A stretch of DNA of 63,278 nucleotides, the filler included, from an uncultured bacterium (GTDB lineage Bacteria > CAYJOG01): the NCBI GenBank assembly GCA_964371695.1. It is 3 parts of 3 records of this genome, joined end to end, with 100 filler letters (N's around TTAATTAATTAA, not from the genome) between each part and the next. Parts side by side here need not be neighbours in the genome. Positions count along the whole stretch, not along the records: positions 44,357 to 63,278 come from CAYJOG010000006.1; 2 more parts are not named here. One strand, 5' to 3'. Shown one piece after another: positions 1-63,278 of this stretch. Made by a program: the position numbers and the translations under genes. Numbering within the stretch: position 1 is the stretch's first letter; each line of letters begins with the position of its first letter. The notes beneath the pieces were generated by a model, which did no database searches, had not been told where the DNA came from, and saw nothing but the letters and a program-made list of their open reading frames with translations.

Positions 1-21
1 TCCCGCTTTCGCGGGAATGAC
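1..21 (-). repeat. Truncated copy of the GTCATTCCCGCGAAAGCGGGAATCCAG palindromic repeat at the window start
   Basis: tcccgctttcgcgggaatgac is the reverse complement of the repeat core seen at 24971, 33558 and 35306. Confidence 0.85.
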
Positions 22-121
22 GGCGGGGTAGCGGGGGCGGTGTTTTCTTTTTCCAGACACCAACCAGCAGCAGCCACCAACTACCGACTACTGACTTTCG
101 ACTTCCTGGGAGGTATTCAGG

Positions 122-3100
122 GTGAGCCTTAAGAAATTCATCAAACGACTCAAGAAACAGTTGGGTGGCGGGCGCGGGTTGTTCGGCGCGCTTTTTCTCA
201 TCGCCCTGCCGTTTCTGTTTCCTGCCGCCGGGGGCCTGATGGGCTGGCTGGGGGGCAAGAGCCTGCTTTACCGGGCCATTCTGGGCAGCAGCCTTTTTGG
301 CAAACGCAAAAAGCCCACCTATGGCGGCCACAGCAGCCGCAGTTATGCCTTTGGCGGTGCGGCGGACAACCTGGCCCAGGCGGGCAGCACGCTGCCCGTG
401 GTGTTTGGCGAGGTGCGGGTCACCGGCCTGCGGGTGTGGCAGCAGGTGGAGGGCGAAACCCTGCGGGATTTTGTGGTGATGAGCGAAGGGCCGGTGGCCG
501 AGGTGGATGACGTGTGGGTGAACGGCCTGCCCATTCAGGGCATCGAGGGCAGTTCCTACACCGCACTGTTGGGGACAAGCGCCCAGGCCAAGCCGGGCAG
601 CATGTCGCTCTACCGCCCCGGTGTGCCTTTTCTCACGGGTGTCGCCAGCACCATCAAGGCCAACGATGACACCGGCGGCAACCCCGTGGTGAGCGCCCGC
701 GTGAAGGGCGTGAGTGTCAAACAGTGGAACGGCTCGGCCTGGGTCACGGACTGGTCTGACAACCCCGCCTGGATCATCCGCCACCTGCTGGTGCAGGGGG
801 GCCACGAAGAAGCCGCCCTGGACGACGACAGCTTCATCAGCTTCGCGGATTATTGCGCCACGGTTATCAGCGGTGAATATGAACTGGGCATGGCCAACGT
901 GGCCCCGGCGGCCACCGTCACCGGGGGCAACTCGCCCGCCAGCGCCAACGATCGCAAGCGCCCCACCAAGCCCGACGCCGCAGGCACCTGGTGGATTTAT
1001 GGCCCCGCCACCGGCGTGAGCGTGCTGGGCGAAATGGACTTTGGCGTGCAGCGGCGCGTGGGGCGCGTGGTGATTCACTGGTGGGGCGGCGATGACCGCA
1101 CCTACAACCACCTGCTGCTGGAATACTGGGACGGCGCGGCGTGGCAACTGCTGGTGGACCGCACCGACAAGGACTACCAGTTCCGGGGCCGCACGGTGCT
1201 GGAAGCCCCGAACGCGCTGACACAGAAGCTGCGGGTGTCGGTGGGCAAGTCCAGCAAGGGCACGGCACACGGCACCCACATCGCCGAGATGGAGGTGTTC
1301 GCCAGCACCCCCGCCCGGCGTTACACCGCCAACGTGGTGCTGGACCACGAACGCCCGCTGCGGGACTGGATGGAAGACATCCTGAGCGCCTGCAACGCCT
1401 GGCTCACCCTCACCGACAGCGCCCTTTTGGGTGTGGACTGGGAGCGGGCCAAGACGGCGGTGTTCGGCTTTACCGAAGAGAACATTTTGCAGGACAGTTT
1501 CGAGTTCCGCGAGGTGTCGCCCGGTGATCGCCCCAACCGCGTGCGCCTGGGATATTTCGACCGCGTGCTGAACGAGCGGCGGCAGGTGCAGGCAGATCAC
1601 GCCGCAGACCAGGACGCCACCAGCCTGCGGGTGAAGGAGCTGGAGTTCCTGCACGTCACCCACCCCGGCCACGCGGGCAGGCTGGCGCGGATGCTGATCA
1701 ACATCGCCAGCCAGGTGCGGTTTGCCACCAGCTTTGAGGCCAAGCCGGGCGCGACGCTGCCGGTGTTGCCGGGCGACGTGGTGACGGTGACCCACCGGGT
1801 GGCGGGCTGGATCAACAAACCCTTTTGGGTGGACAGCGTGACCCCCGGTTTTTATGACGGCGCGGTGTTCGAGCTGGTGGAATACCGGCCAGAGGTGTAT
1901 GGCGGTGGCCTGGGGGGCTGGACACTGAGCGAGCTGGGCAGTTCGCTGCAAAACCCACTGGCCGCGCCGCCCCACCCCACGGGTCTGCTGCTGAGCGAGA
2001 GCCAGCGCCAGATGAAAGACGGGGCCTGGCTGCCCAGCATCATCGTGAGCTTCACGCCCCCTGCATCCGGCGGCGTGAGCCACATCGACGTGGAGCTTTC
2101 CGGCGATGGCGGGGCCACCTTCAAGACGGTGGGTTCCACGTCGCTCAGCCCGTTTGAGATCACCGGCCTGGCCAACGGAACCTACCGTGTGCGGCTGATT
2201 TCCGTGAACAGCCTGGGCGTGAAGGCCAGCCCTCTCACCGCGCCGTTTGCGGACCTCACCATTGCCGGCAAGGTGTCGGCGGCCAGCGGCGTCACGGGTT
2301 TCACCGGCAGCTTCGACAATGAAATTGTGCGGCTGGTGTGGAACGCCGTGGCCGACAGCGACGCCCGGCATTACCGGGTGAAGAAAGCCACGGGCGCGGG
2401 GCAGGCTTGGGCCGCCGCCACGCTGTTTGCCGAGGTGGACACCACCGAGCTGAGCTTTGAGGCCACACCCGCCATCGGGCGCGGGTTCATCTTCTTTCAG
2501 GTGAAGGCGGTGGACCGCAGCGGGAATGAATCCAGCGGCACACAGGGGGCCACGGTGGCGCTGGCCAATTCGTTCCCCGTGATGAACACCACCACGCCGG
2601 TCATCGAGCAGGCTCCGCCCAACGCCCACCGGGTGAGCTGGGCAAGCGTCACCACCGACCCGGACCTGGCCCGTTATGAAGTCCACCGCAGCCTCGCCAG
2701 CGGCTTCACCCCCAGCAAGGCCACGCTGGCGGGTGAGGTGGCCCAGGGCAACGCCACGGGCAGCTTCACCCTCACCCTGGTGATTCCCCACGAACCCGCC
2801 GCCACACCGGGCAGCACCTATTACTACCGCATCGTGGGCATTGACCGCGTGGGTGACAAAATCGGCGATCAGTATTCCAACGCCATCGCCTTCAGCCAGC
2901 AGGCGGGGCTGGCGGTGGAGGCCCCCCTGCACCCCACGGGCCTCATCCTCACCGAGGTGGTGACGCTGAACAAGGACGGGGCCAGCATGAGCAACGTGGA
3001 CGTGGGCTGGACCAACCCCGGCGGCGAGCGGTTCAGCCACGTGGCGGTGGAGCTGGCCGAAGACGTGGCCAGTTCGCCGGGCACTTACAAACGGGTGGGC

Positions 3101-4672
3101 ACGGCAGCCAGTGCCCCCTTTCGCATCCAGGCCCTGCGGGTGGCCACCTGGTGGGTGCGGCTGATTGCCATTGACCTGATGGGCAACGAGGCCAGCCCCG
3201 GCGGCGCGCCCGTGAGCAGCATTGTGCTCGATGGCATCACCGACGCGGCGGCCACCATCACCGGTTTTGCGGCGGACTACACCAGTGATGTCATCCGCCT
3301 GAGCTGGAACAAGGCCACGGAAAAGGACGTGAGCCATTACATTCTCAAACGCACCACCAATCCCGGTGACGCGTGGACCAGCGGCACGGTGGTGCGCGAT
3401 CACGTGCTGGGCACGGCGGTGCTGGTTCCGGCGCTGGAACTGGCCACGCGGGGGCCGGTCTATTTCCAGATCAAAGCGGTGAACCGCAGCGGGAATGAAT
3501 CCAGCGGCGCACAGGGGGCGGCCACCAGCGCTGCCAATGCCGCGCCCGTGTTCACCGGCGTCACGCCAGAGGTGATTCAGAACCCGCCCAACAGCCACCT
3601 CATCCGCTTCAACGCCCTGGTGGCCGAAAACGACCTGGACCGCTACGAGGTCCACCGCAGCCCCGCCAATGGTTTCACGCCCACCAAAGACACACTGGTG
3701 AGCGCCGTGAAGGCGGGCAAGATTGCGAGCGGCGCGACAGCCCCCAAGCTGGAGGCCGTGGTGAGCTTCAATCCCGGCGACAGCGAGGGCACGGTTTATT
3801 ACTACCGGGTGCAGGCCCTGGACACGGTGAGCGACGTGGTGGGTGATCAATATGGCGCGACCAGCCGCAGCCAGCAGGCCAGCGCCGTGCTGGCCTACAT
3901 TCAGGGCGCGCAGTTCACCCCCCACCTGCTGGGCAGTGTGAACCGCCGCAGCTTCCGCAGGCCAGCGGGCGTCATCGCCCTGAACGGTTATGTCTATGTG
4001 GCCAACATCGAGGCCCTGAAGATTTACCGCTATCACCCCGGCAATGGTGAGCTGACCGTGTGGCTCACGGGCGAGGCGGTGGACAGCTTCGCCTGGGATG
4101 GCGCGTACATGTACACCTACAACGCCGCCGGGGGCCTGCTGAAACGCTGGAGCACCTGGGACACCACACCCACGCAGGACGTGAGCGGCGACCCGTGGAC
4201 GGCGGGCGGCAAGGTGGTTGGCCCAAATCATGTTGGTATCGCGTATCGGGACACACAGAGCGGCAACCCGCGCCTGTTTGTGGTGGGGCTTTCCACGGGC
4301 CTGCACGGCGCTTATGCCAACGCCCGCGAGGTGTATCTCTACACCATCGCCCCCACCGTCACGGCGGTCACCGAAATCAGCGCCACTACCATGGACACAT
4401 TGATGGGCGGTTTCTATCCGGCGGGTGACCTCACGAACATGAAAATCACCGGTGTGGATTTCCACCCCGCCACCAGCCGCCTGTGGCTGAGCATGAACAG
4501 CTACCCCCATGTTCACCGTCTGGTGCTGAGCGGAAGCTGGTCACTGGAGAAAACTTACCCCGCCGCCCTGCCCAGCGCAGGCGACATGAAAACCGTCTAC
4601 GACGGCAACACCCCCCGCTACATCTACCAGACCAACTACAACGACAACACACTGGCCGCCGTGGCGCTGTGA
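122..4672 (+). CDS. Phage tail-tip / host-specificity J-like protein with an inserted discoidin-like domain, FN3 repeats and a C-terminal propeller-like region
   Basis: J-like motifs LPVVFGEVRVTG, SEGPV, WSDNPAWII, and PGDVVTVTH...W..KPFWV; duplicated FN3 blocks; GGGAGG upstream of the GTG start. Confidence 0.85.
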   Translation: MSLKKFIKRLKKQLGGGRGLFGALFLIALPFLFPAAGGLMGWLGGKSLLYRAILGSSLFGKRKKPTYGGHSSRSYAFGGAADNLAQAGSTLPVVFGEVRVTGLRVWQQVEGETLRDFVVMSEGPVAEVDDVWVNGLPIQGIEGSSYTALLGTSAQAKPGSMSLYRPGVPFLTGVASTIKANDDTGGNPVVSARVKGVSVKQWNGSAWVTDWSDNPAWIIRHLLVQGGHEEAALDDDSFISFADYCATVISGEYELGMANVAPAATVTGGNSPASANDRKRPTKPDAAGTWWIYGPATGVSVLGEMDFGVQRRVGRVVIHWWGGDDRTYNHLLLEYWDGAAWQLLVDRTDKDYQFRGRTVLEAPNALTQKLRVSVGKSSKGTAHGTHIAEMEVFASTPARRYTANVVLDHERPLRDWMEDILSACNAWLTLTDSALLGVDWERAKTAVFGFTEENILQDSFEFREVSPGDRPNRVRLGYFDRVLNERRQVQADHAADQDATSLRVKELEFLHVTHPGHAGRLARMLINIASQVRFATSFEAKPGATLPVLPGDVVTVTHRVAGWINKPFWVDSVTPGFYDGAVFELVEYRPEVYGGGLGGWTLSELGSSLQNPLAAPPHPTGLLLSESQRQMKDGAWLPSIIVSFTPPASGGVSHIDVELSGDGGATFKTVGSTSLSPFEITGLANGTYRVRLISVNSLGVKASPLTAPFADLTIAGKVSAASGVTGFTGSFDNEIVRLVWNAVADSDARHYRVKKATGAGQAWAAATLFAEVDTTELSFEATPAIGRGFIFFQVKAVDRSGNESSGTQGATVALANSFPVMNTTTPVIEQAPPNAHRVSWASVTTDPDLARYEVHRSLASGFTPSKATLAGEVAQGNATGSFTLTLVIPHEPAATPGSTYYYRIVGIDRVGDKIGDQYSNAIAFSQQAGLAVEAPLHPTGLILTEVVTLNKDGASMSNVDVGWTNPGGERFSHVAVELAEDVASSPGTYKRVGTAASAPFRIQALRVATWWVRLIAIDLMGNEASPGGAPVSSIVLDGITDAAATITGFAADYTSDVIRLSWNKATEKDVSHYILKRTTNPGDAWTSGTVVRDHVLGTAVLVPALELATRGPVYFQIKAVNRSGNESSGAQGAATSAANAAPVFTGVTPEVIQNPPNSHLIRFNALVAENDLDRYEVHRSPANGFTPTKDTLVSAVKAGKIASGATAPKLEAVVSFNPGDSEGTVYYYRVQALDTVSDVVGDQYGATSRSQQASAVLAYIQGAQFTPHLLGSVNRRSFRRPAGVIALNGYVYVANIEALKIYRYHPGNGELTVWLTGEAVDSFAWDGAYMYTYNAAGGLLKRWSTWDTTPTQDVSGDPWTAGGKVVGPNHVGIAYRDTQSGNPRLFVVGLSTGLHGAYANAREVYLYTIAPTVTAVTEISATTMDTLMGGFYPAGDLTNMKITGVDFHPATSRLWLSMNSYPHVHRLVLSGSWSLEKTYPAALPSAGDMKTVYDGNTPRYIYQTNYNDNTLAAVAL

Positions 4673-4698
4673 CAAACCGTGCTGCCCGTTGTTAGAAT
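4669..4698 (+). promoter_or_regulatory. Putative sigma70 promoter of the DUF488 gene
   Basis: GTGACA-18 bp-TAGAAT with an extended -10 TG; AGGAGG at 4706-4711 before ATG 4718. Confidence 0.45.
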
Positions 4699-4717
4699 CG
4701 TTTCAAGGAGGCGAACG

Positions 4718-5200
4718 ATGACGGTTTTCACCATTGGGTACGAAGGGGTAGACCTGCACACATTTTTGTCTCTTCTTTCCAGGCACGGCATCGACACCAT
4801 CGTGGACATACGCGAGCTTCCCCTTTCGCGGAAACCAGGATTTTCAAAAAAAGCCCTGGCCAAAAACCTGAACCACTCTGGTGTTGAATACCTTCACATG
4901 GCGGAACTGGGCTGCCCCAAACCCATCCGTATTCGTTACCGAGCAGACGACGACTGGGCGCGCTACACAAAGGATTTCCGCCTACACCTGCTTGCCCAGC
5001 AAACCGCAGTCCTTCGACTTGCCGACAGGGTATGCCAGTCAAACCACGCCCTCTTGTGTTTTGAAGCTGACTACAATTTCTGCCACCGCTCAATGGTTGC
5101 AGAGGCCATCAGAACCGCCTGTGGCGCGAGCATTAATCACATCAAGGCGACGGAAACAAGGGCAGGGTTTCCCGACTCTCGCCGATTGGCCTTGGTTTAG
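4718..5200 (+). CDS. DUF488 family protein
   Basis: VFTIGYEG, IVDIRELPLSRKPGFSK and LLCFE...CHR motifs; Shine-Dalgarno places the start at 4718. Confidence 0.9.
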   Translation: MTVFTIGYEGVDLHTFLSLLSRHGIDTIVDIRELPLSRKPGFSKKALAKNLNHSGVEYLHMAELGCPKPIRIRYRADDDWARYTKDFRLHLLAQQTAVLRLADRVCQSNHALLCFEADYNFCHRSMVAEAIRTACGASINHIKATETRAGFPDSRRLALV

Positions 5201-5981
5201 GCGGATAAATCACACTGATGATCAGCCACTGGTTTTGAAATCGGTGTTGATTTCCCATCAAAAACATCAAGTCACGTTCGAAAAGGTTTTTTTCAAGCTT
5301 TTCTCGGAACGGCTTCTCCCAATCCTGTCTATGCTTTTTCACACAATTCCAATAAAGTGCACCGGCCTCCCAATCAATTATTTTGTGACTGAATTCTTTC
5401 TCGCCCATCGGTGTGTCCAAAGCATAGTTGTAATAAAAATCAAACGGCACCTTCTGCAATTTATTTATAGTCCGCTGCGCTTCTTCTTCTGTGAATAAAT
5501 TTCCCTGTGTTTCATGCTTGACCAGGATTCTCTTCTCTTTGAGAGTCCAGTCTGGACGCTCAGCCTTATCAATTTGTAATTTAATCAGGCGCTTTGGACG
5601 AACCAACGCAATCGTCGGGCCCCTCCCACTCTCTTTTTCCTCTTTCTCATAGAAATTATCGAAAGCAGGAATTTTGTTAATCCAATGAACCCTATCAGCC
5701 CATTCATGCTTTGGTCCTATTGTTTCAAGGCAAGAGATTGTGTCTACAAATATTTTGAAGCTTTCTAGACGATGATCTTCTCGAGCTTTTTCAACTTTTG
5801 CTTCAATCCATTGCCATTTTTTAAATTGACGGTTTTCTTCTATTAAACGAAAAGGAACCGGAAAAATGCGTCGCATGGACCCCTGATCTGTTATTCCCGC
5901 AACGCAAGTGGTTTCAGAATACTTGGCGCTTGGCGAAGGATATGTTTTGGCCAAAATGAGGATGCGTTCTTTCCCTATCAC
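5142..5981 (-). CDS. Conserved hypothetical protein (KTYP..S.KY.ET.CVAG family), DUF488 partner
   Basis: 279-aa AT-rich ORF with GGAGG before GTG; overlaps the 3' end of the DUF488 gene convergently. Confidence 0.75.
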   Translation of the reverse strand: MIGKERILILAKTYPSPSAKYSETTCVAGITDQGSMRRIFPVPFRLIEENRQFKKWQWIEAKVEKAREDHRLESFKIFVDTISCLETIGPKHEWADRVHWINKIPAFDNFYEKEEKESGRGPTIALVRPKRLIKLQIDKAERPDWTLKEKRILVKHETQGNLFTEEEAQRTINKLQKVPFDFYYNYALDTPMGEKEFSHKIIDWEAGALYWNCVKKHRQDWEKPFREKLEKNLFERDLMFLMGNQHRFQNQWLIISVIYPPKPRPIGESRETLPLFPSP

Positions 5982-6137
5982 GATCGGCCTCCATCGTTAT
6001 TTTGAAAAATCTTCAACCCTCACGACAACGCCATAGCACTTTAGCATTAAAAGCTCATTCATGGCTATTTTGTAACCAAGTTCATTATAGGCAATAAAAA
6101 CGAGGCCTCAATCTCCCCAACAAAAAGAACAGCGCCC

Positions 6138-6479
6138 ATGTCCCCCACCGAAAAAACCACCAGCACGTTTGAGCGCCTGAGCCAGGCGGTGTTTCTGTTG
6201 CTGGCCCTGGCCACGCCGGTGCTTTCCTACGCCGCCAGTTGGGGCGCCATCCGCACCGAGGTGGTGCATTTTCAGTCCCGTCAAAAAGAACTGGAAGCCA
6301 CCCTGGCCCATCACGCGGGCGACCGGCTCTCTCACGCCCCGGCCCGCGACCTGCGCCGCCTGGAACACAAGCTGGAACGCCTGGAAGACAAGCTGGACCG
6401 CCTCACGCTGCTCTTGCTGCAACTTCAGTCTGGCCCACAAAAAGGAGAAGAAACCCGTGAAACCCGTTCCCCTGAGTAA
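6138..6479 (+). CDS. Holin/XhlA-like membrane protein (one TM plus coiled coil)
   Basis: Hydrophobic AVFLLLALATPVL, then heptads LEHKLERLEDKLDRL; overlaps the endolysin start. Confidence 0.5.
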   Translation: MSPTEKTTSTFERLSQAVFLLLALATPVLSYAASWGAIRTEVVHFQSRQKELEATLAHHAGDRLSHAPARDLRRLEHKLERLEDKLDRLTLLLLQLQSGPQKGEETRETRSPE

Positions 6480-6930
6480 ACATTTTTTCCTGCACGAGTT
6501 CACCACCAGCCAGACCGCCCTGCGCCGGGGCATCAACATCAATCCCTCGCCCGGATCGGCGGTTTTTCTCAACCTTCAGCGGCTGTGCGCCGACCTGCTG
6601 GAACCCCTGCGGGCCGAACTGAAAACGCCCCTTTTCATCAGCAGCGGATATCGCCCGCCGCGCCTGAACCGCCTGATTGGCGGCGCGCGCAACAGCCAGC
6701 ACGTCACAGGTCAGGCGGCAGATTTCACCGTGCCCGGCAAAACACCACTGGATGTGTGCCGGGTGATTCAGCGTCTGGGCCTTCCCTTTGACCAGTTGAT
6801 TCTGGAGTTTGGCCGCTGGACCCACATGAGCGTGGCCGCCCCTGGTGTTAAACCCCGCAGGCAGGTGTTGCGGGCCGTGCGCCGCGCCGGGCGCGTGGTT
6901 TATCTGCCGGGTCTGGGCGATGAGAAGTAG
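6457..6930 (+). CDS. Peptidase M15A-type endolysin (D-Ala-D-Ala carboxypeptidase family)
   Basis: LSKHFFLHEFTTS, ISSGYR, SQH..GQAADF, FDQLILE and WTH Zn-ligand motifs. Confidence 0.88.
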   Translation: MKPVPLSKHFFLHEFTTSQTALRRGININPSPGSAVFLNLQRLCADLLEPLRAELKTPLFISSGYRPPRLNRLIGGARNSQHVTGQAADFTVPGKTPLDVCRVIQRLGLPFDQLILEFGRWTHMSVAAPGVKPRRQVLRAVRRAGRVVYLPGLGDEK

Positions 6931-6955
6931 CCACAGGCGTCTCGCCTGTGGCTAC
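6927..6955. repeat. GTAG-type REP palindrome
   Basis: gtagccacaggcg-tct-cgcctgtggctac has 13-bp arms; a near-identical copy lies at about 26810-26835. Confidence 0.75.
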
Positions 6956-7029
6956 TGACTTTCCCGGAGTAGCGGCGGTGTCCTCACCGCCGTAAAAACC
7001 CTTGTGTAAAAAACCAAAAGGAGGCTTTT

Positions 7030-7251
7030 ATGGAATCACTCAACGGAATCGGCGGCCAGTTGCTGCTGGGGGCGGCGGCCCTTTTGCTGATGATGCTCTC
7101 GGCAGCCATCGGCAAGCGCCTGGGCGTCACACCCCGCCAGGTGCGTGAGGTGTTGCAACTGGCCCGCGAAGCCCGCCTCACCGGTGGCTCGCTGGTGGAC
7201 AAGGACATGGCCCGTGAGGTGGAAAAACGCCTGCGGCGCTGGCTCATTTAA
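7030..7251 (+). CDS. Small membrane protein, possibly part of the lysis cassette
   Basis: AAGGAGG SD; single TM segment followed by a basic C-terminus. Confidence 0.6.
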   Translation: MESLNGIGGQLLLGAAALLLMMLSAAIGKRLGVTPRQVREVLQLAREARLTGGSLVDKDMAREVEKRLRRWLI

Positions 7252-7357
7252 AAACACACCGCCGCCACAACACAAAACATGAACAATCGTTCGCGCCCTT
7301 TTTTTATTTCTATTCAAGAAAAGTAAAAAGCGGAACCCCTGCCGGGACATTAGGTGT

Positions 7358-8275
7358 GTGAGTCAGCCTCTTTCTGTTCAATGGCGGTGTCGCCGCCCTG
7401 CGTTGTTTCGCCTTTTGGTGCTGCCCGGCCTTCTGCTGCTGAGCGGCTGCCGCACACAGGACCCAGCCGTCGAGTTCAACAAGCGAATCACCAGTCTGGA
7501 AGACCGCGTGACCCGGCTGGAAGAAGAACTCGCCCGTGTGCGCGACTCGTCCCAACTGGACCCAGGCCAGGGCGGGGCAGACCTGTCCCAGACCGCGGCC
7601 TATCAGCGCATCACCCGCAAGGCGGGCCACAGTGGCCGGGTTTATCGCACCAACGGAGCCATTGTGTCGCTCAAGGGCGGCGGCGGAGCGAGTTTCTCTT
7701 TTGAAAAACCCGACGTGCTCAAGGTGGCGGGCCACGCGGTGAAGCTGCCTGATCTTTCGTTGTGCGCGCCGCCGGGCAAAAAAGATTTCATCCCCATCGA
7801 TATGGATTTTTTGATGGCCCCCGACAACCGTCTGGCCTGGGTGGTGGTGGCCTGCCCCAACGACGGCGACATTCTTTATCTCGTGGACATGGAAAACGGC
7901 CGCCTGCTGCAAACCGAGTTTTCCGGCCCCGCCGCCCCCACCACCAGCACGTTGTGGTCGCCCGATGCGGCGTTCATTCTCATGGAATCCTGCAAGGGCG
8001 TGTGCAACCTCACGCTGCTGGACACCGCAGGCAACAAGCTGGATTTTGAAGCCCCCGACCTGTTTGGTTATGTGCCCCCCGAAAACACAGAAGACAAAAC
8101 CCCGCCCAAGTGCCGCATTCTGAGCGGCGACTGGACCGGCGTGGCCGTGGCGCGGCTGAAGCTGGGCTGCTCGCGCAAAACCAGCCAGGCCCCCGCCAAC
8201 GACAACGAGGTGGAGCTGACCATGCCCGCCGACCTCAACGTGCTGGAGCGCACGATGACAGTGGTGGTGCAGTGA
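7358..8275 (+). CDS. Hypothetical lipoprotein
   Basis: Lipobox LLLSGC followed by a coiled coil; host-like codon usage. Confidence 0.7.
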   Translation: MSQPLSVQWRCRRPALFRLLVLPGLLLLSGCRTQDPAVEFNKRITSLEDRVTRLEEELARVRDSSQLDPGQGGADLSQTAAYQRITRKAGHSGRVYRTNGAIVSLKGGGGASFSFEKPDVLKVAGHAVKLPDLSLCAPPGKKDFIPIDMDFLMAPDNRLAWVVVACPNDGDILYLVDMENGRLLQTEFSGPAAPTTSTLWSPDAAFILMESCKGVCNLTLLDTAGNKLDFEAPDLFGYVPPENTEDKTPPKCRILSGDWTGVAVARLKLGCSRKTSQAPANDNEVELTMPADLNVLERTMTVVVQ

Positions 8276-8296
8276 GTTTTTCTGGTCCGGGGTTTT

Positions 8297-10120
8297 ATGA
8301 TGCCCAGCGTGGATAAACACCGACTGCTGGTTTTTGCCGCGTTTTGCGTGGGCCTGCTGGCTTGGCCGCCCAACCGCCCCCAGGCCAGCGAAGACGTGCT
8401 GGGCCGCACACTGTTGCAGGCGGTGCGCGAAGAAGACGTCTATCGCGTGCGCCAGTTGCTGATGGAGGGCGCGGGGCCTTCTCTGCCGGTGGAAGAAGGC
8501 GAAGCCACGCCGCTGACAGAAGCCGTGCTGCGGCAAAACCAGACCCTGGTGGAGCTGCTGCTTTTCTGGGGGGCGGACCCCAACGCCACCGTGTCGCTGC
8601 CGGTGCCCCGGGGCCCCCAGGGGCGGGGAGGCTTCACGGCGCTGCACATCGCCGCGCACCGCGCCCTTGTGCCCATCATGTCCCTGCTGCTCAAAAACGG
8701 CGCGAGCGTCAAAACCCGCGACAGCCTGGGCCGCACACCGCTGCACTGGGCGGCAGAGGCCGGGCATCTGAACCCCAAGTCCCCCAAAAAAGAAGTGGTG
8801 TCCCTGCTGCTGGAACACGGCGGCGATCTGGACCAGAAAGACCTCACCGGCCTCTCGGCCCCCGCCCTGGCGCGGGAGGTGGCGGGCGAGCCGCCTCCCT
8901 CGCCCGAAATCAAAACCCGTCCCGCGCCTGCCGCAAAAACGGTTTCGCCACCGGCCCCCAAACCGCCAGTCAAACCTCCGCCGGTGGTGAAAAAACCTGC
9001 CCCGCCGCCCACACCCAAACCACCGCCCGTGGTGGAAAAACCCGTGGCCAAACCGGCTCCCTCGACACCCACGCCTGTTGTCAAACCCATGGCCGTCAAG
9101 CCCGCAGCCAAACCTCCTGCGGAAAAACCCGCCATCGCCAAACCGGCGGCGAAACCGACCGCACCCGCCGCCAGCAAACCCGCTCTCCGCTGGGTGCGCG
9201 TGACCCGCACGGCGGTGCGTCTGCGCAGCGCACCCACCACACAGGGGGGCGACACGGGCCAGCGGGTGAGTACACCGGCACGCCTGAAACTGCTGGCGGT
9301 GGTGACTGGCAAACACACCCCCAAAGAGGTGTGGTATCAGGTGATTGACCCCACGGGCAAGGCGGCGTTCCTCCGCTCGGACATGGCCGAGCGCGTGGAC
9401 ACCCCCGCCGCTTCAGCGCCACCGCTGCGGCCCACCTCCCGGCCCCCGGCCACACCACCCGCCTCGCCAAAACCCGTCGTCGAAGAACTCCCCCATCCCC
9501 TGCCCGCTTTCTCTGATTCGGTGCTTGTGCCCTTCAGTTATTCACTGGCCTTGCCGCCCCACCGGCCCGTGGGGGCGCGGCCCATGGCCACGCTCAAAAA
9601 CCGCCCCCTGCGCCCCCGCAGTCATCCGGCCCCCGGCGCGCCGGTGGTGTGGGGCAGCAAGCTGCCCCAGGGTCAGGCGGTGCGCGCCCTGCGGGTTCAC
9701 CGCGAAAAAAACCAGCCCACGGCGTTTTGGGTAGAGGTGCTCTCGCCCACGCGGGGCAGCGTGTTTTTGCCAGAGGCGGCGTTTGTGGAGTTGCCCTGGT
9801 TTGTGTCGGCGCAGGATCCCCGCACCAAAGAGGACAAGCTGTTTTTGCTGGCGGCGCGGCGCGGCAAGCTGGCGCTGGCCAAGAAGTGGTTCCAGGCCGG
9901 GGCCAACCCCGACGCCGCCGAGCCGGGGGCGGCCTGGGAAACCCCCTATGCGGGCTGGACCGCCCTGCACTGGGCGGCAGAAAAAAACCACCCCGAACTG
10001 GCGGCCTGGCTGCTGAGCCTGGGGGCGCACACCAACACGCCCGACGCCGAAGGCCGCCTGCCCCTCACACTGGCCCGCTGGCGCGGCCACAACCAGTTGG
10101 CCGACCTGCTGAAGCCGTGA
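8297..10120 (+). CDS. Secreted ankyrin-repeat protein with a Pro/Lys-rich linker and SH3b-like domains
   Basis: Signal peptide; GFTALHIAA, GRTPLHWAA and GWTALHWAA; AVRLRSAP...WYQV SH3b-like segment. Confidence 0.85.
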   Translation: MMPSVDKHRLLVFAAFCVGLLAWPPNRPQASEDVLGRTLLQAVREEDVYRVRQLLMEGAGPSLPVEEGEATPLTEAVLRQNQTLVELLLFWGADPNATVSLPVPRGPQGRGGFTALHIAAHRALVPIMSLLLKNGASVKTRDSLGRTPLHWAAEAGHLNPKSPKKEVVSLLLEHGGDLDQKDLTGLSAPALAREVAGEPPPSPEIKTRPAPAAKTVSPPAPKPPVKPPPVVKKPAPPPTPKPPPVVEKPVAKPAPSTPTPVVKPMAVKPAAKPPAEKPAIAKPAAKPTAPAASKPALRWVRVTRTAVRLRSAPTTQGGDTGQRVSTPARLKLLAVVTGKHTPKEVWYQVIDPTGKAAFLRSDMAERVDTPAASAPPLRPTSRPPATPPASPKPVVEELPHPLPAFSDSVLVPFSYSLALPPHRPVGARPMATLKNRPLRPRSHPAPGAPVVWGSKLPQGQAVRALRVHREKNQPTAFWVEVLSPTRGSVFLPEAAFVELPWFVSAQDPRTKEDKLFLLAARRGKLALAKKWFQAGANPDAAEPGAAWETPYAGWTALHWAAEKNHPELAAWLLSLGAHTNTPDAEGRLPLTLARWRGHNQLADLLKP

Positions 10121-10187
10121 AGGCCAACAACTTTCCCTGAATTCTGATCAGCGGTTTTACGAACAGGGTGTTTCTCAACACCCCGTT

Positions 10188-10600
10188 AGTTCATTTTCGG
10201 AATGGGTGTGTCAGACATCGCCGGAAAGCCCCGCCTCGGATGGCGTCATTCCTGCGAAAGCGAAAATCCAGTCAAATATAAAAACCACCCTATTCGCCTC
10301 TCCCCTTTACGGGGAGAGGGTTGGGGTAATTGGCGCGGGCAGTCTTTTGGGGGAGCGGCAGCATATTGATGCTGCCGGGTGCGCCAAGCGGCGCGACAGC
10401 GCCGGGGTTTATTTAAAAGCAAAAACCGCTGTCCCTTCTCCCGTCCGAAAGATGGGAGCAGATAAGGAGGCCGAATAATGGGCACAGGCCCCGGCAACGC
10501 TGGCTGAAACAGAGCTTTTTGGGGGAAAGGAATGGGCCGCTTCGCGGCGGTCGCAGCACTTCGTGCCGCTCCTTGGCGGGCGGTCTGCGCCCGCCACTTT
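10188..10600. repeat. Composite intergenic repeat cluster
   Basis: Contains a GTCATTCC palindrome (10245-10271), a CCTCTCCCC..GGGGAGAGG palindrome, and a gccgcttcgcggcggtcgcagcac module shared with about 16002-16060. Confidence 0.8.
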
Positions 10601-10876
10601 GGTTGTGTGATGAGCGCACCCCGCCACGCGGCCTGCTGGCAACCCGCATGACGTTGCCCTTGGCGTCCCGCTTGGATTTCATTTTTCTGGTTTGGATTCA
10701 GATTTGAGTACTCAAATAGATTTTTCGGAATAGACGGCTCAGCCTGTGCAGTTCTTCTCGCCCACTCATGCCGCATAACCTCCTCCCCTGCCCACCCTTC
10801 TTGACCAAATATGGGTTGGATAGTTACAAGAAAACAACTTAAAGATTGACAAGTTGATTTTGGACTGTTATATAGG

Positions 10877-12895
10877 ATGTTCGTGAAAAGCATCGCTATT
10901 TCTCAGGCTGGCATCTGGCGAGGAGGTACGCTGCCTCCGGCAAAAACTCTTGGCCTGCGCCTCCTGCTCCTGAGTTTTTCTCTTCTCATTATCTACAACC
11001 CAGCGCCCAAGGCTTCGGAAGAACTGGCTTTTCAAAAATTCTGGCAGAGCGGTGAGACAAACAAAACTACCGCCATTCGTTTGGGCGACATGGATGGTGA
11101 CGGGAAACTGGACATCGTCGCTGCCGATAGCGCTACTTCAGGAGAAACAGTTAAAGTTTACAGGAACCTTGGCAATTTTTTTACGCTTATTTGGGAATCT
11201 GAAATAGATGCGCCCTTCGCCTCTCTTGATTTGGGCGATGTGGACGGCGATGGCGATTTGGATATTCTCGCGGGGAGCGATCAAGGCGCTTTTGTGTTTG
11301 TAAACAAAGGTTCTGGCCAAGCCACCTTGCTTTGGTAAATACCAACAAGCAATGATCCTGAACAGGTTAGATGGGGCGATATCGACAATGATGGTGATCT
11401 TGATATTATTGCCGGAAGTGGCGGAGAAAAAACGGTTGTCTATGAAAATTCCTGTGGTGCTTTTACCCCGATTTGGGAGTCGGGCGACAGCCCTAACGTT
11501 TGGGCGATTGACGCCGCCGATTATGACAATGATGGAGACACTGACTTTGCAATTGGCCTAACTTTAGGAACCCCAACAAGAATTTACAGAAATGATGGAG
11601 ACCATCAATTTTCTTTAGCCTGGTCAAGTCCAGTCGCATATGATGCCACATCTGTAAAATTCAATGACATAAACTCCGATGGCAGGGTTGATATAATAAT
11701 CGGCAATGAAGAATCCACTAGTGCCGAAGAAACTTATTTATACAAAAACGATGGCGCTGGGTTTTTTTCTCTAATGACAACTTTACCTGGAGATGCAGTT
11801 AAGGATATTTCATTGGCAGACTTCAACAATGATGGAAAATTAGATATAATACGGGCAAATGACATATTCCCTGGTGGCACAAAAGGAAGAGAAACTGAAA
11901 TATTTATCCAGGGGCAAACGCCGTCTGAATTCTCGCTTTCCTGGAAAACTTCAGACAGTTACTGGTCTTACGCTGTAGACACCGGCGATATTGACGACGA
12001 TGGGTTAATCGATTTCGTAATCGGAACGAAAAGTAACCAACCGATCGTGGTTTTTAAAAACATTTCAGATGCTTCCCCATCTGAAACCATTCTTCCCCCA
12101 ATCTTACGCGCAGTAGAAGCCAACGCACCAGGGGCAGTTCAATTCTCCTGGGCTTCGTCCGATGCGGGTAACCCGAATCTAACTTTTCGGCTACGCATAG
12201 GTACTTTCTCTGGAGGATCGGATATTTTAAGCGCGGCCTCTGCCGCAGGGCTCGGCCTTCTCGGAATCAAAACAAGTCACACGATTACTTTGCCAGCCGG
12301 AACCTATTTTTGGTCTGCTCAAACTGTAAGCGCACGGGGATTTGCCATCAGTGATTTTGCACCAGAAGAAAGTTTTGTTTTAATCGGTGGCCAAGAGCCT
12401 CCGTTTATTCGTGTGGTCGCCAGTATCCCTGACTACATGTCAAATTCTGGAGAAATATTGCCAATCAGAGAGTTAGACCTGCTGATGTCAAATAACCCCT
12501 TGATTTCTTGCCTTTCAGAAAAAACATGTCAGAAAAGCCAAGACGAAGATAAATTACATATCGACCTATCTAAATGTCCTTCTGATACCAAAGTCGATCT
12601 TGTCGTACGCCCGCCACTTGGGTTTTTAAGAAACAGTAATGGCGTGTTTCCATGCGCCTTGAACTTGACACTCTCAGACATACTTTCCACCCAATCCGTT
12701 TTTCTTTGTGAGCTTACCACTCCAAAGTTTGCCGGAGATGCAAATGGTGATGGGTTAATTGACCTAAAAGATCTAGGAAAAATAAAAAATGAATTTGGGA
12801 AATCCCCTGATTCAGCTGATTTTAATTTAGATGGCAAGGTTGACTTGAAGGACTTAGGAATTGTCAAAAAACATTTCAACCTTAAAGATAAATAA
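10877..12895 (+). pseudogene. Secreted FG-GAP/VCBS-repeat protein with an FN3-like domain and C-terminal dockerin, split by one in-frame TAA
   Basis: ORFs 10877-11338 and 11774-12895 share one frame; reading through TAA 11336-11338 continues the GDxDxDGDLD repeats; C-terminus GDANGDGLIDLKDL...ADFNLDGKVDLKDL. Confidence 0.8.
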
Positions 12896-13291
12896 AATGT
12901 TATGTTTTTTATCTAAAAATTAGGCCCTGGCTAAGCCTAACCATGATCAGTGGCAACCGGTCAACATGCCCACATGGTCAAACGACCCTGATGGGTCATT
13001 AAAAAGCTGTCGCTTAAATTAAATCAGCAAAGAAACCTAGAAATGAAGTCAAAATCCGATGAAATATTCCTCGAAGAGGAACTAACTCGGATGGAAAAGT
13101 TTTTCGATGGGTCAAAAATTGGTAACTGTCCAACCCCCATAAGTACAGGTGTGGGAGGGGCGGCCAGTACGAAGTGGTGGTGGATCAGGCGGGCAGGGGG
13201 GAGCTTTTGGTTCAGGGCGAGTGGGAGGGCGTGTTTTGGGGGCGAGGTTACGCTGAAGGGGCACTCCCGTCAGCCCTCCGCCCCCAGCCAG

Positions 13292-14233
13292 CTACTTCTC
13301 CAGATAATCACTCAGGGGGCTGAGGTCGGTGATGTTTTTGGCGTTTAGCAGCACCATCATCAGGCGTTCCAGCCCCAGGGCCACACCGGCACAGGGGGGC
13401 AGTCGGCCCTCTTGCGCGGCCTTGAGATAATGGGTGTCGAAGACGCGACCGGGGGCGGCTTTTTTGTCCCGCGCCGCGATGGCCGCAAGGCCAGCGGGAG
13501 TGGTTTCTTCGGTCCAGCCGTTGGCCAGCTCCACACCCGCCAGATACATTTCAAACCGCTCGGCCAGATGGGGCGCGTCTGCCTTGCGGCGGGCCAGCAG
13601 GCCCTGGGCCGCGGGATAATCACTCACCATCATCATGCGGGGACTAGTGAGGCGCGGCTCCACCCGGTTGAGTAGGGTGAGGAAATATTCCTCTTCGCCG
13701 TCTTCCTCCAGCACCTGGGTGGCGGTTTTGCCCCCGCCCAGCTTGAACAACGTCTCCAGCGGCGACACGGCAAAGGGTTCGTCGAGCCACACCGGGTGGC
13801 CCTGCCAGGCAAACCGGGGATAAACCCCCGCCGCGCGGGCCAGGTGGCAGGTGAGGTCGTAACAATCCTGCATCAGGGCGGCGTAATCCGCCCCCAGGCG
13901 ATACCACTCCGCCCCCAGAAACTCAGGCGTGTGGCGGGGTGTGTGTTCGCCCTGCCTGAAAAAATGGCTGATCTGGTAAATCTGCGGCAGGTCCCGTCCC
14001 AGCACCTGTTTCATGCCATATTCGGGGCTGGTGGCGAGGAAGAGCCGCCGCTCGCCGTCGCGGGTTTCAAAGGGCGTGAGGTGGGGGCTGGTCTCGGCAA
14101 AAGGCGTGAGCACGGGTGTGTCCACCTCGGCAAAGCCGTTTTGCTGAAACCATTCCCGTGCGGCCCCCAGCAGGCGCACCCGTTTGACATAAAGAGGATG
14201 GCTGGACATGACGGGGCCGGCGTGGCCCTGCAT
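13292..14233 (-). CDS. epmA: EF-P lysine aminoacylase (EpmA/GenX/PoxA)
   Basis: LATSPEYGMK, FRQGE..RH.PEF..AEWYR, AERFEMYLAGVELANG and PCAGVALGLERL motifs. Confidence 0.9.
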   Translation of the reverse strand: MQGHAGPVMSSHPLYVKRVRLLGAAREWFQQNGFAEVDTPVLTPFAETSPHLTPFETRDGERRLFLATSPEYGMKQVLGRDLPQIYQISHFFRQGEHTPRHTPEFLGAEWYRLGADYAALMQDCYDLTCHLARAAGVYPRFAWQGHPVWLDEPFAVSPLETLFKLGGGKTATQVLEEDGEEEYFLTLLNRVEPRLTSPRMMMVSDYPAAQGLLARRKADAPHLAERFEMYLAGVELANGWTEETTPAGLAAIAARDKKAAPGRVFDTHYLKAAQEGRLPPCAGVALGLERLMMVLLNAKNITDLSPLSDYLEK

Positions 14234-14303
14234 GTTAACACCCGGTGCGGGTAAGTGGTGTCAACAGAACTTTACAAACGGCTTAATCAGTTCCAAAAAC
14301 TAC

Positions 14304-14330
14304 TTGACATTCCCTCAGATATGGTATACT
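14304..14330 (+). promoter_or_regulatory. Sigma70-like promoter
   Basis: TTGACA (14304-14309) and TGG-TATACT extended -10 (14325-14330); the 15-bp spacer is short. Confidence 0.55.
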
Positions 14331-14475
14331 GAACCTTGAATCCAAATAAAAAAAGCCACCGTCCTAGGACCGGTGGCTTTTCAAAAGGGAGAGTGCTTTT
14401 TCAGCACCAACGTCAGTTCATTAAAAAGTAACGGCGAAAAGCCGAAAAGCTTAAGCAAGAACTTTGAAAACTCTT

Positions 14476-14501
14476 CCCCCCGCCCAAAACGGGGGGTTTT
14501 T
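14476..14501 (+). terminator. Intrinsic terminator
   Basis: ccccccg-cccaaaa-cgggggg stem-loop followed by TTTTT. Confidence 0.65.
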
Positions 14502-14559
14502 GCTGTCTGGGGGCAGGTTTGGCTGGGTGGTAACCGCTCCTGGTATAACTTGTGGCGGC

Positions 14560-15399
14560 GTGAAACTGAATCTGGACGAATCGTTGTTCTGTTTGCCCGC
14601 CACTTTTCAGAGTGGCCATCTTTTTTATTGGTGGTGCGCGCAGCAGCGGGGCCGTGAGGTGTATGTCTGGCCCACGCGGGGACACGTGCTGCGCCTGTGG
14701 CGCGAGGGGCCGGTGCTGCGGGGGGCGGGGGGGCCGCCCGCGCTGGTGCGCGAGGCCCTGGGTCTGGCGGAGCCTTATGAAGAAATCGTCGCCGCCCTGG
14801 GGCGACGGCCCGGCCTGCGGCCCGCGCTTGAGCGGTTTGTCGGTCTGCGCCTGCTGCGGCAGGATCCCTGGGAGTGTTCCCTGGGTTTTCTCAACGCCAC
14901 GCTCAGCTCGGTGAAACGTGTGCAGGGCCATCTGCACGATCTCGCCCACCACCACGGCGACCGCGTGGGCGACACCCCCCTGCTGCCCGCGCCCAGCCAG
15001 TTGCCGGATGAAGCCGCACTGCGGGCGCTGGGCCTGGGTTATCGCGCCCGGCACCTGCACCGCCTGGCCACGCTGCTGCGCGAGTCAGGCGGCGAAACCC
15101 AGCCCGCCGCCAGCGCCTGGTTGCTGTCCCACCGCAGCCCTTGCGCCGAGGCCACCCTCAAAAACCTGATGGCCCTGCCGGGCGTGGGGCGCAAGGTGGC
15201 CAGTTGCATCGCCCTCTACAGCCTGGGCGTGACCGACGCGGTGCCCATGGACGTGTGGATGATCCGTGTGCTGGGCGACCTGTTTGGCGCACCCCCCGGC
15301 ACACCGGCCCGCTCGCTGGAGGACATGGCCCGCCGCCGGTTTGGCCCCCACGCCGGTTATGCCCAGCAGTTTTTATATTCAGCGGCGCGGGGGGCGTAG
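14560..15399 (+). CDS. 8-oxoguanine DNA glycosylase (Ogg-like, HhH-GPD)
   Basis: GLRLLRQDPWE, LGLGYRA, LMALPGVGRKVASCI..Y, VPMDVW and AGYAQQFLY motifs; GTG 14560 chosen because it lies past the terminator. Confidence 0.88.
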   Translation: MKLNLDESLFCLPATFQSGHLFYWWCAQQRGREVYVWPTRGHVLRLWREGPVLRGAGGPPALVREALGLAEPYEEIVAALGRRPGLRPALERFVGLRLLRQDPWECSLGFLNATLSSVKRVQGHLHDLAHHHGDRVGDTPLLPAPSQLPDEAALRALGLGYRARHLHRLATLLRESGGETQPAASAWLLSHRSPCAEATLKNLMALPGVGRKVASCIALYSLGVTDAVPMDVWMIRVLGDLFGAPPGTPARSLEDMARRRFGPHAGYAQQFLYSAARGA

Positions 15400-15502
15400 T
15401 CCGTTGTTTTCGGTGGATTGCTGCCGCGCCGGGCTTTAGCGCGTTTTTGGAAATGGTAGAGCATTGACTGAGGCTTCTTGGCCAAACCTTGGCCAACCCG
15501 CC

Positions 15503-16180
15503 GTCATTCCCGCGAATGCGGGAATCCGGTTGAAATAAAAACACCGCACCTATTTCTGTTCTCTTTCAGTGGGGCGGGGGGGGGGCCCCCCCCCCCCCCA
15601 AAAAAAAAAAAGTTTTTTGTTTTTAGGACAACGGGGNNNNNNNNNNCTTTTGTCCTTTCTGCTCAGGCGGGCGAGGCCGCCCACCCCACTACCAAAAGAA
15701 GAAGGTTTTTGGCCTATGTTTTACTGGATTCCCGCTTTCGCGGGAATGACGCCAGCCAGGGCAGAGCTTTCAGACGATGCCTGGCTCACCAATTCCGAAA
15801 ATGTTCCAGGTGGTTCATTTATTTAAAAATGAGGAGTAGGTGCGGTGTCCCCACCGCACTGTGACAGCAGCGATGGGGACATCGCTGCTACTCCTTTTGA
15901 GTCGCATGAACCACCAGGTGGACGATCCCCAAATCGCTGGCCCAAAATGGGGTTTTTTCAAACAAGACTGGGGCGCGACAGCGCCGGGGTTTTGCAGGCG
16001 GCCCGCTTCGCGGCGGTCGCAGCACTTTGCGCCGCTCCATAGCGGGTGGCCTGCGCCCGCCATGGTTTTTCAATCCAATTGTGCCACCGGGCGCGCCCAG
16101 CGGAAGGACAGTGCCAAGGTATTCAAAAACCGCCCCAGTGCACCCCACCCGCTGTTAAGGGGCGTCATTCCCGTAGCGCT
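15503..16180. repeat. Composite repeat cluster with an inverted GTCATTCCC pair and a 10-N scaffold gap at 15637-15646
   Basis: Copies at 15503-15529 (+) and 15724-15750 (-); flanking modules shared with 10188-10600 and 33502-33660. Confidence 0.8.
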
Positions 16181-16240
16181 GGCTTTTCAAACAAAGCCGG
16201 GGTAGGACACGCGAGAGTGAGAAAGAGTGGGCCAGGAGGG

Positions 16241-17596
16241 TCAGGGCACTGAAACAGTCAGATCAATATAACTGGCTATTTCATGGATAGGATTATATGT
16301 GCCGTAGGGATTATTCTGCCTGTCATATACACGGGAAATCATTCTATCCGAAAAAGCATTTTGTGGCATACTGTCTATTGTGGGAATAGGTTGTCCTCTT
16401 GCCAGATGATCCAAAAGAATACGAACAGACTGAATACACCCAACTGCGTCACTGTTCCCTGGCAAGCTCACATTTAAAAGGGTTTTATCAGCCTCTCTGA
16501 TGATTCCATGATTTTTATTTAAAATCCCATAAAATAGACCAGGATGTTTTATTTTTAGGCTTATCAAAAATGCCATTAGGACATAGTTTTTGTCATCGAC
16601 TTTTGAAAGAAGAAAAATAATAAAGCCGTTTTCAAGATCTCTGAGAGAGAGGCCATATATTCCTGCAAACAAAGCAAAAATATCCACAAATTGCTGAATT
16701 TCGGGTCGTTCAAGATCAAGTCCATGGCGCTCTGCAAGCTGTGCACAATATTTTTGCAAGAAGTTTTCCTGGCTGCCAAAGGTTGTGTCTTTAGGCAGTT
16801 CCAGAGAAAAATGGACAAACTTTCCCAGATAGGTGTTGGCTTCAATGCTTTCGCCATAAACCCCTTTTACTGAGGCCTCCAGTTGCTTCCAGTTCACCAT
16901 CAGCACAAAAACAAATCCGGGCACGTCAAAAAAGTGTTTTATGCGTTCAATCAGCTTGACGGCAAAATCTGGCCTGCAACGGTCCAGTTCATCAATGAAA
17001 AAAACAATTGGTTTATCCTGTGATGATGCTATTTTAGATAGGCTGTTTTTCAGGTGTTTTATTTTTGCTTCTTGACTGTCGACGGCTTCGAGGCGGTTTT
17101 TTATTTTGCGCTTAAATATTTTGATTTTTATTAGACAGATGAATTTATAAACAAGCCATAATTTCGAATCTGTGTCAATAAATGTTAAAAGGTAGCTGGC
17201 GGCTGGCCGCGTCAAATCGTTTGCTATATCTCTCATCAGGCGTGTTATTTCAGTTCTAACATCAGACTTTTCTCCATTTTCTTTCGAAAAGCCAAGGATT
17301 TTTCCTGAAATAAGTAAAAAAGGATCATCGCCGAAGTCATTTTTAAACGCGTCCAAATAAATTGTTTTAAAATCCTCTTTTTTTAACTGGGCCTCCCAAT
17401 TTTTCGCAAACCATGTTTTCCCTTCTCCCCAGTCGGCTTGAATGGCAAACACACTGCCCTGTTTCAACATTCCGACATAACCTGTAAGGCGTTCGGCCAG
17501 ATCTTTCCGGTTGAAAAGGTCGTTCGCGAACGGCGCGTCTTCGTCGGCTAGGGGGAGCCTATTTTGGGTTTTTATCCCATTGGATTTATTCACCAT
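16241..17596 (-). CDS. KAP family P-loop NTPase
   Basis: Walker A ADWGEGKT; IVFFIDELDRCRPDFAVKLIERIKHFF; YLGKFV; AT-rich. Confidence 0.9.
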   Translation of the reverse strand: MVNKSNGIKTQNRLPLADEDAPFANDLFNRKDLAERLTGYVGMLKQGSVFAIQADWGEGKTWFAKNWEAQLKKEDFKTIYLDAFKNDFGDDPFLLISGKILGFSKENGEKSDVRTEITRLMRDIANDLTRPAASYLLTFIDTDSKLWLVYKFICLIKIKIFKRKIKNRLEAVDSQEAKIKHLKNSLSKIASSQDKPIVFFIDELDRCRPDFAVKLIERIKHFFDVPGFVFVLMVNWKQLEASVKGVYGESIEANTYLGKFVHFSLELPKDTTFGSQENFLQKYCAQLAERHGLDLERPEIQQFVDIFALFAGIYGLSLRDLENGFIIFLLSKVDDKNYVLMAFLISLKIKHPGLFYGILNKNHGIIREADKTLLNVSLPGNSDAVGCIQSVRILLDHLARGQPIPTIDSMPQNAFSDRMISRVYDRQNNPYGTYNPIHEIASYIDLTVSVP

Positions 17597-17719
17597 TTCG
17601 ACATTGATGTTATGCGACTTTTGCGAACAAAACAACAGGCCGCAGCAAGGCCCCGGTGCACTGTCAATGCCCATTTAGAGTGTTTTAAAAATTGGTGCGT
17701 CATTGGAAGAAATCCCGCT

Positions 17720-18080
17720 AGTTCCCGCTCCCCTTCGTGGGGAGGGAGAGGGTTAGGGTAAGGGGTCAAATACGGACAAAAAACCAAAAAGTGCGCCAAA
17801 CGGCGCGTCTGCGTCAGGGTTTATTCAAAAGCAAAATCGCATTCTTGAATTACATCCAAAAAAGCCGGGGCCGCAGGCCCCCCACCACGAACCCCCCACT
17901 GGGGGGTTTGGGGGGAAGTTGGCTGGTCCGCCGCCTTGGTTTGGCCAAGTGGCTCAAAGCAAAACGAAGGGCGTTTGTTTTTGCTCAGCTCCCATCCCCC
18001 GTGCCGCTTCGCGGCTGCCCCCTTTCTCGTTGGTAAAGGTGGGTGGCGGGGGGCGCTCCCCACGCCCCTGTTTTTTATTC
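17720..18080. repeat. Degenerate palindromic repeat cluster
   Basis: gggagagggttagggtaagggg module related to 24890 and 35357; GC-run hairpins. Confidence 0.55.
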
Positions 18081-18164
18081 AAACCCCCGATTTTGCTCCC
18101 TTTTCGCCCTTTTTCCATTCCATTTTTGATTCATACAACAACACCAATCCGCTACCCTGTAGGC

Positions 18165-18749
18165 ATGGTTTATCACGCTGCTGACTGGGCACAACACTAT
18201 GAAACGGGTTTGTTGCCCTGGGACCTGGGCGGGCCTCATCCGTTTTTTCGCCACGATCTACAGGCCGAAACTGTAAAAGATCTGCGGGTGCTGGTGCCCG
18301 GCGCGGGGGCGGGCCACGACGCCGCCCATCTGGCCCGCCTGGGGGCCGCGGTGACCGCGCTGGACCTCACCCCCCAGGCGCGGGACCTGCACCGCCAGCT
18401 TTATGGCGAACAGGTGGCCGATTATCGCGTGGGCGACTTTCTGCAACTGACCCCCGGCGAAACCTGGGACATGCTGCTGGAACACACCTGTTTCTGCGCC
18501 ATTCCCCCCACCCGCCGTGCTGATTATGTGCTGGCCGCTCGCCGCGCCCTGGCTCCCGGCGGCCGGGTGTTCATGTTGGCCATGGTGGGCGAAGAGCGCG
18601 ACGGCCCGCCCCACCCCATGGCATTGGACAACCTGAAATCACTCTTTGGCCATCATTTTTTGCTGCTCAGGGAAGAACCCCTGCAGGGCGACCTCACCGC
18701 CCGTCCTGGCATGGAGTGGTTTTTGTGGTGGGAGAAAAAAGGGGATTGA
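18165..18749 (+). CDS. Thiopurine S-methyltransferase-like SAM methyltransferase
   Basis: W...Y.....PWDLG, RVLVPGAGAGHD, EHTCFCAIPP..R..YV and GPPH motifs. Confidence 0.88.
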   Translation: MVYHAADWAQHYETGLLPWDLGGPHPFFRHDLQAETVKDLRVLVPGAGAGHDAAHLARLGAAVTALDLTPQARDLHRQLYGEQVADYRVGDFLQLTPGETWDMLLEHTCFCAIPPTRRADYVLAARRALAPGGRVFMLAMVGEERDGPPHPMALDNLKSLFGHHFLLLREEPLQGDLTARPGMEWFLWWEKKGD

Positions 18750-18958
18750 GGCTCAAGGCAACCACAACATCCATTCACCCTCACAAAACAACCATATAAC
18801 CATTTGGCTTTAATTCTTTCTGGAAGCAAGGCGATCAAGGTCACCAATACCCTTTTGTTGGCAAAGCGGCGTGACGGTTCAAGGGCATAAAAAGCCAAAA
18901 ACACCTGAAAACTAGCGTTTTTAATGCACACCCCGCCGGTTTGTGGTAAACAGGGGCC

Positions 18959-20683
18959 ATGCAAACCGATGTGCTGGTGATTGGCGGCGGCCACGCGGGC
19001 ATCGAGGCCAGCGCCATCAGCGCCAAGCTGGGGGCGGCCACGCTGCTGGTCACAGCGAACGTGGATCATATCGGCCAAATGTCGTGTAATCCTTCTATCG
19101 GTGGACCCGGCAAAAGCCATCTGGTGCATGAACTGGACATGCTGGGGGGCCTGATGGGCCGCCTGATTGACCAGACCGTGATTCACCAACGGCTGCTGAA
19201 CACCAGCCGGGGGCCCGCTGTGCAAGCCCTGCGCGCCCAGGCCGATATGCGGGCCTATGCCGCCACCGCCCGCCACACGCTGGAGAAAACACCCCACCTC
19301 ACCCTGCTTCAGGATGAAATCACCCGCCTGGAGCCTCAAAAAAATGGTTTTTGGCTGGCACAAACCCAAACCAACCAACAAATAGCGGCCAAAAAGGTGG
19401 TCATCACCACGGGCACCTTTTTAAAAGGTGAGATTTTCATCGGCAAGTCCTTTCACAAACCCGCCGGGCGATATGGTGATGATCCCTCTGTGCCCCTGTG
19501 TCAGAGCCTGAACCACCTGGGCATTGCCACCCGCCGCCTGAAAACCGGCACCGTGCCCAGACTCAGCGGCAAAACCATCCGCACCGAAAAAACCGAGCCG
19601 CTGGAAAGCACAGACGACCACTTCACCTTCTCTTTTTTCACTCAGCCACGCATTAAACAACGCCGGGTGCCCTGTTTTTTGACCCACACCACCCCCGCCA
19701 CCAAAGAGATTGTGACTGGCGCCATGGAAGAAAGCGCTCTGTTTGGCGGCAAAATCACCGGCACAGGCCCCCGTTATTGCCCCAGCATCGAGGACAAATA
19801 TTTCCGTTTCAAAGACAAATCCATTCATCCGGTATTTTTGGAGCCAGAGGGGCAGGGCACCGACCTTTATTATGTTCAGGGGCTTTCCACCTCTCTCCCG
19901 GCCCACATTCAACACCAGATGATCCGCAGCATTGTGGGTTTGGAAGACGCTGTCATCGTCAAATATGGCTATGCGGTGGAATATGACGCCATTGACGCCC
20001 GCGCCTTGGCCCTCACGCTGGAACACGCCGGGCATCCCGGCCTTTACTTTGCCGGTCAGGTGAACGGCACCACCGGTTACGAAGAAGCCGCTGGCCAGGG
20101 TTTGTTGGCCGGGGCCAACGCTGCGCTGGCCGTGTTGGAACAGGAGCCTCTTGTTTTGACCCGCCAGCAGGCTTATCTGGGCGTGATGGTGGACGACCTG
20201 ATCACCCTGGAGGTGGCCGAGCCCTATCGCATGTTCAGCAGTCGTTGTGAGCATCGTCTGACGCTGCGTCCCGACAATTGCCCGGATCGCCTTGGGACGC
20301 TGGCTACAGAAAAGGGCCTGCTGAATTTTCAGGAAAGCGCCGCCCTGCTTCATCATCTGGAAGAAAAAAGCAGCGCCGCAGCGGCCCTCGCCTCGCCTCC
20401 TTCTCAGGAAGACCTGCAAAAACCATGGCCAAAACCGATCTATTCAGCATTGTGCGACGCCTTTTATTCTGGTTACATATCCATTGCTGACCGCAAACGA
20501 TCTCGCGCCGAAGCCGCCCGACCAAAAGGCACCATTGACAACAAGCTGATTGACAAACTGACCGGGCGCATCAGCAAAGAGGCGGTGGACCACCTCAAAA
20601 AACACGTTGGCTTGAGCCTGAAAGAAGTCTGCAATAGCAGCGCCTTAAAAGCATCGGACAAAGAAACCCTCGCTCTGGCTTGA
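18959..20683 (+). CDS. mnmG: tRNA uridine-5-carboxymethylaminomethyl modification enzyme MnmG (GidA)
   Basis: VIGGGHAG, MSCNPSIGG, RLKTGT, GPRYCPSIEDK and GQVNGTTGYEEAAGQG motifs; C-terminus short and divergent. Confidence 0.96.
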   Translation: MQTDVLVIGGGHAGIEASAISAKLGAATLLVTANVDHIGQMSCNPSIGGPGKSHLVHELDMLGGLMGRLIDQTVIHQRLLNTSRGPAVQALRAQADMRAYAATARHTLEKTPHLTLLQDEITRLEPQKNGFWLAQTQTNQQIAAKKVVITTGTFLKGEIFIGKSFHKPAGRYGDDPSVPLCQSLNHLGIATRRLKTGTVPRLSGKTIRTEKTEPLESTDDHFTFSFFTQPRIKQRRVPCFLTHTTPATKEIVTGAMEESALFGGKITGTGPRYCPSIEDKYFRFKDKSIHPVFLEPEGQGTDLYYVQGLSTSLPAHIQHQMIRSIVGLEDAVIVKYGYAVEYDAIDARALALTLEHAGHPGLYFAGQVNGTTGYEEAAGQGLLAGANAALAVLEQEPLVLTRQQAYLGVMVDDLITLEVAEPYRMFSSRCEHRLTLRPDNCPDRLGTLATEKGLLNFQESAALLHHLEEKSSAAAALASPPSQEDLQKPWPKPIYSALCDAFYSGYISIADRKRSRAEAARPKGTIDNKLIDKLTGRISKEAVDHLKKHVGLSLKEVCNSSALKASDKETLALA

Positions 20684-20693
20684 TTTTGAAGGG

Positions 20694-21383
20694 GTGGCGT
20701 TCCACGTGGAACATCAAACCCCCCTTTGTTGTCAAAAGCGCGGCGTAGGAGTGGATTTTGTTTTAGTGCCATCCTCACCTAAACCAGCTTTGGCCGGAGA
20801 CATTCTGCTTCCCTCGGCCTCCCTTCTTTTGGTGGAGAGGCTGGACAAAGCGCTTGCGGTTTTGCGCGCAACGGGAGAGCGACTTCACCTGTTCAGCAAA
20901 AAAGACCTGGCGGATGGCCTAAGGGGGCTGGCGCTGGGGAGTCTGGCGGTCGCCTGTTTTTTGAACCTGTCGGCACCGCTGCATCTTTTGGACGCCGGGG
21001 GCGGCAACGGAATTCCCGGCCTGATTCTGGCTGCCGCCTTTCCGGCGATGCGGATGACGGTTTTAGAAATCAGTGAAAAGCGGGTGTCGGTAGCACACCA
21101 CCTGGGAAAGGCTTGCGGTTTGAATAATTATTCCGCCGTCTTAAACCCCATTGGCCCAAACTATAGGCCGGTGGCCGCTGATGCCCTGGTCAGCCGGGCC
21201 GCCAGCCTTCCGCGTTCCACGTGGAACAATCCCCAACTTCCTCCGGTCATTCTTCTTTTTGGCCAACACCGGGGAGAAGGGCGACGGGTTTGGCGGCTTT
21301 TGGGGGCAGACGGGCGACCACTCGGTTTTCTGACATCCAATCAAAAGCCCCTTACAATCAATGTATCCGAGGTTTTATCGTGA
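20694..21383 (+). CDS. rsmG: 16S rRNA m7G527 methyltransferase RsmG (GidB), divergent
   Basis: LLDAGGGNGIPGL, TVLE...KR and VSRA motifs; directly follows mnmG; start uncertain. Confidence 0.75.
   Translation: MAFHVEHQTPLCCQKRGVGVDFVLVPSSPKPALAGDILLPSASLLLVERLDKALAVLRATGERLHLFSKKDLADGLRGLALGSLAVACFLNLSAPLHLLDAGGGNGIPGLILAAAFPAMRMTVLEISEKRVSVAHHLGKACGLNNYSAVLNPIGPNYRPVAADALVSRAASLPRSTWNNPQLPPVILLFGQHRGEGRRVWRLLGADGRPLGFLTSNQKPLTINVSEVLS
20698..20713. promoter_or_regulatory. parS site
   Basis: cGTTCCACGTGGAACa matches the chromosomal parS palindrome. Confidence 0.88.
21213..21228. promoter_or_regulatory. parS site inside rsmG
   Basis: Identical 16-mer cgttccacgtggaaca. Confidence 0.88.
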
Positions 21384-22118
21384 CAGGCAGCCCCCTTATG
21401 GTTTCTATCGAAGACGTGGCCGTGAACCCTCAGCAGGCCCGCAAGCATTTTGACTACGCCGCTCTGGCTGATCTGAAAGAGAGCATTTGTCAAAATGGCC
21501 TGCTTCACCCACTGGTGGTGAAACGGGTGGGCGAGGGGTATCAACTTGTGGCCGGAGAGCGGCGACTGCGGGCCTGTAAAATGGCCGGATTGAAAACGGT
21601 GCCCGTGGTGGTGCGGGATGCCTCCACAGAAGACAGCGCCCTGTTGTGTCTGGTGGAAAACCTTCAGCGGGCAGACCTGAACCCCATGGAAGAGGCCGTC
21701 GCCTATCAGCACCTGTCTCAGGATTTTGGCCTCACGCTGGAGACCATCGCCAAGCGGGTGGGCAAAAGCCGCCCCACCATCAACAACACACTCCGGTTGC
21801 TGGACCTCCCGTCAAAACTTCAGTCCGACGTGCGGGAGGGCCGCCTGTCGGCGGGCCACGCCAAGGCTCTTCTGGTGTTAAAAGGTGATCCTGAACAAAT
21901 GCTGGCCTTGGCGCAGGACATTAAAAACCAAGGCTTTTCGGTGCGCCAAACCGAACAAATGGTATCTCAACACCTTGGTGCGCCACCCGCCGAACCCCGG
22001 TCGACACCCCTTTCGGCCAATTTTGAAACGGACTTGAAACGGCTGCTCCACCGCCATTTCGGCACCACCGCCCACCTCATAAAAATCCCTACCGGATGGA
22101 AAATTGACCTTCCCCAGG
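21380..22118 (+). CDS. parB: ParB/Spo0J partition protein, truncated at the contig end
   Basis: YQLVAGERRLRA, VENLQRADLNP.EEA and HTH GKSRPTINNTLRLL...SAGHA; GTG overlaps the rsmG TGA. Confidence 0.92.
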
Positions 22119-22218
22119 NNNNNNNNNNNNNNNNNNNNNNNNNNNNNNNNNNNNNNNNNNNNTTAATTAATTAANNNNNNNNNNNNNNNNNNNNNNNNNN
22201 NNNNNNNNNNNNNNNNNN
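22119..22218. other. Artificial contig linker
   Basis: N44-TTAATTAATTAA-N44 carries stops in all frames. Confidence 0.97.
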
Positions 22219-23120
22219 ATGTCGCCGCTGGCCGACAGGTTTTGGCTCACACTCAGGTCGCCGGTGATCAGCAGCTGGCCGGTGATGGTGTCGCCTGCCT
22301 TGTTCACCTTGTTGGCGTCGGCGGGGATGTTGCTGAGTTGCGAGCCGTCACCAATGAAATACGCGGCCTGCACGTCGCCGCTGGCCGACAGGTTCTGACT
22401 CACACTCAGGCCACTGTTGACCTGAAGCTGACCCGTGAGTGTGCCGCCCGCCAGGGGCAGTTTTGAAGCATCGTTGATGCCCGTTAAACCAGAGCCGTCG
22501 CCCACAAAAGCGCTGGCCGTGATGGTGGCCGAGACCGTGAGGCCACCCGTGATGGTGCCGCCGCTCAGGTTCAGTTTTTCGGTGTCCAGTTCCACCAGCG
22601 CAGCCTGGGCATCGGTGGCCGCAATGCCCCCGGCAGGCGTCACCTTCACACCACTGGCCTGCGCACCCACGGCAATGGCGGCGGGCAAAAGCTGCTCGCG
22701 GGGGCTGAGGGTGGTCGCGTTCACTTCCAGTTCAATGTAAAGGGCCTGGGTGAGATCGATGCCGGGATCGTTCAGGTTAACGTCACAGTTGTAAGGCCCG
22801 ACTGTTTCGCCGATTTCAAACACAAAACGCCCTGCGGTGACGTTGATGCCGCCCGAAGCACAGGTCATTTTCAGCGCGCCCGCAGCGGGTGCATCATAAA
22901 GACGGATGGTGATGGGCAGGCTGCCGCTCACCGGCACGCCCGACTGCTTCAAAAAGCCTTGATAGGTGGTTTTAGCGGGAATGGCCGCCTGCGCCAAGCC
23001 TATGGTGGCAAAAAACGCCAACACCCAAAGGCATAGAACCCTTGGCAGTGCACGCGCGCACAGGTTAAACCGGACCATTCGGAAGGGTCTAAGTTTACCA
23101 TGGCAGAACACCTTGTGCAT
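22219..23120 (-). CDS. Secreted fibre-like adhesin, 5' part, truncated at the contig edge
   Basis: Signal peptide; TYQGFL....P.SG...ITIRLYDA N-domain; repeats KLNLSGGTITG, KLPLAGGTLTG, KVNKAGDTITG. Confidence 0.75.
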
Positions 23121-23606
23121 GGATTCGTTCAGTAGGCTCCTTTCGCCTCAATACCCAGGGGAAATCACCTTTCACCATAAACGCTTAGAAAATGCTCAAG
23201 CTGTGATGGTGGTCACTTCTTGACAAAAATTAGCGTCAAGAAACAGTGTCCAAAGGGCCATTTTCGCCTGTTTTTTGACACACAGTGGGCGATTAACGGT
23301 GCCAGAAACCACCCTGACCGGTTCAAAAACGTTCAAATGGCTACTTTTTGGTCAACATGTAAAAAATTGTGGTTATTCTTGACATAGACACTTTTGTTGA
23401 TCCGCCCAGTTTACCGGCGGGACTGAGGTTCACCTTTTTTCAGCTCCAAGCTCAAGCCAGACGGAAAACCTTTGCACCAACCCACTGTTTTCACGCGGAT
23501 TTTTGCTTGTTTTTTCGTTTCATCGCCCTGTATTTTACACGAATAATTTTTTATCGACTCACATGGATTACTTATTGCGCCAGAATAGTTTCAGATACGA
23601 CTTAAG

Positions 23607-24587
23607 CTATTCATCTATATTTTTTTCCCAGGACATGCAGCCTTCTGCATGCCCACCGACAAAGTTGATTTTTCTGAAAAAACGTTTATCAATTATAAAT
23701 GAAATGAGGTCTAGTGTCTCATAAATCGAGTTTGCTAATTTGTATTCCTGCGTGTTTGAATGAACGACTTTTTCCCCAAAGATCAATTTTGCTTCTCGAG
23801 CATCAATAACAAACCCATGATCCTTGTAAGAGTAAACCAAACGGCATGCGGTTTTTTCGTTTTCTTCATCAGATTGCCCATCAATTCTTGAGTTCAGCAA
23901 CCGCAAGGCATATTGTGCCGCCGATTCTGCAACACGTTCAAAATAGCCAAGCGCCTCTACTCGGAGTGATTTAGCGAGGTATTCACTAAACATTTGACTT
24001 GATCCTGGATACTTATCCACCAATTCTGCGATATGCTCAATAGAATGCTTTAATGCAAGTGCTGGAATTTTATCGAACTGTGGATCTATCGGGCCAAGCT
24101 CGCTCAAACCACCCATATGAATTTTATCGGCCCCGCAACATACAAGAGTGCCAGCCGATTTGGCGCGTCGCGGCACTGCAATTTCAAAATTGGATCTCGT
24201 ATACTCTCTGCAGAGCTTTGAAATCATGTAGGCTGCAGCGACATCTCCGCCCGGGGTATCGAGGATCAAAAGAAGTGGCTTGCTATTATCAATCGATGCA
24301 AGAGAACTATAAAACTTATTTGCGATATATCTCGAAATTAGCAGTTCACTGTGAATAACAAAAATATTAAAATTAACGCCGATAGCACTTTCTTTAACTT
24401 GGTTTTTTATTATTTGATTGACAAGATTATTGAGTTCATCGTCTGACACATGCTCGGCATCAAGTTTGAAGAAATCCGCGATGGAAGGGACAGATTCCTG
24501 CCCTTCAATCTGAGATCCTGTTTGGCTTAAATCTGGATGCGGCGCATCGAAAGGTGTGGGATCATCCTGTGTAGAAGCTTTTTCCAT
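23607..24587 (-). CDS. SDH-family (Clp-fold / S49-like) serine protease
   Basis: LILDTPGG, VPRRAKSAGTL..GAD.I.MG..SELGPIDPQ and Y.DHG..I motifs; AT-rich. Confidence 0.85.
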   Translation of the reverse strand: MEKASTQDDPTPFDAPHPDLSQTGSQIEGQESVPSIADFFKLDAEHVSDDELNNLVNQIIKNQVKESAIGVNFNIFVIHSELLISRYIANKFYSSLASIDNSKPLLLILDTPGGDVAAAYMISKLCREYTRSNFEIAVPRRAKSAGTLVCCGADKIHMGGLSELGPIDPQFDKIPALALKHSIEHIAELVDKYPGSSQMFSEYLAKSLRVEALGYFERVAESAAQYALRLLNSRIDGQSDEENEKTACRLVYSYKDHGFVIDAREAKLIFGEKVVHSNTQEYKLANSIYETLDLISFIIDKRFFRKINFVGGHAEGCMSWEKNIDE

Positions 24588-24889
24588 AGTTGGCCTTTTT
24601 TTGCGTATTTTTACCCCAGATGCCCCTACTCAATTTTTTTGCTAGAGCTGTTCAACCATAGGAATAATAGCATTTTTTACTTTGGTGTTTAAAAAATGTT
24701 GTTACGCGCGGGGCATGAGAAGGGGATTAGGAATGGAGGAAGAGTAAATAAGACGGCGGGCTGGCCCTCCGCCGCCAAGGAGTGGTGCGAAGCAGCCCTG
24801 CTTTTTGAGGAGAAAAAGGCGTTTTGCCCTCGCTATGTGCTGGAGCAGGGAAAAACCCAGAAAAACAGTGGTTTTTTGCCTTTAAATAA

Positions 24890-25220
24890 ACCCCTCACCC
24901 AACCCTCTCCCCATAAAGGGGAGAGGGGAATGATGTGGTGCTTTTTGGTGGGGCGGGCGTCCCGCCCGCCGTCATTCCCGCGAAAGCGGGAATCCAGTTC
25001 AAATAAAAGACAAAGGTTTTTGACCTTTTTCTTTAAGAACACCTGGACTCCCGCTTTCGCGGGAGTGACGCCAGCGAGGCGGGAAGGTGCCTGGGGAACC
25101 CTCCGAAGACCCCCCATCCATCCTTCAGCGCGAATAGCCAGTGGTTCATCTGAATTAAAAGGTGGCTCAGGCATCTTGCCTGAGCTTTTAAAAACGCAGG
25201 CTGGAAGCCTGCGCCACCAC
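24890..25220. repeat. Composite repeat cluster
   Basis: ccctcacccaaccctctccc..gggagaggg; gggcgggcgtcccgcccgcc; inverted GTCATTCCC pair at 24971 (+) and 25043 (-); gcaggctggaagcctgc. Confidence 0.85.
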
Positions 25221-25242
25221 TTTTTTTAAAACGAATGAACCC

Positions 25243-26685
25243 CTACCCCCCACCCAACACAGCCTGATCAAACACCTCCTGATAATGGCTTGCCGGTGTG
25301 TCCCAGCCAAAATCCTGCGACATGGCGCGCTGCTGCATCTGCCGCCACAATTCGGGCTGGTTGCGCCACAGGGCCACCGTGCGATTGAGCGCGTGGCGGA
25401 AGTCCTGCAACGTGGATTGTTCGAAAACAAAACCCGTGGCTTTGTCCTGCGACAGGGCTTCTGCAGTGGCGTCGGTGACGGTGTCAGCCAGGCCCCCTGT
25501 GCGGCGCACCAGCGGCAGCGTGCCAAAAGCCAGGCCATAAAGTTGCGTCAGGCCGCAAGGCTCCATGCGCGAGGGCACCAAAATGGCGTCTGCCCCCGCC
25601 AGCAGCCGCACCGCCAGGGCTTCGTCATAGCCGAGCCGCACCGCCACACGCCCCGGCCAGCGCCGGGCTGCTTTTTCAAATCCCTCTTCCAGCGCCGGGT
25701 CTCCGGCGCCCAGCACCGCCAGACGCCCCCCCATGGCCATCAGGTCCGGCAACGCCTCCAGCAGCAGATCCAGCCCTTTTTGGGCCACCAACCGGCTGAT
25801 GACACAAAAAAGCGGCGCGCCGGGGTCTTCTTCCAGCCCCATTTCCTGATTCAGCAGGCGCTGGTTTTCTTTTTTTCGGTCCAGCGTGGCGTCGTCATAA
25901 GCCACTGGCGTGGCCGAATTGTTGGCGGGCCGCCAGTGGGCTTCGTCCACGCCGTTGAGAATGCCCGTGAGCACATCCGCCCGCCCCGACAGCAAACCCT
26001 CCAGCCCCGCGCCGTGTTCGGGCGTCTGAATCTCTTGCGCATAGGTGGGGCTGACGGTGGTGAGGCGGCGGCTGTAATAAAGCCCCGCCTTCATGAAACT
26101 CACCTGGCCGTAAAACTCCACGCCGTGCATGGAAAAGGCGCTCTCTGGCAACCCCAACTGCGGCAGCACACCGTGGGGATAAAGCCCCTGATAGGCCAGA
26201 TTGTGAATGGTGAACACCACCGGCGGCGCGGGCGGCGGCAAAAAATGCAGGTTGGCGGCCACAAAGCCCGTTTGCCAGTCGTGGGCATGCACCACCTGGG
26301 GTGTCCAGCCGTCGGACGCGCCCTGCACCGCCAGCGCAGCCGCCCCCCGGCAAAAAGCACCCCAGCGCCGGGCGCTGTCGCCCTGTTCGTCATAAATGCC
26401 GCCGGGGCGATCAAACCATTGGGGGGCGTCCAGCAGATAAAGCGGCACCAGCGAGGGGGTGCGGGCCTCGAGCAGGCGGGCCGGGCCAAAACCCGGCAGA
26501 TCCATCGCCACGGGCTTTTCCTGGGCCTCTGGAAAAACTTTTTTCAGCGCCGGATAGGCGGGCAGCAGCAGGCGCACATCCACCCCTCTTGCCCGCAGGG
26601 CGCGGGGCAGGGCGTCGCTCACGTCGGCCAGGCCCCCCATCTTCACCCAGGGAAAAAGCTCAGTGGTTACAAACAGAATCCGCAG
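25243..26685 (-). CDS. glgA: Glycogen synthase
   Basis: KMGGLADV, HAHDWQ, TIHNLAYQG, SRLVAQKG and PSRMEPCGLTQL motifs; start may be CTG 26685 (ORF track gives 26775). Confidence 0.95.
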   Translation of the reverse strand: MRILFVTTELFPWVKMGGLADVSDALPRALRARGVDVRLLLPAYPALKKVFPEAQEKPVAMDLPGFGPARLLEARTPSLVPLYLLDAPQWFDRPGGIYDEQGDSARRWGAFCRGAAALAVQGASDGWTPQVVHAHDWQTGFVAANLHFLPPPAPPVVFTIHNLAYQGLYPHGVLPQLGLPESAFSMHGVEFYGQVSFMKAGLYYSRRLTTVSPTYAQEIQTPEHGAGLEGLLSGRADVLTGILNGVDEAHWRPANNSATPVAYDDATLDRKKENQRLLNQEMGLEEDPGAPLFCVISRLVAQKGLDLLLEALPDLMAMGGRLAVLGAGDPALEEGFEKAARRWPGRVAVRLGYDEALAVRLLAGADAILVPSRMEPCGLTQLYGLAFGTLPLVRRTGGLADTVTDATAEALSQDKATGFVFEQSTLQDFRHALNRTVALWRNQPELWRQMQQRAMSQDFGWDTPASHYQEVFDQAVLGGG

Positions 26686-26809
26686 AAAACACCCCTCTGA
26701 ATTTTTTCGCCCGCAGGGGCAAGCCCCCTTGGCGGGCAAAAACTCTAGCAGGGTGTTGACAAATACCCTGCTCATTCATGGCGGGGACGCTGCGCTCCCC
26801 CTCTTTTAT

Positions 26810-26901
26810 GCCACAGGCGAGACGCCCGTGGCTACCGCTGTACTACCAGAAAACGGGGTCTTGGAGAGGTGTTGTTGGACTGCCGCGTTCGCGGGAATGA
26901 C
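26810..26901. repeat. REP palindrome plus a GTCATTCCC copy
   Basis: gccacaggcgagacgcccgtggctac and ttggactgccgcgttcgcgggaatgac. Confidence 0.75.
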
Positions 26902-26991
26902 GACACCGCGCAAAAATGGTAAGCCCCCCCCAGAGAGAAGCCACCTTCCTTTCTGCATTCAGAGGGATTTCTCCTGCCCCCACCATCCTTA

Positions 26992-27255
26992 TCAATGCAC
27001 CCGGTTCAGCCCATCCTTGTAAATCGTCTGGGCAAACCACTCCTGTTCCCGTTTCAGCGCGTCGGCCACCATCTCCTGCTGGTGTTCGAGCAGCTCGTCA
27101 ATCAGTGACTGTATGGCGGTGAGCACCTCCAGAGCTTCGGCCCCGGCCTTGAGTTGCAGGGAAATCTTGTGCATTTGCGCGTCTGCATCTTTTTTCATGG
27201 GGTGCTCCCTTGCGTCTTCGGTCTGGTCTTGCGGGCTTTTTCTTATTTTCGGCAA
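26992..27255 (-). CDS. Small helical hypothetical protein
   Basis: Charged amphipathic ORF; alternative start ATG 27198 follows AAGGGAG. Confidence 0.55.
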   Translation of the reverse strand: MPKIRKSPQDQTEDAREHPMKKDADAQMHKISLQLKAGAEALEVLTAIQSLIDELLEHQQEMVADALKREQEWFAQTIYKDGLNRVH

Positions 27256-27362
27256 ACATGGTGATTTGTTTCACCCAAAGTTTGTGTTTTCGGTCACAAC
27301 AAAACTTTTCCACTTTGGGCCGATAGGATGACGCCAGCCATTTCCCACGCCAAGGAGTTCTC

Positions 27363-28745
27363 ATGCCCAATCCCTCCATTTTTCGTCAATACGACATTCG
27401 CGGCGTGGTGCCCGAAGAGCTCAACACCGGCGTGGCGCTCAAGGTGGGCCGGGCTTTTGGCAGTCTGGTGCGCGAAAACGGCGGCGAGGCGGTGTGTGTG
27501 GGGCGAGACAACCGGGCCAGCAGCGTGGAACTGGAACAGGCCCTGGTGGAGGGACTGAACAGCGCCGGTGTGAACGCCCTGGTGGAGGGCCTCACCTGCA
27601 CGCCCGCCCACTACTTCGCCATCCACCACCTCCAGGCGGGGGGCGGCGTGATGATCACCGGCAGCCACAATCCCAAACAGTTCAACGGCTTCAAGCTCAA
27701 CCTGGGGCCCAACTCGCTTTATGGAGACGGCGTGCTGGACCTGCTCAAACGCATTCAGGAAAACCGCTTTGCCACCGGCCAGGGCACGGCCACGGCGGTG
27801 AGCGTGCGTGGCGCGTGGATGGACACGCTGCTCTCAAAAGTGAAACTGAAAAAGAAATGGAAGGTGATTGCCGACGCGGGCAACGGCACGGCGGGGCTTT
27901 TCATCGAAGAACTTTTTGGCCGCGCCGGTGTGGACGTCACGGGCCTTTTTCTGGAACCCGACGCCGATTATCCCAACCACCACCCAGACCCGACGGTGGA
28001 AAAAAACCTGCACACCCTTATTTCGCACGTCAAGGAAACCGGCGCAGACGTGGGCTTTGCCTTTGACGGCGACAGCGACCGCCTGGGGCTGGTGAACGAA
28101 AAGGGAGAGATTGTGTGGGGTGATGAAATTCTGGTGCTGCTGAGCCGCGACCTGCTCAGCCGCCACCCCGGCGCCACGGTGATTTTTGAGGTGAAATGCA
28201 GCAAACGGCTGGCCGACGACATCCGCGCCCACGGCGGCGTGCCGGACATGTACAAAGCGGGCCACAGCCTGATCAAAGCCCGCATGCGCGAGCTGGGCGC
28301 GCCCCTGGCCGGAGAAATGAGCGGGCATCTCTTTTTGGGTGAGGACTATTTTGGTTTTGACGATCCCTTTCTGGCGGCGCTCAGGATTCTGGCGTTCATG
28401 GACCGCACGGGAAAACGCCCTGGCGAACTCCTGGCCGATCTGCCCGTCAGTCACAGCACACCCGAACTGCGGGTGGAGACCACCGACGCCGCCAAGTTTC
28501 AACTGGTGGACACCCTCAAAGAAAAACTCGCCGCCCTGCCCGGCGTGAGCCTGAACACCATCGACGGCCTGCGGGTGGAGTTCCCCGACGGCTGGGGTCT
28601 GGTGCGGGCCAGCAACACACAGCCGGTGCTGGTGACACGTTTTGAAGCGACCTCGCCTGAGCGCCTCGCAGAAATCCGCCAGACGGTGGAATCTTTGCTG
28701 TGTGAAGTGATGGGGGTCAAAACCCTGCCCTTTGGTGGACATTAA
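27363..28745 (+). CDS. Phosphomannomutase/phosphoglucomutase
   Basis: IFRQYDIRG, ITGSHNP, AFDGDSDR, GEMSGH and LVRASNTQP motifs; AAGGAG SD. Confidence 0.95.
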   Translation: MPNPSIFRQYDIRGVVPEELNTGVALKVGRAFGSLVRENGGEAVCVGRDNRASSVELEQALVEGLNSAGVNALVEGLTCTPAHYFAIHHLQAGGGVMITGSHNPKQFNGFKLNLGPNSLYGDGVLDLLKRIQENRFATGQGTATAVSVRGAWMDTLLSKVKLKKKWKVIADAGNGTAGLFIEELFGRAGVDVTGLFLEPDADYPNHHPDPTVEKNLHTLISHVKETGADVGFAFDGDSDRLGLVNEKGEIVWGDEILVLLSRDLLSRHPGATVIFEVKCSKRLADDIRAHGGVPDMYKAGHSLIKARMRELGAPLAGEMSGHLFLGEDYFGFDDPFLAALRILAFMDRTGKRPGELLADLPVSHSTPELRVETTDAAKFQLVDTLKEKLAALPGVSLNTIDGLRVEFPDGWGLVRASNTQPVLVTRFEATSPERLAEIRQTVESLLCEVMGVKTLPFGGH

Positions 28746-28753
28746 GCCTTGAC

Positions 28754-30613
28754 TTGAGACACCGGATTTCGTTCGACCACGGCCAGTTGCGCCTGAACGG
28801 GGATGTTCTGCCTCTTTTTGGCGCGGACTGGGACTGGTGGCACACACCGCCGGAGTTGTGGGCCAGTCAGGCCGCAGCGTTTGCCGCACAGGGCGCGGGC
28901 ACGGTGTTTCTGGCGGCCCCCTGGGGATTGCACGAACCCGCACCGGGGCGGTTTGATTTCACCGAACGGCTGGACCTGCCCCGTCTGCTGGGTGTGCTGC
29001 AACAGGCGGGACTGCGGGTTTGCCTGGGCCTGGGGCCTCTGGGGCCGGATTCCCTGCCCCAACATGGCCTGCCACCCTGGCTGCTGCGTCAGGAAGACCT
29101 GCTGGCTCGCAATCACCGCCGACAGCCCTTTTGGGTGGCCACGCCCTTTGGAGCCTATCCGCGCCCCAGCGAGGCCAGCCCGGCTTTTTTCGAGGCCCTG
29201 TGGCCTTTTCTCAAGCACCTGGGCGACAAAACCGTCCCCTTCGCCGTCGGCGACGGCCCGGTGATCGGCGTGGGGTTCCGCACCCACGTCCACTCCCTGG
29301 GACACGCCATGCCGCCCCTGGCCGATCACCACCCCGCCGCGCTGGCCCACTATCACGGTTTTTTGCGCAATGCCTATGCCCAGGACAACCACCTGGCCGC
29401 CGCCCACCGTCAGGCAGACCTCACCTTTGCCCAGGCGGCCCCCCCCGGCCCCTTCGACAGCAAAGACCCCCTGCTGCCCCACCTGGACTGGCTCAACAAC
29501 CAGCAGGCCCTGGCGGCCCGCTGCCTTTCGCAGCTCAAGAGTCTGGCCCAGCAGGCGGGTTTCAACGAGGTGTTTTTTGCCCTGGACCTGGCCCACGGGG
29601 CCTGGGGGCCGCTGCCCGCCATGGCGGGGCTGAAGGCCGTGCAGGTGCTGCGCCTGAAGGGAGATTTTCAGGAAGCAGAGGGAACGGCTGATGCTGAGGC
29701 CTTTCTGAATATGGCGGGGCTGTTTGGCAAAACCGTGGTGGTGAACCATCCGCCGCCCCAGACAGCCGAAGAAACCGCCCCCACCGCCCTGGTGTTCCGC
29801 TCACGCCTGGATGAAGACCTGTCGGTGATCGGCCACGCCCTGCCCACGCTGTCGGATTTCACCACCCGTTGCCTGGGTCTGGAGCCAGCTCAGCGCCACG
29901 CTCTGGCGGGGGCGCTGGGCCAGTTCAGCACGCCCCTCATGGGCCACCAGCCCTTCTGGTTTGGCCAGATGACGCAGATTTACACCCAGGCCCTCACCGC
30001 CCTGGGCCACCGTGTGGCTTATGCCGACGAAACCCTGGGCCTGGACACGCTGAAACCTGCCGCCCTGGTGGTGGCCCCCTGCCTGGGTGTGATGGAGCGG
30101 CCCGTGGCCCAGCACCTGAGCCGACTGGCGGCCCAAGGGGCGCTGGTGATCATCGGCCCCAGCCCGCCCCTGTGCGACCTGTGGGGCAAACCGCTCTCCT
30201 GGCTGCCGCCGCCCCCCACGCCCACACAACTGGATCACCAGCGCACCGTGTCGGGTGTGGACCTGAAAGAAGAGTGGCTGTTTGACGGCCACCGTTTGTC
30301 CGCCCCCATGGCAGGCGCAGCGAGCGCAGTGGTGTTTCCCCACGGCAGCGGCTTCATCGCCTATCTCACCGGCGTGAGCGGCGGCACACCCGAACAGGCC
30401 GCCCCGGTGTTCGCCGGTTTCCTCTCGGAACTGGTGGGGCGCGTGATGCCGCCACCCGCCGAGACACCCCCGGCCTCTTCCCCTGCCGAAGCCGAAGCGG
30501 CAGAAGAAACACCGGCCACCGAAGCTCCGGCGCCGACCTTTCAAATGGAAACACCCCCTGCGGCAAGCCTTTCCATGAACGGCCCCGCCGTGGTGGACAA
30601 GGAAAAAACATGA
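28754..30613 (+). CDS. GH35 beta-galactosidase-like protein, catalytic motif apparently lost
   Basis: PWGLHEPAPGRFDFT..LDL...GLPPWL is GH35-like; the GPII.VQ.ENE position reads GPVIGVGFRTH. Confidence 0.7.
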   Translation: MRHRISFDHGQLRLNGDVLPLFGADWDWWHTPPELWASQAAAFAAQGAGTVFLAAPWGLHEPAPGRFDFTERLDLPRLLGVLQQAGLRVCLGLGPLGPDSLPQHGLPPWLLRQEDLLARNHRRQPFWVATPFGAYPRPSEASPAFFEALWPFLKHLGDKTVPFAVGDGPVIGVGFRTHVHSLGHAMPPLADHHPAALAHYHGFLRNAYAQDNHLAAAHRQADLTFAQAAPPGPFDSKDPLLPHLDWLNNQQALAARCLSQLKSLAQQAGFNEVFFALDLAHGAWGPLPAMAGLKAVQVLRLKGDFQEAEGTADAEAFLNMAGLFGKTVVVNHPPPQTAEETAPTALVFRSRLDEDLSVIGHALPTLSDFTTRCLGLEPAQRHALAGALGQFSTPLMGHQPFWFGQMTQIYTQALTALGHRVAYADETLGLDTLKPAALVVAPCLGVMERPVAQHLSRLAAQGALVIIGPSPPLCDLWGKPLSWLPPPPTPTQLDHQRTVSGVDLKEEWLFDGHRLSAPMAGAASAVVFPHGSGFIAYLTGVSGGTPEQAAPVFAGFLSELVGRVMPPPAETPPASSPAEAEAAEETPATEAPAPTFQMETPPAASLSMNGPAVVDKEKT

Positions 30614-31467
30614 TCGAACTCGCTGAAGATTTTGGGCCTGGGCCGCTCCCTGCCTCGGAGGTGGCGGCGTTGCAGTCCACGCTCTTGAGCGCCCTGCGGC
30701 CTGCGGGTCACGCCCTGACGCTGCTCTATGACACCACCGGCCCCCAGCGTCTTTTCAGCAACCAGCAGGGCCTGCTGGACACCCCCCAAGGCCCCGTCAC
30801 ACCCGAACTGCTGGATGCCTTGCGCCAGCAACACGGCGCAGCCAGCGCCGTGGCCCTCACCCCCCACAGCCTTTCATCCATCACCAGCCGGGCCAGCGAA
30901 CGCCTGGACCTGAGCCTGAAACCGCTGGATCAACTGGCCTGGGGCTGCTGGTCGTGGGAAGACCCGGCCAAGGATGGCGTGCTGTTTTCGCCGCCGCTGG
31001 CGGTGTCGCCCCTCACGGCGCTGAACCACTGGCGGCGTTTTTTGGGCCAGTGCGCCTGGCGCAGGCGGTGTGTGGTGCTGGCCGCGCCAAGCGAGGGAAC
31101 CTGGGCGCTGGCGTGGCGGATGGACTTCTCTCATCAGCAGGTGCAACGCACCGAACCGCTGGAAGAAGGTTTTCTCGCACAAAATCCACCACAGGGGACA
31201 TTGGCCCCGCAATGGGCCAGCGGCCTGTGGAAAGCCCTTCAGGCCAGTGACGCCCCCAAACCCCTCACCGTGCTGGCCCTGACACCGGCCACACTCACCG
31301 GCTGGCTGCAACAAGGCCCCGACTGGCAAACCGTGAGCCACGCCCAGAAGGAAAACCGCCTGGGCCTCTGCGGCTCACCCTGGTTGAGTCTGGCCCTGAA
31401 ACTCAGCAGATTGGCTAAAGCGTCGCCAACCGTTTTGGCAATTGCCAAAACGGCCACATCCGCCTAG
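30610..31467 (+). CDS. Hypothetical protein
   Basis: ATGA overlap with the upstream gene; host codon usage. Confidence 0.7.
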   Translation: MIELAEDFGPGPLPASEVAALQSTLLSALRPAGHALTLLYDTTGPQRLFSNQQGLLDTPQGPVTPELLDALRQQHGAASAVALTPHSLSSITSRASERLDLSLKPLDQLAWGCWSWEDPAKDGVLFSPPLAVSPLTALNHWRRFLGQCAWRRRCVVLAAPSEGTWALAWRMDFSHQQVQRTEPLEEGFLAQNPPQGTLAPQWASGLWKALQASDAPKPLTVLALTPATLTGWLQQGPDWQTVSHAQKENRLGLCGSPWLSLALKLSRLAKASPTVLAIAKTATSA

Positions 31468-31470
31468 GCT
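31442..31470 (+). promoter_or_regulatory. Putative promoter giving a (near-)leaderless ftsA mRNA
   Basis: TTGCCA-17 bp-TAGGCT, 8 nt before ATG 31479; no SD. Confidence 0.5.
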
Positions 31471-31478
31471 TTTGCGTT

Positions 31479-32732
31479 ATGCGACGACCCACCATCGTGG
31501 CCGGCATTGACGTGGGCACCACCAAAATCCTCACCGTCATCGCCGAAGCCCAACCCGGCGCGATGCCGGTGATATTGGGCGTGGGCAAAAGCCCCAGCCG
31601 GGGACTGAAAAAAGGCGTGGTGGTGGACCTGCCCAAAACCCGCGAGGCCATTGAAGACAGCGTGGCCCGCGCCGAACGCATGGCGGGTGTGAGCCTGGAC
31701 AGCGTGTATGTCGGCGTCACCGGCAGCCACATCCGCAGCATGAACACCAGCGGGGCCATCACCATCAGCAACCCCGACCACGAAATCACCGAGAACGACC
31801 GCCAGCGCGTGCTGGAAGAAGCCCGCCTGCTGGCCCTGCCGCCCGACCGCAAAATTCTGCATCTGGTGGAGCAGGAATATGTGGTGGACGGCCAGGAAGG
31901 CGTGGAAAACCCCGTGGGCATGAGCGGCCACCGGCTGGAGGTGCGCGCCCACGTCATCACCGGCAGTACCAATTTTCTCTCGAACGTGGCCAAGTGCGTG
32001 GAGCAGGTGGACCTGGGCGTGATGAAGCTGGTGCTGGAACCCATCGCCAGCGCCGAGGCCGTGCTGGAAGACGCTGAAAAAAGCGTGGGGGTGGTGCTGG
32101 TGGACATCGGCGGGGGCACCAGTGATCTGGCGGTGTTCCGCGAAGGCGTGCTGCACTTCACCCGCGTGATTCCCATCGGCAGCCGCCACCTGGACAACGA
32201 TCTGTGCGTGTGCCTGGGCGTAAGCCCCGAAGAAGCCGAACGCCTGAAGGTGGAACACGGCACGGTGTTTTTGAACGGCCCCCGCACCGAGGGCGAGGTG
32301 AAGGCCCGCGCCGCCAGCGGACAGGAAGAACTCACGCTGGAAAAACACCTCATCGCCGAGGTGCTCGAAGCCCGCATGATGGAACTGCTGGAACTGGTGC
32401 GCCAAGCTGTCACCGACAGCGGCTTTGAGCGGCTGGCGCCCGGCGGCGTGGTGTTCACCGGCGGGGGCAGCATGATCTGGGGGCTGAAGGAACTGGCCGA
32501 GGAAACCCTGGGACTGAAAGTGCGCGTGAGCCGCCCCAAGGCGCTGGCCGCAGCCAAGGAGATTCCCCCGGAACTCTGGAAAACCTCTGCCGCCGCCACG
32601 GGCCTGGGGCTGGTGCTGTATGGCGCAAAACAACTCACCCACCCCCGCGATTTCGCCCCCCGCCTGCCGCTGAAACCCGGCGGCCTGCTGGAGTGGCTGC
32701 GCCGCTGGATTGAAGGCCTGGGTCACGGATGA
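31479..32732 (+). CDS. ftsA: Cell division protein FtsA
   Basis: GIDVGTTKI, GLKKGVVVD, P.GMSG.RLE, VDIGGGTSD and VVFTGGGS motifs. Confidence 0.95.
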   Translation: MRRPTIVAGIDVGTTKILTVIAEAQPGAMPVILGVGKSPSRGLKKGVVVDLPKTREAIEDSVARAERMAGVSLDSVYVGVTGSHIRSMNTSGAITISNPDHEITENDRQRVLEEARLLALPPDRKILHLVEQEYVVDGQEGVENPVGMSGHRLEVRAHVITGSTNFLSNVAKCVEQVDLGVMKLVLEPIASAEAVLEDAEKSVGVVLVDIGGGTSDLAVFREGVLHFTRVIPIGSRHLDNDLCVCLGVSPEEAERLKVEHGTVFLNGPRTEGEVKARAASGQEELTLEKHLIAEVLEARMMELLELVRQAVTDSGFERLAPGGVVFTGGGSMIWGLKELAEETLGLKVRVSRPKALAAAKEIPPELWKTSAAATGLGLVLYGAKQLTHPRDFAPRLPLKPGGLLEWLRRWIEGLGHG

Positions 32733-33502
32733 ACGATTGCGCCCCAAAAACAAGAAAACATCTGGCGCTGCTGCTGACGCCGATGCTTTTATTCAGCGCC
32801 TGTCAAAAAAAGCAGACGGGCCTTTATGACGCGCAAGAGGAACTGTCCCAGCCCTCGGCCCGGCCCACAGGGGAGGATTTTGACCCGGAAGCCCTGAGCG
32901 CGCCCACCCCTTCGGCCAAAACACCTCCCGCTGAAAAAACAGAATCTCCCCAATCCGCCAAAGCACCCCAGCCTGCACCCAAACCGGCCTCACCCAAAAA
33001 GCACACACCCCCCTCAACCGTTCAGGCGGATGACAACATCGCCCACACACCCGATGAAAAAGCCGTGGCCGCCGCCGCTACGGGGTTCCTCACGGCGCTC
33101 AAAACCGGCGACGTGGCGGGCCTGCTGGGATATTTCCCCGGCGACGTGGTGCGCAAAGACCCAAATATTGTCCAAAAGGTGCAGGCCACTTTTTTCAGCC
33201 CCATCCTGCAGGCCATCACCGCCAAAACCGGCCACCGCCTGCTGGCCATACACGTCACCGGCCTGTCCGCCTCGGTGGACCTGTCCATGGAAGTGCCCGA
33301 CATGAAAGTCATCGAGAGCGAAATCACGGGCCGCAGGCTGGGTGCGATGCAGCAGTCGGGCGGCTCACCCTACAAACAGAAACTGCTCAGGGAAATGGCC
33401 AAGGTGATTGAAGAAACCAACGCGCCCCTGCTGAAACGCCAGAGCACCATGCACCTGAAAAAAGAAAAAGACGGCTGGAAAGTCACCAAACCACCGCAGT
33501 AG
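32729..33502 (+). CDS. Hypothetical lipoprotein
   Basis: Lipobox LLFSAC, Pro-rich linker, C-terminal KEKDGWKV; ATGA overlap with ftsA. Confidence 0.75.
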   Translation: MNDCAPKTRKHLALLLTPMLLFSACQKKQTGLYDAQEELSQPSARPTGEDFDPEALSAPTPSAKTPPAEKTESPQSAKAPQPAPKPASPKKHTPPSTVQADDNIAHTPDEKAVAAAATGFLTALKTGDVAGLLGYFPGDVVRKDPNIVQKVQATFFSPILQAITAKTGHRLLAIHVTGLSASVDLSMEVPDMKVIESEITGRRLGAMQQSGGSPYKQKLLREMAKVIEETNAPLLKRQSTMHLKKEKDGWKVTKPPQ

Positions 33503-33660
33503 ATCATTTTCAGCATTGGTGAAGCAGGCATCGCCCGGATGTCTCGCGCTGGACGGCGTCATTCCCGCGAAAGCGGGAATCCAGTTGAAATAAAAACACC
33601 ACACCTTTTTCTGTTTTCTTTCAGTGGGGCGGGCGTCTCGCCCGCCATTTGAAGAAAAGG
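33502..33660. repeat. Composite repeat element
   Basis: cattttc..gcatcg module, GTCATTCCC at 33558-33584, an AT linker, then gggcgggcgtctcgcccgcc. Confidence 0.85.
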
Positions 33661-33779
33661 GTTTTTTGTCCTTTTTATTCAGGCGGGCGGGAGTTTGCGA
33701 GGAATCATTCCAGATGCCCATTGGGGCATCTGGCCGAGCAAAGGCGATAGCTGGCCCGCCCCACTACTTCCCCCAAAAG

Positions 33780-34184
33780 CTACCGCCCGCCACCATCCAT
33801 GGCTTCGTTGGCCAGGGCGTCGGCCTGTTTGTTCAGCTCGCGGGCCACATGCACCCAGCGCACCTGACGGAACTTCGCCGCCAGACCCATGGCCTGGGCG
33901 TGCAAGGGTTTCAGGCCCGGATGCTTCACCTTGTAGCGCCCCAGACACTGGCGGATCACCAGTTCGCTGTCGGCCCGCACCTCCAGCACTTGAGCACCTT
34001 CTTCAAGGGCCGCCGCCAGCAGCGCCAGCACCCCCTGCCACTCGGCCTGATTGTTGGTGGCCACCCCCAGAAACTTCTTGCCCGTGCGCACCATCTCACC
34101 GTTTTTCATCAGCACCCAGCCAAAACCCGCCGGGCCGGGATTGCCCCGGCTGCCCCCATCGGCATAACCCATCCATGTGTCCAT
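33780..34184 (-). CDS. rnhA: Ribonuclease HI family protein
   Basis: YADGGSRGNPGPAG, TNNQAE, DSELV and RELNKQADALAN motifs. Confidence 0.92.
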   Translation of the reverse strand: MDTWMGYADGGSRGNPGPAGFGWVLMKNGEMVRTGKKFLGVATNNQAEWQGVLALLAAALEEGAQVLEVRADSELVIRQCLGRYKVKHPGLKPLHAQAMGLAAKFRQVRWVHVARELNKQADALANEAMDGGGR

Positions 34185-34283
34185 AAGCGGGGCATTCTAT
34201 GTTTTTTGCACGGGGCATTTTTTTGCCAGACACCAACTTCCAACCTCCAACTTCCAGCGCCCGACCTGCATTATTATGCGCCC

Positions 34284-35222
34284 ATGCCAAAATGCCGCTT
34301 TGAGAAGGTGGCCGTCGTTGCCGGGGGATTTAGCGGCGAGCGCACCGTAAGCCTGTCCACCGGCAAGGGTGTCGCCGAGGCCCTGAAACGCCAAGGCGTG
34401 GCCACCACACTGATAGACGCGGGGCACGACCTGCACACCCGCCTCTCACGCCTCAAACCCCAGGCCGTTTACAACGCCCTGCACGGCGCGTGGGGCGAAG
34501 ACGGCACGGTGCAGGGCCTGCTGGAATGGATGGCCATTCCCTATACCGGCAGCGGCGTGCTCCCCAGCGCCCTGTGCATGGACAAACTCACCACCAAGGC
34601 AGTCATCGGCCCGATGGGCGCGCCCCTGGCCCCCCATGTGGTGGACGACGGCAAACTCACCTACGACCAGCTTCGCCGCAAACTCGGCCCCGAATTTGTC
34701 TGCAAACCCAGCGCCGAGGGCAGCAGCCTGGGGGTGGTGATTGTGCGGGGGGCGGCGGATTTCAAAGGCGTGGCCGCCGTGCGCAAAAAGTTTCACCGGC
34801 TGTTTTTCGAGAAATTTGCAGAGGGCGCGCAAATCACCGTGGCCATCATCGAAAACCCCCGCCCCACCGCCCTGCCGGTGCTGGAACTGCGCCCCAAAAA
34901 CCCTTTCTACGACTTTGAAGCCAAATACACCAAGGGCATGACCGACTTTCTCCTGCCCGCCCCCATCGGGGCCAAAGCCACCCGCGCCGCACAGGAACTG
35001 GCCCTGAAACTGCACACCGGCCTGGGCCTGCGCACCTATAGCCGCACCGACATGATTGTGCCCAAAGGCGGCGCGCTCCTGGTGCTGGAGGTCAACACCC
35101 ACCCCGGCATGACCCCCACCAGCGACCTGCCCGCCCAGGCGGCGGCGGTGGGGATTTCTTATGATGATCTGGTAATCCTCTTGATGAACACGGCGGATTT
35201 GCCTAAAAAGGGACAGGGATGA
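34284..35222 (+). CDS. ddl: D-alanine--D-alanine ligase
   Basis: GGFSGER.VSL.TG, LHG..GEDG.VQG, GSSLGV, YDFEAKY and LEVNT.PGMT motifs. Confidence 0.95.
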   Translation: MPKCRFEKVAVVAGGFSGERTVSLSTGKGVAEALKRQGVATTLIDAGHDLHTRLSRLKPQAVYNALHGAWGEDGTVQGLLEWMAIPYTGSGVLPSALCMDKLTTKAVIGPMGAPLAPHVVDDGKLTYDQLRRKLGPEFVCKPSAEGSSLGVVIVRGAADFKGVAAVRKKFHRLFFEKFAEGAQITVAIIENPRPTALPVLELRPKNPFYDFEAKYTKGMTDFLLPAPIGAKATRAAQELALKLHTGLGLRTYSRTDMIVPKGGALLVLEVNTHPGMTPTSDLPAQAAAVGISYDDLVILLMNTADLPKKGQG

Positions 35223-35266
35223 AAAAAGGAGCAGCAATGGGTCTGGAACGGCGTGGGGGCAGTCCC

Positions 35267-35521
35267 CCTCTCCCCTTGAGGGCTTGTCATCACCTGCAAG
35301 TTGGCGTCATTCCCGCGAAAGCGGGAATCCAGTCAAATATAAAAAACCACCTTGCTCCCCTCTCCCCTTTATGGGGAGAGGGTGATGCGAAGCATCGGGT
35401 GAGGGGTTTATTCAAAAACAAAAAAACCATTAAGTCTTTTTTCTTTTTATTGGAACCCCTCACCCGGATGGACTGGCCAAAAAGAGGCCAATCCATCCGA
35501 CCTCTCCCTCAAGGGGAGAGG
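35267..35521. mobile_element. MITE-like composite repeat with 16-bp terminal inverted repeats
   Basis: cctctccccttgaggg (35267-35282) and ccctcaaggggagagg (35506-35521) enclose GTCATTCCC and GGGGAGAGGG modules. Confidence 0.6.
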
Positions 35522-35561
35522 TGGAACCCTGCCCGGATAATGCGGTGTACTGGCCTTTCTT

Positions 35562-37016
35562 TTGGCCGCCGCACCGGCCCAGGCGGGTTTCACCTATGCC
35601 CGCGCCATCGGCAGCCTGGGAGACGGCCCCGGCCAGCTCAAATATCCCACCGAACTGGCCGCCGCCCAGGGCAACGTCTATGTCACCGACTGGGGCAACA
35701 ACCGTGTGACGGTGTTCACGCCCGACGGCAAACCCAACGGTTTTTTCAGCCAGACCAAAGACGCCGCCCTGGCGGGGCCGGTGGCCATCCAGGCCGCCAA
35801 CAACCGGTTGTATGTGCTGGAAATGAACGCCGGGCGCATCAGCCTGTTCACCTTCAAGGGAGAATACAAAGGCTCCATTGGCGGCGACCTGGGTCTGAAC
35901 CACCCACGGGACTTCCGTGTGGTGAAAGACAAAATCTACATCGCCGACACCGACAACAACCGCGTGGTCATCACCAACCTGCAAGGGGTGCGCACCGGCG
36001 TGTTCAACGGCCTGAAGGGGCCACGGGGCATTGACCTGGCCTTTGAACGCCTTTTGGTGGCCCACCCCGAAGAAAGCCGCATCACACAAATCAACACCAC
36101 CACCGGCTATCCCTCGCGCGCCCTGGGGGCCGACGGCACACTGCGCGGCCCCCGGCGGCTCACCACCGGCGGCGAGTGGCTGTTTGTGTCCGATTACGCA
36201 AACAGCCGTGTTCTGGTTTATGACAAGAACAGCCAGATGATTCAGCAGGTGGGCGGGGGCATCCTCAAAAACCCCGAAGGCATGCTGTGGCTTGCCGACC
36301 GCAAGGAACTGTGGGTGGCCGACGCCGAAAACGACCGGCTGGCGGTGTTCCGCTTCACGCCCGGTTTTGAACCGGTCCCGGCCATCGTGCCGCCGGTGGC
36401 CATCGCGCCGCCGCCCGCTGCGGTCAAACCCGAAGAAGAAGAATTCACCCGGCTGGTGAACACCTTGCAGGGCGCACTCGCAGAAAAACAGCGGGCCGCC
36501 GTGGCTTATAAAAGCGCGGCGGAAAAATCAGACCGTTTCTCGATGGACTATGCCCGTTACGCCACGCGCTTTTTGGGCAAGGCCGCGCTGTTGCCACAGA
36601 GCGCCAGTTTGCAGTTTGTGCTGGACGCCGCCAAACCCTCGGTGGTGGCGGTATATGCCGGGGGCGGTGAGGTGGTGGTGGGGGTGATTCCCCTGGCGGG
36701 CAAGCCGTTTTTCTCGGCCCCCTTCAGCGGCGCGCTGGACAGGGTGCGGTTTCTGGATTTTGATCGCGACAACCTGGAGGACATTGTGCTGGACCTGGAC
36801 GCAGGCGGCGAAAAACAGCGTTACTTTCTCAAGGCCGACAGCGCGGCGGCGAAAGTGTCGCTGGCCCTGGGCCTGCCCATCAAAACCAGCGCCCACGAAA
36901 GCAAAACCTTTTTTGAAGGCAAACGCCTGTTTGAGGTGCGCCGACAAGTGGCAGGCGGCGAGGCGCTGATACGCTACAGCTACACCGGCGGCGTGTTTGT
37001 GGAGGAGAAAAACTGA
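35562..37016 (+). CDS. Secreted NHL-repeat beta-propeller protein, 5' end apparently disrupted
   Basis: GQLKYP, VYVTDWGNNRV, IYIADTDNNRV and LWVADAENDR repeats; signal-peptide remnant CGVLAFLLAAAPAQA. Confidence 0.85.
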   Translation: MAAAPAQAGFTYARAIGSLGDGPGQLKYPTELAAAQGNVYVTDWGNNRVTVFTPDGKPNGFFSQTKDAALAGPVAIQAANNRLYVLEMNAGRISLFTFKGEYKGSIGGDLGLNHPRDFRVVKDKIYIADTDNNRVVITNLQGVRTGVFNGLKGPRGIDLAFERLLVAHPEESRITQINTTTGYPSRALGADGTLRGPRRLTTGGEWLFVSDYANSRVLVYDKNSQMIQQVGGGILKNPEGMLWLADRKELWVADAENDRLAVFRFTPGFEPVPAIVPPVAIAPPPAAVKPEEEEFTRLVNTLQGALAEKQRAAVAYKSAAEKSDRFSMDYARYATRFLGKAALLPQSASLQFVLDAAKPSVVAVYAGGGEVVVGVIPLAGKPFFSAPFSGALDRVRFLDFDRDNLEDIVLDLDAGGEKQRYFLKADSAAAKVSLALGLPIKTSAHESKTFFEGKRLFEVRRQVAGGEALIRYSYTGGVFVEEKN

Positions 37017-37023
37017 GTGAGGC

Positions 37024-37626
37024 GTGTTTTTCTTTGTTTGGGCACAGGATGGTAAGATGCGGACAAGGAGGCCTGTGGTGAGTGGTGCTTTGAAAAAGCA
37101 GCGTGCGTCAAATGCCCTGGCGGCGGATTGGCTGGAAGGGTACGCCAGCGTTGTCGGAAATATCGGCTTGTTTCCTGAACTTCCGCCGGAAGAAGAATCT
37201 GGAAGAAGTGTTTCAGGCCACGAACAGCCCACCCCCTTGGAGCATATTCCCCGGGGTGTATTTGAGGGAACTTTCGAATCCTTGGGCGGTACGCGGGCGG
37301 CCTATCTGAAAGTACTGGATTATTTGTTGAGTGTTGCTTCAACTTATCCGGTCTCCCCCGCTGCCGCCGGTTCACTGACTTACCGCTGGCGGGTGATTGC
37401 CGGTTTGAGGAATCACTTGGCGCATTTTCCGGAAGAGGAACTGGTTCAGTCATTAGACCGTTGGCAAACCACCCGCGATGAAGCGGCCAAAGATCATTTC
37501 TATGAACTTCTCGCGGCTTGGGGCCAGAAAAACATGAAAGAACCGCCGGAGAAATATCTGAAAAATCTGGGAAGCTGGTTGCAACTGGTCAAGCAGGAGG
37601 AAAAGTCCCCTGTCCCCGCCGGATGA
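37024..37626 (+). CDS. Hypothetical protein
   Basis: 200-aa ORF; AAGGAGG near 37066 suggests a start near 37075. Confidence 0.6.
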   Translation: MFFFVWAQDGKMRTRRPVVSGALKKQRASNALAADWLEGYASVVGNIGLFPELPPEEESGRSVSGHEQPTPLEHIPRGVFEGTFESLGGTRAAYLKVLDYLLSVASTYPVSPAAAGSLTYRWRVIAGLRNHLAHFPEEELVQSLDRWQTTRDEAAKDHFYELLAAWGQKNMKEPPEKYLKNLGSWLQLVKQEEKSPVPAG

Positions 37627-38125
37627 TTCTCTTCCAGAAAAGCCCACCCCCACCACTGTTCCAGAAAGCCCGCAGCGTACAGATGATGCGGGCGGGGTTT
37701 CCAAAACGGAACAGGAGTCGGGATGGAACAAGGAACGACTCAGGGAAATTCTTGAGCCGCAACTGACGGGAGACCCATCTGCCGAGGCGATGGTTCAGTC
37801 CCTGGCGGTTGCCTTCAGCGTGCGGCCCGCCAGCCTGGGCGACGAACTGGCGGCCATGGAAAAAGCGGTTCCCGGTGCTGGAGAGCGCCTGCTGAAAATG
37901 ATCGAAAAAGAACAGCATCATCAACATGAAATAGCCAGCCGGAAAATCGGCTTGAGTGAGCGGGGCCAGTGGTGGGGCGGCGGGCTGACGCTGCTGGCGC
38001 TTGGGGTGGGGGCTTGGCAACTCTGGGTGGGGCATTTGTGGCCTGGTGTTATTCTCGGCGGCGGTGGATTCACGCTAGTAATCCTCGCGTTCATCAAAAC
38101 CAACTTCATGCAGAAACGGGGATAA
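37610..38125 (+). CDS. DUF2335-like membrane protein
   Basis: E...PGAGERLL.M.EKEQ.H.H followed by two TM helices; frame open from CTG 37610 after AGGAGG (ORF track start 37790). Confidence 0.7.
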   Translation: MSPPDDSLPEKPTPTTVPESPQRTDDAGGVSKTEQESGWNKERLREILEPQLTGDPSAEAMVQSLAVAFSVRPASLGDELAAMEKAVPGAGERLLKMIEKEQHHQHEIASRKIGLSERGQWWGGGLTLLALGVGAWQLWVGHLWPGVILGGGGFTLVILAFIKTNFMQKRG

Positions 38126-38186
38126 TTTCTCCTCTTTCAAATCAGGACACCCTGGCTATCTTTTTCATTCAAGAAGGATACCTTTC

Positions 38187-39653
38187 ATGCGATTGACCCC
38201 AAACTGGCTGACAAAATCAAGCCTCATCCTGGCCGGCATGGCCCTGGGGTTTGTGGGGGGCTGCCGGTGGGGTCACCTGGGGGGTAACCAGAAGGGCCAG
38301 CAGGCCGAGGGTTTCGGCGGGGGTCTGGTGTCGGCCAGCCCCTCAGACAGAGCCAGCCGCGAGACCCCCGTGGTGCGGGCCATCCGCAAGGTGGCGGCGG
38401 CGGTGGTGAACATCAGCACCGAAAAAACCGTCACCCAGAGCGCCCACCCCTTTGGTGGTTTCTTTCAGAACGACCCGTTTTTTGACAAGTTCTTTCAGGA
38501 TGTTTTTCCCAAGCAGCAGGTGCAGCAAAACACCCTGGGCAGCGGCGTGGTGGTAGACCCCAAAGGTCTGGTGCTCACCAATCACCATGTGCTTTTGCCC
38601 GCCAGCGAAATCAAGCTCACCCTCAAGGACGGCACCAGCCACCGGGCCACGCTCATTGGCGGCGACGCGCAGTTTGACATCGCCATTTTGCAGATGGAGG
38701 GCAAACCGCCTTTTCCTTACGCCACGATGGGCGACAGCGACGACCTGATGATCGGCGAAACCGTCATCGCCATCGGCAACCCCTTTGGCCTGGAAAGCTC
38801 CGTCACCACCGGCGTGATCAGCGCGCTGGACCGCTCGGTGCGCATCAGCAAAGACCGCGTGTTCAACGGCTTCATCCAGACCGACGCGCTCATCAACCCC
38901 GGCAACAGCGGCGGCCCGCTGGTGAACATCAACGGCGAGGTCATCGGCATCAACACCGCCATTTACAACGAAGCCCAGGGCATCGGTTTTGCCATTCCTG
39001 TCAAACGCGCCCATCAGGTGGTGCGCCAGTTGCAGACCTTTGGCAAGGTGAAGAGGGGCTGGCTGGGCATTCGTGTGAAGGACATGAACAACGACGTGCG
39101 CGAGCACTTCGGCCTGCCCAAGGAAACCGGCGGCGTGCTGGTGACCGGCGTGGAAAAAGACAGCCCGGCGGCCAAGGCGGGGCTGAAACCCGGCGACGTG
39201 CTGCTCAAAACCGGCAGCCACACCTTGGGTGAGGCATCAGATTTTTATCAGGACACGGGGGATCTCATCGTGAACGACGCGGTGACCCTCACGCTGTGGC
39301 AAAAGGGCAATACCCGCGAGGTGAACGTGCGGGCCGTGGAGATTGGCCCCGAAGCGGCCCGGTCGGTGCTGGAGAACCTGGTGGGGGCCACGCTCAGCCC
39401 GGTGGACCCCGCCGCCCGCCAGCGTTACGGCCTTGTGGCGGACAAGGGATTTGTGGTGAGCAGCGTAATCACCGGCGGCCAGAGCCAGCGCATCGGCATT
39501 CAGCCCGGCGACGTGTTTTTGCGCGTGGACAACGTGGAACTGAACCGCCCCAAAGACGTGCAGGACGCTGTGAATCTGGCCTATGGCAAAGCCAGTTTTG
39601 TGGCCCTGGTGCAGCGGGGCAGACAGGGATACTGGATCACGTTCGAGTTTTGA
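38187..39653 (+). CDS. DegP/DegQ (Do family) serine protease with two PDZ domains
   Basis: LGSGVVV, LTNHHV, IQTDALINPGNSGGPL and RGWLGI motifs. Confidence 0.95.
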   Translation: MRLTPNWLTKSSLILAGMALGFVGGCRWGHLGGNQKGQQAEGFGGGLVSASPSDRASRETPVVRAIRKVAAAVVNISTEKTVTQSAHPFGGFFQNDPFFDKFFQDVFPKQQVQQNTLGSGVVVDPKGLVLTNHHVLLPASEIKLTLKDGTSHRATLIGGDAQFDIAILQMEGKPPFPYATMGDSDDLMIGETVIAIGNPFGLESSVTTGVISALDRSVRISKDRVFNGFIQTDALINPGNSGGPLVNINGEVIGINTAIYNEAQGIGFAIPVKRAHQVVRQLQTFGKVKRGWLGIRVKDMNNDVREHFGLPKETGGVLVTGVEKDSPAAKAGLKPGDVLLKTGSHTLGEASDFYQDTGDLIVNDAVTLTLWQKGNTREVNVRAVEIGPEAARSVLENLVGATLSPVDPAARQRYGLVADKGFVVSSVITGGQSQRIGIQPGDVFLRVDNVELNRPKDVQDAVNLAYGKASFVALVQRGRQGYWITFEF

Positions 39654-39662
39654 GAGCCGGTG

Positions 39663-40727
39663 TTATTTCTCTTGCAGACTTTTTTGAATTTCCCTTGCCT
39701 TGGCCATTTCCGCCCGTCCCGCATCTGCTTCTGCTTTGTCTTTTGACTTGGCCTGGGCGGCCCACTCAGGCTGCATTTCTTTTTGATATACAAGGGCAAG
39801 CGCCAAGGGCGTTTGACCATGGTTGTCTTTGAGTGTGGTGTCTGCTCCGTGTTTGAGCAGTACCGTGACAAAAACTGGATTATTCTCCAGCACGGCCCTG
39901 TGAAGCGGCGCTTTTCCCTGGTCATCCAGCAACAGGTCAAGACGAGAGGGGGCTTCTTCGTTTTTCTTTGACGATTTCTTTTTGGGCTGCGGGTTTTCTT
40001 CTTCGACGGGAAAAGCCCAGTTCAGTTTTGCCCTAGCCTTTAACAGGGAGGACAAAATGACTTCCGCCTCTTCTTCTTCCCGCGAACAACCCGCAGTAAA
40101 TTCCCAAATCAGGTTTTTCTCTGCTTTTGCTCCCGCCTTGACCAGTTGCACAAAACGGTTGGGATGCACACACCGATCAATTGCAAAACTCAACAGACTG
40201 CCTGCTTCGGAACGAACATCCACCGCTGCTTTGACCTGCAACAACAGCGTCGTGGCACCCTCATGCTCAATGGCGTCAAACAGCGGGGTTCTGCCCTCGT
40301 TGTCTTTTTGATTGACCGATACTCCGGCCTTGATCAGAAAGCGCAGGGCGCGCGGGTTGTCCGTAAAAGCGGCGTAGTGCAGGGCGTTTTTTCCTGTTTT
40401 GAAGTCCGTCACCTGAATGTCCACAGGCTTTTTCATTCTGCACATGCCCATGCGGCGACAAGCGAATGAATTAGCCGTAACGGGGTCCACACCCCCCGCC
40501 GTCAATGTCTCCAGTTCCCGCACGTTGCCGCGATAGGCGGCATCCAGAAAAGGATCATCGGGGCGTTCAACCGTGTAGGCACACCCCAACAGAAACACCA
40601 CACCCAACAGCGTCAAGCAAAGACTGTGGATTCCAGACGAGGAGGGAATGGACCTGTTCTGAAAATGCAACACCAAACCGGCCTTGTGCCGGTGGCGGAG
40701 AAAAACCTCTGCCCAGCGCTGTGCCAC
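39663..40727 (-). CDS. Ankyrin-repeat lipoprotein
   Basis: Lipobox FLLGC; GKNALHYAA, GRTPL and GKAPLHRAV; start uncertain. Confidence 0.8.
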   Translation of the reverse strand: MAQRWAEVFLRHRHKAGLVLHFQNRSIPSSSGIHSLCLTLLGVVFLLGCAYTVERPDDPFLDAAYRGNVRELETLTAGGVDPVTANSFACRRMGMCRMKKPVDIQVTDFKTGKNALHYAAFTDNPRALRFLIKAGVSVNQKDNEGRTPLFDAIEHEGATTLLLQVKAAVDVRSEAGSLLSFAIDRCVHPNRFVQLVKAGAKAEKNLIWEFTAGCSREEEEAEVILSSLLKARAKLNWAFPVEEENPQPKKKSSKKNEEAPSRLDLLLDDQGKAPLHRAVLENNPVFVTVLLKHGADTTLKDNHGQTPLALALVYQKEMQPEWAAQAKSKDKAEADAGRAEMAKAREIQKSLQEK

Positions 40728-40824
40728 CCGATGGGTTCATTCTATGGACCGGTTGCAGGAAACGTAAGGGCCAAAGCCAATGCTGTCAGGTTATCCGCAG
40801 CCCCGGCATCTCGCTTTGTCATGA

Positions 40825-40975
40825 CCCACAAGTTGGCGTCATTCCCGCGAAGGCGGCAGTCCAGTTGAAACAAAAATCCCACACCTTCTTCTGATTTCTT
40901 TTTCAGTTCTCTTTCAGTGGGGCAGGCGTCCCGCCTGCCTTTTTATTTGAACGCAGGCAAGATGCCTGCGCCACC
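40825..40975. repeat. Composite repeat element
   Basis: GTCATTCCC at 40838-40864, the same AT linker as 33585, gggcaggcgtcccgcctgcc, and gcaggcaagatgcctgc. Confidence 0.8.
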
Positions 40976-41111
40976 AATTTCAAGTCTGAAGCACCACTGG
41001 ATGCCGACGCCACCAGTTTTCGACAAAGCAACTTGCCAGGGCGGTTCCAGCGAGTGGGTTGTTGGTTGCCAGAGGCTGCATTACAATGTCATTCACGAGG
41101 GGGGGGGAGCC

Positions 41112-41375
41112 ATGGCGGCCAACAAACTGGTTCAGGCCCGGATTGATGGGGACATCAAGGACGAAGCGGCGGCGGTGCTGGGCGCCATGGGGCTTTCGGT
41201 GTCTGACGCCGTGCGCCTGCTGCTCACCCGCATTGCCACCGAACACGCCCTGCCCTTTGACCTGCCCAAACCAAATCCTGAAACGGTCAAAGCGATGAAG
41301 GAGGCCCGCCGCAGCAAGCTGGCGTCTTTTGACACCGTGGAGGACCTGCTGGCGGATTTGAATGAGGAAGATTGA
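41112..41375 (+). CDS. dinJ: RelB/DinJ family antitoxin
   Basis: VQARIDGDIKDEAAAVL..MGLSVSDAVRLLL.RIA.E.ALPF...PN.ET. Confidence 0.9.
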   Translation: MAANKLVQARIDGDIKDEAAAVLGAMGLSVSDAVRLLLTRIATEHALPFDLPKPNPETVKAMKEARRSKLASFDTVEDLLADLNEED

Positions 41376-41643
41376 ACAAACCAGCCAGTTCAGGCGGGAT
41401 TACAGACGCGAGGCCAAAGGCCCAAACAGGTTGGTGCTTGAAAAGGATTTTCGGGTTGTTCTGGAGACCCTTGTCAACAACCAGCCCTTGTCTGAAAAGC
41501 ACCATGACCACGCCCTGAAGGGTGAGTGGAAAGATTGCCGGGATTGTCACGTCAGGCCCGATCTGCTGCTGATTTACCGCAAACCCGATGAATCAAGGCT
41601 GCAACTGGTGCGCCTTGGCTCCCACGCCGAATTATTGGAGTGA
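41362..41643 (+). CDS. yafQ: YafQ family mRNA interferase toxin
   Basis: DHALKGEW..RDCHVRPDLLLIY...LVRLGSH.EL. Confidence 0.92.
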   Translation: MRKIEQTSQFRRDYRREAKGPNRLVLEKDFRVVLETLVNNQPLSEKHHDHALKGEWKDCRDCHVRPDLLLIYRKPDESRLQLVRLGSHAELLE

Positions 41644-41649
41644 TACCCC

Positions 41650-42903
41650 TCAATGCCCCAAAAAGGCGTTGATGACCTTCATGCGGCGTTTGCCTTCTTC
41701 GCGGTTGTCCACTTCGCGCAGGCGCATGAGGGGTTTGTGCAGGAATTTTTTGGTGAGGGCGCGGGTGAGTTCGTCCACCAGTTCCTCGCCTTCGGGGCCA
41801 AGCTGCTCCACCCGGCTTTTGAACCGCTCCATCTCGCTCACCCGCACCTGTTCGTAATGCTCCAGCAGATGCTTGATGAGCGGCACGGCCTCCAGGCTGA
41901 AATACCACCGCAAAAACTGCCGCCCCTCCACACGCACAATTTCCTTCACCTGCTGAATCTCCTGCTTGCGTGACTCAAAGGTTTCCTCCACCACGCCCCG
42001 CAGGTCGTCAATATCGTAGAGATACACGTTGTCCAGACCCCCCACGCGGGGGTCCACGTCGCGCGGCACGGCGATGTCGAACAAAAACAGGGGCCGCCAG
42101 CGGCGGCGGCGCATGATGTCCTTCACCTCTTCAAACTGAAGAATGGCCTTGGGGCACGCGGTGGAGGTGATCACGATGTCCACGCTCATCAGCCCCTCGT
42201 GCAGGTTTTCAAAGGGCACGGCGCGGCCCAGCAACTGGCGGGCCAGCTTCACCGCCTTTTCGTGGGTTTTGTTGGTGACCACCACCTCGCTGATGCCCCG
42301 CTCCATGAGGTGCTGGGCGGTGAGTTCGCTCATTTTGCCCGCACCCACCAGCATCACCCGTTTGCCCTTCAGGTCGCCATACACTTTCTCGGCCAGGCGC
42401 ACCGCCATGCCCGCCACACTCACGCTGCCCTGGCCAATGGCGGTTTCGGTGCGCGCCCGTTTGCCCGCGTGCAGGGCCGTGTTGAGCAGGCGCGTGAGCA
42501 CGCCCCCCAGGGTGCCTGCTTCTTCGGCCTGCTCCTTGGCCTGCTTCACCTGACCGATGATCTGGTCTTCGCCCAGCAACATGCTGTCCAGCCCCGCCGC
42601 CACCTCGCACAGGTGAAACACGGCTTCTTCATCCTGATGGGCATAAAAATGCTCTTTGTAATCGCGGAAATGCCGGTGAAACAGCGTGTGGATGGCGTCT
42701 TCCATCAGCGTGTGCGGCTCGGTGTGGTCGGCGGCGACCAGCAGCACCTCGGTGCGGTTGCAGGTCGCGAGCAAAAGGGCTTCGTCCACGCCCTCAATCT
42801 GCCCCAGGCGGGCCAGGCCCTGGGCCGTGTCGGGCAGAGAAAACTGCTCGCGAATCGCCACGGGGGCGGTGTCGTGATTCAATCCGAAGAGGAGGAGATA
42901 CAT
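41650..42903 (-). CDS. hemA: Glutamyl-tRNA reductase
   Basis: GLNHDTAPVAIRE, TCNRTE, GLDSMLLGE.QI, VGAGKM and DIAVPRDV motifs. Confidence 0.96.
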   Translation of the reverse strand: MYLLLFGLNHDTAPVAIREQFSLPDTAQGLARLGQIEGVDEALLLATCNRTEVLLVAADHTEPHTLMEDAIHTLFHRHFRDYKEHFYAHQDEEAVFHLCEVAAGLDSMLLGEDQIIGQVKQAKEQAEEAGTLGGVLTRLLNTALHAGKRARTETAIGQGSVSVAGMAVRLAEKVYGDLKGKRVMLVGAGKMSELTAQHLMERGISEVVVTNKTHEKAVKLARQLLGRAVPFENLHEGLMSVDIVITSTACPKAILQFEEVKDIMRRRRWRPLFLFDIAVPRDVDPRVGGLDNVYLYDIDDLRGVVEETFESRKQEIQQVKEIVRVEGRQFLRWYFSLEAVPLIKHLLEHYEQVRVSEMERFKSRVEQLGPEGEELVDELTRALTKKFLHKPLMRLREVDNREEGKRRMKVINAFLGH

Positions 42904-43544
42904 TGTTCCAGCCGCCGGGTGAGGTCGCCGTGGCTCAAACCCGCCAGGGTTTGGGACGAGACACCCTCAAAAAAGCGGTGCAGTATACGCTGGCGCGTGG
43001 GGGAATCGGGAACCTCCTGTTTCAGCCGCTGCCGGGCAGCGACAAGGAACTGAACAAGACTATCGTATCCTGTTAAAAACTGTTCGTCCAATTCTTCGCG
43101 GATTTTGCGACTGAGGGCGGGCACGGTGGTGTTCACGCTGATGCTCACACCGCCGCTTTTGCTGGTGGCAGGCACAATCAGCGTGCTGGTGGCGCTGTCG
43201 TCGGCTACGTTCACCCAGGCCCCCGCCTGTGTGGCCAGCCGGGCCGCTAGTTTATTGACGAACCGGTTTGAAGAGCAGGCGAAAACAAGGCGCTGGCCGG
43301 TGAAATGGCGTTCTTCAAACCCCTCGGCCAGCCAATTCAGGCACCCCTGTTTATGAAATGACGCTATTTCGGCCTGGATTTTGGGGGACACCACAGTGAT
43401 TTCAGCGCCTGCTTCCACCAAGGCCGTGATTTTGCGGGCCGCCACACCGCCGCCCCCCACCACCAGCACCGGCACACCGGTCAGTTTCAGGGCCGCCGGA
43501 TAAAGTGCCGCTGTGTTTGTTGTGGGTGAAACCGGTGTGTCCAT
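42879..43544 (-). CDS. Precorrin-2 dehydrogenase / sirohydrochlorin ferrochelatase (CysG N-terminal / SirC-like)
   Basis: YP..L.L...VLVVGGGGVAARK, ITVVSP and VNVAD motifs; overlaps hemA. Confidence 0.9.
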   Translation of the reverse strand: MDTPVSPTTNTAALYPAALKLTGVPVLVVGGGGVAARKITALVEAGAEITVVSPKIQAEIASFHKQGCLNWLAEGFEERHFTGQRLVFACSSNRFVNKLAARLATQAGAWVNVADDSATSTLIVPATSKSGGVSISVNTTVPALSRKIREELDEQFLTGYDSLVQFLVAARQRLKQEVPDSPTRQRILHRFFEGVSSQTLAGLSHGDLTRRLEQCISSSSD

Positions 43545-43661
43545 GGCGGTCTTTTGAGGCAAAATTGACAAACGGGGTTATTCTTTAAAAAATAATGTTC
43601 AGGACGATAACCAAAGGGGTACTTTAAGCCATCAGGGAAGCACCACAAAGGGAGTTGGGTC

Positions 43662-43949
43662 ATGCTCAGCGATACGCCTCAAATTCAGGTTCGGGTAACG
43701 CCCGCAGTGGTGGACATCGTGCAGTATCCCTCCCAGGTTCGCATTGAAGGGGCACAGGGTGAAACCGGCGCACCACTGAAGGCCACCCTGAACGCCAACC
43801 CCGGCGCACTGCCCAGCGGTGAACGCCTGAGCAAAAGCGGCGAGGTACGCATCACCGGCGTGCCGGGGGGTGTGGAAGTAAACCTGATTCAGCGGATGGA
43901 CGTGAGTTTTTCGGTCACCGGCGTGCGGGTGAACTATCTGGCGAGTTAA
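43662..43949 (+). CDS. Hypothetical protein
   Basis: AAGGGAG SD; host-like codon usage. Confidence 0.6.
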   Translation: MLSDTPQIQVRVTPAVVDIVQYPSQVRIEGAQGETGAPLKATLNANPGALPSGERLSKSGEVRITGVPGGVEVNLIQRMDVSFSVTGVRVNYLAS

Positions 43950-43996
43950 GCGACGGGATTGGACAACGGCTTGACCATGCCTGTATAATCCAGTCG

Positions 43997-44248
43997 TTGT
44001 TCCGGCCCCATCACCCAGGCAGCATTGAGTTTTGGCTGAGTTTGAGTTTTATCCTCAGCCTGTATAACTTTCTCGTTGGGAACGGCTACATCGAGGGGCG
44101 CAAGGTGTTGCTGACACAGGCGGACATCAGTCTGGCCATCTGCCTGATCAGCGTGGGTCTGATAACCAACAACTATTTGCGGTCCCGCAAGGCGGCAACA
44201 TCGCCCCAGCCGCCACCGCCGGAAGACACCAAAAAAGACGGCCCGTAG
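43997..44248 (+). CDS. Small two-TM membrane protein
   Basis: Two hydrophobic segments; TATAAT 7 nt before the TTG start. Confidence 0.55.
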   Translation: MFRPHHPGSIEFWLSLSFILSLYNFLVGNGYIEGRKVLLTQADISLAICLISVGLITNNYLRSRKAATSPQPPPPEDTKKDGP

Positions 44249-44256
44249 AGGAAGTG

Positions 44257-44356
44257 NNNNNNNNNNNNNNNNNNNNNNNNNNNNNNNNNNNNNNNNNNNN
44301 TTAATTAATTAANNNNNNNNNNNNNNNNNNNNNNNNNNNNNNNNNNNNNNNNNNNN
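44257..44356. other. Artificial contig linker
   Basis: N44-TTAATTAATTAA-N44. Confidence 0.97.
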
Positions 44357-44474
44357 CTGCCCGCCGCCGGGTTTCTCCCCCGCACCGCCAACCGCTGGCA
44401 CGTTCAGACTTTGGCCAGTCTGCTGAGGCGGGGGGAACCCATGGGCAATTGACTCCGCGTGGTACAATCAACCC

Positions 44475-44669
44475 GTGAAGGCAAAGGCCCAAACAGCGAT
44501 TTCCATTGGCGAGTCCTCGGAGTCCCTTCATCTGAGCGCCGCCGACGTGGCCGCCATCAACGAGGGCGTGGCGGACATTTTGGCGGGACGGGTTCACCCG
44601 TGGGAAGACGTGAAAAAAGAAATGCAGCAGCGGCTGACGGATGCAAAAAAGAACCGTCCGGGTAGCTGA
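44475..44669 (+). CDS. ParD-like / addiction module antitoxin
   Basis: AINEGVADILAGRVHPWEDV motif; overlaps a ParE-like gene. Confidence 0.75.
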   Translation: MKAKAQTAISIGESSESLHLSAADVAAINEGVADILAGRVHPWEDVKKEMQQRLTDAKKNRPGS

Positions 44670-44982
44670 GCGCGCCCGGCAGGACATTGCCGCTGTCCAG
44701 TTCTATCTGCTGGCCCAGGCCGACCCGCTGAATACCGAACGGGTCACGCGATGGCTGTGGCGGTGCATTGAAGAACTCACCGTGGGGGCAGACCGTTTTC
44801 CTCTGGTTCACCGCAAAGGTGTGCCGCCGGGCATCCGTTTCGCCCGAGTCCACACCTACGACACCTCAGGCAGAAAACACGCCAAGGCCACCCGCTGGGT
44901 CGTCTTTTTCATGGTCCGGGACGACGTGGTGGAGGTAGCTCGGGTGCGCCACGCCAGCCAGCGGCCGCTTTGGGAAGAATGA
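44641..44982 (+). CDS. RelE/ParE family toxin
   Basis: V.VAERA.QDI..V..YL N-terminus and VVFFMVRDDVVEVARVRHASQ C-terminus. Confidence 0.8.
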   Translation: MQKRTVRVAERARQDIAAVQFYLLAQADPLNTERVTRWLWRCIEELTVGADRFPLVHRKGVPPGIRFARVHTYDTSGRKHAKATRWVVFFMVRDDVVEVARVRHASQRPLWEE

Positions 44983-45112
44983 TCAGCGTTTGACAACTGC
45001 GGTTTGTCCTGCTTCGCACGAAGGGTGACACCCCGCCAGGGGCGCGGGGCATGATTGCCCGCTTTTCCCATGTCTTGGGTTTTACAGGAATGGGGCCCAA
45101 GAATTTTTTGGG

Positions 45113-46174
45113 TCACGGCACGGCGGTGGCGGATTTTGGGGTGCTGTTGGGGGTGGCGGCGCGTTTTTCGTTCAGCACACCCAGCAGCCGCTGGCTGGTG
45201 ACGGAGAGGCGGTCGTCCGCCGTGGGGGTGCGGGTGGTGGTGAGCGTCAACTCCGCCAGTTTGGCGGCTTCGTCAAACCCCGCTTCCTCTCCATATAAAA
45301 ATGAAATCTGCACCGTGTTGTCCGTTTGCGCGTCCCCCTGGTCTATCACCATGCCGCTGGTTCCCGTGAGGGTTTGCAGCGTGAACCCGCTGGGCAGTTG
45401 CAGCACCAGATGCCCCGCCCCCACCGTGGCGGTGGAGGTGTCCGTGTTGCCCGAATCGGTGCGGTCGCGCCGCAGCAGCAGGCGGCTGGTATAGGTGTTT
45501 GCCGCCGAGCCGGAGACCTCCAGCTTCGCCGCCACCACGCACCATTCCTGGCCCGCCAGGCAGTCCCGCGTGGTGGTTTGTTCTCCCGTCACCAGTTGTG
45601 TAGCGGTTTGCGTCACCACCGTTTGTGTGGGGGCCGGGGCGCGGTTGTCCACAAACGCGTCGGACACTTCGTGCAGCAGATCGCTGGTCTCACCAATGCG
45701 CACCTGCTCCTCCATCGCCTCCACATCCACGTTGTCGGTGGTTTGGCCGCGCAGCGCGACCTCCACCACCGTGCTTTCCAGGCTCACGTTGCGCGTAATA
45801 GTGCCGGTGGTCTGGGTGCCCGTGACGACTAGGGCGCTGAGCTGACGGTTCTGCTGGGTGACAAGGACACGGCCCCGCACGCCTGAGCGAATGAGCAGCG
45901 TGTAACGGCCCTGGGCGTTGGTGGTGGCCTGGGCCTGGGGGGTGTTTCGGCCTTCCTCATAAAACGCTACCGTAGCCCCTGCCACCAGAGTTTCGGCGGC
46001 GGCGGCGGTGCGGGCGCTGAGCAGGTTGGTGCGCACGCTCACCACGCCTTGCAGGTTCAGCGCACCGGGGGCGCCGCCAATGGGCGGGGTGCTCATCCGT
46101 CCACCGCCGCAGCCTGACAGGGTAGCGAGGATGATGGAACCCAACAGGGTGAGCAATCGGTATTGGCGGTTCAT
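45113..46174 (-). CDS. Lipoprotein with a carboxypeptidase-regulatory-like domain and a cohesin-like C-terminal domain
   Basis: Lipobox LSGCGGG; VAGATVAFY...ATTNAQGRYTL; C-terminal beta-rich segment; ATGA overlap and AAGGAGGT SD. Confidence 0.75.
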   Translation of the reverse strand: MNRQYRLLTLLGSIILATLSGCGGGRMSTPPIGGAPGALNLQGVVSVRTNLLSARTAAAAETLVAGATVAFYEEGRNTPQAQATTNAQGRYTLLIRSGVRGRVLVTQQNRQLSALVVTGTQTTGTITRNVSLESTVVEVALRGQTTDNVDVEAMEEQVRIGETSDLLHEVSDAFVDNRAPAPTQTVVTQTATQLVTGEQTTTRDCLAGQEWCVVAAKLEVSGSAANTYTSRLLLRRDRTDSGNTDTSTATVGAGHLVLQLPSGFTLQTLTGTSGMVIDQGDAQTDNTVQISFLYGEEAGFDEAAKLAELTLTTTRTPTADDRLSVTSQRLLGVLNEKRAATPNSTPKSATAVP

Positions 46175-49100
46175 GGCGCACCTCCTTCATTGCCTTGCGC
46201 AGGCAAGGCGGCAGCCTCTCTGGCCAGGGCCGGACACCAGGGGAACTCCGCCTTGCCTCGGATGGTGCCATTGGCGCAGCGCAGGATGAGGTTGGCGTCC
46301 TCGGTGGTGATCTTGCCGTCTTTTGGCACGGCCACGTCGGCGAACAGAATCTGCGCCGACGTGGGGGCGCCCTTGCCGGTGGCAAACTTGTTGGCCAACA
46401 GCGCGTCGGCCTTGTCAATGTCGCCGTCACTGTCCATGTCGCCGCCCACGCTGATCACCTGAATGCCGTCGCTGCTGGCCACGGTGCTCAGTTGACCCAG
46501 GGCGTCGCTGGCCCGCACGTTCAGGTAATAGGTGTTGCCATAGGTCAGGCTGAGGCCCGTGGCGGTGGCGGTGATGGCCGTGCCAGCGCTGGTCCAGGTT
46601 TTTATGCTGGTGTCGCCCGCGCTGGTGCCGATGCTGTAGCTGTATTCGGCAATGCCGCTTACTGCGTCGCTAAAGCCTGTCCAGGTTGCGGTGAGCTGGG
46701 TTTTGCTGCTGGTGCTGGTTCCCTCGTCGCTCACCGTGCCGGTGACGGGGGCGGCGGTGTCCACGGTGATGCCGTCAGTGCTGGCCACGGTGCTGGTGTT
46801 GGCGGCGGCATCCTTGGCTCTGATGTTGATGAAATAAGCGCTGCCGTTGGCCAGCGAAAGCCCCGTGGCGATGAGGCTGGCGGCCAGGGGGGCCGTGGAG
46901 ACCACCCGCGCCGCGCCTGCCACGGTGGTCCAGTCGCGCACGCTGGCGCCCCCCGCGCTCGTGCCAATGCTGTATTCATACTGCGTGATCTCGGTGTTGT
47001 CGCTAAAGCCGGTCCAGGAGGCGTTCAGCGTGGTGGTGTTGCTCGTGAACTGGCCGTCGTCGGTGATGGTGCCGGGCGTGGGAGCGGTGGCGTCGGCGAT
47101 GTAAATGATGCCGTCGGTGCTGATCACGGTGCTGGTGTTGTTCACGTTGTCCACGGCGCGGATGTTGACGTAATAGGTGACGGTGCGGTCGGTGAGGTTC
47201 AGGCCTGTGGCGGTGACGGTGGTGCTGGTTCCCGCGCTGATCCAGTCGCGCACGCTGGCGTCACCGGCGCTCGTGCCGATGCTGTAGTCGTAACGGGCGA
47301 TGCCGCTCAGCGCATCGGCGAAGCCAGTCCAACTGGCCACAAGTTGCGTGCCGTTGTTGGTGCTGGTTCCCTCGTCGCTCACCGTGCCGGTGGTGGGGGA
47401 GGCGGTGTCCACGGTGATGCCGTCGGTGCTGGCGGCGGTGCTCACGTTGTTGGCTGCGTCCTTGGCTCTGACGTTGAAAAAATACTGCGCGGCGCTTGTG
47501 AGGTTCAGGCCCGTGGCGCTCACGCTGGTGGACGGAACAGCAATGGAAGCGGCCCGCGCTGCGGCGGGCACGGTGGTCCAGTCACGCACCGTGGTGCCCC
47601 CCGCGCTGGTGCCGATGCTGTATTCGTACTGGATGATGGCGGTGTTGTCGCTAAAGCCGGTCCACGAGGCGCTGAGCGTGGTGGTGCTGGCGGTGAACTG
47701 GCCGTCGTCGGTGACGGTGCCCGCCGTGGGGACTGCGGCGTCGGCCACATAGGTGACGCCTCCCGTGCTGGCCACGGTGCTGGTGTTGCCCGCGTTGTCC
47801 ACGGCGCGCACATTGATGAAATATTGTGTGCCGTCGGTGAGGTTCAGGCCTGCGGCGGTGACGGTGGTGGCCGCGCCGTTGTCGGTCCAGTCCCGCACCG
47901 TGGCGCCCCCCGCTGTGATGCCGATGCTGTAGTCGTAGCGGGCGATGCCGCTCAGTGCGTCGCTAAAACCGGCGATGGTGGCGGTGAGTTGTGTGCTGCT
48001 ATTGGTGGTGGCTCCCGCGTTGCTCACCGTGCCGGTGACGGGGGCCGTGGTGTCCACCGTGATGCCGTCGGTGCTGGCCACGGCACCGAGGTTACCAACG
48101 TTGTCCTTGGCGCGGATGTTGAAAAAATATTGTGTGGCGCTGGTGAGGCTCAGGCCCGTGGCGCTCACGTTGGTGTTCGTGGCCACGCTGGTCCAGTCAC
48201 GCACCGTGGTGCCCCCCGCGCTGGTGCCGATGCTGTAGCTGTATTCGGCCAAGCCGCTGGTGGCGTCGCTAAAGCCTGTCCATGAGGCGCTCAGTGTGGT
48301 GGTGCTGCTGGTGTGTGTGCCGTCATCGCTGGCCGTGCCCGTCGTGGGGGCTGTGGTATCTATGGTGATGCCGTTGCTGTTCACCACCGAAGACCAGTTT
48401 CCCGCGTCATCCCTGGCCTGCAAGTAGACCACGATGGTTTTGCCATCGCCGGGGTCAAAAAATGCCTCGTTGATAGAGGTGTTGTTGGTGGTGGTGGACG
48501 CCACCAGAGCATTGACGCCATCATCGGCGAGATAGGCGCTGTAGCTGTAGCCGGTCACCCCCACGGTGTCGGTGAAGCCATACCACGAGGCGCTGATGCT
48601 GTCGTTGTTGGTCTGAAACTGGCCGTTGTCCGCCACCGTTCCGCCAGTGGGGGCGGTTTCATCGATGTTATACATCCAAAAATCACTGCCTCCGGTCAAC
48701 GCATAAAACTTGTGGTTGGCGACCCGCACCAGCGCCGAACCCCCACTAACCGTGACAGGTGTGCCTGTCAGGGTAGCCCAACTGTTTTGGGCGATGTCAT
48801 AACGATAAAAATTGTTGGTGAAACCACCTTTAAAGGCATAAATATAGTTGCCGCCGTCATGCACTATCGCGCCGCCAGCCCCAATGGCATTGGGTGTGGC
48901 AGCCATCGTGGTCCAACTGTTGCCACTGATGCTGTAACGCAAAAAAACCGTTGATCCCCCTTGAAGGGCATATAAAAAATCGTTCCCCGTGGAAACAAGT
49001 TTTCCGCCATCTACCAAGAGTCCGGGAGCATTGGCAAGAGCCGTCCAGTTATCGTTGGCGATGCTGTAACACCAGAGGGTATCTGTCGTATTCCCCCGCA

Positions 49101-49560
49101 GGACATAGAGACAATCCCCGCTGCCGGGGAAAGCCATGCCGCCACCATAGGCTATTGTGGCGGGGGCGTTCGCCAGAGTGGTCCAACTGTTACCACTGAT
49201 GCTGTAGCGCTGCAGGCCGGTGTTGAGGTTGCCCTGCAGGGAATAAAGGTAATCTCCGCTCCCCAGGTAAACCAGGGAGCCGCCCGCGTTGACACCGCCG
49301 CCATGTGAGGGCACGGGCGTCAAGGCTGCCCAAGTGTTGTTGCTGATGCTGTAACGCACAAAACCCACTTGGCCGTTGCCCTCTTGGCTATAGATATAAT
49401 CACCTGACAAGGGATAGGCCAAATCGGCTCCGTTGTAGTTGGAGAGTGGAAGGCTTGCTTTGCTGGACCAACCCGCCTGTGCGTTGCCTGCACTCAGCAA
49501 CCACACCAACCCAACCAGGACCAACGAGAGCCCTTTGTAGAACAAAAAGTGTTTTTTCAT
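46171..49560 (-). CDS. Secreted protein: 6-blade Kelch propeller, 7 FN3/Ig-like repeats, C-terminal dockerin
   Basis: Signal peptide AQA; six RYSI..NSW..L..P blades; seven DT.AP..GTV.D...SW.GFSD..YSIGT...VRA.D repeats; GDMDSDGDIDKADA...ADV...DGKITTEDA. Confidence 0.88.
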   Translation of the reverse strand: MKKHFLFYKGLSLVLVGLVWLLSAGNAQAGWSSKASLPLSNYNGADLAYPLSGDYIYSQEGNGQVGFVRYSISNNTWAALTPVPSHGGGVNAGGSLVYLGSGDYLYSLQGNLNTGLQRYSISGNSWTTLANAPATIAYGGGMAFPGSGDCLYVLRGNTTDTLWCYSIANDNWTALANAPGLLVDGGKLVSTGNDFLYALQGGSTVFLRYSISGNSWTTMAATPNAIGAGGAIVHDGGNYIYAFKGGFTNNFYRYDIAQNSWATLTGTPVTVSGGSALVRVANHKFYALTGGSDFWMYNIDETAPTGGTVADNGQFQTNNDSISASWYGFTDTVGVTGYSYSAYLADDGVNALVASTTTNNTSINEAFFDPGDGKTIVVYLQARDDAGNWSSVVNSNGITIDTTAPTTGTASDDGTHTSSTTTLSASWTGFSDATSGLAEYSYSIGTSAGGTTVRDWTSVATNTNVSATGLSLTSATQYFFNIRAKDNVGNLGAVASTDGITVDTTAPVTGTVSNAGATTNSSTQLTATIAGFSDALSGIARYDYSIGITAGGATVRDWTDNGAATTVTAAGLNLTDGTQYFINVRAVDNAGNTSTVASTGGVTYVADAAVPTAGTVTDDGQFTASTTTLSASWTGFSDNTAIIQYEYSIGTSAGGTTVRDWTTVPAAARAASIAVPSTSVSATGLNLTSAAQYFFNVRAKDAANNVSTAASTDGITVDTASPTTGTVSDEGTSTNNGTQLVASWTGFADALSGIARYDYSIGTSAGDASVRDWISAGTSTTVTATGLNLTDRTVTYYVNIRAVDNVNNTSTVISTDGIIYIADATAPTPGTITDDGQFTSNTTTLNASWTGFSDNTEITQYEYSIGTSAGGASVRDWTTVAGAARVVSTAPLAASLIATGLSLANGSAYFINIRAKDAAANTSTVASTDGITVDTAAPVTGTVSDEGTSTSSKTQLTATWTGFSDAVSGIAEYSYSIGTSAGDTSIKTWTSAGTAITATATGLSLTYGNTYYLNVRASDALGQLSTVASSDGIQVISVGGDMDSDGDIDKADALLANKFATGKGAPTSAQILFADVAVPKDGKITTEDANLILRCANGTIRGKAEFPWCPALAREAAALPAQGNEGGAP

Positions 49561-49770
49561 TTTTTGGTTGTCCTTTAAAAAGGGTGTTTTTGAAAAGTAG
49601 CCAGGAAAGGCAGGAAAGGGATAACCAAGGGGCTGCCAACTTCTGGGCGGGCACCTTCTTTAAGAGCGGGAAGGCGCTGTGTGCCAGAATCGGCCGGATT
49701 ATGACTACTTTGTTCTGGTTTTTTCAATTTCTTGGGCAAAAAACCCGTGCTCACCCAAAAAATGTTCCGA

Positions 49771-50170
49771 TCAAGGTTCATTCGTATCAGTCCGGTACAA
49801 ATTTCGGGAGGCGAGCAGCTTGAAGCCGCGTGAGGGAGAAAGCCGGGAGGCTGACGCCATCACGAAGGCTTGGTTACTGATGGCTGACCCTGATTTTTTC
49901 AACGCGAAATAGATTCTGGCCAAGCTACCGTATGACTGGATGGTCCATCCGGGGAGGAAAGCGAAGTTGTTCCTGGCAGCGTCTGTCAGGCCGGTTGGCA
50001 AACCTTTTGTTACCCAAGCTTTTCAATTTGTCTTCGAGCATCTGAATCTGGACACGAAGGGTGGCGTTCTCCAGACGAAGATCGGTAGAGGACTTGAGAC
50101 CGGACCTGAAGGCTGCGGCCAGCCCCGGCAAACCGCCGATCAGGCCCCAAAGGGTGTTGAAGGCCATCAT
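49771..50170 (-). pseudogene. Probable frameshifted small gene
   Basis: ORFs 49925-50170 and 49771-50001 join if one A is removed from the AAAA run near 50005. Confidence 0.35.
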
Positions 50171-50936
50171 GAAACCTCCCAGGGGTCAGAAAAAACTTGT
50201 AACACGATTTTAGACGGGTTGGCGGATACGCAGGTCCAAAAGCGCCCAAGATGTTCTCTGGAAGTGAATAAGTGGGATCGCAAAAGGGGTAAAAACAGCT
50301 GGTAGCAGGGCACCTGCCCGGCAGGGGTGAATTTAAAAAACACCAGCAAAACAGCCTTGGATATATTTATTGGGGAGCTTGGAAGGGCACCTGGACGGCC
50401 CAAATCGAGGGGCTACCCCCGGATGGCCCGGCCATCCTCAGCCCACCCCAGCGAACAGCGGCTTAGTCGCCAAAAGACGAGGCCAAAATGACCCTTTTTC
50501 AGGCTCCAGTCTCAGAGACCGTTTTGTAATGATATTTGTTCCCTCCACCCCACCGGCACCCGCAAGGGTCTCACGCACCGGGGAGCTAAAGCTCCCCGGA
50601 TTGCGTTGCAGCCCCACCGGGAAAAATAAACCCGCAAAAACCGCCTGTTTTTGAAGGGTCTTTTGTGGCCAGCCGCCGAAACGCCATTCCCCCAGAGGAC
50701 TGCCGCTGGCGACCACCCCGGAGAAAACTGCGCTGTTTTGTCTCAGTCTGGCCCCCGTCTCAGCAGTGTAGAGGTCAACGCGTTCCGTAGTCCTCTACAA
50801 AACCCCTGATTTGAAGGGGGTAAATTTTTTGAGTTTCGATTCCTCATGCCTATTTGGGTTGAACCGAGTGGGGGTCGAAATGTCTATTCCGGCATCTATT
50901 TCGGACGTGTTGGAGCGTCGTTGATGTTTTAATAGA

Positions 50937-53900
50937 TTATGCTTCGGGCTGATGTTCGGATCGGATAAGTTCAGCTTCCCTTTCGTAGGCAGAAGCTAAG
51001 TTGCGCAACGTAAGGGCAAGTCGCTGAAAACCGGCGTTTTCTACCTCTTCGGCTTTAAGAGCATAACCTGAAGCTAATTCTTTTTCAGGTTCGCCTGTTG
51101 GGTCGACCTGATGAACGCCACGTGAATTGTATAGTCCTGTTCTAAAACCATCCCGAAGGGGATCAGCATCGCGATGATTCAATGCTGCTGCGACAGCGCG
51201 GTGAATCCATAAGCCAGTTGGATCTGAGGGGGCATGAATCAAAACTTCGCCTATATTGGCGAGTGCAACTTCCAAGTGGCCGGACTCCAGACATGCATCC
51301 TTTACTATTTGAAGCCATTCAGTGAATCTCTTTTCGCAGAAGGTTCCATCGTTTTGCGTGCTAGGCGGTATTGTCCACTCATGGAGAAGCCTCCAGGCGT
51401 TTTTTGCGATTGCTTTTGATTCTTCAGTGGGTTCTTTTGACGGTTTGTCTTCCTTCTTGGATCGGTAGATCAGTCGAATCACCTCACAAAAGAAGTTGGG
51501 GTCATTAGCCAGCCTGTTTTCTAGGAGTCTGGGTGCTGCACCGCCAGGACTGTAAAGCAAGGGAACATATGCCCACTCCACTCTAAAAAGGTCATCCTGG
51601 TTTACGGAAGGCTCTGTCTGGAGAAACTTGATCAGTTCGACAATATGGTGCCCGTCCATTGCGTAGCTAGGCTCACTGGAAGAAAGTGCTTTGAGTAGTG
51701 CTCGAACGCATTGACTGGTGTCGATTGCTTGCTTGGTCCGGCGCATTCTGTACAAGCAGTTGATCGCAGCGTGGGGTCTGTCATGTTCCATGAGTTTCTC
51801 AATGGCAATGGGAAGATCGCCTTCGGTTTGATAAACATTTGCGCTGGCGTGAGTCCAATATTCATCCTCATGCATTTGAAGCCAGTCAGAAACGCGATTC
51901 CATGTTTCCTTGGAAAAAGGCAAACAAGTCAGAAACTGTCCGGCTTGCGTGGGAGTCCAATTGGATTTATCGATACTGTCGCACCACTCCCAACCTAAGA
52001 TGTGGTGGCGCTTACAAATAAAGCCGTTTGCTAACGCCTTAAGCTTTTTATTTGGTGTATCCAAGAAGCGAGGCAGAAGGTCCAGTTCAATTGATGGGTC
52101 ATTTATGATTCCAAGTGCGTTCCCTACTTGGCTGGATGAATAAACAGCTTCAGAAAATCGAATGACGCCTTTGATGCCACTTTGCTGAAATATTTCCGAT
52201 ATGGCTTTTTCACGTCGTGTGTCGATTTTCTTTCGCTGCTCCTCCCAGTCGCCGTTCTCGTCGTAGAGATGAGAATCGCTAAATTCAAAGAGGTGCTGAT
52301 ATAGATTGAATGGATTTGTTGGGGTGAGCTGTTTGGCAACTTGCTCGATACGGGTGATCAGTTCATCAGATAATGCCCATTGGGCATCGGAAAATCGGCG
52401 GTGTTGGTGTGTTAATTTCGTGAGGTGTTCCCAAAGTGAAAGTCGTTGCTCTTCAGGAAGTTCTGAAATGGTTTGGGAGGCAAGGACTTCAATAAGTTGA
52501 TCAAAGGCAGGTCTGGGCAGATGGTCAAAATGGTCAATCAGCACGGAGAGTCGGTCAGCGTCAGTGCCTGCGGTAGCCACCGCAAGCTCCCCATATATAG
52601 ATACCTGTTGCCAGTATTCCTGAGAGGTTACGCTTTCTTCCCGACCGTCGGGGATTGTCTTTCGCCAGCTTGGCTTGTGCGAGCCGGTAGAGATTCTGTG
52701 TTGATCAGGTAGAAGCTGGATGATCAGATTCCAGGCAATTTCCGGTCTTTCATTTAGGAGCGTCTGCACAGCCACCTTGCGCTTATCTACAGATGCCAGT
52801 GTTTGCGGAAACCAGGGGAGTAGTATGGTCGCAAGCGAATTGGATGGACGATTGGCCAACCGGCCACCAGGGTCATGGCTGGCGAGTTCGCCAAGCACAA
52901 CACAGACCCGAACCAGAAATTGCTCATCCCAAGCCAGGCCTTCTAAAGCCCACAATAGGCCGGTCAGATAATTACCTCCGGTGAAGCCATCGCCTTCTTG
53001 GGAAAAAAGTTCATCAAATGGGCAGGGCGTCAGGTGCAATGCATCCTCGACGGCATTGAGAAATTCGTCGGGTGCGGCTTCAGCCAGAGTGGGAAGTAGA
53101 CCATTCAGGCTACCCCATAAAACCCAGTCAGAACCGGTCAGGAGTTGGCGTATCACTCGCGCAGAGGTTGATTCAGCTTTCCCAAGCGAGCAGTTGCTGC
53201 ATCCATCGGGAAGGCTGCCCAAAATGGCTAAACCCTCGGCGATTCCTTCTCGCAGCATGTGTGATCTCTTCAGAACCTTGCCATGAATGCTCGCCGCGTA
53301 ACGCTCGTCGACGGGCAGTTCAAAAGCGGGGTCTGGCTCTTGCAATATGGAAACAGCCAACGATCTAAAAGTGTCGAGATTTTGATCAAGAATACGTGAT
53401 CCCAGCAGATCCCAAAGCTCCGTTCGATTGTTAACTTTCCAGACGCCATTTTTTAGGGACAACGGGCTGTCAGAGTAGTGCAATATGTCCCGTGCCTTCG
53501 TTAGCCACTCGTCGTAACTTATGCCGAGCAATTGAGTTATCGACTCAAGGTCGCACTCGCTTTTTTCGTTCCAGCTTCCAATAAGAATTGCCAAAGCAAG
53601 GTAGGTTGCGTCTGAGTGCTGGCTCCAATCGGTTTTAGGACTATTGGGTATGGCCTTAAATTCCTTAGGCATCTCTGTCACGGCCTTTTGCTTAAAGGCT
53701 TCCAGAATGTCGTCTGGCAGTTTTCCGGGTGTTATTGTTCCTGCATCCTGATTCCAAGTTTGTACGATATCGACAATTCGTGACCAAGCCCACTGTGGAT
53801 GATGTTGCTGAAATTGGGAAATGTGGGAATGCAAGAGAGACAAGACAACGCCGAAATCGTTACCCAGGTCGTAACCGAGGAGATGGAAGTGTTTTAGGAA

Positions 53901-54473
53901 GTCATAGAGCTTGTCCTTTGGAACATCAATCCCGCCGTTTGCCTCTTTTAGGCGGTGCTGAATGACTTCAAGTTTCTTGGCGCTTTGAGGTGGGCTGAAC
54001 TTTTCCTGATAGACTCTTCTGAAAAACTCGTCGACGTTTTTTGTGTGCCTCGCTTGGTTCAACAACCACTGTGCGTTGTGTGCATCGGTTGCGTTAATTG
54101 GCCCTGTAATCAGCGCGATAACATCCTTATTCCTTGTGAACACTGCACAGTTATTGAAATCGTTCCAAGCGGCCTGCATGACCTCCCCGAACAGGGAGCT
54201 ACCCTGTGTGATGGGAATGGAATGCTTGACCTGTCCGAGAAGTTTTCGCCGCTCCTTGCTGATTGTGTCTTCTACAAAAACAACGAGGTCATCAGTTTCA
54301 AAACCATCAATCTTGCCCTGAAGTTTGATTTCGACAATTGGCCAGCAGGGAAGACAGGGGGCATGTCCGCCGGAAAGCATCAACGTAACAAATGATGCCT
54401 GGACATGCGCTTCAAAATGAAAACCACCACCGCCTGTGGAAAAGGGGTTGCTGAGATTTTTGCTTTTGCTCAT
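50937..54473 (-). CDS. 1178-aa defence-island protein with a putative N-terminal PD-(D/E)XK nuclease and a long helical region
   Basis: STGGGG..FE...TDDLVV...LLGQVKH resembles a D..QxK nuclease; no Walker A seen; AT-richer than host genes. Confidence 0.7.
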   Translation of the reverse strand: MSKSKNLSNPFSTGGGGFHFEAHVQASFVTLMLSGGHAPCLPCWPIVEIKLQGKIDGFETDDLVVFVEDTISKERRKLLGQVKHSIPITQGSSLFGEVMQAAWNDFNNCAVFTRNKDVIALITGPINATDAHNAQWLLNQARHTKNVDEFFRRVYQEKFSPPQSAKKLEVIQHRLKEANGGIDVPKDKLYDFLKHFHLLGYDLGNDFGVVLSLLHSHISQFQQHHPQWAWSRIVDIVQTWNQDAGTITPGKLPDDILEAFKQKAVTEMPKEFKAIPNSPKTDWSQHSDATYLALAILIGSWNEKSECDLESITQLLGISYDEWLTKARDILHYSDSPLSLKNGVWKVNNRTELWDLLGSRILDQNLDTFRSLAVSILQEPDPAFELPVDERYAASIHGKVLKRSHMLREGIAEGLAILGSLPDGCSNCSLGKAESTSARVIRQLLTGSDWVLWGSLNGLLPTLAEAAPDEFLNAVEDALHLTPCPFDELFSQEGDGFTGGNYLTGLLWALEGLAWDEQFLVRVCVVLGELASHDPGGRLANRPSNSLATILLPWFPQTLASVDKRKVAVQTLLNERPEIAWNLIIQLLPDQHRISTGSHKPSWRKTIPDGREESVTSQEYWQQVSIYGELAVATAGTDADRLSVLIDHFDHLPRPAFDQLIEVLASQTISELPEEQRLSLWEHLTKLTHQHRRFSDAQWALSDELITRIEQVAKQLTPTNPFNLYQHLFEFSDSHLYDENGDWEEQRKKIDTRREKAISEIFQQSGIKGVIRFSEAVYSSSQVGNALGIINDPSIELDLLPRFLDTPNKKLKALANGFICKRHHILGWEWCDSIDKSNWTPTQAGQFLTCLPFSKETWNRVSDWLQMHEDEYWTHASANVYQTEGDLPIAIEKLMEHDRPHAAINCLYRMRRTKQAIDTSQCVRALLKALSSSEPSYAMDGHHIVELIKFLQTEPSVNQDDLFRVEWAYVPLLYSPGGAAPRLLENRLANDPNFFCEVIRLIYRSKKEDKPSKEPTEESKAIAKNAWRLLHEWTIPPSTQNDGTFCEKRFTEWLQIVKDACLESGHLEVALANIGEVLIHAPSDPTGLWIHRAVAAALNHRDADPLRDGFRTGLYNSRGVHQVDPTGEPEKELASGYALKAEEVENAGFQRLALTLRNLASAYEREAELIRSEHQPEA

Positions 54474-54615
54474 TTGTCGATGTCCCGTGCGGTGTTTTTC
54501 TCACTCCAGGTTTTGTGGCAAAGGTTGGTGAGCTTGTGGTGGAAGGGATGATGCCTATATGGGAATTGACGATACTTGTCAAAGTTTTGATGCTTGTTGA
54601 GTCCTCCAAATCGTT

Positions 54616-55344
54616 TTATTTCCATGCCTGCTCCAGGCGGCGTTTCCGCTCCTCCCAGTCTGGCATGATCTGGCGAAGGAGGGTGAAAAACTGAGCGTTG
54701 TGGTCCCGGTGAATCAGGTGGCACAACTCGTGGGTGATGACGTACTCGATGCAAGGTTTTGGGGTTTGGATCAGGTTGGTGTTCAGCATCATCCGGCCCC
54801 CTTGGGAGAGGCTTCCCCAGCGGCTTCTCATCTCCCGGATGAGGATGGGGGGGCTGGCAAACCCCTTGCGGCCAAAGGGGAGGATGCAAGATTCCAGGAC
54901 TTCGGGAAAGATCGTCTTGGCCCGGTCCAGATACCATTTTCGAAGGATGGTTCTCACGCGGTCGGGTGGTAGCGCGGTTGGGCCAGCTACCACCAGTTCT
55001 CCTCTGGTGAGGATGACCCGGTCCTTGGGGGTGTCCGGCGCGATGCCCCGGACCCGCAAACGGTACTGTCTGCCGAGGTAACGGTGCGATTCTCCGCTGA
55101 CGTAAAGGCGAGGGGTTTCCCTTTCTTCATATTGAGCAAATCCCGTGCGTTGGCGGCTGATCCACTTTGCCCGTGACTGAAGTTTTTCCATGATGAGGGT
55201 CTCGCTACTGTCCGGGGGGACCAGCACCAGCACCTGACCATCGGGGTGTACCTCAATGCCAAGGGTGCGCCGCCGGGGGCGTTCTTCCACCTCAAAGGGG
55301 ATAGTCTCCCCACCGTATTGGATCTGCCCACTGCTCAGCATCAC
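54616..55344 (-). CDS. M48/SprT-like (YgjP/DUF45) zinc metallopeptidase
   Basis: RWGS and IEYVITHELCHL..H..F motifs; usual position after hsdR. Confidence 0.92.
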   Translation of the reverse strand: MMLSSGQIQYGGETIPFEVEERPRRRTLGIEVHPDGQVLVLVPPDSSETLIMEKLQSRAKWISRQRTGFAQYEERETPRLYVSGESHRYLGRQYRLRVRGIAPDTPKDRVILTRGELVVAGPTALPPDRVRTILRKWYLDRAKTIFPEVLESCILPFGRKGFASPPILIREMRSRWGSLSQGGRMMLNTNLIQTPKPCIEYVITHELCHLIHRDHNAQFFTLLRQIMPDWEERKRRLEQAWK

Positions 55345-58300
55345 ACCACCATCCTGTGCCGGGCCAGCTCCATGGTCTTTTCCAGGATGTGGTCCTTGTT
55401 CTCGTTGCTCAGGGGAATCCCCGCCTGCCCCTCGATCTGGTCATAAAGGTAATCGTCAATATCGTTGTGGGTCAGGCGCTGGGCATCCAGGTCATCCCAA
55501 AAGCCCACTTTTTTGTTGCGCTGGATGATGCCCAGGATGTCCAAGGCCGCTTTGACGGTGATGGCCGAGGCAGCCTCTTCATCGGCATGACCCATGAAGA
55601 AGGGTTTCAGCACGCCATAGAACGCCGCGCCGTCGTCGTTGCCTTGCAGGCTGGGGGGCACGTCCTTGGTGCGCCGGTTCACCACCGCGTCCCGGATGTC
55701 CTTGACAGTGTTCAGGTAGTCCAAATCCGACAGGCGCTTGGCCCGGTAATTGTCGATGGCCTGTTGGATCATGGTTGAGAACTTGGTGTAGAAGGCGGGG
55801 TCTTGCTCCAGGCGTTCGTGAATGGCCTTTTTGGTGGCGTGGGCGATGGTGTCGGCCTGGGCGGCCAAGGGTTTGCCGTGGCCCTGTTCGGCCAACACTT
55901 CCTGAAAGGCGTTTTCGTCGAAGATGTTCACCGGGTCGGTCAATTGCATCACTTCACTGGCCGAGAGGTGGGTGTCCAGCAGCTTTTTGATCTTCGGTTC
56001 GTAGTCCCGGTAGTCGATGGTTTCCGCGTAGCGGAGCTTTACGGCTACCCGTAGGTTGGAAAATCGTTTCAAATCATTTTTATACCCTTCCACCTTCTTC
56101 TCCGGGGTGGATGTGATGAACTGCTCACTGGACAGCGCCAGATGCAAGGTTTTTCCAAAGGCGGTCAGGCGGTCGTAAAACTCGTTGCGGATTTTCTCGT
56201 CGCCTAGCAACTGTTCATAGGCTTCCTCGTCGCGCTGGTTCTTGATTTCCTTGAAGATGTCCCACAGGTCGGCGTGGCGTTGGGGCAGCTTGGCCACTTC
56301 TTCGTTCAGACTGATGAGCGCCCCGGCGATGTCCTGTTCGTCGTAGCCTTCCAGTTCGCTGTAGGTGGTCAACGCCTTGTCCAGTTCTCCAAGGATTCCT
56401 TCGTAGTCCAGGATGTAGCCCCATTCCTTTGGCTTCTTGCCTTCGTCGTCGTCATACAGGCGGTTCACGCGGGCGATGGCCTGCAGCAGCGTGTGTTCAC
56501 GCAAAGTGCGGGTGAGGTACAACACGGTATTCCGGGGGGCATCGAAGCCGGTGAGCAGCTTGTCCACCACAATGAGAATTTCCGGGTCCTCCCCGTGTTT
56601 GAACTGGTTGATGACCTGTTTGTTGTATTCCTCTTCGCTGCCGTAGCGCTTCATCATCTTGGCCCAAAAGGCCACCACGGCATCGGTGGATTCATCTTCG
56701 TCGGTTTCTTCGTAACCCTCCCGTGCGTCGGGGGGTGAGATGACCACTTCACAACTCACGTGGCCGATCTCATCCAGCACTTTTTTGTATTGCAGGGCTG
56801 AAGTTTTGTTGGGGGCCACCAGTTGGGCCTTGAAGCCCGTGCCCTTCCAGTTCTGGCGAAAGTGCTCGCTGATGTCGAATGCCCGCATGTAGATGACCTG
56901 ATCGGCCTTGCCCAACATGCCTGCCCGGCTGTATTTCTTTTTCAGGTCGGCTTTTTGTTCGCCGGTGAGGCCCTCGGTGTGGCGCTCGAACCAGGTGTCG
57001 ATGCCGGTTTTGTTCTGGGTGATCTCCACGTGACGGCCTTCGTACAGCAGCGGCACCACGGCGCCGTCCTTCACCGCCTGATTGATGGCATAGGTGTCTA
57101 TGAGCCCGCCGAACTTCTCGAAGTTGTTCCGCTCTTTTTTGCTCAGCGGCGTGCCGGTGAAGCCCAGGTAGCAGGCCATGGGGAACATCTGGCGCATGCG
57201 GGCGGCGAAGCTGCCGAAGTTGGTGCGGTGGCTTTCGTCCACCAGCACGAACACATCGGCGCTGTCTTCGGCGTGTTTTTTGTGAGAGAGCGCTTTGTCG
57301 AACTTGTTGATGAGGGTGGTGATGAGGTGGGCTTTGTCTTCGGCCACCAGTTTCAGCAGGTGCCTGCCGCTGTCGGCGCGTTCAGGGGTGAGGCCGCAGG
57401 CGGCGAAGGTGCTGCCCAGTTGTTTGTCCAGGTCCACCCGGTCGGTGACCAGCACGATGCGGGGGTTGCGGATGTCCGGGTCCAACGCCAGGGCGCGGGC
57501 CAGCATCACCATGGTGAGGGACTTGCCGGACCCCTGCGTGTGCCACACCATGCCCCCGGCGCGGCGGCCTGTGGCGTCGCGCTTTTTCACGCGGTTCACA
57601 ATGCGCTTCACAGCAAAGAACTGCTGGTAGCGTGCAATCTTGCGCAGTCCGCCGTCGAACACGGTGAATTGCAGCGCCATGTCCAGCAAGCGTTCGGGGC
57701 GGCACAGGCTGTGCAGGGTCACATCCTGGCCGGTGACCTGCCGGGGGCCGCTGGCTTCCAGGTCCTCGAAAAACTTTCGTGCTTTGACGAATTCCTCACC
57801 GGAAAAAAGGTGGTCTTTCACCACCGGGGTCAAGGATTGGTTCACCAGCGGTGTCAGGGCGGTGGGGTTGTCCGTCTGTTCGTGCCAGACGGACCAGAAG
57901 CGGGCTGCTGTCCCGGTGGTGGCATATTTGGCGTCGTTTTTGTTCACCGCCAGCACCATCTGGGCATAGGTGAACAGCTTGGGGATGTACTCGTCCCGCT
58001 GGTTGCGGATGGTTTGGGACACGGCCTGATCCACTTCCACTTTGGGCGATTTGCATTCGATGACCACAAACGGAATGCCGTTAACGAACAGCACAATGTC
58101 AGGCCTGGCTGTTTCGTGGCTGCGGGTGCGCTCCACGGGCAATTCGGCGGTGACATGAAAACTGTTGTTGGCGGGGGTTTTCCAGTCGATGTAATTCAGC
58201 GTGAAGCTACGGTTGTCGCCTTCAATATTTTGTTCCAGGGCGATGCCCAGCGTCAGCAGGTCATAAACGGCTTCATTGGTTTTCAGCAGGCCGTCATACT

Positions 58301-58553
58301 TCACGTTTTTCAACCGCTGGATGGCCGTTTGGATATTTTCTTCAGAAAAAAGAAACTGCTGTCCCTTGTGCTGAATGCGGTTAATTTTTTTTAGTTGCTC
58401 CCGAAGGATTTCTTCAAACAGCACATTGCCCAGCTTGCCACCCCGCGCCCGCTGGGCTTCCTGGGGTGGCAGGTAGGTGAATCCAAGGTTGATGAGCAGT
58501 TGCAGGGCGGGAATCTGCGACAAGTATTTTTCGTTGAAGCGAAATCCGTCCAT
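55341..58553 (-). CDS. hsdR: Type I restriction endonuclease subunit R
   Basis: RPDIVLFVNGIP..IECK, HTQGSGKS, DESHR, GFTGTP, LLTGFDAP and QAIARVNR motifs. Confidence 0.97.
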   Translation of the reverse strand: MDGFRFNEKYLSQIPALQLLINLGFTYLPPQEAQRARGGKLGNVLFEEILREQLKKINRIQHKGQQFLFSEENIQTAIQRLKNVKYDGLLKTNEAVYDLLTLGIALEQNIEGDNRSFTLNYIDWKTPANNSFHVTAELPVERTRSHETARPDIVLFVNGIPFVVIECKSPKVEVDQAVSQTIRNQRDEYIPKLFTYAQMVLAVNKNDAKYATTGTAARFWSVWHEQTDNPTALTPLVNQSLTPVVKDHLFSGEEFVKARKFFEDLEASGPRQVTGQDVTLHSLCRPERLLDMALQFTVFDGGLRKIARYQQFFAVKRIVNRVKKRDATGRRAGGMVWHTQGSGKSLTMVMLARALALDPDIRNPRIVLVTDRVDLDKQLGSTFAACGLTPERADSGRHLLKLVAEDKAHLITTLINKFDKALSHKKHAEDSADVFVLVDESHRTNFGSFAARMRQMFPMACYLGFTGTPLSKKERNNFEKFGGLIDTYAINQAVKDGAVVPLLYEGRHVEITQNKTGIDTWFERHTEGLTGEQKADLKKKYSRAGMLGKADQVIYMRAFDISEHFRQNWKGTGFKAQLVAPNKTSALQYKKVLDEIGHVSCEVVISPPDAREGYEETDEDESTDAVVAFWAKMMKRYGSEEEYNKQVINQFKHGEDPEILIVVDKLLTGFDAPRNTVLYLTRTLREHTLLQAIARVNRLYDDDEGKKPKEWGYILDYEGILGELDKALTTYSELEGYDEQDIAGALISLNEEVAKLPQRHADLWDIFKEIKNQRDEEAYEQLLGDEKIRNEFYDRLTAFGKTLHLALSSEQFITSTPEKKVEGYKNDLKRFSNLRVAVKLRYAETIDYRDYEPKIKKLLDTHLSASEVMQLTDPVNIFDENAFQEVLAEQGHGKPLAAQADTIAHATKKAIHERLEQDPAFYTKFSTMIQQAIDNYRAKRLSDLDYLNTVKDIRDAVVNRRTKDVPPSLQGNDDGAAFYGVLKPFFMGHADEEAASAITVKAALDILGIIQRNKKVGFWDDLDAQRLTHNDIDDYLYDQIEGQAGIPLSNENKDHILEKTMELARHRMVV

Positions 58554-59968
58554 TAATTCCCTGCCTCCTTACTACCTGACAAGAATTCTTTTAATTGCCT
58601 AATTTTTCCAAGCAGCTCATCAAACGTGACAATCTCAACATCTTTTGAATTGCGTCGAAAAAGTTCAAAGGATTTCTTTTTATTGTCGCCGTCGGGTGTT
58701 GTCCCTATCAGCAAACAGCAGTGCACGGAGTAAGATTCAATATCGTAAGTCCGGCTGTTCGTCACCAAGGAGGCGAACTCGCGTTGCAGGTTATATTTTT
58801 GGTCAAGGACTTGAGTGATAGCGCCGGAAAGTTCAGACGAAGGTGTATATACGCCTTCCCGGTATTCTTCTTTATTTAATATTTTAGAATTCGGCTTCTT
58901 GATTTCAAAAATAGCCATATTATTTGTAAGACGGTTTTTTACGAGGAAATCTGCAATTTTATTCCCAGGCCCAGATAGCTTGAGCCCACCCATAGACGCC
59001 TGTCCATGGATTTTTACAATTGGATAACCAAACGCAAAATTTAAAATAAATGGATTATCATTGAAAAATGTTTGCCAGGCGCTCTCCTCCAAACTTTGGG
59101 CCATCATTTTCTCGTAGTGTTTAATCAGTAAGTCTAAGGAGAGAAGTTCGATATCATTTTGAAGCTTGGCAAGTTTTTCTGGTTTTTCTTTACCCAGCGT
59201 TTTTGCGCTATCCGTAATTGCTTTTAAGACTTCTTCTTGCTCTTTATCACCAATAGGCACGGTTCCTTGTGCTACCGAAGTAATCAACCTTCTTACTGGG
59301 TGTCTTCCAAATTTGATGTCTTTAAGTGGCCTTCCAAGCCGCTGACAAAAGAGATTGTAAACAGTAGTTTCTTTGACTGTACTTGTAGCTATTTGCCCCA
59401 GATCCGAAATGCTGTTTAGTCCTCTCCTGGCATTTTCAAAATCATTCCAAGAAATCATAAATATGGAAAAGTTCTCGTCGATTTTGGTTTTTTCTTTATT
59501 TGATATGACGATCTCTTCGCAATCGGATAGTTCTTCAATGGCATGAATGATATGCCAATACTCTTTTGCAAGGCCCAGGCCAAAATCGTAGTCCTTTGTA
59601 AAGCCTGACGGGAGGTCCTCAAGCATTTTTACTACTTCTTCTTGGTTGGTGGGGATGGTTCTGTCAAAGTTTGAATATACAATTCCAGAGCCATCTATCG
59701 TGATCGCTTTTATTTTAGAGTGCTTGGGTTTTAAATAGTCATGATGCCCTCCGAGGAGGTTTGTGGGATTAATGGTTAAAAAATTGTCTTGCCCATTGAT
59801 GAGTAGGAGCGACACGCGATAATCATCGGGCTTTTCTGCGTTTAGGCTAGATTGATTGAGTTTTGTCACTGAAGGGACATAAAAAACCTCAACACAATTC
59901 GGGAACACCTCTTCCAAAATCAGTTTGCCATGATCTTCGTCATCCGGGTTTGTGTATTTGCGGGCCAT
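58553..59968 (-). CDS. sduA: Shedu anti-phage nuclease (DUF4263)
   Basis: E..WQ.FF..NP.IL, IADFL, IFEIKKP, ELSGAITQVLDQK and EIVTFDELL motifs. Confidence 0.9.
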   Translation of the reverse strand: MARKYTNPDDEDHGKLILEEVFPNCVEVFYVPSVTKLNQSSLNAEKPDDYRVSLLLINGQDNFLTINPTNLLGGHHDYLKPKHSKIKAITIDGSGIVYSNFDRTIPTNQEEVVKMLEDLPSGFTKDYDFGLGLAKEYWHIIHAIEELSDCEEIVISNKEKTKIDENFSIFMISWNDFENARRGLNSISDLGQIATSTVKETTVYNLFCQRLGRPLKDIKFGRHPVRRLITSVAQGTVPIGDKEQEEVLKAITDSAKTLGKEKPEKLAKLQNDIELLSLDLLIKHYEKMMAQSLEESAWQTFFNDNPFILNFAFGYPIVKIHGQASMGGLKLSGPGNKIADFLVKNRLTNNMAIFEIKKPNSKILNKEEYREGVYTPSSELSGAITQVLDQKYNLQREFASLVTNSRTYDIESYSVHCCLLIGTTPDGDNKKKSFELFRRNSKDVEIVTFDELLGKIRQLKEFLSGSKEAGN

Positions 59969-61188
59969 TAGGTGTCGATTCCCTTTGATCTGATCTCCCC
60001 GGTTAGGAGTTTTTGCATGAGGCCGCGTTTTTGGATTTTTAATGCTGCCACGTTTTCTTGATGAAGGGCGATTTCGCGTCTGGCATCTTCCAGAATTGTG
60101 TTGATGGCCACTTGTTCGTTAAGCGGGGGCAAAGGGATGTGAATCTTTGAGAATGCGATCCAGCGCAGGCTACCGCGTCGGTTGACGGAGGCGTTGGTTC
60201 TGGCCTCGAAGACTTTTCGGAGGGTCTCGGTTTTGAGTAACTTATATAGGTAGCCGTCACAGACCTTGGAAGGGTCGGTTTTGAACACGGTGTAAATGGG
60301 GCTGACCAGTCCTGCTGGGGAAAGGTCCTGATAGCCGATGGAACCTTCTTCGATGTGGTTGGTGGCGTAGGCAAACTGGTTGCCTTGAACCACTTTGTAC
60401 TTGGTGGTGTCATGGCTAAACACCTGCTTGTCAAAGTACTTCAGTGAGTCCACCAATCCGCTGTGTTTCGTGCAGGAAAGGACGGGGAGTTTTTTGTCTG
60501 CCCTGTTGAACTTGGAAACCTCCTGAGCCACTTGTCCGATTTCCACAGATAGCCAGTCTTTGGGTAGGGGTGGTCCGTGAGGGGCCTTGCGGAGAGAAGT
60601 GCTTTTCCCCTCCACTCGCTTCTTCCCAAACAGCAATAAGTGGGAAAGGGCGGCAAGCCGCTGCTCCTTCGCCGCAATCAGTTGTTCGGTCTTCTCGATG
60701 GCGGTGTCCCAAGTGGTCATGATTTCGACGATTAGCGTTTGTTCTTTTTTGGAGGGCACCCATATCAACAACTCTTTAAGGGCATCTGTATCCAGACGAC
60801 CAGTCCCATGCCCAGCAGCTTCTACCATTTGGAGTAATTTCTCTGTTTGAGCAAGGAGGCTGTAAGCCAGGAAAAGGGATGACACGCCATTGAGCGAAAC
60901 CAGTCCTTTTACATCCTGGTTGATCGCAAGTTCTCGATCAGCTACTCCCAAGGGGATTGTCTTGAAGAGGGACATCCCACGGACAAGAAGGAGTATCGCT
61001 CCCTTTGGGACGAGGGACGCCACCTTTCGCCCTTCATCACTCAAAGTCTCAATGGATTTTGAAATTCGAATGGATTTAAGGTCTTTTGCAGAAACCCAAG
61101 GTGTGTCACCACCCCAGAACGCTGGGTTCTGCTTGCTGGGTGTTCCCCCAGAAACAAACTTGGCAAGGTTGCCTAGCGGTTGTTTCAT
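59968..61188 (-). CDS. hsdS: Type I restriction-modification specificity subunit
   Basis: Two TRDs; SGGTPSK, P..EQ..I and K.GLMQKLLTGE motifs. Confidence 0.95.
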   Translation of the reverse strand: MKQPLGNLAKFVSGGTPSKQNPAFWGGDTPWVSAKDLKSIRISKSIETLSDEGRKVASLVPKGAILLLVRGMSLFKTIPLGVADRELAINQDVKGLVSLNGVSSLFLAYSLLAQTEKLLQMVEAAGHGTGRLDTDALKELLIWVPSKKEQTLIVEIMTTWDTAIEKTEQLIAAKEQRLAALSHLLLFGKKRVEGKSTSLRKAPHGPPLPKDWLSVEIGQVAQEVSKFNRADKKLPVLSCTKHSGLVDSLKYFDKQVFSHDTTKYKVVQGNQFAYATNHIEEGSIGYQDLSPAGLVSPIYTVFKTDPSKVCDGYLYKLLKTETLRKVFEARTNASVNRRGSLRWIAFSKIHIPLPPLNEQVAINTILEDARREIALHQENVAALKIQKRGLMQKLLTGEIRSKGIDT

Positions 61189-62219
61189 TTCTTCTTCCCC
61201 GGCTTCTTCTTCGCAGCACCCTTCGCCAACTTCTTCTCCACCTGCTCCAGCAATTTCACATCTTCTGCATCCGCAGCAAGCCTTTCCGCCTCCCGGCGTT
61301 TTCCGTCAAACTCCGCGTAGCGTTCCACAGCCAGACGCTCCGCCACCTTGGCCTGCATCTTCCCGGCATGGGTGAGTACATCCCGTTCGTTGAATTCCAA
61401 AAATGCGTCCAGTCGGATTTCCCAATCCGCCATAGTCATTTGTTGTCTGCGCGTGGCCATGTCTTCGGCGTGGTCCAGGTACATAACCACAATGCGATTC
61501 AGTTCATCAATCTCCGGCTGTGACAGATAGTTTTTGGCAATGGTGACATCCCCCTGGCGCACTCGGTCGCCCTTCCAACTGGTAAGACCCATGTTGGGGG
61601 TGTCCGAGTCGGCGCGGTTCACGATTAATTCCGCCGCAGTGTGGCCAGTGACGGCCCACAGCATTTTGTTCTGCACCTTCTTGAAGAAAAGCTGGGCTTG
61701 ATCGCTTTTGGACTCGTAGTCAACTGCCGTCGTGAAGAGATCTCGCACCTTCTGGTAGAACCGCTTCTCCGATGCCCGGATTTCCCGGATGCGCTTCAGC
61801 AGATTGTCGAAGTAATCCCAGCCCCCCGGCTCTTTCAGCCGGGCATCGTCCATGACGAACCCTTTGACCAGATACTCTCGCAGATGCACCGTGGCCCACT
61901 GCCGGAACTGGGTGCCCCTGGGAGACCGCACCCGGTAGCCCACTGCCAGGATCATGTCCAGGTTATAGAGGTAGGTGGTTCTCTTAACCGGGCGACCCCG
62001 CTCTGTTTGAACTATCAAGGAATCCTTGATAGTTGAGGCTTCAAACAGTTCACCTTCTGACAAAATATTCTTGATGTGCAGACTGATGTTTTGTTTGGAA
62101 GTCTGAAAAAGCTCTGCCATCTGGGCCTGGGTCAGCCAAACGGTGTCCTTCTCGGCCCGCAAGCTCACCGCTGCCTGACCGTCTAATGTTCGATATAGGA
62201 TCAATTCTCCTTCGCTCAT
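61185..62219 (-). CDS. rhuM: Virulence RhuM family protein
   Basis: TVWLTQAQMAELF, YNLDMILAVGYRVRS.RGTQFRQWA and IREIRASEKRFYQK motifs. Confidence 0.93.
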   Translation of the reverse strand: MSEGELILYRTLDGQAAVSLRAEKDTVWLTQAQMAELFQTSKQNISLHIKNILSEGELFEASTIKDSLIVQTERGRPVKRTTYLYNLDMILAVGYRVRSPRGTQFRQWATVHLREYLVKGFVMDDARLKEPGGWDYFDNLLKRIREIRASEKRFYQKVRDLFTTAVDYESKSDQAQLFFKKVQNKMLWAVTGHTAAELIVNRADSDTPNMGLTSWKGDRVRQGDVTIAKNYLSQPEIDELNRIVVMYLDHAEDMATRRQQMTMADWEIRLDAFLEFNERDVLTHAGKMQAKVAERLAVERYAEFDGKRREAERLAADAEDVKLLEQVEKKLAKGAAKKKPGKKK

Positions 62220-62452
62220 ATGCTGGGTTCCTTGGGAGAAAGACCGAAATCCGCTCCCCCTTGAACTATTGCAAAATTTGCAACAGTTCGGCTTCTAAAC
62301 CGTTCTTCGCACCCCACCAAGAAGAAGGTGTCCCGGTAGTGCCGGGTGAGGTTGTGCTTACCGTCTGCGTCAGTTGTCCGGAAATTCCGGACAACTGGGG
62401 CTTGACTCAACTCGCTACCCAAGGCGGGTTTCTCGCTTTTCTTGCCGCTCAT
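62216..62452 (-). pseudogene. Short ORF made of RhuM-like fragments
   Basis: EL....VVRNFRTT.ADGK....HY and TVANFAIVQ both resemble the RhuM N-terminal segment; coupled to hsdM and rhuM. Confidence 0.6.
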
Positions 62453-63278
62453 ACCCCCAACTCCTTCAGGTGCAGTTTCATCCTGGCCCGCACGTCCACC
62501 AGTTCGGCTTCCAGACGGTCGATCTCCTTTTGCACGGCGGCGATGTCGATCTCTTCCTCTTCCTCGAAGGTGTCCACATAGCGGGGAATGTTCAGGTTGA
62601 AATCGTTCTCCTCAATCTCCTTCACCGGGGCCACGTAGGCGTACTTCTCCACGGTTTGGCGGGCCTGCACGGCGGCCACGATTTTTTCCAGGTGCTCCGG
62701 GGAGAGGCTGTTCTGGTTTTTGCTGGGCAAGAACTCCTTGCTGGCGTCCACGAACAGCACGTTCCGCACCTTCTGCCGGTCCCCGCCTTTTTCCCGTGAG
62801 CGGTCAAACAGCAGAACGGCCACGGGGATGGACGTGGTGGGGAACAGGTTGGCGGGCAGGCCGATGACGGCGTCCAGCAGGTTTTCCTCGATCAACTTCC
62901 GGCGGATCAACCCCTCTTTCCCCCCCCGGAACAACACCCCGTGGGGCACCACCACCGCCACGCGGCCCTCCTTGGGCAGGGCCACCTCAATCATGTGGCT
63001 GATGAAGGCGTAATCCCCCTTGGATTTGGGTGGGGTACCCCGCCAGAAGCGGTTGAAGCGGTCCTCCTCGGCGTGTTCCGCCCCCCACTTGTCCAGGCTA
63101 AACGGCGGGTTGGCCACCACGACATTGAAGCGCATGAGCTTGTCGGCCTCCACCAGGGCGGGGCTGTTCAGCGTGTCTCCCCACTCGATGCGGGCGCCGT
63201 CTTTGCCGTGCAGAAACATGTTCATACGCGCCAGCGCCCAGGTGCTGCCGTTGACCTCCTGGCCGAACAGGGCGTAGT
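62449..63278 (-). CDS. hsdM: Type I restriction-modification methyltransferase, 3' part (runs off the window)
   Basis: VVANPPFS, PHGVLFRGG.E and NLNIPRYV motifs. Confidence 0.96.
   Translation of the reverse strand, partial: YALFGQEVNGSTWALARMNMFLHGKDGARIEWGDTLNSPALVEADKLMRFNVVVANPPFSLDKWGAEHAEEDRFNRFWRGTPPKSKGDYAFISHMIEVALPKEGRVAVVVPHGVLFRGGKEGLIRRKLIEENLLDAVIGLPANLFPTTSIPVAVLLFDRSREKGGDRQKVRNVLFVDASKEFLPSKNQNSLSPEHLEKIVAAVQARQTVEKYAYVAPVKEIEENDFNLNIPRYVDTFEEEEEIDIAAVQKEIDRLEAELVDVRARMKLHLKELGV

Follow-up and report, generated by a model that had tools for sequence, protein, structure and literature searches.

Gene organization of the locus

The window, meaning the whole stretch of DNA that was analysed (63,278 nucleotides), consists of three contigs joined by N spacers, and the gene pair described here lies wholly in its third part (44357-63278, contig C6 of genome G000). 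Both genes are on the minus strand. Gene 1 (46171..49560, -) was called as an ORF and translated, and encodes P0001, a protein of 1129 aa whose translation and Pfam domains describe a secreted propeller-stalk-dockerin protein. Gene 2 (45113..46174, -), also an ORF call, encodes P0002, a protein of 353 aa described by its family alignment and predicted model as a lipoprotein with a C-terminal cohesin-fold domain.

The original prediction that the two genes are translationally coupled through an ATGA overlap (46171..46174, -) was borne out at the DNA level. Both ORFs were found, the ATG of gene 2 at 46174-46172 overlaps the TGA of gene 1 at 46173-46171, and the same overlap is repeated in a paralogous pair on contig C120. 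The junction reads ...AAT GAA GGA GGT GCG CCA TGA, and the strong Shine-Dalgarno sequence of gene 2, GAAGGAGGT (46180..46188, -), lies within gene 1, 5 nt 5' of the ATG; it is part of the last gene 1 codons, which also serve gene 2 for ribosome binding. The C-terminal Pro of P0001 is invariant in all five related dockerin tails, as is expected from a conserved CCA-TGA/ATG junction. A scan for promoters and terminators, with counts not above those of shuffled sequences, placed a promoter-like site at 49727-49698 (-), 138 nt 5' of gene 1, and none between the two genes.

The host genome is 83% complete and is the sole genome of its phylum within the genome collection used. The locus stretch is present in 4 DNA runs from one study of a sediment metagenome, and no RNA runs are listed with it. 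Omp85 is present, indicating a diderm, so that for display at the cell surface both proteins would have to pass through the outer membrane or be lodged in it. The genome also contains Lgt (205 bits) and four secretin-family matches, which together with Omp85 mean that lipoprotein maturation and a route across the outer membrane exist in principle.

The secreted propeller-stalk protein

P0001 begins with a Sec signal peptide (residues 1-29, 49474..49560, -) ending in NAQA, read from the translation. It is followed by a Kelch-type beta-propeller at about residues 30-299 (48664..49473, -), where Kelch families of Pfam exceeded their cut-offs: Kelch_6 with 47.7 bits (cut-off 25.3), Kelch_4 with 30.6 (21.6), Kelch_1 with 25.1 (20.1) and Kelch_3 with 24.6 (22). 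The stalk (residues 300-1036, 46453..48663, -), delimited by repeat boundaries and Pfam, is composed of seven repeats of 101-111 aa each. Ig_Rha78A_N gave the best Pfam match to these repeats (45.7 bits), Ig_J_second reached 31.7 bits and fn3 was weak at 17.3 bits, and the repeats are therefore better named FN3/Ig-like. The earlier description of a secreted Kelch propeller on a seven-repeat FN3 stalk thus stands as to signal peptide, propeller and repeats, and needs correction as to the FN3 name. The number of repeats may not be fixed, judging from P0016, the same gene in another assembly, which is identical from about residue 440 on and carries a different repeat upstream.

The Pfam scan of P0001 returned no glycoside hydrolase domain, in agreement with the view that no such enzyme is involved. 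No recognised outer-membrane translocation domain was found in the domain scan of P0001 either, leaving the Sec signal peptide alone.

The dockerin-like tail

The C-terminal region of P0001 contains a dockerin-like module (residues 1040-1100, 46261..46443, -), assigned from Dockerin_1, profile matches, Foldseek and the predicted interface. A dockerin has a pair of EF-hand-like Ca loops in tandem, each of the form D-x-[DN]-x-[DN]-G-x-[IV]-x-x-x-D and each followed by a helix. In P0001 the order is a canonical Ca loop 1 with its helix, a linker, and a degenerate loop 2 followed by the invariant helix TTEDANLILRCA. Loop 1 reads D1041-x-D-x-D-G-x-I-D-x-x-D1052. Loop 2 (A-V/E-P-K-D-G-K-I-T-T-E-D) keeps D-G-K-I-T-T-E-D and has A, V (or E), P and K at positions 1-4; positions 1 and 3 carry no acidic or amide residue, so that two ligand positions are missing, and the nearest upstream Asp is shifted by two residues. 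The proposed duplicated Ca-loop/helix motif accordingly holds for loop 1 and for both helices, which are predicted in the model, and is degenerate in loop 2.

In the protein scan, Dockerin_1 (PF00404, Pfam gathering threshold 22.9 bits) matched residues 1040-1092 over profile positions 2-52 of 57 with 22.5 bits and an E-value of 1.3e-4, just under the threshold; in a six-frame search of the genome the same tail scored 27.7 bits, above it. A profile built from five tails picked up 27 proteins at E <= 0.001; PF00404 is present in 18 of them, the nearest of these at E 2e-29. The tail is, by these profile comparisons, homologous to recognised dockerins, as the original prediction had proposed. Searching PDB sequences with the tail gave dockerin modules in the top 17 rows, with weak E-values of 0.005-0.4. 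When folded alone, the tail was modelled with low confidence (pLDDT 56.5) and with both helices. Foldseek ranks 1-28 for this model were all dockerin chains, none at E <= 0.001, mostly with a TM to target of 0.6-0.8 and an rmsd of 2-3 A over about 63 residues. Within the predicted complex described below, pLDDT of the tail rises to 79-80.

After the module comes a C-terminal extension (residues 1101-1129, 46174..46260, -), recognised from conservation and the DNA, which includes a PWC motif with Cys1109. C1095, P1107, W1108, C1109, G1126 and P1129 are invariant in five of five tail sequences. Since both cysteines are invariant, a disulfide clasp between Cys1095 and Cys1109 is probable.

The lipoprotein and its three-domain model

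P0002 starts with a lipoprotein signal peptide (46109..46174, -) and the lipobox L19-S-G-C22 after a hydrophobic stretch, called from the alignment and the presence of Lgt. The lipobox motif is [LVI][ASTVI][GAS]C, and all 12 family members share G21, C22 and G23. By its lipobox, and with Lgt in the host, P0002 is classed as a bacterial lipoprotein. It matched no Pfam or NCBIfam family.

The AlphaFold2 model of P0002 (pLDDT 78.3, pTM 0.71) has three domains. The N-terminal beta-sandwich (residues 38-127, 45794..46063, -) resembles transthyretin and CarboxypepD_reg domains in the model and in a VIA structural scan, with Z of 7.7 (3e8v), 7.1 (1qmu) and 6.9 (5aq0), a range in which perhaps only a common arrangement is shared. 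A helical middle domain (residues 132-204, 45563..45781, -; pLDDT mostly 84-94) leads to the third domain, the predicted dockerin socket (residues 207-336, 45167..45556, -), assigned from VIA, Foldseek and the complex prediction, with pLDDT of 80-91 over most of its length.

In the model, residues 207-336 adopt a cohesin jelly-roll fold. The unbiased VIA scan of 48,161 PDB chains placed cohesins at ranks 1-16 for this domain, with Z from 12.2 down to 8.4 and 108-119 of about 130 residues aligned; the top match, 2vo8, had Z 12.2 and rmsd 2.8 A over 116 aligned residues. CBM2 and YcnI-like sandwiches came next at Z 8.2-7.8, which leaves a margin of up to 4 Z units between the cohesins and the nearest non-cohesin folds. 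Foldseek re-alignment gave cohesins at ranks 1-30. The cohesin-like strand pattern originally noted at about residues 215-342 coincides with this sandwich, and the possibility that the C-terminus lacks a cohesin jelly-roll finds no support in the model.

Searches for a sequence-level link came back empty. Pfam Cohesin (PF00963) had no match at E <= 1 in P0002, or anywhere in the 83%-complete genome; hhalign of the 12-sequence family profile against the PF00963-bearing P0035 gave no link (probability 0.1); and a PDB sequence search with the family profile returned nothing meaningful. An Atlas feature search yielded leads to cohesin clusters at 0.78 and 0.76 only, both below 0.9. Given the negative Cohesin HMM and hhalign results, the cohesin assignment rests on the fold predicted from a 12-sequence alignment.

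Predicted complex of lipoprotein and tail

The whole mature lipoprotein was modelled with the dockerin tail and 2 Ca, alongside 3 controls. The ipSAE was 0.83, 0.82 and 0.82 over the runs and 0.07 for the best of the controls, with a partner pLDDT no lower than 79; between runs, 98% or more of the contacts agreed. In the calibration of the tool, run without riding ligands or user alignments, the same mark was attained by 116 of the 157 solved complexes and by 2 of the 215 mismatched pairs. As many cohesin-dockerin complexes have been solved, the score may in part be a memory of them.

Both dockerin helices were predicted on one sheet of the cohesin-fold domain and not on the other two lipoprotein domains, which is the placement that the original prediction called for. 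The predicted interface in P0002 comprises residues 252-255, 276-281, 289-293, 295, 297, 329 and 331-335. Cohesins bind dockerins via the strand 8-3-6-5 face, and the contact stretches 252-255, 276-281, 289-297 and 329-335 would correspond to strands 3, 5, 6 and 8 under our strand numbering of the model. In a permutation test, conservation at the predicted interface did not significantly exceed that of the remaining domain residues (p 0.21 with 6 sequences, 0.16 with 12). Modelling supports cohesin-dockerin binding between P0001 and P0002 through this interface.

Paralogous pair, other dockerins and relatives

Exactly two places in the genome match the dockerin tail and two match the lipoprotein. 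A lipoprotein copy directly follows each tail, and the 4-nt overlap is identical in the two pairs, one on contig C6 and the other on C120; the whole gene pair is duplicated as a unit within the genome. The paralogous tail on C120 gave no Dockerin_1 match at E <= 0.1.

The count of dockerin and cohesin genes suggested earlier gave six further Dockerin_1 proteins, five at 27.5-40.6 bits and one at 20.9, and zero Pfam cohesins in this 83%-complete genome. These six canonical dockerins are of another subtype, with GDANGDGKIDLKDLG repeats at the extreme C-terminus and without the Cys tail. ORFs beside the canonical dockerins had been considered cohesin-like from their strand pattern and were rejected: for the L007 ORF, hhalign probability was 0.3 and Pfam found nothing.

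Related tails occur on propellers other than Kelch, namely FG-GAP/VCBS (P0017, P0018) and BNR/sortilin-like (P0019). Contigs of equal size carry tail proteins and lipoprotein homologues (42653 for P0005, P0017 and P0019; 12046 for P0004 and P0018), and the genes for tail and lipoprotein may be adjacent in these other organisms too. Searches for related loci found none in genome contigs or metagenome contigs with the 6-sequence alignment, and none in genome contigs with P0008 alone. Profile searches of 60 and then 400 other genomes found no full-length member of the lipoprotein family, with partial N-terminal matches in 2 genomes each time.

Interpretation and alternative explanations

The gene anatomy, coupling signals and pair duplication described above, together with the relation of the tail to dockerins and the cohesin fold modelled for the lipoprotein, are probably best explained by a dedicated, co-translated cohesin-dockerin cassette in which the lipoprotein tethers the propeller-stalk protein by its dockerin tail. 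The gene 2 product would be anchored by its lipid, and from Cys22 a flexible tether would lead to the transthyretin-like sandwich, then to the helical domain and, at the C-terminus, to the cohesin-fold domain. Gene 1 would provide a long secreted protein with the Kelch propeller at its far end, the seven FN3/Ig-like repeats as a stalk and the dockerin at the C-terminus. Both dockerin helices would dock onto a single sheet of the cohesin-fold domain, so that the lipoprotein ties the stalk to the membrane and the propeller points away as a ligand-binding head. The membrane would presumably be the outer membrane and the site its outer face, making this a surface display system; the propeller may act as an adhesin, and the pairing of P0001 with P0002 may require Ca.

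The predicted binding could be real and yet periplasmic or transient, the lipoprotein serving as an assembly, export or retention factor and not as a surface anchor. In a diderm such as this host, a gene 1 product with a Sec signal peptide and without a recognised translocation domain fits that reading, nothing in the analysis puts the lipoprotein on the outer leaflet, and tight translational coupling is also typical of chaperone-client pairs. It is nevertheless considered unlikely: surface fibrillar adhesins usually have a stalk with the binding head opposite the anchor, which is the build seen here, known single-cohesin anchor proteins act at the cell surface, and the four secretin-family genes offer a possible export route. 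Alternatively, the likeness may end at the fold. The lipoprotein sandwich would then be a jelly-roll of a general kind, such as a module that binds carbohydrate or metal, the tail a Ca-binding stabiliser, and the coupling a sign of some other shared role. The missing sequence signal for Cohesin, the CBM2 and YcnI sandwiches at Z 7.8-8.2 and the lack of conserved-residue enrichment at the predicted interface are consistent with this; moreover, to our knowledge no partner is known for most of the dockerin proteins found in organisms that do not produce cellulosomes, and the genome itself encodes six other dockerin proteins but no cohesin that Pfam recognises. Against these points stand the VIA ranking, with cohesins at ranks 1-16 and up to 4 Z above other folds, the complex score, at 0.82 where the best control reached 0.07 and with the cohesin-fold domain picked out of three, and the strict 2:2 match between tails and lipoproteins across the genome, which make a merely fold-level likeness distinctly improbable.

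A different partnership is conceivable as well, in which the lipoprotein cohesin is a general socket that anchors the six canonical-dockerin proteins, either in addition to the gene 1 product or in its place. No cohesin-fold candidates other than P0002 and its paralogue have so far come to light in a genome with six further Dockerin_1 proteins (five at 27.5-40.6 bits, one at 20.9) and no Pfam cohesin. The different subtype of those dockerins, with their GDANGDGKIDLKDLG repeats and no Cys tail, and the one-to-one pairing of tail type and lipoprotein by adjacency make such a socket very improbable.

Relation to known systems

Cohesin-dockerin pairs that work outside cellulosomes have been described before. 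The best fold matches (Z 12.2, 11.3 and 10.8) come from such pairs on glycosidases and toxins of Clostridium perfringens (2vo8, 2jh2/2o4e, 2w1n; NagJ-NagH complex 2ozn). In those pairs, as predicted here, two secreted proteins that belong to no cellulosome are linked through a single cohesin and a single dockerin. The Clostridium perfringens modules are carried by large glycoside hydrolases in a monoderm host and are recognised by Pfam, whereas here the predicted cohesin is on a small diderm lipoprotein and escapes the Cohesin HMM, the cargo lacks a catalytic domain and translational coupling links the two genes. The single-cohesin anchors OlpA, OlpC and SdbA of Clostridium thermocellum (3ul4, 4dh2, 2b59) match in fold with Z 9.6 (3ul4) and 8.9 (4dh2), and share with the proposed system the use of a small cell-bound one-cohesin protein to keep a dockerin protein at the envelope. 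OlpA, OlpC and SdbA are anchored to the Gram-positive wall by SLH repeats and serve the cellulosome; here the anchor would be an N-terminal lipid and the partner the propeller-stalk protein of the same operon. The non-cellulosomal cohesin 2xdh of Archaeoglobus fulgidus (Z 10.5-10.7 to the model) likewise belongs to an organism without a cellulosome.

A 2009 census by Peer et al. reportedly surveyed cohesin- and dockerin-like modules outside cellulosomes on the basis of sequence-detectable modules, and is said to have concluded that the pairs serve purposes other than cellulose breakdown. Such a census would have missed the present cohesin. Predicted cohesin/dockerin adhesin complexes have been described in ANME archaea and their syntrophic sulfate-reducing partners (PMC10553843), and a cellulosome-like system has been proposed in Cloacimonadota (PMC8542988). 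According to these two reports, the organisms are, as here, uncultured inhabitants of sediment or anoxic water, some of them diderm bacteria, and the cohesin/dockerin proteins carry Ig/FN3 domains with a proposed role in adhesion and not in cellulose digestion. Both describe systems found by domain annotation and report no lipoprotein socket or coupled one-to-one cassette; the pairing there is a predicted one, as it is here (PMC10553843, PMC8542988).

Implications for cohesin-dockerin anchoring

What appears to be new, on the strength of the models, is a lipid-anchored, sequence-cryptic predicted cohesin in one-to-one translationally coupled cassettes of a diderm. Dockerin-like modules are common in genomes without a recognisable cohesin, and their partners are mostly unnamed. 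Here a candidate partner can be named from gene coupling, pair duplication and the predicted fold and complex, even though sequence models miss it. Tentatively, and at somewhat less than even likelihood, the arrangement may be general, with sequence-unrecognised cohesins on small diderm lipoproteins in one-to-one translationally coupled cassettes, where the same tail is combined with interchangeable heads (Kelch, FG-GAP, BNR) on FN3-like stalks. If that is true, anchoring by cohesin-dockerin pairs is far more common than HMM censuses show, and for many 'orphan' dockerins of uncultured phyla a hidden partner may lie next door.

Confirmation of the binding would supply a recipe for finding hidden cohesins, namely a lipoprotein just 3' of a dockerin gene. 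It would also establish lipid-anchored cohesin-dockerin display in a diderm, from a phylum with a single genome in the collection used, and would add to the protein-assembly toolbox an orthogonal pair, probably with two paralogous pairs per cell.

Organization of the gene pair

The two genes lie on the minus strand within the third of the joined contigs (contig C6 of the source genome), which occupy positions 1-22118, 22219-44256 and 44357-63278 with N spacers at 22119-22218 and 44257-44356. The first (46171-49560) encodes P0001, a propeller protein of 1129 aa, and the second (45113-46174) encodes P0002, a lipoprotein of 353 aa. Since the window joins three contigs of a 672-contig bin, hemA and a siroheme-synthase-like gene (41650-43571) are not neighbours of the pair. 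At the junction, AAT GAA GGA GGT GCG CCA TGA, the TGA of P0001 is overlapped by the ATG of P0002, and a Shine-Dalgarno sequence, GAAGGAGGT, is found 5 nt 5' of this ATG, within the stretch that encodes the ...NEGGAP terminus of P0001. The C-terminal ...EGGAP of P0001 is thus specified by the same DNA as the Shine-Dalgarno and start codon of P0002 (46174-46188); conservation of this end, with its terminal Pro invariant in 5/5 relatives, may represent a coupling signal rather than protein function. A promoter scan gave a single promoter-like site, located 138 nt 5' of P0001, with none between the genes; these counts are not above chance.

The propeller protein and its dockerin-like tail

P0001 starts with a Sec-type signal peptide, as read from its translation, followed by Kelch repeats that exceed the Pfam thresholds (Kelch_6, 47.7 bits). 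Residues 300-1036 comprise seven repeats of 101-111 aa each, matching Ig-like/FN3-like families of Pfam (Ig_Rha78A_N, 45.7 bits; fn3 only 17.3). P0016, the same protein in another assembly, agrees with P0001 at every position of the last ~690 residues (from about residue 440) and has a different repeat upstream, opposite the first repeats of P0001 (window about 48240-48663); the repeat number of P0001 may therefore be variable, or mis-assembled by repeat collapse.

The C-terminal tail resembles a dockerin. Dockerin_1 matched residues 1040-1092 with 22.5 bits in the protein scan, just short of the 22.9 cut-off, and with 27.7 bits in a six-frame genome search. The first Ca loop is canonical, while the second retains its C-terminal half only. 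Searching with a profile built from five related tails (A4) recovered 27 proteins at E <= 0.001; 6 were the tail family itself and 18 of the other 21 are annotated with PF00404. Against PDB sequences, the best 17 rows for the tail profile were dockerin modules, with weak E-values of 0.005-0.4. Modelled alone, the tail gave a loop-helix, linker, loop-helix pattern at low confidence (pLDDT 56.5), and Foldseek with this model returned dockerins at all ranks 1-28, none at E <= 0.001. The dockerin is followed by a conserved extension, in which Cys1095, Pro-Trp-Cys1109 and the terminal Pro are invariant; we infer a disulfide clasp here.

The lipoprotein and its predicted cohesin-fold domain

P0002 carries the lipobox LSGC (Cys22), and G21-C22-G23 are invariant in 12/12 family members. 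The family is tiny: a search of 5.8 billion proteins gave 6 clusters, P0002's own included, and one of 1.84 billion gave 10 representatives at E <= 0.001. An AlphaFold2 model built on a 12-sequence alignment (pLDDT 78.3, pTM 0.71) divides P0002 into a disordered tether (residues 1-34), a first beta-sandwich (38-127), a helical domain (132-204) and a second beta-sandwich (211-331).

The original prediction of a cohesin-like C-terminus agrees with the modelled fold. When the model was scanned against 48,161 PDB representatives, independently of Foldseek, cohesins took all of ranks 1-16, with residues 207-336 as the aligned region. The best match was 2vo8 (Z 12.2, rmsd 2.8 A, 116 residues), with 2w1n (Z 10.8), 2xdh (Z 10.5) and 1ohz (Z 9.4) among the others; the first non-cohesin appeared at Z 8.3, and just 19 chains had Z >= 8. 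Cohesins also filled ranks 1-30 of the re-aligned Foldseek list. By sequence, no Pfam or NCBIfam family matched P0002, PF00963 (Cohesin) gave no match at E <= 1, hhalign of the family against the PF00963-bearing protein P0035 gave a probability of 0.1, and an Atlas feature search with P0002 led to cohesins only at 0.78 and 0.76. There is thus no apparent sequence-level link between the putative cohesin domain and cohesins.

For the N-terminal sandwich, the likeness is to transthyretin/carboxypeptidase-regulatory-like domains, with a Z of about 7, a range that may mean a common arrangement only. Residues 39-197 (window about 45584-46060) align with the non-heme domain of PgcA (9i0d; Z 8.5, 122 residues), and this likeness of the modelled sandwich and helical domain may point to a lipoprotein 'stem' module common to both.

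Predicted complex and its interpretation

Complex prediction was performed with mature P0002 (36-340; alignment A2), the P0001 tail (1033-1129; alignment A3) and two Ca ions. The ipSAE values were 0.83, 0.82 and 0.82 versus 0.07 for the best control, with partner pLDDT of at least 79 and contact agreement between runs of at least 98%. The calibration mark was reached by 116/157 solved complexes versus 2/215 mismatched pairs, counts that apply only roughly here because alignments were user-supplied and ligands rode along. Because many cohesin-dockerin complexes are solved, the score may also reflect in part that the predictor has learned them. The dockerin was placed on the cohesin-fold domain and not on the other two domains of P0002, with helices 1050-1063 and 1085-1100 contacting P0002 residues 252-255, 276-281, 289-297 and 329-335. 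In the model, these stretches can be read as strands 3, 5, 6 and 8. The sheet of strands 3, 5, 6 and 8 is the dockerin-binding face of cohesins.

These data suggest that P0001 and P0002 probably constitute a dedicated, translationally coupled cohesin-dockerin cassette. The lipoprotein would be the socket and membrane anchor, the propeller-stalk protein would be the plug-in cargo, and translational coupling would hold the two in step. The predicted interface includes the family-invariant G252, G254, G332 and L334; its conservation is not significantly higher than that of the rest of the cohesin-fold domain (p 0.21 and 0.16), and we leave a slim chance that the likeness to cohesins is one of fold only, without binding. 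Because a long stalk would set the head at the far end from the anchor, we infer a surface location and an adhesin role for the propeller. Omp85, Lgt and four secretin-family proteins are encoded in the genome, so the organism is considered a diderm with lipoprotein maturation; a periplasmic or chaperone-like pairing is unlikely, if conceivable.

Six other proteins of the genome, on contigs C28, C33, C173, C1 and C56, carry at their C-terminus a canonical tandem dockerin, GDANGDGKIDLKDLG, of a subtype different from the P0001 tail; one lies inside the window (about 12731-12880, plus strand). No Pfam cohesin was found in this 83%-complete bin, so these dockerins are orphans. It is highly improbable that P0002 is a general socket for them. 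In all but one of the six proteins (L007), the dockerin is preceded by a common Cys-containing module, ...VxKNIPxGFxR...F.C...CEL...

Distribution and known systems

The genome has exactly two places matching the dockerin tail and two matching the lipoprotein. The second pair, on contig C120, consists of a Kelch-repeat-tail gene with the same 4-nt overlap with its lipoprotein gene. Outside this genome, related tails are found on FG-GAP/VCBS propellers (P0017, P0018) and a BNR/sortilin-like propeller (P0019). These occur on one contig each, with sizes equal to those of the lipoprotein-homologue contigs (42653 and 12046), which suggests shared contigs without implying adjacency. Searches of genome and metagenome contigs found no loci related to the pair, and a search of 400 other genomes did not find the full-length lipoprotein family. 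A phylum-level search returned the source genome alone, all 400 'relatives' being related at domain level only; among the genomes examined, it seems to be the only one from its phylum. The stretch with the pair is present in four DNA runs from one sediment-metagenome study, and no RNA run is listed for it.

Cohesin-dockerin pairs outside cellulosomes are already established for C. perfringens and A. fulgidus, whose cohesins are the PDB entries heading the P0002 fold lists. Peer et al. 2009 is said to be a census of cohesin/dockerin modules outside cellulosomes. For ANME-associated sulfate reducers (PMC10553843) and Cloacimonadota (PMC8542988), such pairs have also been predicted to act as adhesins. 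The principle is already known; a cohesin-dockerin literature search of limited scope found neither a natural lipoprotein cohesin nor a Kelch cargo. New would be a cohesin missed by sequence models and its predicted lipid anchor in a diderm, together with a duplicated one-to-one cassette that is translationally coupled and in which the propeller heads are swappable.

Flanking genes

Just downstream of the P0002 gene, at the contig start, is a ParE-family toxin ORF (44641-44982, plus strand; 37.6 bits), and the contig end may have removed its antitoxin partner. On the upstream side, the pair is immediately flanked by two overlapping ORFs of 1178 and 155 aa (50937-54937, minus strand). Neither has a Pfam match at E <= 0.001, and both lie in a lower-GC stretch (0.49-0.51) that separates the pair from a restriction system. 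This system belongs to a defence island (54470-63276, minus strand) upstream of the pair; it is a type I restriction-modification system comprising HsdR (55341-58553), HsdS (59968-61188) and N6_Mtase (62449-63276), all on the minus strand. A Shedu SduA_C gene (58553-59968) and a RhuM-family gene (61185-62219), on the same strand, are inserted between its subunits.
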